35,488 bases of DNA from Anaerolineae bacterium (GCA_029262755.1 JAJCYU010000010.1:1-35488), one strand, 5' to 3'. Counted from the stretch's first letter, positions 1 to 35,488 are shown. Numbers and translations: made by a program. Notes: generated by a model from the sequence alone, not told the origin.

Positions 1-2
1 AG

Positions 3-1511
3 GACGCGCTTTTCCAGGTGGTACTTGAGGACGGAGGCACGCGGATCGTGCCCAACACCGGCGATGTCGTGCGCGTCCAGCCGGTCGGGGCGGGATCGGC
101 AATGCAACTTACCGTTCCCGTGCTCGACGTGAACCTGGACAAGGAGACCGACGTGATTGCCGGTCGGACGGAGCCGGGCGGCCACCTCGAGATTCGTGTC
201 GTAGATATGTTCCGTGACCAGGGCAACGGGAACGGACCGCAGAACAACGACGAACCGGAGATCGCCGCCGACGGCACCTGGACGGCGCAGTTCCAGGTCG
301 GCGGTGGTGGTGGCGGTGGTGGCCAAGGCAACGGACAAGGCCCGACCCAAGGCAACCGGGACGTCGTTCCGGGAACCCGCGTCACGGCCGATTACCGCGT
401 GCCGATCGGTCACATCGTGCGCCGCCAACGCTTCGAGCCCCTGCTGAACGTACAGGCGGGCGGCGCGGATGTTTGCGGTTTCGTCGGTGAGCCCCGTCAG
501 GCCGTCTCGGCGGAGCTCGAGGCATCGGGCAGCATCGCTGCGCGGGCCAACGGCATCGCCGGCTACAACTCGGCCTTCGACCTCCGTCTGCAGCGCGATG
601 GCGAGTCGGTGCTCAACAGCCCGTCGAACATCGTGCGCGCGATGTTGGGAGGCGTGTCCGCCCAGGTGGAGATCCCCGACGTTAGCGTGAACGTGAATTG
701 GAACAACGGCAGCATCCAGGGGACGGGCCCGGCCGGAACGCTTGGACAGGTGCTTTGGCCCGCGCGCGACTGCCTGGATCCGCAGCGCAATGCGCGCAAC
801 TTCCAGGTCAACCAGCAGGGGAACTTCCAGAGCGGAATTCAAGGCGGCCTGCGTCAGCCGGGCGATGGCTTCGAGATCGCGTTCTTCACCGCAGACGGAC
901 ACCGCCACTACCGCCACATCTACCGCTCGCTCGCGCAGATCTACGTACGCACCGACCACGTCGTCGGCCGCGCGATCTCCGGGCAGCCGGTAGCAATCAC
1001 GGTACTGGATGCTGCGGGTGCGGAGAAGGGCTCTGCGCAGACGATCGCGAGCACGGACGGTCGCTTCGGTGTCGACGTGAAGAACAGTGGCGCCAAGACG
1101 ACCATCGTTCCGGGCGACACGGTGCGGCTGGTTGCCAGCGGCGAGACGGTAGAGATTGCGGTCGAGGAGCTCACCTTCGACTGGAGTCCCGGCAACGATG
1201 TGGCCGGGCAAGCGGAGCCGGGTCGCGACGTCGAGCTCGTCATGCAGCTCACCGACGGACGGATCATCGACGTCGATCTCCAAGCCGGTTCGGACGGCCG
1301 ACTCCGTTACGGAGCGGCGGATGTTCCACCGCGGGCGACCTGGTCGATGAACGACGTCGTCGGCGTTCGACTCATCGTCACGCTCGACAACGAACACCAG
1401 ATCTTGGCCGAAGCGGGAGACGTGAGCAGCATCCCGCTGGATCCGCCGGTGGACACGCAGGAACCGACCACCGGAGCGGCAACGATCTTCATGCCGTATT
1501 CTCGCAGGTAG
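3..1511 (+). CDS. Large exported repeat protein (Ig-like/carboxypeptidase-regulatory-like beta-sandwich repeats), 5'-truncated by the window edge; paralog of the downstream gene
   Basis: Frame is open from position 3 (DALFQVVLEDGGTRIVPNTGD...) and aligns by eye with the C-terminal ~500 aa of 1799-5590 (shared DKETD..GRTEPGGHLE, GLRQPGDGFEIAFFT.DGHR, DVPPRATWSM.DVVGVR). Ends TIFMPYSRR. Confidence 0.85.
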   Translation, partial: DALFQVVLEDGGTRIVPNTGDVVRVQPVGAGSAMQLTVPVLDVNLDKETDVIAGRTEPGGHLEIRVVDMFRDQGNGNGPQNNDEPEIAADGTWTAQFQVGGGGGGGGQGNGQGPTQGNRDVVPGTRVTADYRVPIGHIVRRQRFEPLLNVQAGGADVCGFVGEPRQAVSAELEASGSIAARANGIAGYNSAFDLRLQRDGESVLNSPSNIVRAMLGGVSAQVEIPDVSVNVNWNNGSIQGTGPAGTLGQVLWPARDCLDPQRNARNFQVNQQGNFQSGIQGGLRQPGDGFEIAFFTADGHRHYRHIYRSLAQIYVRTDHVVGRAISGQPVAITVLDAAGAEKGSAQTIASTDGRFGVDVKNSGAKTTIVPGDTVRLVASGETVEIAVEELTFDWSPGNDVAGQAEPGRDVELVMQLTDGRIIDVDLQAGSDGRLRYGAADVPPRATWSMNDVVGVRLIVTLDNEHQILAEAGDVSSIPLDPPVDTQEPTTGAATIFMPYSRR

Positions 1512-1547
1512 CCTCGCGGCCGAAACGGTGTTGTAGACGGCGAAGAG

Positions 1548-1578
1548 GAGGGGGCTGGGCATTGCGTCCAGCCCCCTC
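1548..1578 (+). terminator. Stem-loop downstream of the first surface-protein gene
   Basis: GAGGGGGCTGG(GC)-ATTGC-(GT)CCAGCCCCCTC: 11 perfect pairs plus 2. There is no U-tract, so it may be a stabilising hairpin rather than an intrinsic terminator. Confidence 0.55.
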
Positions 1579-1798
1579 ACCGCCGCAGAGTTAGGGTGTG
1601 TTGGGGGGATTTGCACGGGATTGGGGTACTCATTGGACGTTTGCGCGCCACGCGGCGCGCATTCGTACGTGTATGCCGATTCCGCGCAGCTTGCAGCAAT
1701 TCTTGGACGGTACCCGCAGCGCCGGCCGCCCCGCGCCGGTTCGCGGTCTGGATTACCCCACAATCGGATCGACAACCAACGAGGTGGAGGTCAGCGCA

Positions 1799-4700
1799 AT
1801 GTCATACTTTCGCAGAGTGAAGTACCTGGTACTCGGGAGTGTCGCGATCTTGGTGATCGCGGCCGCCGCGCAATCGGCGATTTTCGCCCAGGATGAGCCT
1901 GAACAGGCCATGAACGTTGAGGCGGCCATGTGGAGCGACACAGTGGTGTGGCATACCACGCCTTCGACCGTCGTCCGCGTGGAGATGCGGGAGGGTGACA
2001 CCGTTCGAGGACGGAGCCCACAGCGCGTTTCCGACGATACCGGGCGTGTCGAGATGCCGCTGCGACCTGCCTTCGGCGGCGGCGGTCCGGGCGGCCCGGG
2101 AGGGCCGGGCGGCGGTGGCTTCGGCCCCGTCGGCGTGACACCGGGCCTCGACCTGGTCCTGATGCCGGAGGGTGCGGACGAGGTCAAGGTCACCATTCCC
2201 AATCTGGCGGCGGGAATCGACATTGCCAACGACACGGTCATCGGTACCGCCCCGGCCGGCGGCCAGCTGCTTGTCCAACTGATTGAGGGCCCCGGCGTGA
2301 CGAGTCCGGTCACCCAGACCGCGATGGCCGGTGGCGATGGCAGCTACTCGGTCGATCTCTCCGGCTTGGCGGATGCCCAGCCCGGGCATGCGGGTGGCGT
2401 CTCCTGGACCGACGAATTCGACAATACCTTTCACGCGTTCTTCGCAGCGCTCACCGTCGACGTGACCATCGGTACCCGTCAGGTTTCCGGCATCGCATCG
2501 CCGGGCGACACGGTCGCCATTTCGTTGGCAGCCGAGGACGGCACGGCCAAGGGAAGTTCAAGCACCCAGTTGATCGGCGACTACGAGTATGCGTTGCCGC
2601 AGGGCTTCCAGGGCCAGCAGCAATTCGGCCCGGTCTCGGTCGGGGATGAGATCAGCGTAACCCAAGTCAGCGCGATCCCCGGCGCAACGCTCACGGTCTC
2701 CGGGCGCATCGACGCGATCATGATCGACAACGTCTCTCCGCCGGATCGCCTGGTTCAGGGCACAGCCGCTGCAGGCGCGAGCGTAGAGGTTGAGGCCTTC
2801 TCACCCTTCGACGGCGCCGTCTTCTCGGCATCGACGGTCGCGGACGACAGCGGTATGTTCCTTGTCGAGCTCCCCGGGGCCAACGGCATGGGCCCGGGAT
2901 GGCGCCTACGCGCGACCCACCACGTGGCGCCGGGTCTGCGCGTGCGCGCCGTGGAATCCATCGAGCAAGTCCGCGTCGGCGTCCACCAGCAGGTCGTGCA
3001 GGGTGTCGCCGATCCCGGCTCGACGATCACGGTGACCTTGCGAGCACAGGACGGCACGGAGAAGGCCGTCGATTCCGACAACGTCGGCAACAACGGCAAC
3101 TTCGGCGTGGCCTTCACGGGTCCGAACGGTCTCCAGATAGGCGATCGTGTCGAGGTGGCCTTCGTGGCCGGCGACCCGGTCATCGTCAACGTGGAGGCCA
3201 TTTCGGCTCGCACGAACCACCAGGCGGATCGCATCACGGGTGAGGCGCCCAATGGTGCACAGGTGATCCTGACCCAAGGCAATGGCGGCAACCAGGTGCA
3301 GGTCACCGCTCCGGTCAAGATCGATGGCTCCTACGAGGCGACCTTCAGCGGCGTCCGCGATATCGAGCCGCCGATGAACGGTCAGATGGTCGCACGCCTA
3401 CTCTCCGGCCACGAGCTCTTCACGACGTGGGCCGCGGTCCGCATGACCACCGAGCTCGGCGACGCGTTCCTGTCGGGGAACGGGCCTCCCAACCGAGACG
3501 TTGCCGTTCAACTCGTGGATGCGGATGGCACGACGGTTGTCGCGAGCGGAACGGACAGCGTAGGCGGCGGTGGCGGCGGCGGCTTCGGTCCCGGCGGCGG
3601 CTTTGGTGGCGGTGGCGGCGGCGGCAACTGGTTCATCCAGTTTGCCGACGATGCCGGTGACCCCGTTGACGTGCGCGCTTTCGATATCATCCGCGCGACG
3701 GTCGGTGATGATGTGTTCGATATCACCGTGCCGCAGCTACGCGGCGTTGCGTTCGTGCAGGACGATCTGATCAACGGCGAAACCACCGGTGCGCGCGACG
3801 TGGATGTCTCCATCTTCCGCCCGCTGCTCTCCGATACCGCGGAGATGACCGTGACGTCCGACGATACGGGCTCCTTCGCGGCGGACTTCGCCGAGAACTT
3901 CGACCTCCAATACAACGATGTGCTCACCTTCTCGACGCGCGAGCAAGACCACAACATCAACAGCCAGAACTTCGTTCCGGGCCTGCGCCTCAATTTGGAC
4001 AGTGGCGAGTTGGCCGGTTCTTGGCGCCCGAACCAGCAGGTGATCGTGCAATTGCGCGACCCGGCCGGCGGCAGCCGTTTCCAGACCATCACCACGACGG
4101 ATGCCGAGGCGGTATTCAACGTCACCTTTGAGGAGAACGGCCGGCGCTTGCTGCCCAATGAGGGCGACATGGTGCGCATGCAGCCGGTCGGCGCAGGCGA
4201 AGCGCTCGAGCTGATCATTCCGGAACTTGAGGTCAACATGGACAAGGAAACCGACGCCGTGAGTGGCCGAACGGAGCCGGGTGGCCACTTGGAGCTGTTC
4301 ATCACAAACCTGTATCAGCGCGCGCCCCAGGGCGGCGGTGGTCCCGGCGGTGGTGGCGGCGGCGGCGGTTTCGCCAACCTCGAGCCGGAGATCAACCCCG
4401 ATGGAACGTGGACGGCCGTCTTCGAGAACCCCTACGACGTGATCCCGGGCACCTCGATCACGACGGCCTATCGGGTTCCGGTCGGGCATATCGTGTTCCA
4501 GCAGCGCTTCGAGCCGATGCTGAACGTTCAGCTCGGCGGCGCGAATGCCTGTGGTGTCGTCCACGAGCCGCGCGCCGCAGCGTCGGCCGCGCTTTCGAGT
4601 GCCGGCTCCGTGCTTGCATCGGCATCGGGCAACGCGGGCTTCAATTCCCAGTTCAGCTTTCTGATGCGCAACACGGCAGGCGAGGCCGCCCTCAGCGTCG

Positions 4701-5590
4701 CCGGCCAGACCGTGAACGGTGTTATGGGCGATGAGAACGCCGCGATCACGCTGCCGGACTTTACGATCAACGTGAACTGGCAGACCGGGCAGATGCAGGG
4801 TACCGGGCCGGCCGGCGCCATCGGCACGATCAAGTGGCCGGCGGGTGATTGCTTGAACCCCGGCGGTCCGACGCGCTTCTTCCAGGTCAACCAGCAGGGT
4901 ACGTTCCAGACCTTTATTCAGGGTGGCCTACGCCAGCCGGGCGACGGCTTCGAGATCGCCTTCTTCACCGACGACGGACACCGGGTCTACCGGCAGATCT
5001 TCCGCTCGCTTGGCCAGGTATACGTACACACCAACCACGTCGTTGGGCGCGCGATCGCCGGGCAGCCGGTGGTGGTTACCGTGGTCGATGGTGCGGGCGC
5101 AACGAAGGGTACCGCGACGACCGTCGCCAACACGGACGGCCGTTTCGGCGTCCGCGTGATGACGGGGGGCGGTGCGGCCGTGACGATCCTGCCCGGTGAT
5201 ACCGTGCGGATCGAGGCCAGCGGCGAGACGGCGGAGGTACCGGTCGAGGAGCTGAACTTCGACTGGAGCCCCGGCAACGACATCGCCGGGCAGGCCGATC
5301 CCAACCAGGACGTCGAGATCGTGATGCAGCTCGACGACGGCCGCATCATCGATGTGGATCGCACGGCTGGTAGCGATGGTCGCGTGCGCTACGGTGCGAG
5401 CGATGTCCCGCCCCGCGCGACGTGGTCGATGGCCGACGTGGTGGGCGTGCGTATGATCATCACGCTCAACAGCCAGCACCAGATTTTGGCGGAGGCGGGC
5501 GACGTGTCGTCCATCTCCTTGGATCCCCCGGTAGACATCGAGGATCCGGCGGAGGACGGCACCATCTACATGCCGTACGCTACGCGCTAG
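1799..5590 (+). CDS. Large exported surface protein (~1263 aa) with repeated beta-sandwich modules and glycine-rich loops
   Basis: ATG at 1799 after GGAGG (1786-1790). N-terminus MSYFRRVKYLVLGSVAILVIAAAAQSAIFAQ looks like a Sec signal peptide. Recurrent 'V.G.A.PG..V.V' modules. Ends TIYMPYATR. Confidence 0.85.
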   Translation: MSYFRRVKYLVLGSVAILVIAAAAQSAIFAQDEPEQAMNVEAAMWSDTVVWHTTPSTVVRVEMREGDTVRGRSPQRVSDDTGRVEMPLRPAFGGGGPGGPGGPGGGGFGPVGVTPGLDLVLMPEGADEVKVTIPNLAAGIDIANDTVIGTAPAGGQLLVQLIEGPGVTSPVTQTAMAGGDGSYSVDLSGLADAQPGHAGGVSWTDEFDNTFHAFFAALTVDVTIGTRQVSGIASPGDTVAISLAAEDGTAKGSSSTQLIGDYEYALPQGFQGQQQFGPVSVGDEISVTQVSAIPGATLTVSGRIDAIMIDNVSPPDRLVQGTAAAGASVEVEAFSPFDGAVFSASTVADDSGMFLVELPGANGMGPGWRLRATHHVAPGLRVRAVESIEQVRVGVHQQVVQGVADPGSTITVTLRAQDGTEKAVDSDNVGNNGNFGVAFTGPNGLQIGDRVEVAFVAGDPVIVNVEAISARTNHQADRITGEAPNGAQVILTQGNGGNQVQVTAPVKIDGSYEATFSGVRDIEPPMNGQMVARLLSGHELFTTWAAVRMTTELGDAFLSGNGPPNRDVAVQLVDADGTTVVASGTDSVGGGGGGGFGPGGGFGGGGGGGNWFIQFADDAGDPVDVRAFDIIRATVGDDVFDITVPQLRGVAFVQDDLINGETTGARDVDVSIFRPLLSDTAEMTVTSDDTGSFAADFAENFDLQYNDVLTFSTREQDHNINSQNFVPGLRLNLDSGELAGSWRPNQQVIVQLRDPAGGSRFQTITTTDAEAVFNVTFEENGRRLLPNEGDMVRMQPVGAGEALELIIPELEVNMDKETDAVSGRTEPGGHLELFITNLYQRAPQGGGGPGGGGGGGGFANLEPEINPDGTWTAVFENPYDVIPGTSITTAYRVPVGHIVFQQRFEPMLNVQLGGANACGVVHEPRAAASAALSSAGSVLASASGNAGFNSQFSFLMRNTAGEAALSVAGQTVNGVMGDENAAITLPDFTINVNWQTGQMQGTGPAGAIGTIKWPAGDCLNPGGPTRFFQVNQQGTFQTFIQGGLRQPGDGFEIAFFTDDGHRVYRQIFRSLGQVYVHTNHVVGRAIAGQPVVVTVVDGAGATKGTATTVANTDGRFGVRVMTGGGAAVTILPGDTVRIEASGETAEVPVEELNFDWSPGNDIAGQADPNQDVEIVMQLDDGRIIDVDRTAGSDGRVRYGASDVPPRATWSMADVVGVRMIITLNSQHQILAEAGDVSSISLDPPVDIEDPAEDGTIYMPYATR

Positions 5591-5619
5591 GCGCGCAGGC
5601 GTAGCCGCAGGTTGAACAG

Positions 5620-5652
5620 ACGAGGGGCCGGGCGATTCGCCCGGCCCCTCGT
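5620..5652. terminator. Perfect inverted repeat between convergent genes (probable bidirectional terminator)
   Basis: ACGAGGGGCCGGGCGA-T-TCGCCCGGCCCCTCGT, located between the stop of 1799-5590 and the stop of gdhA. Confidence 0.75.
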
Positions 5653-5707
5653 ACGATTGGTTGACGAGCCCTTCGGGCTGCCGCAAACGCTCCGGCGAAG
5701 CGTTTGC

Positions 5708-7123
5708 CTACGGGAAGATCCCGAGCTCCTCGTAACAGCGTACGATCTTGTTGATCGCGCTGATGAAGGCGGCCGTGCGCAGGTTGGGACAGCCGTCGTT
5801 CGTCAGATAGATGTTGCGGATCTGCTGGTAGGAGTCGACCATGATGTCTTCGAGGCCGCTCTCGACTAGGTCCTCTTCCGTGGCGCCATGGGCGAGCAAA
5901 TCGGCCTCTTGCTCGGTGAAACGACGCGACCCGCCCGACTCGATCGCCTGCAGCAGCCCACGGTAGGCGCGCTCCTCGAAGCGCTTTTCCAAGCGGCCGA
6001 AGCGTACGTGCGACAGGTTTTTCAGCCACTCAAAGTACGAGACGACCACACCGCCGGCGTTCAAGTAGGCATCCGGGATCACAAGCTTGCCGGCGGCATC
6101 CAGGATCTGGCTGCCGTCGAAGGTGGTGGGCCCGTTCGCGGCTTCGGCGATGATGCGCGCCTTGATCCGAGGTGCGTTCTCGGCCGTGATCTGATTCTCG
6201 AGCGCAGCGGGAACGAGCACGTCGCATTCCAGCTCCAGCGCATCGAGGCTGTTGGCGATAAAGGTCGCGTTCGGGAAACCGGTGATCGATCCGGTGGCCT
6301 CGCGATGGGCGATCAGCGCAGGAATGTCGAGGCCGTCCTCGTTGTGGATTGCACCGTCCCATTCGGCGATGGCGACGATCTTCGCTCCCGCCTCATGCAG
6401 GAAGCGCGCGGCGTAGGATCCGACGTTGCCGAATCCTTGGATCACCACGGTCTTGCCGACGACCCCAGGCTCCAATCCGAGCTTGGCCATGTCGTCCGCA
6501 TACGAGCATGCCTCTCGAATCCCGTAGAAGACGCCGCGCCCCGTGGCCTCGGTTCGGCCGCGAATGCCGCCCTGCGCGATGGGCTTGCCTGTCACACAGC
6601 CGAGCGCGTCCACCATGCCGGAATTCATCGCCATAAACGTGTCCGCGATCCAGGACATCTCCGCTGCGCCCGTGCCGTAATCCGGAGCTGGGACGTCGAT
6701 GCCCGGGCCGATGAAGTTCTTTTTCGCGAGCTCGAAGGTGTAGCGGCGCGTGATGCGCTCCAACTCCGCTTGGGAGTAGTTGGCGCGGTTGATCTTGATA
6801 CCACCCTTGGCTCCGCCAAAAGGGACGTCGACGATCGCGCACTTGTAGGTCATCAAGGCCGAGAGGGCCATGACCTCGTCCTGGTTGACGCCTATGCTGT
6901 AGCGGATCCCGCCCTTGGTTGGCTGCTTGTGGTGGCTGTGTTCGGCCCGCCACGCTTCGATGATCTCGATCGAACCATCATCACGCTTCAGCGGAAAGAT
7001 CATCTTGTACACGCCGTTGCAGCGTTGGATGACCTCGAGCAGCAGGTCATTGTGATCGGTCAAGGCCGCGGCCGTATCGAAGTACCGGTTGACCTGTTCA
7101 GAGAAGCTGATGGACTGCGCCAT
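5708..7123 (-). CDS. gdhA: Glutamate dehydrogenase (Glu/Leu/Phe/Val dehydrogenase family)
   Basis: Motifs [48 protein letters not shown] (Rossmann), [20 protein letters not shown]. Start taken at MAQSISF (7123). Confidence 0.93.
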
Positions 7124-7317
7124 CGTGCGGCTCCATGGGCGTTTTCGAGAAAGGGATTGGTGCCGCGGGATGCTAACACCTGCCAACGGCTACCGCCAAG
7201 CACGCGTGGTCCTACCACAGCAACGGAGCCCGAGCATCACGTGCTCGGGCTCCATACAGCTACTTGGTACCGTCTGCGAGCCATCGGACAAGGTGCCGCG
7301 CCCCGCCTTTCTTCGCG

Positions 7318-8136
7318 CTAGCGCTGGCCGGCCAGATCGATGGCGATCACGACTTCGTCGCGGACCAGATCGTCCGGCTTACCCTCGTACGCCATGTTCC
7401 ACCGTTGACGGTCGACCGAGAACGTTGCCGTGCCCGCTACGGAAGCGTCATCCACCGTAACAACGGCAGGGAACGTGATCTCGTGCGAGATGCCCGCGAT
7501 CGTCAGGTCGCCCGTAATGGTGTGCGTTGCGTCGCCCTCGCCGCCTTCGACGATGTTCGAGGAAACGAAGGTCGCCTGCGGATACGCTTCCGCGTTGAAG
7601 AACTCGTCCGAGCGCATATGGGTCTCGAACCGTTCCGTAAACGAATTGCGCGAGTCAGCATCGCAGAAGAGCGAGGCCGCCTCGACCGCAAACGAAAGCG
7701 TGGCGGTATCGGCTGTACCCGCGCCGGGAGCGATACCGCCGGTCCACTCTTGGAACACGCACGTGTGTGAGCCGGTGACCTTGCTGCCCGTGAACGAAAT
7801 CTCACCGCTAAGATCGATTACCTCGCCGGACATCGGCTGGCCCATGTCGGCCTCTACGTCGCCTTCCATGGCGCCGTCGTCCTCAGCAGCCTCGGCAGCG
7901 TCCTCTTCGCCCATCGTACCGCCGTGGGCCTCGTCCACACCGTCTTCGTCCTGCGGCTGCGCCATCGACTCCGCCGGGGCGTTCACGTTGTCGATCGGAT
8001 CACTCATCGTTGCGGAGGGGACGTCATCGGCTGGATTCGCGGCGCAGGCCGTCGAGGTCATGAGGAGTGCGGCGAGCAGCGCGCCGAGCAAGAGGCTCGT
8101 TCGTCGCGAACTCGAAGGGGTCGCTTGTGCTGTCAT
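7318..8136 (-). CDS. YceI-family (polyisoprenoid-binding) lipoprotein with an acidic N-terminal linker
   Basis: C-terminal domain ISFTGSKVTGSH...HMRSDEFFNAEAYPQATF...ITGDLTIAGISHEITF...FSVDRQRWNM is typical of YceI. Hydrophobic stretch plus TSTAC lipobox-like motif. GGAG RBS upstream of ATG 8136. Confidence 0.85.
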   Translation of the reverse strand: MTAQATPSSSRRTSLLLGALLAALLMTSTACAANPADDVPSATMSDPIDNVNAPAESMAQPQDEDGVDEAHGGTMGEEDAAEAAEDDGAMEGDVEADMGQPMSGEVIDLSGEISFTGSKVTGSHTCVFQEWTGGIAPGAGTADTATLSFAVEAASLFCDADSRNSFTERFETHMRSDEFFNAEAYPQATFVSSNIVEGGEGDATHTITGDLTIAGISHEITFPAVVTVDDASVAGTATFSVDRQRWNMAYEGKPDDLVRDEVVIAIDLAGQR

Positions 8137-8302
8137 GTGCAAAGCTCCTGAAGTTTGGACGGGGTGCGCGGCGCAGCCGTCACGATATGATCCGGGGGAG
8201 GATGCCGGTCGAATGTGAGGGGAAGGTGTGAAAACGGTCATCCGGTTGTAATGTCGCACGGGCGGTCGCTTGGGGACGCGGCCTCCCCTACAATCCTCGA
8301 CC

Positions 8303-8896
8303 ATGAATGCACGAACCCTTGACGGCCTGACCGTCCTCGCGACCGACCTGCCCGATGTTCTCATCCTGGAACCGCGTGTCTTTGGCGATGCGCGGGGCTA
8401 CTTCCTCGAGACCTATCGCGCTCCGCGCTACGCTGAGGCGGGGCTGCCGGGGCCTTTCGTCCAGGACAATCTCTCTCGCTCTACGCGTGGTGTGCTGCGC
8501 GGACTGCACCTTCAGAATCCGCGCCCGCAAGGCAAGCTCGTCTCGGTCGTTGCCGGCGCAGTCTGGGATGTGGCGGTCGATTTGCGTGCCGGGTCGCCGC
8601 ATTTCGGACGCTGGGCGGGGGTTGAGCTTACGGCGGAAAACCATAGGCAGTTCTGGGTGCCGCCAGGCTTCGGCCACGGCTTTGTCGTCGTGAGCGACGA
8701 CGCCGTGTTCAGCTACAAGTGCACGGACATCTACGATCAAGCCGCCGAGATCGGCGTTCGGTGGGACGACCCGGACCTCGCGATCGATTGGCCGTTGGAC
8801 GCGGCCGATGTCCAGGTGTCCGACAAGGACGGATCGTTGCCATGGTTGCGCGACATCCCCCGCGATCGCCTCGTGCCGTATGTCCCACAAGGCTGA
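8303..8896 (+). CDS. rfbC: dTDP-4-dehydrorhamnose 3,5-epimerase
   Basis: Motifs FGDARGYFLE, FVQDNLSRS..GVLRGLH, QGKLV, DVAVDLR.GSP.FGRW, VPPGFGHGF, YKC, RWDDPDLAIDWP. Confidence 0.95.
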   Translation: MNARTLDGLTVLATDLPDVLILEPRVFGDARGYFLETYRAPRYAEAGLPGPFVQDNLSRSTRGVLRGLHLQNPRPQGKLVSVVAGAVWDVAVDLRAGSPHFGRWAGVELTAENHRQFWVPPGFGHGFVVVSDDAVFSYKCTDIYDQAAEIGVRWDDPDLAIDWPLDAADVQVSDKDGSLPWLRDIPRDRLVPYVPQG

Positions 8897-9857
8897 GGCC
8901 GACGCAACGGAGTCGATCGCGCCGCAGAAGCGCGCTGCGACCGCCTCCCTGGACCGCGCGCGCGTCATTCTCGAGTGCACGCCGCCACTGGTGCGTCACC
9001 GGGAGAAGGCGCTTGCGATCCTTGAGCACGCACTGCGTGGCTACACGCGCTACGACGCCCTGAGCGTGCCCGATATTCAGGATGGTGGTGAGTTCGGTCG
9101 CACCGTACAACGCGTCGGCAATCTCGAATTCGGGCGATGGCTCCAGGATCGCGTCCAGAAGCCGCTTTGCCTCTACAAAGTAGCCGTAGCCTCCGACGCG
9201 GCCGGCATGGATGCGTGGCTGTCGGAGGCGGCGACGATGGGTGTATCCGATGTGGTGCTCGTGGGCGGCGACTCCAGCGCGAAAGACCTGCCGGAAGGCC
9301 ATTTGGCGGTGGGACCCGCATCCAAGATTGCGCGGCGTGCCGGATTCCGTTGCGGTGGGGTGATCATTCCCACGCGGAGACGCGAATTCGCCAGCCGTCC
9401 CGCCAGTCGCGACGAGCTGCCGCGCCTGCAGGACAAGATTCACAATTGGGGCGTTAGCTTCTTCACCACCCAACTGCTCTACGAAGGCGAGTGGATGAGC
9501 TGCCTTCTGCTGGACATGGCGCGCCAACTACCGAAGGAAGACTTCCCGAAGATATTTCTGACCTTCTCCCCCTTCGTGTGCGAGGAGGACCTCGACTTCG
9601 CGATGCGCGCCCTCGGCGTCTACGTGCCGAGCGATGTCGAGCGCACACTGCGCGGAGCGCGCAACATGGCGGAAGCGTCGATCGCCCAGCTGACGTTGGT
9701 CTGGGAACGCCTCTCGACCTTCGCCGGCGAGATCGGAATTCCCGCTGACCGATTGGGCGTCAACGTCGAGTACCTCAACACGCGCAACCCGCGCAACGTA
9801 CGGGTGGCCTTCGAGTTGGCCGAGGAATTCGGTCGCTTGATGGGCGTCAAGGCGTAG
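8880..9857 (+). CDS. Methylenetetrahydrofolate reductase-like TIM-barrel protein (resembles the mycobacterial-type, flavin-independent MTHFR)
   Basis: N-terminal LECTPP, VVLVGG, GGVIIPTR, E..RL..K...G..FFTTQLLY and IFLTF match the pattern I recall for MTHFR-fold proteins. ATG 8880 overlaps the end of rfbC. Confidence 0.65.
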   Translation: MSHKAEADATESIAPQKRAATASLDRARVILECTPPLVRHREKALAILEHALRGYTRYDALSVPDIQDGGEFGRTVQRVGNLEFGRWLQDRVQKPLCLYKVAVASDAAGMDAWLSEAATMGVSDVVLVGGDSSAKDLPEGHLAVGPASKIARRAGFRCGGVIIPTRRREFASRPASRDELPRLQDKIHNWGVSFFTTQLLYEGEWMSCLLLDMARQLPKEDFPKIFLTFSPFVCEEDLDFAMRALGVYVPSDVERTLRGARNMAEASIAQLTLVWERLSTFAGEIGIPADRLGVNVEYLNTRNPRNVRVAFELAEEFGRLMGVKA

Positions 9858-9907
9858 TACGACCGAGCGCACCAGAACGGGCCCCTTCCGATACCCGGCG
9901 GCACAAC

Positions 9908-10381
9908 CTAGGTCCGCGGCGTGAAGCCCGTCCGGTTTCCAGCTTCGCGGGCCACGTGATCGGCGAAGGCACGGTCGCCGCTCGCCAGCGGCACCCCGTC
10001 CCACTCGGTGGGCGCGAGCCATCGAATCGCGGCATGCTCCAACGCGACCGGTTCTCCTGTGACGGAAACCGAGACGAAGTGGAGTCGATAGGCACCATCG
10101 GCGGTGTCGTAGACGAATCGCTCCGGGCCATACGCATCCATGGCAACCCCGAGCTCTTCCTCGAGTTCGCGTGCCATCGCCTCGGGCCGTGACTCACCGG
10201 GTGTGACCTTGCCACCGGGGAACTCCCACAATCCGGCCAATTGGACGCCTGCCTGGCGTTGACAGACCAGGTATCGACCGTCGCGCTCAATCACGGCAGC
10301 CACGACGTCGATCGTCACGGTCGGGCCGTCGGGAGCGCCGGAAGCAAAAGTGCTGCCGCGGTCCCCGGTGCCGTCCCCCAT
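9908..10381 (-). CDS. NUDIX hydrolase, MutT/NudG-like (d)NTP pyrophosphohydrolase
   Basis: VVAAVIERDGRYLVCQR, then GLWEFPGGKVTPGESRPEAMARELEEELG (Nudix box). Start is either ATG 10381, 2 nt after the upstream stop, or GTG 10318. Confidence 0.9.
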   Translation of the reverse strand: MGDGTGDRGSTFASGAPDGPTVTIDVVAAVIERDGRYLVCQRQAGVQLAGLWEFPGGKVTPGESRPEAMARELEEELGVAMDAYGPERFVYDTADGAYRLHFVSVSVTGEPVALEHAAIRWLAPTEWDGVPLASGDRAFADHVAREAGNRTGFTPRT

Positions 10382-10383
10382 TC

Positions 10384-13300
10384 CTAGCGACCCCGCACGA
10401 CGAACGGCAGCATCGCACGGCAGCGCGGATCGTCCGCAGCGCAGTCGCGCGCGGCAAGGGTCGGTGTCGGGCTCGGTGCAACCGGCGTCGGCTCGATGGG
10501 CGTGGCGCTTGGGGGTGTCGGGATCCCACGGGTCGGGGTTGCGGTGGGCGTCGTACTCGTCGCCGGCGCCGTCGTCGGCGTTGCGGACACCCGGGGCGTC
10601 GCGGACGCAATCGGCGTGGCCGTGGCAGGTTCCGGCGGCTTGTCGAGATAGCGCGCGGCACCGCGATCCCACGTTCCGACCCACATGGCGCCGCCCTCGC
10701 CACCGGCCGCCCCACCGCCGCCCTCTGGCGCATCGAGCTCGGGCTCCAAGGCAAGGATCGTAATCTGGTTGGTCGGGAGCCCGGTGTTGGCGGGTATCAG
10801 TTCATGCCACGACTCCCCGTCCCACAACTTGATGCCGCCAAGCGCGGGAATCGAGCCTTGGTTGAAGCGATGGGTGCCGGCCCACACGCGGCCCCGTGCG
10901 TCCAACGCTAGGCTGCTGACGAGCCCCTCATCTTCCCAGCTTTCATGGGCCCAGCCAACCGGAATGCACTGATCGATCGGGCACCAGTTGACGACCGCGT
11001 CGGCGCCGCGGCCCGATGGCCAGTGAACCGTCCGAGGCGAGCCGTCCCATCCACCCGCCCAGATCCGATCGTTGGCCCGATCGGCCAGCACGCTGTAGAA
11101 GACACCCCAATCGCCGGCTGCGGTGAGCCGGGAACGGCTGTCGCGCTTGGTCCACGATTGCCAAGCCTCGCCGTCATAGCGCGAGATCCCACCGCCGGCA
11201 TTGACGATCTCGTCCGGTTGCCCCGGTCGTTGTACGCGCCGCTCGACGGGCAGGTGGGCGCTCCACATATCGCCCTTGAGGGGATCGACGGAGAGATCCG
11301 CCACACCGTTGCCTGCCGGCATGTTGATGCTGATCTGATGTACCTCCCAACCGCCTGTTGCCGGATCGTGCACGGCCATGCCGATACCGGATGCGATCAG
11401 GTCGCTGACGCCGAGCCAAACACGTCCGGCCAAATCCACCTCCACGGTGGCGACGTCGAACTGCTCGAGGGGGCTGTCCGCCGGCTGATACACCCGCCAC
11501 GCCCCCGTCTCCGGGTCCCTGCCGCCGACGCCGCCCTCGAACCAGCAGTCGACGAGGGGCTCGCAACTGCCGTCGAGTCCCGCTGCCTGAAACCGGTCCT
11601 TGAAGGCTCCTGCCCAAACGCCACCGTCGCCGCGCACCGCAATCTGACTCGCGCGGTCGCCCGCTGGACCACGGGAGAGCCGTATGATCGGGGCGTCCAG
11701 CGGCGCGTTTCGCACCAGGGGCGGTGCTACTTCCAGCCAGGGCCCAAGCCCGGATCGCTCAGGGATGTAGCTCTCGACCCGATAGAGCGTCGCATCATCC
11801 CCAACGCGAATCCAACGTTCGGGACCAGGCAGCGCGGCTTCGAAGGCCGCCATGTCTGGCAGGTTTACCTGCAGCCGCTCCAAGGAAGCACCGGAAGCGC
11901 GCGTTGTCCGTGCGACGATGCCTTGGGGGATGAAGGCGCGCTCATGGACCCACGTGCCTGTGTCATGCTCTAGTCGTGCGAGGCCGCGGCGGGCTGTAGC
12001 GAACCAGGTGGTGTTGCGCGCCGTGTCATGCGCAATGCCCTTGATTTGGTTGCTTGGCAGACCGCGCTCCGCCGTACGACGCGTATTCCAGGTAGGCGTT
12101 ATCAGGTCGGAGGCCATCAGCCGCAGCCCATCGCCGTCGCCGCGCAGCTCGTCCGTGGTGCCGAGCGCAATCGAAACGGCCTGGGATACGTCCAGCGCCG
12201 AAACGAGCAATGGCGTGGCACCGGGAACATTGTCGATGTCGTAATGCTGCCATTCGTCGTCGCTGTTCCAGGGCGTAAGGCTGGAAGACGAGTCACCGAA
12301 CGTGCCCTTCGTGTCGAGACGAGCCAGGCCAAGCCCCTGGTCAAGCCCCTGGCCTTGTGCGGCCCAGACACGCCCCTGTGCGTCCAATGAGACCGCGCGC
12401 ACGACGTTGCCCCGCAAGCCGGCTTGCTCGGGATCGCGCGGGCGCGTGTAGAAGGCCTGTCCGGACTCGCAACTCAAGGTCTGGGTATAGCCGCTCAGCA
12501 TCAAGATGCCGCGTCCGAAGGTGCCCGCCCACACCCGGCCTTCACGTCCTGCGGCCAAGTCCAGGATGTTCTCGCTGTAGCAACTCGTGTCGGCATCGCG
12601 CGTCGGCCGCCACGAGCGCCAGACGTCATCTCGCATCGCGGCAATACCACCGCCGCCGAGCATCCAATAGCTTGGATCTTCCAAACACGGCGTCTCGCTG
12701 CAGGACGCCGTGTCCCACAGGAAGTACGGACGCGTTGCAACCCAAAGGACGCCGTCCTCCGCGATCACGAGGTCGGTGACGTTGTCGGATGGCACGCCCT
12801 CGAAGCGCAATTCCAAGTCCGGATCGGAGGGCGCAGGATCCTTCACCACAGCCGGCGCATGATCCGACCACGTGCCGTCCACGGGGTAATAGCGCGCAAC
12901 GCCGCCTGGCGTGAACGCACCGGGTGGACCGCCACGGTCTTCGAGCGGATGCGCACGGGCGGGGTCCCAGATTTGCTCGAAACCCACCCACACGGAGCCG
13001 TCTGCCGCGAGCGCAACCGCGCTAACGCTCGAAGCGGGCATGCCGGGCGAGGTCTGCGGGTGCAGTACGTCGCGCACGCGCTCTGCGTCCGTGTCGAAGC
13101 GAACGAGGCCGGCGGCCGTGGCCAGCCAAAGATTGCCGTCCGCGCCCAGCGCGAGCCCGCGGATGTCGTTGCTCGGCAATCCGTCCTGTGGCGAAAGCCA
13201 CTGCCGCGACGCGCGCTCGCCGGCGTGCCAACGGACGAGGCCGCCGCCCACCGTCGCGGACCAGATCGCCTCGCCGTCGCGGACAATAGACGCCACGCGA

Positions 13301-13668
13301 TCGCCGTTGCCGACCGACGTCCATGTACCGGTGAGCGGGGACGTCGGCGGACCCGACTGCATCGCGTCGGCGAGGCCCGCTGCACGGAGAATCGCGGGTG
13401 GCGCACCGAGTTCACGCGCGAATCGTGGAGCCGCGGATGTGAACAAAGTGAGGGCCGTCGCGCTGCCCGCCAGGAGCAAGCCTGCGATCCAAATCGCGCG
13501 CAATCCGTGCGTGTAGGCGGCCATCGACCTTCGGCGAGACGATTCGTCGCCGTGTGGCCGGGCGGAATCGCTGGCTACGGTCACGTCCGCGCTTGCGACG
13601 CGGACCGTTCCCGGCTCAATCGTGGGGAGCGACGGCTGGGGCCCTGCCGCGGATTGCGGTGGCGTCAC
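10384..13668 (-). CDS. Large exported beta-propeller protein (two-component-regulator-propeller-like repeats) with a Pro/Thr-rich C-terminal linker
   Basis: Repeated GLPSN.I..LA...DG.LW.AT..GL motifs. Hydrophobic segment IWIAGLLLAGSATALTLF. PATATPIASATPRVSATPT... linker. Ends RAMLPFVVRGR. Start is GTG 13668 (GGAG upstream) or ATG 13524. Confidence 0.8.
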   Translation of the reverse strand: MTPPQSAAGPQPSLPTIEPGTVRVASADVTVASDSARPHGDESSRRRSMAAYTHGLRAIWIAGLLLAGSATALTLFTSAAPRFARELGAPPAILRAAGLADAMQSGPPTSPLTGTWTSVGNGDRVASIVRDGEAIWSATVGGGLVRWHAGERASRQWLSPQDGLPSNDIRGLALGADGNLWLATAAGLVRFDTDAERVRDVLHPQTSPGMPASSVSAVALAADGSVWVGFEQIWDPARAHPLEDRGGPPGAFTPGGVARYYPVDGTWSDHAPAVVKDPAPSDPDLELRFEGVPSDNVTDLVIAEDGVLWVATRPYFLWDTASCSETPCLEDPSYWMLGGGGIAAMRDDVWRSWRPTRDADTSCYSENILDLAAGREGRVWAGTFGRGILMLSGYTQTLSCESGQAFYTRPRDPEQAGLRGNVVRAVSLDAQGRVWAAQGQGLDQGLGLARLDTKGTFGDSSSSLTPWNSDDEWQHYDIDNVPGATPLLVSALDVSQAVSIALGTTDELRGDGDGLRLMASDLITPTWNTRRTAERGLPSNQIKGIAHDTARNTTWFATARRGLARLEHDTGTWVHERAFIPQGIVARTTRASGASLERLQVNLPDMAAFEAALPGPERWIRVGDDATLYRVESYIPERSGLGPWLEVAPPLVRNAPLDAPIIRLSRGPAGDRASQIAVRGDGGVWAGAFKDRFQAAGLDGSCEPLVDCWFEGGVGGRDPETGAWRVYQPADSPLEQFDVATVEVDLAGRVWLGVSDLIASGIGMAVHDPATGGWEVHQISINMPAGNGVADLSVDPLKGDMWSAHLPVERRVQRPGQPDEIVNAGGGISRYDGEAWQSWTKRDSRSRLTAAGDWGVFYSVLADRANDRIWAGGWDGSPRTVHWPSGRGADAVVNWCPIDQCIPVGWAHESWEDEGLVSSLALDARGRVWAGTHRFNQGSIPALGGIKLWDGESWHELIPANTGLPTNQITILALEPELDAPEGGGGAAGGEGGAMWVGTWDRGAARYLDKPPEPATATPIASATPRVSATPTTAPATSTTPTATPTRGIPTPPSATPIEPTPVAPSPTPTLAARDCAADDPRCRAMLPFVVRGR

Positions 13669-13908
13669 GGTGCTCCGGCCTTTGGTTGGGGGAGAGCCGG
13701 CATTTGGCCGGTACCGGGGAGGATCGCGCAAGGCTAGCCGATCGGCGGAAGCGCGACAAAGCATTGAGGCGCCACTACAGAGGTCGTTGCGGGCTGAATT
13801 CGCGATACGCACGCTCCGGTGTCGCTCGGCTCCACAACCATTCCGCCGGCTTCCTTGCGCCAGAGCAATCCGCGCGAGGGCGCCGTCGAATTTCTGGTTG
13901 TCAGCGCG

Positions 13909-15687
13909 CTACTCTGCTCCGGAACCCGTGTCGTAGGCCGCCCAGCGGACCGGAAGCCACATTCGGGCGTACTCATGCTCCGTGCGGCGGTGCCAGCTCT
14001 CATCGGCTTTCTCGCTCAAGTAGTCCGGATCAAAGGGAAACCGTGGTTTCGGCCGTTCAAGGAACCATACCGTCGGCGCATGGTCGGCCAGGGCGCGCAG
14101 ACGCCTAGCCGCATCCTGTTCGGCTTCGCCGTAGCGCGGAATGCCAAGCCAGGTCTGCGTGCCGCCCGCGCGGCGATACTCGTAGGCGAAGGCGAATTGG
14201 ATCAACGGATCGTGCACGACGATAACGTCTGGTGCCGTGACCTCGCGGGCGAAGAAGTGTGCGGCTGCCCGCACATCGTCCTTGACATAATCCTCGCCGT
14301 GAAACTGGCGGGTGAGTTGCCGCGCTATGCTCCGCGATGCCGGCAATCCGATCCCAAGGGCCAACATGGCGCCGATCAGTATCGGCAATCGAGATGGCGC
14401 GGGCACGAAAGAGGACGCCCCAAGCGGGTTCGGGACCGGGGATGCCTGCGCCTCGGTAGAGCGACGTCGAGACGCGAACGTGCGGGTGCCCATACGGCCC
14501 AAGGCAGGGGCGAGCTGCGGGGGCAGCGAGAGGTTCCACAGCGCACCGATCCCCGCACCGGCGAGCAGGACGAAACCGGGGAACGCGACGAGCAGGTGGC
14601 GTGGCCCGTTGTAGATGGGGCGTAGCGACGAGAGCGCCGCGATCAGAACCAAGGGGAGCACGAGCATCGTCGTCGCCAGCGACGCGGCGCGACGCGCGGG
14701 TGGGTGCGCCCACACGGCCACGAGGCCCACCACCGCAAGCGCGACAAGCGGCCAGGAATCCGAGATCGAGTGGCGCAGCGTCGGCGATATGCCCACCGCG
14801 AAGGCATCCATAGCATGGCGCGCGATGGTCGCCCACGATACCGCTTCGAAGTCGATCTGCACGGGAGCCCGGAAGTACGACCATGCGCGGGGAGCCAGGG
14901 GCACGGCGAGCAGGGCGGCGACGGCTAGCAGCGCGGCCGACCGACGCAACCGTCGCGCCGTTGTTGCCGTCCCCGCCCGTCTCGCCACGGATTCGTCGTC
15001 CGCCGCAACACGGATCTCCCGTGCTGCGCTGTCCGGCCCAAGCCACGTCGAGGCGGCCAACCAAGAAACGTGGGCCGCGAGAGCCAGCAGCGCGAAGGCG
15101 TGGCTCGCGATCGAGATGCCCCACAGTCCGGTCCACGCCAGCCACCATCCTGTCCGCCGGCTGTCGGCCCGATCGGCCACATGGGCCAGCGCCCATGTCG
15201 TCGCCAGGATCGCCGCGATGAGGAGCGAATAGTTGCGCATCTCCTGGCTGTACCAGACGTGAATCGGCGACACCGTGAGCACGAGCGCCGCGCCGATGCC
15301 CGCTCGTCGCCCGAACCATGCGCGTCCCGCGCGCCACGCCAACGGCACACTCAACGCGCCGAGCAGCGCGCCGAGCCAGCGCAGCGCGAAGAGCCCTTCG
15401 CCGGCGAAGTGTCGTACGAGTGCCAGCAGGAGAAAATAGCCGGGCGGCGTCAGATCGCGAGTTGTTACACCGTCCACGACGATCGTATTAGCCAGAATGT
15501 CGCGCCAAGGCAGCGCCGCGCGGTACACGCTCAGGCCCTCGTCGCTCCAAAGCGATTGCGCCTCGATGCGGTATAGGCGGAGCGCGAAGGCAAGCGCGGT
15601 GAGCAACGCGATGAGCAGGGTCGCTGTCCATGTGACGTCCGGTCGACCCTCCTGGCGGGCGATCGCGGACGTTCGGGCGCCGCTCAC
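13909..15687 (-). CDS. Polytopic GT-C glycosyltransferase (GT39/GT83, PMT_2-like)
   Basis: TM1 followed by SLWSDEGLS (DE motif), PPGYFLLL, SPIHVWYSQEMRNYSL and many TM helices. GTG start overlaps the upstream TGA (GTGA). Confidence 0.85.
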   Translation of the reverse strand: MSGARTSAIARQEGRPDVTWTATLLIALLTALAFALRLYRIEAQSLWSDEGLSVYRAALPWRDILANTIVVDGVTTRDLTPPGYFLLLALVRHFAGEGLFALRWLGALLGALSVPLAWRAGRAWFGRRAGIGAALVLTVSPIHVWYSQEMRNYSLLIAAILATTWALAHVADRADSRRTGWWLAWTGLWGISIASHAFALLALAAHVSWLAASTWLGPDSAAREIRVAADDESVARRAGTATTARRLRRSAALLAVAALLAVPLAPRAWSYFRAPVQIDFEAVSWATIARHAMDAFAVGISPTLRHSISDSWPLVALAVVGLVAVWAHPPARRAASLATTMLVLPLVLIAALSSLRPIYNGPRHLLVAFPGFVLLAGAGIGALWNLSLPPQLAPALGRMGTRTFASRRRSTEAQASPVPNPLGASSFVPAPSRLPILIGAMLALGIGLPASRSIARQLTRQFHGEDYVKDDVRAAAHFFAREVTAPDVIVVHDPLIQFAFAYEYRRAGGTQTWLGIPRYGEAEQDAARRLRALADHAPTVWFLERPKPRFPFDPDYLSEKADESWHRRTEHEYARMWLPVRWAAYDTGSGAE

Positions 15688-18275
15688 GGCTTGCGACCCG
15701 CTACGGCGGCCGCTGACGCGCTCGCGGAATTTGGGCGCGTAGAGACGGGTTGTAGCCCCGATACGAGGGACGACCTGGGTTCAAGCAGGGGGAATGCGCC
15801 GGCCCGCCCCCCCGCAGTCCCGGTTCGATTGCGTCCCGACTCGCAGGAAGCAATCTCCACGGTTGCAGGTAGCCGGACTGCGTCGAGCACCGGAGATTCC
15901 GCGTCCACGACGACGTCCGCGCGCACGCCGTCCGACAGCCGGTACATGCCGGTGACGAGCGCGTATGCCCCGGGCGCAAGCGCCCCATCCAACGTGAGGG
16001 TTCTGCGATCGAGAACCTGCTCGAACGGAGACCACAGGGACGTCGGGTATGGGGCGCCGTTGGCATCGTGAACGGAGCCGTCCGCTTGGGCGAGCGGCGC
16101 CGCCGGTGCGCCGGGCCATCGGCGCAGATGCAGCAAGACCTGCAGATCGAGGGGAGGCGCTGCATTGCCCGCTCTCCAGAGCAGACGCACCTCGATCTCG
16201 CTTCCCGCGCAGACCGGGCCCTCCGGCAGCGCATAGCCTACGAGCGTGATCGCATCATCGCAGCCCTCGGCCGTCTCGGATCGCTCCACGACGCCCCGTG
16301 CTCCACGGCGTGCTCCCACGTCGTTGCCGCCGCGGTCGTCCGCGCAGGTTGCGCGCAGCGGTGTCATATCCAACCCCGGCGGATCGTCGAAGACGGTAAG
16401 TCCGGCTTCGATGGGTCGCTGTGTCCAGCCCAGTGCATCCGGTTCGACCTTGACACGGGTCACGAATCCCGCGCCGACGGCGTTGCCCGCGGTGTCCGTC
16501 GCGGGCAGTCGGTCGAGGGTCGCGGGGTCGAAGAGGCCGACGGCCACGTCGTATACGGCCGGTGCGCGCACGTCCTCGCCGATCTGGACGTCGACGGTCT
16601 CGCAGAAAGCGGCGCCGGGTTCCCACGCGCGTGTCGATGCGTTGCCGTCGGCGGGCACGGAGTGGTAGCTTGCGACGAGCGCGTCGTCGGGACCGACCAA
16701 GTGCACGAGCACATGGACGTCCTTCGGGGTCCTGCGCAGGGGGCGCCAACAGACGGCCACGCGCCAAGCCGAGTCTACGGAGACACGCGATGTCTCCGGG
16801 CGAACGCTCAGCAGCTCCGCCACATCCCCGATCCGCCAGCCGACGGGATCCGGCAGTGTCTCAGTTTGTTGGGCGGAAAGCGTTGTCGGTGGCAGGAGAG
16901 CCGGACGGATCGCGCTCGATGGCGCGGAAATGGACCACATAGCCAACGCGGTCGCCGCGAGCAGCGCCAGGCGCGCTCGGGGCAGCACTGCGTGCAGACC
17001 GAGCGCAAGCAACACCGAGATCGAACCCGCGGCCGGAAAGAGCAGGCGGCCCCAATGGGCGCGCACCACCTGCATCCAGCCCACCAACGCTACGAGGACC
17101 GCGACGGCGAATGCCGCGAGCATGAGGACGGTGCGGACTCGTGGATCGCGTAGCCAGGCCGCGGCGCGCGTGAGCAGTCCTTGCGAATCAGCTTGCATCC
17201 AGCCTGAGCGAATCGAACGCCACCCGCCGTAGACCAGCCCCATCCCCGCCAAGAGACACACGGCGAAGACGACGCGATACACGGGGTCCGGCCAGCGGAT
17301 CGTGCCCCAACCAAAGGCCGCCCAATAGCTGAGAAAGAGCAGCCACGGTTCACCGTCTTCAACGAGCTTCGCGAGATCGGCCGGCACCTCGCGCGCCCAC
17401 GGCATGGCCAGATGCAGTTCGCTGCCGATAAAGGTGCCGTAGCCGAGCAGGTTGCGCGCGTACCACCAGCCACCCACGAGGCCAGCCGCAGCCAAGACGA
17501 TCGCCCCAAGACGCAACGCCGAGCGCAAGGGGGCCGTGAGGCCGGTGGACAGCGCCGCTAGCGCGACGATCGGTACGAGGGCAAGGGCACTGCTCTTGGT
17601 CAGAAGCGCCGCGCCGAGGGCAAGGCCGCACAGCAACGCGTTGCGGTCGCCCGGCGCTCGTAGCAAGACCGCGGCGCGCCACAGCGCTACCGTGCACGCG
17701 GCGGCGGCGGTTGTGTCGTTGCTCGCGGCGCCGGATAGGAACGCGAATTGGGGCGTGAAGGCCAAGACGGCAGCGGCGGCAAGCGCGACGTCCAGGCGAT
17801 GAGGCACGATGGTGGCGTCGAGTTGATACGTCGCCCAGTCTGCCACGACGGCCATGAGCGCCGCGATGAGACGCGCCGCCAGGAGCCCGCGCATCAGAGG
17901 CGAGCCGAAGGGGGCGTCCCACGGTCCGTGCAAGGCGTAGTTGTGGTTGCGCGCCTCAAGCCCGACGCCGCCCCAGCGCCCCGGATTCTCAACGAATGCG
18001 GTGTCCATGTCCGAGGTAGAGAAGGGCGCGGATGCGATCGCCGCGAGCACGTAGTACAGCGGCGGTTGGCTGGCTTCTTGGTTGACCCAGGTCTCCAGCA
18101 TGTCAACGGTTGGAGGAGGCAGCCGCTGCTCCGTCTTAAGCCATGTGACATAGCCAAGATGCCAAGGCTCATCCGGCGCTTCCCATGCCGGGGTCAGCCA
18201 CGCGAATGTGAGTGCAAGGGCGCTTTGGACGAGCAAGACGAAGAACAGCCCGCGCCGCGCCCCGGCGTCACTCAC
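15684..18275 (-). CDS. Polytopic GT-C glycosyltransferase-like membrane protein (GT39/DUF2142-like) with two C-terminal extracytoplasmic beta domains
   Basis: TM1 followed by PAWEAPDEPWH.GY, QPPLYY, SNDT, ALLTKSS, WWYARNL..YG. The C-terminal part has two 'V.L.W......D..V..HL....W.PG/E....G.Y....G.Y' modules. GTG start at 18275 overlaps the HD gene TGA. Confidence 0.8.
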   Translation of the reverse strand: MSDAGARRGLFFVLLVQSALALTFAWLTPAWEAPDEPWHLGYVTWLKTEQRLPPPTVDMLETWVNQEASQPPLYYVLAAIASAPFSTSDMDTAFVENPGRWGGVGLEARNHNYALHGPWDAPFGSPLMRGLLAARLIAALMAVVADWATYQLDATIVPHRLDVALAAAAVLAFTPQFAFLSGAASNDTTAAAACTVALWRAAVLLRAPGDRNALLCGLALGAALLTKSSALALVPIVALAALSTGLTAPLRSALRLGAIVLAAAGLVGGWWYARNLLGYGTFIGSELHLAMPWAREVPADLAKLVEDGEPWLLFLSYWAAFGWGTIRWPDPVYRVVFAVCLLAGMGLVYGGWRSIRSGWMQADSQGLLTRAAAWLRDPRVRTVLMLAAFAVAVLVALVGWMQVVRAHWGRLLFPAAGSISVLLALGLHAVLPRARLALLAATALAMWSISAPSSAIRPALLPPTTLSAQQTETLPDPVGWRIGDVAELLSVRPETSRVSVDSAWRVAVCWRPLRRTPKDVHVLVHLVGPDDALVASYHSVPADGNASTRAWEPGAAFCETVDVQIGEDVRAPAVYDVAVGLFDPATLDRLPATDTAGNAVGAGFVTRVKVEPDALGWTQRPIEAGLTVFDDPPGLDMTPLRATCADDRGGNDVGARRGARGVVERSETAEGCDDAITLVGYALPEGPVCAGSEIEVRLLWRAGNAAPPLDLQVLLHLRRWPGAPAAPLAQADGSVHDANGAPYPTSLWSPFEQVLDRRTLTLDGALAPGAYALVTGMYRLSDGVRADVVVDAESPVLDAVRLPATVEIASCESGRNRTGTAGGRAGAFPLLEPRSSLVSGLQPVSTRPNSASASAAAVAGRKP

Positions 18276-19069
18276 GCGCCGATACCGTCCCCAGACACGC
18301 CCTCTGCACCGGGCGCGTCGTCCATCGGACCCGGCCGATCTCCTTGGATGTCGCTCTGCGGTGCCGACTCGAGAAAGCCCCGCTGTTCGGCTACGTCGAT
18401 CAGCGCCGTCGTCACCGCTCCGAGGCTCCCTGAGCCCCGTGCTACATCGCGGTTGGCCAGACGTACGCGGTCGGCCGTGACGCCATAGTGGCGCCACTGG
18501 CTGCCGGCCGTGAGCAGGTTGTGCAACAAAGGCTGAATCCGGTCCACGGCGCCGGCAAAGCGAGCCTCCGGACTCTCCTTGGCCTCAAACTCGTCCCAGA
18601 GCGCGCGCAGCTCAGCGCCTTGATCGGCGGGCAAGAGGCCGAAGATGCGCTCGGCGGCCGCCGTCTCCCTGGCTTCCTTGTCCTGGTAGCCGACCGTGTC
18701 GTACAAGAAGGTGTCGCCGGCATCGATCTCGACGAGGTCGTGCACGAGCAACATGCGCAGCACGCGGCCGGCATCGAGCGAAGAGCCTTGCGCATCCGAG
18801 GCGTCGTTCGGCGCTCCCTCTGCTGCCGCGCCGCTGCCATGCGCGCCGGCATGTTCGAGTAGCACCATCGCCATCAAGGCCTGATGCCACGAATGCTCGG
18901 CGCTGTTCTCGCGACGGGAACCGTCCACGAGCAAGTTCCGTCGCTGGATCGACTTCAGCCGATCGATCTCCACCACGAAGCGCAGTTGATCCCGCAATCG
19001 AGGGTCCTCGACGAGGAGCTGGAGCACTTCATCCACGTCGGGTGCGTGGAGCCGCGGCTCAGCCTTCAC
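18272..19069 (-). CDS. HD-domain phosphohydrolase (HD_3, YfbR/HDDC2-like putative 5'-deoxynucleotidase)
   Basis: EIDRLKSIQRR, RRENSAEHSWH, MLLVHDLVEIDAGD, LWDEFEA.ESPEARFA.AVDR.QP. Confidence 0.88.
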   Translation of the reverse strand: MKAEPRLHAPDVDEVLQLLVEDPRLRDQLRFVVEIDRLKSIQRRNLLVDGSRRENSAEHSWHQALMAMVLLEHAGAHGSGAAAEGAPNDASDAQGSSLDAGRVLRMLLVHDLVEIDAGDTFLYDTVGYQDKEARETAAAERIFGLLPADQGAELRALWDEFEAKESPEARFAGAVDRIQPLLHNLLTAGSQWRHYGVTADRVRLANRDVARGSGSLGAVTTALIDVAEQRGFLESAPQSDIQGDRPGPMDDAPGAEGVSGDGIGA

Positions 19070-20759
19070 GCTTGATCGCCTGCTCGACGAGGGCGACGAT
19101 CTCCGACTCCATGCGCTCCGCGGTCGCTAGGATCGCGTGTCCTTCCGCGAGCGCGTTCTCCGCCCAGGTGCGATCGCGTAGGCCCGGCGTGTTGATCTGG
19201 ACGTTGAGCCACGCTCCGCGTACCGCGGTACGTGCGCAGAGCGCGCCGACACCCGCATCCGATAGCGACGATGGAAGCCCGCTGCGCGCCATGGCGTCCG
19301 CGACGTCCATCGAGGCGAGGGCTTCGCGCATGACTGCCAGCGGCACTTCCGTGGCGCCCTTGATACCGGCTTCGATCGCAAGGCTTCGCGCTTCCTGTTC
19401 GGCGTCGGTTCCCTTAGGTAGGCGATAGGCGGCCATCAGGGTGTCGAAGGAGCGCGTGTCCTCATCGACGAGTCGCAGCAGCGTCGTCGCGTGTCCCATG
19501 CCCCGTTCGGCCCATTCAGAATACGTCTGCCACAGCTCGTCCCAGCCCCGCTTGTGTGCGGAGAGGTTGGCAACCATCGTGGCCATCGCGGCGCCGAATG
19601 CACCCACGGCGGCCGCGACGGAACCGCCACCTGGAGTGGGCGTCTCGCCCGCCGCCGTGGTGGTGAAGTCCGCGACGCTCAAATCGATCAACCGGCTCAT
19701 GGCAGGGTCGCGCAGCCGCCACTCGATAATGCGCTCGGCCGGGTCGAAGGGCGCAAGCTCGTCCAAGCCCATCGAGCGGACCGCGATGCGCACCAATTCC
19801 TCATCAGGCACACCGAGACTGCGCTCCTGGCGCGTGAGGAAGTAGCGACCGGCCTCCACCATTGCGGCGAGGGGCACCATGCCGACCAGTTCCGAGCCCG
19901 TGACCCGCATACCCCGGGCCGCGGCGCGCTCCCTGCCTGCTTCAAAGGCCTCATGGAGGGGCGTGCGCTGCAAATCCGTCAGGTTCAACGACACCTGGGC
20001 GATCCCGTATTCCTCGATGAACCACCCAATGCCCTTGACACCTTGTAGCAGGCCGGCCTCGCGCACGGCCTCACCCGCAGTATCGCGCACGATGTCGCCG
20101 GATGCGCCATTCGTGCGCACAACCCGCCCGGCTTCGCGCAAGTCGAAGGCGACGGCGTTGGCACGGCGTGTGGAGGTCGTGTTGAGGTTGAGGTTGTACG
20201 CGACCAAGAACGGTCGTGCTCCGATCACGGTCGCGCCTGCTGTTGGGTGCGGACGGGCGGGGCCGAAGTCGGGGAGCCACTCGGGATCAGCGAGCTTGTC
20301 GGCCAGCCCCTCGAACTCGCCTGCGCGGATCACGGACAGATTGCGTCGCTTGGGCTGGGTCGCAGCCTCTTCGTAGAGGAAGACCGGGATCTCGAGCTCC
20401 TGTCCGACACGCTCCCCGAGTCGGTGAGCCAGCTGGGCGACTTCCGCCATCGTGATGCCGCGAATCGGGACGAGCGGGCAGACATCCGTAGCACCCATGC
20501 GCGGGTGCTCGCCCGCGTGCCGGCGCATATCGATGGTGCGGCTCGCCTCCGCAATGCCCTGAAACGCGGCTTCCACGATGGCTTCCGGCGCGCCGACGAT
20601 CGTCACCACGGTGCGGTGGGTCGCGCGCCCCGGATCGACATTGAGCAGCGTAATGCCGTCGACGGCGGCCATGGCCGAGGTGATACGGCTGATGGCCGCG
20701 GCATCGCGGCCCTCGCTGAAATTGGGCACGCATTCCACAAGAGCGTGGTTTTGGGGCAT
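19059..20759 (-). CDS. ftcD: Bifunctional glutamate formimidoyltransferase / formimidoyltetrahydrofolate cyclodeaminase
   Basis: N-terminal LVECVPNFSEGR, HRTV.T, IDMRRHAGEHPRMGATDVCPLVP, GARPFLVAYN. C-terminal cyclodeaminase domain with PTPGGGSVAA, LVDEDT, SDAGVGA, NVQIN. GGAG upstream of ATG 20759. Confidence 0.93.
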   Translation of the reverse strand: MPQNHALVECVPNFSEGRDAAAISRITSAMAAVDGITLLNVDPGRATHRTVVTIVGAPEAIVEAAFQGIAEASRTIDMRRHAGEHPRMGATDVCPLVPIRGITMAEVAQLAHRLGERVGQELEIPVFLYEEAATQPKRRNLSVIRAGEFEGLADKLADPEWLPDFGPARPHPTAGATVIGARPFLVAYNLNLNTTSTRRANAVAFDLREAGRVVRTNGASGDIVRDTAGEAVREAGLLQGVKGIGWFIEEYGIAQVSLNLTDLQRTPLHEAFEAGRERAAARGMRVTGSELVGMVPLAAMVEAGRYFLTRQERSLGVPDEELVRIAVRSMGLDELAPFDPAERIIEWRLRDPAMSRLIDLSVADFTTTAAGETPTPGGGSVAAAVGAFGAAMATMVANLSAHKRGWDELWQTYSEWAERGMGHATTLLRLVDEDTRSFDTLMAAYRLPKGTDAEQEARSLAIEAGIKGATEVPLAVMREALASMDVADAMARSGLPSSLSDAGVGALCARTAVRGAWLNVQINTPGLRDRTWAENALAEGHAILATAERMESEIVALVEQAIKREG

Positions 20760-20941
20760 GAAGGGGGGCTCCACGGGGGATACGAATAACACGGTTCGAT
20801 CGCGCGAATGCTAGGCAGCCGGCGTACGACGGGCAAGGTTCCCACTGCGTGATGATCCGTGCCGCCGCTACAATCTCCCGCGGACCCGTCTGATTGGACC
20901 AACACCTATTGCGCAGACACGTACTCAGGGAGTCGAACCTC

Positions 20942-21586
20942 ATGCGAAGACAGTGGATGATATTCGGGCTCGCGGCGCTACTCGGCGCCTGCGGTAGCCC
21001 CCAGGCCCCGGAGTCGGCGAACGCGCCCGACCCCGTGGTTGTGGAAGAAGCCGCGGAAGCGGCCGACGGCATGGCGGAGATGGCCGTTGACGCAGCTGCG
21101 GAAGCGGCGGATGCAGCGGAAGCCGCCGGCGAAGCCGCTGCCGACGCAGCGGACGCGGCAGCGGCTGCCGTAGACGCAGCAGAGGACGCGGACGACGCAG
21201 CGGAGGCCGCGGCCGACGACGCGGACGGCGAAGACGGCATGGCCTCGGAGTCCGATGCGGCTCCGATGGGCTTTACTGCCACCGATCCTTCGACCGTCGT
21301 TCTGGCATCGGGCGGCCCGCAGTTTGTGAAGTTCTACGCCGAGTGGTGACCGACCTGCAACGCAATGCTGCCCGTCGTGCACGGGCTTGAAGAGCAGTTC
21401 GGCGACCAGATCCAGTTTACGTACATCGATATCGATGATCCGGCGAGCGCTGAGATCAAGAGCGCGCTTGGGTACGCCCATCAGCCCGAGTACTACTTGC
21501 TCGATGGGGAGGGCAACCAAGTAGGGGATTGGTCCGGTTTCGTCCAGGAAGACGTCCTGGCCGCGGCCTTCAACAGCGTGCAGTAA
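20942..21586 (+). CDS. Selenocysteine-containing thioredoxin-fold lipoprotein (UxxC; in-frame TGA at 21347-21349 read as Sec), ~214 aa
   Basis: ORFs 20894-21349 and 21365-21586 are in the same frame and are joined by TGA CCG ACC TGC AAC GCA, giving PQFVKFYAEW-U-PTC-NAMLPVVHGLEEQFGDQIQFTYIDID...QPEYYLLDGEG, a Trx fold with Sec at the nucleophilic Cys position. Lipobox LLGAC. AGGGAG RBS before ATG 20942. Confidence 0.85.
21350..21402 (+). promoter_or_regulatory. Putative bacterial SECIS element
   Basis: Immediately 3' of the UGA: lower stem CCGACCTGC (21350-21358)/GCAGTTCGG (21394-21402) with one mismatch, and apical stem GCCCGT (21370-21375)/ACGGGC (21381-21386) with loop CGTGC. The loop has G at its second position and lies 26 nt from the UGA. 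Confidence 0.7.
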
Positions 21587-21620
21587 GTCCCGCGATTGTT
21601 CGGGGCACGGGTCCGAATCA

Positions 21621-21666
21621 GCAAACGGGGGGTCGCTTCGGCGGCCCCTCGTTTGCGTTCGTTTTC
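21621..21666 (+). terminator. Intrinsic terminator after the selenoprotein gene, probably shared with the convergent MFS gene
   Basis: GCAAACGGGGGGTCGC-TTCG-GCGGCCCCTCGTTTGC (16-bp stem with G-U pairs, UUCG loop) followed by GTTCGTTTT. Confidence 0.75.
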
Positions 21667-21714
21667 CGGGCCGCGCGCGACGGCCGAATTGGTGAGATTG
21701 TTGACGGTCGAGCC

Positions 21715-23148
21715 CTAACCGGCAGAGCTCGCTGCCAGGAATCGTGCGTCCTCCTCCCGCGCCACCCGCTGACCCTCTTCGATATCAACCCGGCTAAGCA
21801 CGGCCATGCCGCCCAGGAAGAACACGATGAGCGCAAAGATCGCGTTGCGGGGGTCGCCCGTCGTTTGGCGCACGAATGCGAACACAAGCGGGCCGAGGAT
21901 GCCTGCGAACTTCGCACTGACGCTAAAGAATCCGAAGAACTCCGACGAGCGCGCGGCGGGGGCCATCGAGGAGAACACGGAGCGGCTGATCGCCTGCGTG
22001 CCGCCTTGGACGGTGGCGATCAAGAAGGCCATCACCCAAAACTGCCAGGCGTACTGAAGGAAGTACGCGCCGACGGAGATCGCGGCGTAGACGCTTAGCC
22101 CGAGGTAGAGTGAACGCTTCGCACCGATCCGTTGAGCGAGCAAGCCGAAGGCGAACGCAAAGGGGATACCCGCGAATTGGGTAAGGACCAGCGCGCCGAT
22201 CAGGTCACCCTGGCCAAGTCCGAGCGAGCGGCCGTAGATCGTCGCCATCTTGACGATCGTGCCGATCCCGTCCGCGTAGAGCCAGAACGCGGCCAAGAAG
22301 AGCAGCAGCTGGCGGTACTCCTTCAACGTGCGAAAGGTATCCGCAAGCCTTGTGAACCCGGCGGTGAGCGGGTTGGGCCGCGCCGCGTGATTGGAAGGGA
22401 CTTCGTCGGCCTCTAGGGCGCGCGGTGGTTCCGGCACGAGGCGGAACAACGGCAGCGAGAACAGCGCCCACCACACCGCAACCGATACAAGCGCCCACTG
22501 TGTCGCGCTCGTCTGGCTCGCGAAACCGAAGCGCTCGGGCGCGAGAATCCACCCTAGGTTCAGCAAGAGCAGAAGTCCGCCGCCCATGTAGCCCAGCGCG
22601 TAGCCGGAGGACGAGAGTTGGTCCGCGCGATCCTTCGCAGTCACGTGCGGCAAGAGCGCATCGTAGAAGACGTTGGCTCCCGCGAAGCCGACGAACGCCA
22701 CGATGAAGGCAGCGGACGCGAACAGCCAATCGCCGCGCTCAACCATGAACAAGGACGCGGTAGCGATCACGCCGAGCACGACGAAGAAGCCGAGAAAGCG
22801 CTTCTTGGCGCCCATGAAGTCGGCTACGGCCCCCAAGATCGGCGCAAGAATCGCCACGATCGCGAGGCCGATGGACTGGGTGTAGGACCAGTACAGGTCG
22901 GCGTTGTTGACGCCCGCGCCATCCAGGAGGTTCACTCCGGCGAAATCACGGTAGAAGATGGGGAATACCGCGGCCAGAATGACCGTCGCGAACGCGGAGT
23001 TCGCCCAGTCATATGCGGCCCATGCACGGGCTTGGCGCGAGCCGAGGCCCAGCGTGTCGAGCAACGAGGCGCCGCGCGATTGCATCGCATCGGCAGCGGC
23101 CTCCTTGTCCGGGCTCGTTTCCGTCGGTGTTGGTTGGGGCGGGGACAT
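21715..23148 (-). CDS. MFS transporter, UMF1/Atg22-like family
   Basis: AWAAYDWANSAF, APILGAVAD, NVFYDALLP, SSSGYALGYMGG, DGIGTI, QGGTQAISRS.F...P..RSSEFFGFF; about 12 TM segments. AAGGA RBS before ATG 23148. Confidence 0.9.
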   Translation of the reverse strand: MSPPQPTPTETSPDKEAAADAMQSRGASLLDTLGLGSRQARAWAAYDWANSAFATVILAAVFPIFYRDFAGVNLLDGAGVNNADLYWSYTQSIGLAIVAILAPILGAVADFMGAKKRFLGFFVVLGVIATASLFMVERGDWLFASAAFIVAFVGFAGANVFYDALLPHVTAKDRADQLSSSGYALGYMGGGLLLLLNLGWILAPERFGFASQTSATQWALVSVAVWWALFSLPLFRLVPEPPRALEADEVPSNHAARPNPLTAGFTRLADTFRTLKEYRQLLLFLAAFWLYADGIGTIVKMATIYGRSLGLGQGDLIGALVLTQFAGIPFAFAFGLLAQRIGAKRSLYLGLSVYAAISVGAYFLQYAWQFWVMAFLIATVQGGTQAISRSVFSSMAPAARSSEFFGFFSVSAKFAGILGPLVFAFVRQTTGDPRNAIFALIVFFLGGMAVLSRVDIEEGQRVAREEDARFLAASSAG

Positions 23149-23331
23149 CGGCTTTTCCTTGCGGGATGTGCGGCTTTCAACCATCGTGGAGAATGCTTGC
23201 TCCTCGTCTACCGCGCCAGAGACCGCGTAGCACGGTGCTGCCGGAGACGAAGGCGGTACCGGTTGGGGGGCCGGCGCATCACGTCGCTCAAACCTTCCCC
23301 GTAGCCGCGTCCGTATGACGATGAGGTTCCC

Positions 23332-24282
23332 ATGGCCAAGCCCCACCGGTCGAACGAAACTGCCGCTCTGCACGTGCTCGGCATCGCCCAGGACGCCGGT
23401 GTGCCGCACATCGGCTGCGACGGACCGTGTTGTGCGGAGGCTTGGACGGACCCCGCACTCCACCGACGTGCCGCCTGCGCAGCGATCGTGATCCGGGATT
23501 CCGGAAATGGCTTGGTCCTGCGACGATGGCTGATCGATGCGACACCGGACATTCGCTGGCAGTTGCGCGCCCTTGACCTTGCGGCGCCCGCGAATCCGGA
23601 CATGCCCGGGCCGGGACTAGACGGCATCTTGCTCACACACGCTCACCTGGGCCACGTGGGCGGTCTTGGCCAGCTCGGACGCGAAGCCCTCGGCGCAAGC
23701 GCAGTGCCGGTGTTCGCGATGCCCCGCCTTTTCGAAGCACTGCGCTCGAACGCTCCTTGGTCGCGCCTGCTCGAGGACGGCCGCATCGTCCTGGAACCGC
23801 TCTACGCGGGCAGGGCGGTCCAGCTTTCGGACTCGGTGCGGTTGACACCGGTTCCCGTGCTCCACCGTACCGCGCTTTCCGAGACGGTTGCCTTCTGCGT
23901 GGAAGGGGATCAGGCGCAGGTATTGTGGCTTCCCGATGTGGATCGATGGGAGCCGGCGCCAGGGGCCGATGGCTCAGGCGCGGCGCCGGCAACGGTATTC
24001 GACCTGAGCGCATGGACGGAAACCGTCGACCGCGCCTATGTCGATGGCTCCTTCTTCGATGAGCAAGAGCTGCCCGGCCGCGATCGGGCGACGGTTCCGC
24101 ACCCCACGATGCGGGATACGCTCGCGCTCGCGTCCGCGTGGCCCTCCCAGAGGCGACGCCGCCTCCGCTTCATCCACCTCAACCACACCAATCCCGCGCT
24201 CCGACCGGAGTCCGAGGCCCGGGCCGAGCTTCGAGCGGCCGGCGTCGACGTCGCCGACGAGGGGGAGGTCATGCCGTTGTAG
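23332..24282 (+). CDS. MBL-fold metallo-hydrolase, PqqB-like
   Basis: VLGIAQDAGVPHIGC..PCC, LIDATPDIRWQL, ILLTHAHLGHVGGL, VDGSFF...ELPGRD...VPHP, FIHLNHTNP. Confidence 0.85.
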   Translation: MAKPHRSNETAALHVLGIAQDAGVPHIGCDGPCCAEAWTDPALHRRAACAAIVIRDSGNGLVLRRWLIDATPDIRWQLRALDLAAPANPDMPGPGLDGILLTHAHLGHVGGLGQLGREALGASAVPVFAMPRLFEALRSNAPWSRLLEDGRIVLEPLYAGRAVQLSDSVRLTPVPVLHRTALSETVAFCVEGDQAQVLWLPDVDRWEPAPGADGSGAAPATVFDLSAWTETVDRAYVDGSFFDEQELPGRDRATVPHPTMRDTLALASAWPSQRRRRLRFIHLNHTNPALRPESEARAELRAAGVDVADEGEVMPL

Positions 24283-24401
24283 CCGGACGCTTGAACCGGC
24301 TTGCAGCCGGCCGGCGCGTGCAGCCGTTCAACCGTTGACCGTACCGGGCATCGGTCCTATCCTCGGCGCTCCCGAAGCATTCGAACGTCAGGAGCGCGCA
24401 C

Positions 24402-25385
24402 GTGACCACCCCGATCCGAGTCGCTGTCACCGGAGCGGCAGGCAATATCGGCTACGCCATGCTGTTTCGCATCGCGAACGGCGATCTCTTCGGGCCGGAT
24501 CAACCGGTCAGCCTACAGCTCATCGAGATTCCGCCGGCGTTGCCCGCCTTGGAAGGGGTGGCGATGGAGCTCGACGACTGTGCCTTTCCCCTGCTCGACG
24601 AGGTCGTGCTGACCGACGACGCGAACCGCGGTTTCAAAGACGCCAATTGGTGCCTGCTCGTGGGGGCTCGTCCGCGTGGCAAGGGCATGCTTCGAAAAGA
24701 TCTCTTGCAGGCCAACGGCCCGATCTTCACCGGGCAGGGTCGCGCGATCAACGATCATGCGGCCGACGACGTGCGCGTGGTGGTCGTGGGCAACCCGGCC
24801 AACACCAACTGCTTGATCGCGATGAACAACGCGCCGGACGTGCCGGATGAGCGCTTCACGGCCATGACCCGGCTCGATCACAACCGTGCAAGCAGCCAGT
24901 TGGCGCGCAAGGCCGGGGTGCCGGTTTCTTCCGTTCGGCGCGTGACGATCTGGGGCAATCACAGCTCCACCCAATATCCGGACGCTTCCCATGCCCTGCT
25001 CGGCGACAAACCAGCACCGGAGGTCATCAACGACGAGTCATGGATGCGCGAGACCTTCATCCCCACGGTGCAGGAGCGCGGCGCGGCCATCATCCAGGCG
25101 CGTGGTCAGTCCAGCGCGGCGAGCGCGGCCAATGCCTGCATCGATCATGTCCGCTCGTGGCATCACGGCACTGCGGAAGGGGATTGGACGAGCATGGCGA
25201 TTCCCAGCACCGGCGACTACGACACGCCTACCGGCGTGATCTTCAGCTACCCGGTGGTCGTGGCCGATGGACGCTACGAGGTCGTGCGTGGGCTTAGCCT
25301 TTCCGACTTTGATCGGGAACGCATCGCCGCGACGGGCACGGAACTGAGCGAGGAACGCAGCGCGGTGGAAGACCTGCTCGGTTGA
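24402..25385 (+). CDS. mdh: Malate dehydrogenase (dimeric type-2 MDH)
   Basis: [83 protein letters not shown] start after AGGAG. Confidence 0.96.
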
Positions 25386-25519
25386 TCCGTTGACGTCGGG
25401 GGCGATGGCTACCTATGCCACGCGTCGAATTCTCGATTCGGCCGAAGCACCGGCTCCAGCCTTCGTGATGACCCGACTCGACATAAGACTGCGTCAACGA
25501 CAAGAAACGTACAGTACAA

Positions 25520-25561
25520 GAGAGCGGGCGCCCCATCGGGCGCCCGCTCTCCTGTCGTTTT
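25520..25561 (+). terminator. Intrinsic terminator downstream of mdh
   Basis: Perfect 14-bp stem GAGAGCGGGCGCCC-CATC-GGGCGCCCGCTCTC followed by CTGTCGTTTT. Confidence 0.8.
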
Positions 25562-25671
25562 AGCAATCGTTCGGTACGCGGCTGACTTCATCAGACCGAG
25601 CGGTACGATCCAAGATCGGTGTGACCGCGCGTGTTAGGGAATTAACGAGCCCTTATCGCGACTTCGGATGT

Positions 25672-28587
25672 CTACGAGCGCTCCGTCCAAGGGATGAAGA
25701 TCTCGTGATCGCCGCCGGTGTCGGGGGTCGGCTCGATCGGAGGTGGCGCTCGGGTCGGCGTCGGGCTAGGCACGGGACTTGGCGTCGGCTCCGGCGAGGC
25801 ATCGGGGTCGAAGGGAGCCGCGCCGAACGATAGCCCGAGCTCATAGCTGCCGATCGCAGAGTCCTGGCTTAGGGTATGCAGATAGTAGTCCCCGGGAATC
25901 AACAGCGCGTTGACCTCCGCCGGCAGACCGATCGATATGGGTCCCTGGCCCTCGAGTAGAGCGCGCCTGTGGTTCAGCAGCTCTACGTAGGGCCGAAACA
26001 GTCCGGCCGAGGCTGTCGCCGTCAGGGTGCCCATCTGGGCCACGGTGACGCGATAGACATCGACTGGTGGCGCGGCCGCCGCCGGCACGCCGACCCCGCC
26101 GGGGACTTCGGGCCAAGTACAATCGCCCGACTCCAGGGCTCCTTGCGCGGTGGCGTTCTTGTCGATGGGCATCACCATGCACGACGTGGTGTCCGCCGCG
26201 GGCGTGAAGACCATCTGCAGCTGATAGTCTCCCGTGAACTGGGTGTCGGAGACGGACTCCACCTGCAGTTCGTACTCCGCGGCCGTCGTGAAGAAGCCGA
26301 GGGACGCGGTCGAATCCAGGAAGTTCTGATCGTAGTCGTCCCCTACGAGCGCGCCCGTTGCGGGGTTGAACAACCGCAATCGCGGGAAGAAGGAGCCGGA
26401 AGAAACCTGAATGCCCAAGGTCCCCCGGGAAGGCGCCGTGACCCGGTACCGGTCGACCGGCGACCAGACGGCGCGCAGTGGATCGAGGTCATTGGCCGTG
26501 CACTCGAATCCGTCGAGCTCCGTGTCGAGCGCGGTGCCGGATTGCAATACGTTGACGGCGCACTCCGTCGGTGCCGGCCGCGGGCTAAAGGCCGTGGTGA
26601 GCTGGTACGGTCCGTACTCGCCGGCAATGGCGTTGGTCGGGAGCACCAGATAGTCGCCGGCGGGCAGCACGGCTCGGATCTCCGAGTTGACGTCTCCCCC
26701 GGCGGGATCCACGTCATCGTTCAGCGTGGCCTTCGCGGCGATGTTGAGGGCTGCGTTGGGGAAGGGGCCCGCGATGAGTACCAAGAACGTGTCGATGTCG
26801 GTCGAGCGCATCGAGATCAAGACCTCGCCCCGCTCGTCCAAGTGAAGCAAGAACGGATCGACCGGATCCGGGGAACCGCCGAAGTAGTACTCGCTGAGCG
26901 TGCAGTCCGCCGCGGTCAATTCCTCCGCGGACGTCCCGTTTAGCGGGAGTTGCCGCACGTTGCACGCGGCCACACGGGACGCGAAGCTGAGCGACAGCGT
27001 GTAGTCCCCTAGGTTCTCGACGGATTGGATCCCCAGCCGATAGGCGCCCGGTGGCAGGCTCAACGAGACCGGCGGCGACTCCGCCTGACCGATGAAGACC
27101 TGGTTGTTGCGGTCCATGAGCCACAAGACCGGCTGCCAGCCGACAGCGTCCACGTTGACGTCCAACGTGCCGTCTTGCGGGATCACGATGTCGAAGAGAT
27201 CCATGGGCATACGGACGATGATTCCGTTGTTCAGATAGCCGTCGAAGCAGTCCGCGTCATTCAACGTGCCTGCCGTCGTGCTGTTGGCTTCGACGAGCGT
27301 GGCATCGCAGGCGGCGCCGACAGGAGCGAAGCTCGTGTCGACGGTGATGGCACCGGTGCCGCGCTTTGCGCCAAGCACCAGGAGACGGTAGCGACCCGCC
27401 GGCACCGGCAACGCGAACGAGGTAGTGCCGGGCGCCTGGTCCTCCGTGTCGTTGATGTCGCTCGAAAGCGTTACGTTGTCGGCATTGATCAGCGCGTGAC
27501 GCGGCTCGAGCGCCGTGCTGGTCACGCTGCCGGACAGCATGCCCGCCTCGGGCAGCACGATTTCGTAGACGAGTGCCGGGTTGTCGAGCATCACCAGGGG
27601 CAACCAGTCGTATACGCGGCAGCCGCCAGCGGGAACGTCGCGTGTCGAGCCCGCACCGGGATCGAGCGCCAAGGCTTCGCAAGCGGGCTCGGACACGGGA
27701 CGAATCGTGGGCTCAACCTGGTAGTCGCCGCCGACATCCGCCGCATCGGACAAGGACGTCACCAAGATCACGTAGCTGCCGGCCGGCAGCGTCGTGTCGA
27801 TCGACGCAGGGCCACCGTCGACGCTAAAGCCGTCGGTGATGGGCGCATATCCGGCATCGTGCACGGAAACGTACATGTCGAACGCGGCCTGGACCTGGAG
27901 GCTGACCTCGCTGCGCTCTGGCAACGTCATACGATATTGGTCGACGAAGGAAACGACGGTCGTGTTGGTGACCTGACCCCAGCGGCAATCCGGCACGGCC
28001 AAGCTCTCGGTAAAGGACTCGCCCGCGGGCAACGGCACCTGCTCACAGTTGGTTTCGGTTTGCGCAATGGCCGCTTGGGAGGTCGTGCCCGTTGGGCGTT
28101 CCTGGCCGTAGGCCCGCTGTGCAGCGGTGCGGCGTGCTCGCGAAGCCGCAACGATCGGGTCTTGCGGAGCCAAGTTCACGCCGGCCTCGCTCTTGGAAGG
28201 CCGAAGAGACGACGCGGACGCAGGCGCCCGTCCTGGCGAAGCCGCAAGTGACCCGCCTTCCGCGATTGCCGGCTGGCGTCCATGAACGGACGGGCCCGCA
28301 CCGGAGGATGACAAGACGACGGGCACGCGCACCGTCGGCTGTCGTGACAGCACAGAGGCGGCGCTGTTCTGGGGCGCCGTGGCGAGCAGAAAGGGAGCCA
28401 TGGCCAGCGAAGCGGCGATGGCACGCCAAGCATGGCGCGTTAACCGAGACGCGGGCCGGACGAGGGCGGGTAGAGTCGGGGGCGTGGCCGATAGCCCGCA
28501 ATCCGGGTCGACCGTTGCTTCGGGCACTTGCGTGCGCGAGGCACGTAGCAAGGCTCGGACGATCTTGCGCTGGGGAGCGAAGCGCAT
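25672..28587 (-). CDS. Large exported protein with six tandem PPC-like (pre-peptidase C-terminal) beta-sandwich domains
   Basis: Six ~120-aa units, each opening with C-x19-C followed by D.Y/F...., a D/P.L.L core and LP.G.Y.....G.Y.L. Signal-like hydrophobic stretch AIAASLAMAPFLLA. PEPTPSPVPSPTPT linker. Ends HEIFIPWTERS. AGGAGG RBS before ATG 28587. Confidence 0.82.
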   Translation of the reverse strand: MRFAPQRKIVRALLRASRTQVPEATVDPDCGLSATPPTLPALVRPASRLTRHAWRAIAASLAMAPFLLATAPQNSAASVLSRQPTVRVPVVLSSSGAGPSVHGRQPAIAEGGSLAASPGRAPASASSLRPSKSEAGVNLAPQDPIVAASRARRTAAQRAYGQERPTGTTSQAAIAQTETNCEQVPLPAGESFTESLAVPDCRWGQVTNTTVVSFVDQYRMTLPERSEVSLQVQAAFDMYVSVHDAGYAPITDGFSVDGGPASIDTTLPAGSYVILVTSLSDAADVGGDYQVEPTIRPVSEPACEALALDPGAGSTRDVPAGGCRVYDWLPLVMLDNPALVYEIVLPEAGMLSGSVTSTALEPRHALINADNVTLSSDINDTEDQAPGTTSFALPVPAGRYRLLVLGAKRGTGAITVDTSFAPVGAACDATLVEANSTTAGTLNDADCFDGYLNNGIIVRMPMDLFDIVIPQDGTLDVNVDAVGWQPVLWLMDRNNQVFIGQAESPPVSLSLPPGAYRLGIQSVENLGDYTLSLSFASRVAACNVRQLPLNGTSAEELTAADCTLSEYYFGGSPDPVDPFLLHLDERGEVLISMRSTDIDTFLVLIAGPFPNAALNIAAKATLNDDVDPAGGDVNSEIRAVLPAGDYLVLPTNAIAGEYGPYQLTTAFSPRPAPTECAVNVLQSGTALDTELDGFECTANDLDPLRAVWSPVDRYRVTAPSRGTLGIQVSSGSFFPRLRLFNPATGALVGDDYDQNFLDSTASLGFFTTAAEYELQVESVSDTQFTGDYQLQMVFTPAADTTSCMVMPIDKNATAQGALESGDCTWPEVPGGVGVPAAAAPPVDVYRVTVAQMGTLTATASAGLFRPYVELLNHRRALLEGQGPISIGLPAEVNALLIPGDYYLHTLSQDSAIGSYELGLSFGAAPFDPDASPEPTPSPVPSPTPTRAPPPIEPTPDTGGDHEIFIPWTERS

Positions 28588-28685
28588 GGGGGTCCCTCCT
28601 GGGTTGGGCCGCACGCGCGTGGTGCGCTAGCGGACGGGGGCGCACGTCGGGCCGCGAGCCGGCGCGACGGATGGGTACGGTTGAA

Positions 28686-28738
28686 CTCGGGACGATTAGG
28701 CTCGGGACGATTAGGCTCGGGACGATGAGGCTCGGGAC
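28686..28738. repeat. 15-bp tandem repeat, 3.5 copies
   Basis: CTCGGGACGATTAGG x2, then CTCGGGACGATGAGG and CTCGGGAC. A degenerate copy (ATGGGTACGGTTGAA) precedes them at 28671-28685. Confidence 0.9.
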
Positions 28739-28808
28739 AACGAAGCCGCGCCGCGCACAGAACCTACAACACGCAGAGGTCGATCTCCTGGACGCTATGA
28801 TCTCGTTC

Positions 28809-29528
28809 ATGGTGCCAGCCGTCCAGGAAGACACGCCTCCGCCGCACATCCCGATCTTGTTCCACGACGACTTTGCATTGGTCGTGGACAAGCCGGGCGG
28901 AATGCTCGTGCATCGATCGCGCGAGGCGGCCCGTTCTCGCTATCTGTTGCAGACCGTACGCGATCAGACCGGCCGGTACTTGTACCCCGTGCACCGGATC
29001 GATCGTGCGGCCTCCGGCGCGTTGGCCTTCGGCTTGAGCAAAGAATCCGCGGCAGCCCTACAAGCCGCGCTACAGGCCGCCGATGCGCACAAGGAATACC
29101 GGGTACTGGTCCGCGGCGCCATTGCAGAGGAAGGCACGTCGGAGCGGCCGCTCACGAATCGCAAGACGGGCGTCCGCCAAGAAGCCTGCTCTCACTGGCG
29201 CAGGATCGCCCTGATCGATACGGACCACGGCCCACTGTCGTGGGTGGCAGTGCGGATTACGACCGGACGACGCCATCAGATTCGTCGGCACATGGCCGCC
29301 ATGGCGCACCAGGTGGTCGGAGATACGACCTACGGCAAAGGCCGCCTCAATCGAGCCTTCCGCGCGGAGTTCGGCTTGCCACGGATGGTGCTGCACGCGG
29401 CCTTGCTCGACCTCGCGCATCCCTCCGGCGTCGGTCGGCTGCGCGCTCGCGCCCCGCTCGCGGCGGACCTGCGCACGTTCCTGCGACGGATCCCGGGGGT
29501 CGACGACGCGAAGTTGGACGCACCGTAG
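28809..29528 (+). CDS. RNA pseudouridine synthase, RluA/TruC family
   Basis: VVDKPGGMLVHRS, YPVHRIDRAASG (catalytic Asp), KEY..LVRG, TGRRHQIRRHMA...H.VVGDTTYGKG, MVLHA. The longer upstream part of the track ORF is not credible. Confidence 0.9.
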   Translation: MVPAVQEDTPPPHIPILFHDDFALVVDKPGGMLVHRSREAARSRYLLQTVRDQTGRYLYPVHRIDRAASGALAFGLSKESAAALQAALQAADAHKEYRVLVRGAIAEEGTSERPLTNRKTGVRQEACSHWRRIALIDTDHGPLSWVAVRITTGRRHQIRRHMAAMAHQVVGDTTYGKGRLNRAFRAEFGLPRMVLHAALLDLAHPSGVGRLRARAPLAADLRTFLRRIPGVDDAKLDAP

Positions 29529-29958
29529 TCGCGGACCGCACCGCTAGGACGCGGCAATTCGAGGTTCGGCAGCCAATCAAGCGCGGTACGCCGGCTACGT
29601 GCACCCTCGGCGCAAGAATCCCAGCGTATCCCTCGGCCGCACATTGCGTCTCAACCCCTGACGGACTGCCTTCCCAAGGAAGTGCGTTCCGGCGAACAAC
29701 CCGGCACCGCGAGTACCGCTCGATGTACGGATCGAACGGCCGCTCAAGATTGTCGGCCTGGTGCTTGAACCTTGGATCGATTTGGAACGTGGCCACGGTC
29801 GCAACGCGACCTGATGCAAAAGCAGCGTGCGTCGCCGTGGCCCGGACGGGCTTCTCGTGTCCCGTCTGGGCCACGGCGATCGTGCATTTTGCACGCCAAG
29901 GCGGTCGACCAATCCGGCGAAGCGAGCGTGAAGGAATCCTCTGTCGCTTGGGATAGCG

Positions 29959-29986
29959 CGAGGAATCAGCCGCGAGGGATTCCTCG
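29959..29986 (-). terminator. Possible hairpin terminator downstream of the efflux adaptor gene
   Basis: CGAGGAATC-(10 nt)-GATTCCTCG, 9-bp stem about 50 nt past the stop at 30036; no clear U-tract. Confidence 0.35.
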
Positions 29987-30035
29987 AGCGGACGGCGGAC
30001 GGCGGACGGCCGATGCGCGAGCCGCGAACGACGGC

Positions 30036-31283
30036 TCAGTCGCGCTCGTCGTGGATCGTCACGGAGGCGGTCATGTTCCAGCGCAAGCGCGGATCGCTGT
30101 CCTCCGGTTCAACCACGACCCGGTACGTGATGTCGCCAAGCTTGTTCGTGCCGTAGCCGTCGATGGCAACGACACGTCCGGAAAGCGCCACGTCGTCCAG
30201 TGCGTCGATCTCGATCGTCACGCGATCACCAATCGCGACATGCACGACGCTCAGTTCGGAGAGATCGTCCGTTTCGATGCGCCAGTCTGAGGTGTCCGCG
30301 ACGCGCACCACGACCGTTCCCGGTGGCACGTACTCGTGCGGTCGAACATCGAGCGTCGCGACGACTCCGTCGAAGGGCGCTCTCAACACGGCACGGTCCA
30401 TGCGCACGCGTGCGGTCTCGAGCACCGCGCGTGCGCCGTCGATGCGTGCTTTCGCCGCGGCGATCTCCGCGGCGGTCGCGCCGCGGCGGAGACGTGCCAG
30501 CCGGGCCTCGGATTCGCGCACCCCGGCGCTGGCCGCTTCGCGTTGGCCCGCGGCGCTCTGCACGCCGGCCTGGGCGACCCGCACGTCCTCGACGCGCGCA
30601 CCGTTGCGAAGGTCGGCCAGCTGAATCTCCGCGATGCGGACATCCTCGTACAGACGTCCGATCTCGGCTTCCGCGCCGTCGCAATCGGCTTGATCGGCCA
30701 GCTTCTTCTCCACGCGACCACAGATGGCATCGCGACGGGCTTGTGCGCCCCAAAGCAGATTGCGTACGGAAGCCGCGCGCCGTTCCGCGATGTCGATATC
30801 TTCGTTGCTGGCACCCGCCGAGACCCGATCGCGCGAAGCGCCGGCCGATGCGAGGGCGCCGGCCGCGCTCATCACACCGGCGCGTGCCGCGTCGACCGCG
30901 GCTTCCGCGGCCGCGATGTCCTCCGAGGTCGCTCCCCGCACGAGGTCTTCCATCGCGAGCTCCGCGGCTTCCAGTTCCGTCTCGGCCCGTACGACCTCAG
31001 CCGCCTCGGCGGAGCCGTCTACACGCGCAAGCACGGCGCCGGCAGACACCTCGTCGCCCGAGGACACGGGCAGGCCCACGATCTGGCCTCCTTGGCTGAA
31101 CGAGAGGCTAGCGTGGCGCACCGGAACGACCACGCCATCGGCGACGACGTCATTGACGGCCAGGACAGGGGGCAGCACCGTCGCGTTGCTCGGATCCGCG
31201 GGATCGCCGCCGCCACCGCAGGCGGCCACGACCGAGCCCGCGGCAAGGAGCAAGACTACGCGTAGTCCCGAATCGATCTTCAT
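30036..31283 (-). CDS. Efflux transporter adaptor / membrane-fusion protein (HlyD family), lipoprotein
   Basis: Lipobox VVAAC, lipoyl-like halves (V.SGDEV.AG..LARVD; LRAPFDGVV), long Ala-rich coiled coil, and C-terminal Y.VVV......RLRWNMTA.V.I. Confidence 0.9.
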   Translation of the reverse strand: MKIDSGLRVVLLLAAGSVVAACGGGGDPADPSNATVLPPVLAVNDVVADGVVVPVRHASLSFSQGGQIVGLPVSSGDEVSAGAVLARVDGSAEAAEVVRAETELEAAELAMEDLVRGATSEDIAAAEAAVDAARAGVMSAAGALASAGASRDRVSAGASNEDIDIAERRAASVRNLLWGAQARRDAICGRVEKKLADQADCDGAEAEIGRLYEDVRIAEIQLADLRNGARVEDVRVAQAGVQSAAGQREAASAGVRESEARLARLRRGATAAEIAAAKARIDGARAVLETARVRMDRAVLRAPFDGVVATLDVRPHEYVPPGTVVVRVADTSDWRIETDDLSELSVVHVAIGDRVTIEIDALDDVALSGRVVAIDGYGTNKLGDITYRVVVEPEDSDPRLRWNMTASVTIHDERD

Positions 31284-31485
31284 GTGCGGACCATCCCGAA
31301 AGGCGGTGACATCCGGCCCGCTTAGCGCGGTCGATGTCCGGTTGGGTGCGGGTTGCGCCCGGGGGAGGGCATAGGCATGAGGATCACGCTACGCGCGCGG
31401 GGTCGCACGATCACATAATACTACAGTAACCGAAACGGGTGAACCGTCGAGTTCCCAAGGTTTCTCTAGGGAACCGCAGGGAATC

Positions 31486-32241
31486 TCAACCCAGCGGCTG
31501 CGCGAGCTCAGGGGCGGGCACGGCAACTCCGTGGCGTCGTTGCTCCACGATCAGGCCGTCGGCAATCACCAGCGTCCGCGCAACGCGCGCGGCCAGATCG
31601 TCATCGTGCGTCACCACGACGATGGTCTTGCCATCCGCCACCAATTCCTCGAAGAGGGTCTCGACGTCTTCCGCCGTGCGTGAATCGAGGTTGCCGGTGG
31701 GCTCGTCTGCAAGGAGGATCGGCGGGTCGTTGGCCAGGGAGCGGGCGATGGCGGCGCGTTGCTGCTGGCCACCCGAGATGGCCGACGGTAGCTTGTGCGC
31801 CTGGTCGGCCATGTCGACGCGTTCCAGGAGCGCCATCGCCCGCCCAGGCCGCTCTTTGCTCGGCCACGTATTGCAGAAGTCCATGGGCAGCATGACGTTC
31901 TCGATGACGGTCAGCGTGGGAAGGAGTTGGAAGAATTGGAACACGATCCCAAGCGATCGTCCGCGCCAGGCGGCAAGCTTTCCCTCACGCAGCGCATGCA
32001 CCCCGGTTCCGGCGACAACAACCTCGCCCTCCGTCGGTCGATCGATGCCGGCGATCATGTTGATGAGCGTCGACTTGCCGCTGCCGGACTTGCCGATCAC
32101 GGCCACGAACTCACCCGGCGCGACCCGAAGGTCTACACCGCGAAGGGCGTGGAACACGCCGGCTTCGCTTTCGAAGGTCTTGATCACGCCGCGCATCTCG
32201 ATCAAGGTGTCCGAAGGCGCATTCGCCGTTTCGCTGCGCAT
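31486..32241 (-). CDS. ABC transporter ATP-binding protein (LolD/MacB-type)
   Basis: Walker [11 protein letters not shown]-loop IVFQFFQL, signature ISGGQQQR, Walker [14 protein letters not shown]-loop VVTHD. AGGAG RBS. Confidence 0.95.
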
Positions 32242-32291
32242 CGATCGCTCCTGGGTCCACGGCCGCTCGATTCGCAGCGGCGGCGGCCCGG

Positions 32292-32340
32292 ATCATAGCA
32301 GCGCGCCGCGGGTCCTCGACGTGCCGGCGCGTGCTAGAAT
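32292..32340. promoter_or_regulatory. Back-to-back extended -10 promoters
   Basis: Minus strand TGCTATGAT (32300-32292) upstream of the ABC ATPase; plus strand TGCTAGAAT (32332-32340), 6 nt before the zincin ATG. Confidence 0.55.
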
Positions 32341-32346
32341 CGCGCC

Positions 32347-32721
32347 ATGCACCTGGATCGCGCCGCTTTCGAGCGCCTCGTCGACGACGTCATGAACGAC
32401 CTGCCGGACTCGATCAGCCGTCACGTGAGCAACGTCATCGTGGTGGTCGCGAACTGGCCGACGCGCGCACAGCGTCGCGACGCGGGGCTCGCCGATGGAG
32501 AAGAGCTTCTGGGTCTGTACGAGGGCACGCCGCTCACCGCCCGCGATAGCGCCTACGATCTGGCCGCACCCGATCGGATCACGATCTTTCGCGGCCCGCT
32601 CATTGCAGCATGTCGGCATCAGGAGGAGCTTCGCGCGGAGGTCCGGCGTACGGTGCTCCATGAGCTCGCCCACCACTTCGGCATCGACGACGATCGGCTC
32701 GAGGCACTGGGCGCTTATTAA
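32347..32721 (+). CDS. Zincin-like metallopeptidase family protein (Zincin_1/DUF1025)
   Basis: FE.LV...[42 protein letters not shown] (HExxH). Confidence 0.9.
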
Positions 32722-33806
32722 TGGACGATACGCCACCCAAACATCCGGCTACGCCGGAAACGACGCCGGAAACGGATTCGGAACCGCGAAGGGAACCGCG
32801 GCCGAAACCGCGGCTGAAACCGAGGCCGGAACCGAGGCCATCGACACCGTGTGATCCGTCGCCGCTGCCGCCGCCGCCTGCGCAGCTTTCGGTCCGATCG
32901 ATGACGCTACGTGGTCGCAGCGTTGTCTGGGGCAGGCGTACGATCGTGATGAGCGTCATCAACGCCACACCGGACTCTTTTTCGGGCGATGGCCTCATGG
33001 TGCGGCGTCGGCCCGCGGACGTCGTGGACGCCGCGCTGCGGCGCGCAGAGGAAGCGTTGGCGGCGGGCGCGGATTGGTTGGACGTGGGCGGCGAGTCGAC
33101 CCGTCCCGGCGCCGAGCGCGTCGACGTCGACGAGGAACGCGCCCGGGTCGTGCCTGTCATGCGCGCGCTCCGATCCCGAGTGGATGTACCGATCTCCATC
33201 GATACCTCGCGAGCAGCCGTCGCGGAAGCCGCGCTGGACGCCGGGGCCGATCTCGTGAACGACGTCTGGGCCCTTCGGGCAGACCCAGCCATGGCACCGC
33301 TGATCGCGCGCCGCGGTGTTCCGGTAATCCTCATGCACAACCGTGCCGCCCCGCAGGGGGTAGAGGAGCGCAAGACGCTCGGCGGCCGCTACATCGACGT
33401 GGAGTATGACGACCTGGTCGCAGAGGTTTCGTCTGCGTTGCTCGCCTTCGTCGCTGCGGCAAAGGAGGCAGGCATCGCGGACACCCAGATCGTGCTCGAC
33501 CCGGGCCTCGGATTCGGCAAGACCGTGGGCCAGAACCTGGCGCTACTCGATTCCACGGATGAACTGCGCTCGCTCGGCTTTCCGCTGCTCGTCGGCACGT
33601 CGCGCAAGAGCTTCATCGGCTACACGCTCGACCTGCCGCCCGACGACAGGGTCGAGGGCACGGCGGCCACCGTCGCCATCGCGATCGCCCGCGGCGCGGA
33701 CATCGTGCGGGTGCACGACACGCGCGCGATGGTGCGCGTGGCGCGCATGACCGACGCCATCGTGCGTCGCCTCGCGCAGGAAGCCTCGGCCGGCGCTTCG
33801 CGCTAA
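32721..33806 (+). CDS. folP: Dihydropteroate synthase with a low-complexity N-terminal extension
   Basis: VMSVINATPDSFSGDG, DVGGESTRPGA, ISIDT, VNDVW, LMHNR, LDPGLGFGKT, GTSRKSFIG, IVRVHD. ATG overlaps the zincin stop (TAATG); the true start could be further downstream. Confidence 0.93.
   Translation: MDDTPPKHPATPETTPETDSEPRREPRPKPRLKPRPEPRPSTPCDPSPLPPPPAQLSVRSMTLRGRSVVWGRRTIVMSVINATPDSFSGDGLMVRRRPADVVDAALRRAEEALAAGADWLDVGGESTRPGAERVDVDEERARVVPVMRALRSRVDVPISIDTSRAAVAEAALDAGADLVNDVWALRADPAMAPLIARRGVPVILMHNRAAPQGVEERKTLGGRYIDVEYDDLVAEVSSALLAFVAAAKEAGIADTQIVLDPGLGFGKTVGQNLALLDSTDELRSLGFPLLVGTSRKSFIGYTLDLPPDDRVEGTAATVAIAIARGADIVRVHDTRAMVRVARMTDAIVRRLAQEASAGASR
32751..32839 (+). repeat. Degenerate 12-bp tandem repeat (~7 copies) in the 5' part of folP
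   Basis: ACGCCGGAAACG ACGCCGGAAACG GATTCGGAACCG CGAAGGGAACCG CGGCCGAAACCG CGGCTGAAACCG AGGCCGGAACCG AGGCC, encoding TPET-TPET-DSEP-RREP-RPKP-RLKP-RPEP. Confidence 0.75.
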
Positions 33807-35362
33807 CCGAGCTCGCGCAAGCGGAAACGCTGGATCTTGCCCGTAGCCGTTTTGGGCAACTCGTCGACGAACACTACCCAGCGCGGCCGCTTGTAGGCCG
33901 CGATCTTCTCGCCGCACCAGCCGATCAAATCGCGCTCGAGATCGGGGCTCGCCGCGTGGCCCGTCTTTAGGGTCACATAGGCCTTCGGCTTCACGAGATC
34001 CGCCGCGTCCGTCGCCCCGACCACCGCGCATTCGATGACGGCTGGGTGTCCGATCAGAGCACTCTCAACTTCCATCGGCGAAACCCAAATCCCGCCGACC
34101 TTGAGCATGTCGTCGGAGCGGCCCTCGTGGTGGTAGTAGCCGTCCTCGTCCTTGCGGTATTTGTCGCCCGTAAACAGCCACGGTCCGAGGAAGGTCTCCT
34201 GGCTCTTGGCGTATTGATGCAGGTAGAACAGCGCCGCGCTCTCGCCCTTCAACAGCAGATTGCCGACCTCGCCGTCCGGCACGTCCGCGCCGGCGTCGTC
34301 CACGATGCGAACCTCATAGCCGTCGAAGGGCTTGCCGCTCGAACCCGGCCGGATGTCGTCGGGGCGGTTGGACAAGAAGATGTGGTAGTTCTCCGTCGAG
34401 CCGATGCCGTCGATGATGTCCAGACCTGTCGCGCTCTTCCAGGCATGCCAGATGGGCGCCGGCAGGGCTTCGCCTGCGCTCACGCACAGACGCAGGCTCG
34501 AGAGGTCGTAGGCATCTTCGAGGCCGTCGATCGCGAGGATCATGGAGTAGCCGGTCGGCGCGTTGTACAGGATGGTCGGACGATAGGTGCTTACCGTGCC
34601 CAACACGTTGTTTGGATCACGCGGTGCGCCGGCCATCAGCACGACGGAGGCACCCACATACCAAGGGAAGATCAGGTTGCCGCCGGTTCCGAAGGTGAAG
34701 AAGAGCTTGGCCGCGGCAAAGGTCCGGTCGTCTTCGCGCAGACCGAGCACGTTCTTGCCCCAGTTGTGCGCGGTGAGCGGCAGATCCTTGTGTGCGTGCA
34801 GGATTCCCTTCGGCTCGCCCGTCGTGCCGCTCGAATAGTTGAGGCAACAGAAGTCGTCCCGCTGCGTGGGCGCGGCGTCCAAGTCCGTCGCCTGGCCTTC
34901 GATCCACGCACGGTACGCAGTAGTACCGTCGGGCGCATCACCGATGACGATGATTCGCTCCAACCAGCGCATCTGGTCTCGCGCGGGCAGGACGCGGTCC
35001 AAAAGGGCCGCGTGCACGATGAGAATCCGTGCGCGGCTGTCCTCGAGCATGTAGGCGTATTCGGCGGGCGTGAGCAGGGTGTTCAAGCTGGCCACGACCG
35101 CGCCGATCTTCAGACAGCCGAAGTAGCTCGTCACAAACTCCGGTACGTCCAGACACAAGAGCGCCACGCTCTCACCCGGCCGGACGCCTTCCGAGACCAG
35201 GGCGTTGCCGACTTGATTGACCTCGGCGGACACCTCGGCGAAGGTCATCGTCCTCGTGTCGCTGAAGAGGGCTTCCTTGTCCGCTCGCTGGGCGAGGTTG
35301 TCTTCCAGGATCGAGACCGCGTTGTAATACAGCGGCAGGTCGGCGGCACGCAATGCGCTCAT
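33803..35362 (-). CDS. Benzoate-CoA ligase family acyl-CoA synthetase
   Basis: YSSGTTGEPKG, AAKLFFTFGTGGNLIFP, LRLCVSAGEALP, DIIDGIGSTE..HIFLSN, TGDKY, GRSDDMLKVGGIWVSP.EVE, LPKTATGKIQRF.LR. GAGGAG RBS before ATG 35362. Confidence 0.9.
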   Translation of the reverse strand: MSALRAADLPLYYNAVSILEDNLAQRADKEALFSDTRTMTFAEVSAEVNQVGNALVSEGVRPGESVALLCLDVPEFVTSYFGCLKIGAVVASLNTLLTPAEYAYMLEDSRARILIVHAALLDRVLPARDQMRWLERIIVIGDAPDGTTAYRAWIEGQATDLDAAPTQRDDFCCLNYSSGTTGEPKGILHAHKDLPLTAHNWGKNVLGLREDDRTFAAAKLFFTFGTGGNLIFPWYVGASVVLMAGAPRDPNNVLGTVSTYRPTILYNAPTGYSMILAIDGLEDAYDLSSLRLCVSAGEALPAPIWHAWKSATGLDIIDGIGSTENYHIFLSNRPDDIRPGSSGKPFDGYEVRIVDDAGADVPDGEVGNLLLKGESAALFYLHQYAKSQETFLGPWLFTGDKYRKDEDGYYHHEGRSDDMLKVGGIWVSPMEVESALIGHPAVIECAVVGATDAADLVKPKAYVTLKTGHAASPDLERDLIGWCGEKIAAYKRPRWVVFVDELPKTATGKIQRFRLRELG

Positions 35363-35488
35363 CTCTAGTCTCCTCGCACGGTCGATATCGTTGCGGGTTG
35401 GGCGCCGTTGGCACGGTGTTCGGCTACGTCTCGGCGTTCGCGACACCGGCCGCGCTCGCGACACTCTCCGTGCCCACAACGTCCGGTC

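Follow-up and report, generated by a model that had tools for sequence, protein, structure and literature searches.

A gene of an Anaerolineae bacterium with an in-frame UGA almost certainly encodes a selenocysteine-containing thioredoxin-like protein predicted to be exported and lipid-anchored

The DNA analysed here, referred to below as the window, is a stretch of 35,488 nucleotides that constitutes contig C10 of an Anaerolineae genome assembly (GCA_029262755.1; 5.06 Mb in 428 contigs, 84% complete). The gene under study stands alone on the plus strand between two genes of the minus strand, one for formiminotransferase-cyclodeaminase (FTCD) and the other for an MFS/Atg22-like transporter, and its other neighbours in the window are glycosyltransferase genes and others. 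The features of the locus are collected in Table 1. A mechanical listing of open reading frames divides the gene into two, 20894..21349 (151 aa) and 21365..21586 (73 aa), both in one shared frame, and this break at the UGA is the kind of split by standard gene callers that the first-pass annotation had anticipated. The codons ahead of the TGA are TTC TAC GCC GAG TGG (FYAEW) and those behind it CCG ACC TGC (PTC); the apparent stop, as had been noticed in that annotation, takes the place of the leading Cys in a thioredoxin WCxxC motif. With TGA translated as U, the region reads as a single frame of 214 residues in which the sole TGA is U136. We consider that the apparent stop is almost certainly read as selenocysteine (Sec), giving one thioredoxin-like protein which, judging from its sequence, would be exported and lipid-anchored.

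The assigned start codon is backed by the closest ortholog, the N-terminus of which begins MRRIW and runs to LPLAAC, compared with MRRQW at the start of the protein encoded in the window. A terminator-like hairpin follows the stop codon. It is the sole site of its type between 20600 and 21900, and since shuffled sequences yield 1.0 ± 0.9 such sites, it counts as weak support.

Table 1. Features of the locus, numbered from the first nucleotide of the window
Feature	Position	Strand	Remarks
FTCD gene	19059-20792	-	Flanking gene
Shine-Dalgarno-like GGGAG	20928..20932	+	9 nt ahead of the ATG; read from the sequence
Predicted selenoprotein coding sequence, complete	20942..21586	+	214 aa plus TAA stop (21584-21586); one in-frame UGA
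Predicted lipoprotein signal peptide MRRQWMIFGLAALLGAC	20942..20992	+	Lipobox L-G-A-C (LLGAC); Cys17 codon 20990-20992, probable lipidation site
Low-complexity acidic Ala/Asp/Glu/Gly tether, residues 18-107	20993..21262	+	Assigned from composition
Thioredoxin-fold domain, residues 108-214	21263..21583	+	PF00085, AlphaFold2 model and structural matches
UGA read as selenocysteine U136, putative attacking residue of U-P-T-C	21347..21349	+	Aligned with TGA or Cys of relatives
Resolving Cys139 (TGC) of U-x-x-C	21356..21358	+	Invariant column C24 of the 17-sequence alignment
Candidate SECIS apical hairpin GCCCGU-CGUGC-ACGGGC	21370..21386	+	Stem 21370-21375 with 21381-21386, loop 21376-21380; codons P-V-V-H-G
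Pro182 codon, presumed thioredoxin cis-proline position	21485..21487	+	Invariant column P67
Terminator-like 16-bp G+C-rich hairpin with T-rich tail	21621..21666	+	35 nt after the stop
MFS/Atg22-like transporter gene	21715-23463	-	Flanking gene

The continuity of the protein across the TGA is evident from profile searches and from structure prediction. The Pfam Thioredoxin profile PF00085 matches residues 120-209 (E 2.3e-10; 40.8 bits against a cut-off of 23.5), so that the frame does run on past the apparent stop into the C-terminal half of a thioredoxin, in line with the earlier reading. An AlphaFold2 model of residues 116-210, built from a 17-row alignment, has a mean pLDDT of 91.7 and a pTM of 0.83. 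Its elements follow the order strand, helix, strand, helix, strand, strand, helix, and U (residue 21 of the model) lies directly ahead of the helix formed by residues 22-38. The best Foldseek matches of the model are classical thioredoxins, with TMq values of 0.82-0.86 and rmsd values of 1.4-2.0 Å. These results bear directly on the possibility that the locus comprises one gene for an acidic lipoprotein, which would end at 21349, and another for a 73-residue protein starting from the ATG at 21365, which is how mechanical calling of open reading frames reads the region. Neither half, however, constitutes a complete fold, considering that the first strand and the U-x-x-C motif would lie on opposite sides of the break, and both the thioredoxin profile and the predicted fold are continuous over the TGA. 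A two-gene arrangement is thus regarded as extremely unlikely.

The N-terminal segment of the protein opens with basic residues, continues into a hydrophobic stretch and then has a lipobox whose last residue is Cys. A lipobox-type signal was recognized by a simple regular expression in 67 of 88 rows of Sec-form relatives, rows that were not deduplicated; among the remaining rows, 7 are cut short by the end of their contig, and in 14 the signal went unrecognized, in some of them through over-strictness of the expression. Both Lgt (233.6 and 73.7 bits) and LspA (132.5 and 98.8 bits) are encoded twice in the genome. The lipobox, these two enzymes and the thioredoxin model agree with the first-pass proposal of an exported, lipid-anchored protein of thioredoxin fold with a UxxC active site, in which export and lipidation are predicted from the signal sequence. 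The long acidic tether of that proposal is present at residues 18-107, where Ala, Asp, Glu and Gly prevail, but its acidity does not extend to the family. It is specific to the lineage, because the linkers of most relatives are rich in Pro, Thr, Ala and Ser, with lengths of 9-114 residues. It is noted that a very similar acidic Ala/Asp/Gly tether occurs in the DsbG-like putative selenolipoprotein encoded on contig C267 of the same genome.

To see how the UGA position is occupied in relatives, two sets of loci were assembled. The first came from a six-frame search, with stops read through, of 61 genomes (the window's own and 60 others), a procedure that is free of peptide-pattern bias. Of the best 15 matches outside the window's own genome (E ≤ 1.4e-11), 11 contain a single TGA and the other 4 lack one; orthologs span residues 1-213 with one TGA. 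By tblastn, a TGA is aligned with U136 in 16 matches from 15 loci, within motifs that include W*PTC, W*LSC, W*MAC, W*ISC, W*VVC, W*GTC, W*VSC, W*PHC and L*STC (the asterisk being the TGA) as well as others. Cys occupies the same position in four closer stop-free matches (G040, G037, G050 and G006), with the motifs WCPEC, WCGSC, WCSAC and WCEIC. Either a TGA or a Cys codon is thus what homologs of the read-through protein align with the UGA of the window. The invariant columns of the 17-sequence alignment include U21, C24 and P67; the last of these we take to be the cis-Pro, as expected from the thioredoxin fold. One relative has a second TGA at the position of the resolving Cys, which is displayed as C in the alignment. 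The dipeptide within U-x-x-C, P-T in the protein of the window, is highly variable among relatives.

For the second set, peptide patterns derived from the 8 closest sequences were run against genomes taken one per species. They picked out 214 stretches, 194 of which proved to be relatives, and the analysis went on with the best 80; the records of these best 80 of 194 loci are almost all MAGs of Anaerolineae, Anaerolineales or Chloroflexota. The codon aligned with the UGA in the best 80 of 194 loci is TGA in 71, TGT in 8 and TGC in 1, a proportion that is enriched for Sec forms because one of the two patterns included P[VI]VHG, the peptide whose codons form the hairpin described below. It should be mentioned that the relatives are kin and not independent of one another, and that six loci are present in both sets (duplicates were removed from the RNA rows, and not from the rows scored for a lipobox).

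An assembly or sequencing error, with TGC or TGT as the true codon, might be suspected in a fragmented metagenome-type assembly of 428 contigs and 84% completeness. However, an independent contig assembly of sequencing run X1, which may be the source sample of the window, covers 20872-21700 at a depth of about 7 with 0 differences, the TGA included. A second run, X2, covers just 21092-21273, within the low-complexity linker, and not the UGA. Because the TGA recurs in 71 other, separately assembled genomes, an error of this kind is implausible, and we regard it as vanishingly improbable.

A hairpin that could direct the insertion of Sec follows the UGA. The minimum-energy fold of 21347-21410 (-22.2 kcal/mol) is the two-tier hairpin starting at the UGA that the first-pass annotation had described as beginning at the next base, but only its apical tier is conserved, and this starts at a distance of 23 nt from the UGA, or of 22 nt when the five invariant pairs are considered. 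Folding of the single sequence is no better than chance (z = -1.22), with 18 of 200 shuffled sequences folding equally well or better, so the significance of the hairpin rests on the relatives. A scan of the whole window against Rfam at gathering thresholds gave no match. In the description below, columns are counted from the U of the UGA; the hairpin occupies columns 24-40 and its helix pairs 24-29 with 35-40. In the 17-row alignment, 95.1% of the 102 cells of the apical helix are paired, versus 10.8-48.0% for helices with shifted partners, and none of 500 shuffles came up to the observed pairing or covariation score. The lower tiers are paired in 56.5% and 64.7% of cells in the 17 related sequences. 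At pair 28-36, 10 of these 17 rows have A-U and the other 7 have G-C, the pair being intact throughout, and the RNAalifold consensus independently predicts the five inner pairs.

When both sets of loci were pooled and identical rows removed, 81 Sec rows and 17 Cys rows were left. The latter comprise 9 close orthologs (43-56% identity), 4 distant relatives (31-44%) and 4 generic thioredoxin-like proteins. Of the distinct Sec rows, 81 of 81 retain the complete set of five core pairs, which none of the 17 Cys rows does; part of the former figure is enriched for Sec forms by the P[VI]VHG pattern, and the 17 rows from the pattern-free search give the same result. Every Sec form has the one hairpin at one fixed distance from the UGA. 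Pair 28-36 is A-U in 59 and G-C in 22 of the 81 Sec rows, and neither mismatches nor wobble pairs occur there. A CGUGN loop is present in 78 of the 81 (CGUGC in 70, CGUGG in 6, CGUGU and CGUGA in 1 each); the other three rows have GGUUC (2) or AGUUC (1).

The stem is encoded by the codons P-[VI]-V-[HD]-G, the synonymous sites of which are fixed in Sec forms. The Gly codon is GGG in 81/81 Sec rows. At the third base of the Pro codon, 78 Sec rows have C and 3 have U, pairing being kept either way; the 17 Cys rows divide into 10 with G, 4 with C, 2 with U and 1 with A. At one locus, L109, the peptide has become PTVRR and the hairpin is retained as GCCUAC-CGUGC-GUAGGC through double changes at two pairs. 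The retention of the hairpin at L109 despite the altered peptide, the fixed synonymous sites and the loss, in Cys forms, of the Gly of the hairpin codons as well, all argue for selection on the RNA itself.

The hairpin also bears on whether the TGA is a recent nonsense mutation of TGC or TGT in the gene of a Cys-containing thioredoxin lipoprotein, in which case only a fragment of 135 residues would be made. Cys forms do exist, at 9 of the best 80 of 194 loci and in the four stop-free matches named above. Furthermore, a near-length search of a collection of 5.8 billion proteins gave 2 matches, and of the gene in the window that public collection holds only the truncated 135-aa product ending at the UGA. 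The other match is a JGI protein of 181 aa and 57% identity with the motif WCPTC...PVVHG, in which U is displayed as C, so that Cys and Sec are indistinguishable in it. A recent mutation is at odds, however, with a TGA common to 71 of those 80 loci and to 11 of the best 15 matches, across many families of the class. The frame downstream is open and conserved, with the resolving Cys and the cis-Pro invariant, and the TGA is followed by a Sec-specific hairpin with compensatory changes. A recent nonsense mutation is thus contradicted by the conservation, and we judge it exceedingly improbable.

The decoding of UGA as selenocysteine calls for a dedicated machinery, and all of its components that we looked for are present in the genome of the window. 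The tRNA-Sec (70.3 bits; cut-off 47) is also called by ARAGORN as tRNA-SeC(tca), and SelA (507.7 bits), SelB (344.5 bits) and SelD (368.1 bits) were found, all four above their curated cut-offs. SelD has an in-frame TGA of its own in the motif SSCAGUASK. A tRNA-Sec was found in 49 of the 61 genomes, and since genomes with Cys forms are among them, co-occurrence of tRNA-Sec with the UGA form does not discriminate. In one genome (84% complete) with a TGA form no tRNA-Sec was found, and in another the tRNA-Sec match has only 50.1 bits.

The genome was further scanned for a TGA followed, 20-40 nt on and within an open frame, by a hairpin with a CGUGN loop. The scan gave a raw count of 51 matches, most of them noise-like. 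Besides the gene in the window and selD, three of the matches have the UGA at the known Sec position of a catalogued selenoprotein family. They are a DUF3179 gene with WUPLC (PF11376, 289.6 bits); a DsbG-like lipoprotein on contig C267 with LUPYC, the best NCBIfam match of which is NF041057 at 111.2 bits, under the cut-off of 190; and a rhodanese with LYCAU, best matched by NF041203 at 89.3 bits, under the cut-off of 115. The sharing of the loop among these matches is partly circular because the scan required it. The case of SelD is not circular; this gene was found independently by its family model, and a 6-bp hairpin with a CGUGC loop, as in the gene of the window, follows its UGA.

Low-level misreading of UGA-Sec codons can occur in other organisms under selenium scarcity, and the UGA of the window could in principle be read through independently of SelB and Sec, by near-cognate insertion of Cys or Trp or under a reassigned code, to give an ordinary Cys or Trp protein. 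Such a reading conflicts with the complete Sec system of the genome, with the presence of four other genes of Sec families that have UGA at known Sec positions, and with a SECIS-type hairpin that is conserved solely in UGA forms. The ordinary open reading frames of the window, moreover, end in TGA. Read-through of this type is considered very unlikely.

We therefore return to decoding as selenocysteine and regard it as highly probable that 20942-21586 is one gene for a 214-residue selenoprotein that is decoded through SelB and the SECIS element, exported, lipidated and engaged in thiol chemistry outside the cytoplasm. In the mechanism that we propose, SelB carrying Sec-tRNA(Sec) would bind the apical hairpin during translation and place selenocysteine at the UGA instead of allowing termination. 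The protein would then be exported, lipidated by Lgt and cleaved by LspA. If it is processed in this way, the flexible tether should keep its thioredoxin domain attached to the cytoplasmic membrane on the outer side. Sec136 could there attack disulfides, sulfenic or other oxidised forms of sulfur in extracytoplasmic proteins and may form a selenenylsulfide with Cys139.

The first-pass annotation had suggested that the protein might serve the many disulfide-bearing surface proteins encoded nearby. This suggestion was dropped. The neighbours are FTCD, the MFS/Atg22-like transporter, glycosyltransferases and others, among which neither a link to surface proteins nor a thiol-redox partner was found, and no gene for CcdA, Msr or cytochrome maturation is adjacent. 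FTCD, the only neighbour in the window to recur, does so upstream in 3 of 40 sampled loci. The sole frequent association was found in relatives, just upstream of which there lies a divergent pair of genes, one for a TlpA-like AhpC-TSA/Redoxin protein and the other lgt. By tblastn on the best 80 of 194 loci, of which 65 extend 1.8 kb or more upstream, the redoxin was found there in 26 of the 65, accompanied by lgt in 25 of the 26. The pair is not adjacent to the gene of the window in its own genome, where redoxin paralogs are on contigs C149, C193, C267 and C316 and homologs of DsbD_TM/CcdA on contigs C370, C256 and C100. The association with redoxin and lgt, together with the CcdA homologs, suggests a tethered extracytoplasmic thiol-disulfide oxidoreductase. 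The most likely role is that of a reductase or isomerase of the ResA/TlpA/Etrx type recharged via a membrane protein of the CcdA/DsbD type, to which we give about an even chance; a role as a disulfide-forming oxidase is less likely and appears rather improbable. The redox direction, the partner and the physiological substrate are matters that we infer and not results.

With regard to its significance, the gene is an addition to a well-known class of bacterial selenoproteins, a sound and fairly ordinary one, because UxxC selenoproteins of thioredoxin fold, including a selenolipoprotein family of Chloroflexota, have already been catalogued. General understanding of selenoprotein biology is unchanged by it. 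Anaerolineae are abundant uncultured bacteria, and the practical value of the gene lies in annotation. Because gene callers cut such genes at the UGA, a redox enzyme widespread in Anaerolineae would be largely absent from protein databases and metabolic reconstructions. The family also provides a clean natural data set on what SelB needs of a SECIS element, with its 81 Sec and 17 Cys forms and compensatory changes; the single locus with a changed peptide and a retained hairpin adds to it with respect to minimal bacterial SECIS elements. The gene adds, in addition, to the evidence that Chloroflexota put several selenoproteins outside the cytoplasm. A broader interpretation, which we offer tentatively and hold to be on the doubtful side, is that the gene represents a subfamily of surface-tethered minimal thioredoxins, which occur across Anaerolineae with Sec by default and lie outside curated selenoprotein models. 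They would have a minimal SECIS of their own (a 5-bp stem, a CGUGN loop and P-[VI]-V-[HD]-G codons), would include U-x-x-U variants capable of forming a diselenide, and would be coupled to lgt and the TlpA-like redoxin in a selenium-dependent extracytoplasmic redox pathway specific to Chloroflexota.

We have compared the protein with known selenoproteins and redox proteins. In the part of a 2026 review available to us, Table 1 lists 'Thioredoxin (Trx), PF00085, UxxC' as an experimentally verified prokaryotic selenoprotein, together with thiol:disulfide interchange protein, DsbA-like, DsbG-like (NF041057), thiol-disulfide isomerase-like and Redoxin entries (PMC13188914). The same families of thioredoxin fold are present in the accessible portions of earlier surveys (PMC9312934 and PMC1794560). 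None of the terms 'Chloroflex', 'lipoprotein' and 'anaerolin' appears in PMC13188914, and none of 'Chloroflex', 'lipoprotein' and 'signal peptide' in PMC9312934. A full-text search of the main articles of the literature, to the extent that they were open to it, found no lipoprotein-anchored PF00085 Sec-thioredoxin described in Chloroflexota.

With the UxxC selenoproteins of the Trx (PF00085) family, the protein of the window shares a PF00085 match above the cut-off, a U-x-x-C at the start of helix 1 and the classical thioredoxin fold, and Cys-containing homologs exist here as well. It differs from them in having a predicted lipoprotein signal and a long tether, because of which it should act outside the cytoplasm and not with thioredoxin reductase. 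The dipeptide is P-T and not the G-P of Trx, and with 38.9 bits against a cut-off of 96.8 for the TrxA equivalog TIGR01068, the protein is not a TrxA ortholog. The prototype of Sec thioredoxins is reportedly the Trx of Treponema denticola, a finding attributed to Kim et al. 2015. The DsbG-like NF041057 family, 'Rcas_1661 family thioredoxin-like (seleno)lipoprotein', is likewise associated with Chloroflexota, lipid-anchored and of thioredoxin fold with U-x-x-C. In NCBIfam, however, the protein of the window has no match at E ≤ 0.01 to NF041057, nor to any other selenoprotein-specific model, and its domain is a minimal thioredoxin of about 107 residues rather than the DsbA/DsbG type with a helical insert (Thioredoxin_4/DSBA).

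The SECIS element of E. coli fdhF is a hairpin located within the open reading frame just 3' of the UGA, and its apical loop is bound by SelB. As in fdhF-type elements in general, the hairpin of the window lies within the open reading frame at a fixed short distance from the UGA, and G-U is conserved in its apical loop. In contrast, the conserved part consists here of just 5-6 bp and a 5-nt loop, and the lower stem is not conserved in register.

Extracytoplasmic proteins of the thioredoxin family include ResA and StoA of Bacillus and Etrx1 and Etrx2 of Streptococcus pneumoniae in monoderms, and TlpA of Bradyrhizobium. They too are membrane-tethered and of thioredoxin fold; partners of the CcdA/DsbD type are encoded in the genome of the window, and a TlpA-like redoxin is a frequent neighbour of the relatives of its gene. 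The profiles of this branch score below their cut-offs on the protein of the window, Redoxin (PF08534) with 24.8 against 26.6 bits and dsbE (TIGR00385) with 24.3 against 123.15 bits. ResA, StoA, Etrx and TlpA belong to the TlpA/Redoxin branch and use Cys, whereas the attacking residue of the protein encoded in the window would be selenocysteine.

The SelD of the genome to which the window belongs (G000), found independently by its family model, is by its sequence itself a selenoprotein, with the motif SSCAGUASK. Its 6-bp hairpin has a CGUGC loop identical to that of the thioredoxin gene and lies 6 nt farther from the UGA. Three other selenoprotein genes of G000, listed in the table below, were recovered by a scan that required a CGUGN loop. 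Among them, the DsbG-like selenolipoprotein carries an acidic Ala/Asp/Gly tether resembling that of the window thioredoxin.

Coordinates of selenoprotein, redoxin and large ORF features in G000 and in the window
Feature	Location	Strand	Remarks
DUF3179 selenoprotein gene, WUPLC	G000:C150:8488-9774	-	CGUGN-loop hairpin past UGA
DsbG-like selenolipoprotein gene, LUPYC	G000:C267:5586-6521	+	best match NF041057; CGUGN-loop hairpin past UGA
Rhodanese selenoprotein gene, LYCAU	G000:C306:33649-34296	+	best match NF041203; CGUGN-loop hairpin past UGA
SelD UGA	G000:C109:4961		hairpin 30-46 nt downstream
TlpA-like redoxin paralog	G000:C193:5627-6001		~230 nt from tRNA-Sec gene (C193:5304-5397)
TlpA-like redoxin paralog	G000:C267:3445-3819		~1.8 kb from DsbG-like selenolipoprotein gene
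Large ORFs	window 1598-5590, 10384-13812, 13909-18497	+, -, -	bacterial Ig domain (Big_6), Reg_prop propeller repeats, two PMT_2-type glycosyltransferases

In the Sec form L109 (DAOUAB010000267.1), the peptide reads Q-P-T-V-R-R in place of P-I-V-H-G, and the hairpin is still kept (GCCUAC-CGUGC-GUAGGC, ~22 nt past the TGA) with two of its pairs doubly changed. The Cys form L052 (CBFDCK010000018.1) has a TGT codon yet retains P-L-V-H-G, and its hairpin, CCGCUUGUGCAUGGG, is degraded in part; this form looks like a recent switch from Sec to Cys. Among the best 80 of 194 confirmed relatives (L048-L127), the sole locus not titled Chloroflexota is L116 (JBAQEN010000350.1), filed under a Methylococcaceae MAG; its contig is 2 kb long (2006 bases), and this placement may be a binning error.

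In L066 (673-1982) and 25 more of the same 80 loci, the thioredoxin gene has directly upstream of it, on the other strand, a divergent pair made up of a TlpA-like AhpC-TSA/Redoxin gene and then lgt. Of the 65 loci whose upstream DNA is long enough (at least 1.8 kb), 26 carry the redoxin and 25 carry lgt. The pair does not adjoin the thioredoxin gene in the window. A tandem arrangement is seen on G060:C42, where two Sec-thioredoxin lipoprotein genes (L032:1537, W-U-P-I-C; L032:1925, T-U-P-Y-C) each carry their own hairpin; the homologue search of the relatives' genomes also gave paired matches on G051:C37 and G036:C4.

Within the window, a 331-aa Ala/Ser-rich antisense ORF (20287-21282, minus strand) overlaps the linker region and is most likely an artefact of G+C-rich low-complexity DNA rather than a gene. 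Part of the acidic-linker DNA (21109-21273) shows 0 differences from a 165-base contig of X2, a marine plankton metagenome run from another study, in which the remainder of the thioredoxin gene is uncovered. The ORFs at 18-1511, 25672-28614 and 31439-32395 have no match in Pfam.

Two relatives from different families contain two in-frame TGAs each, so that U-x-x-C is replaced by U-P-Q-U (L038:1564-1575, match strand, in G017) and U-A-P-U (L044, match strand, in G041:C25). Both have a lipobox, and they share one identical hairpin, GCCCAUCGUGGAUGGGC. The encoded proteins may be diselenide-forming thioredoxin lipoproteins; for comparison, the PF00085 entry in Table 1 of a review of selenoprotein families (PMC13188914) gives UxxC only.
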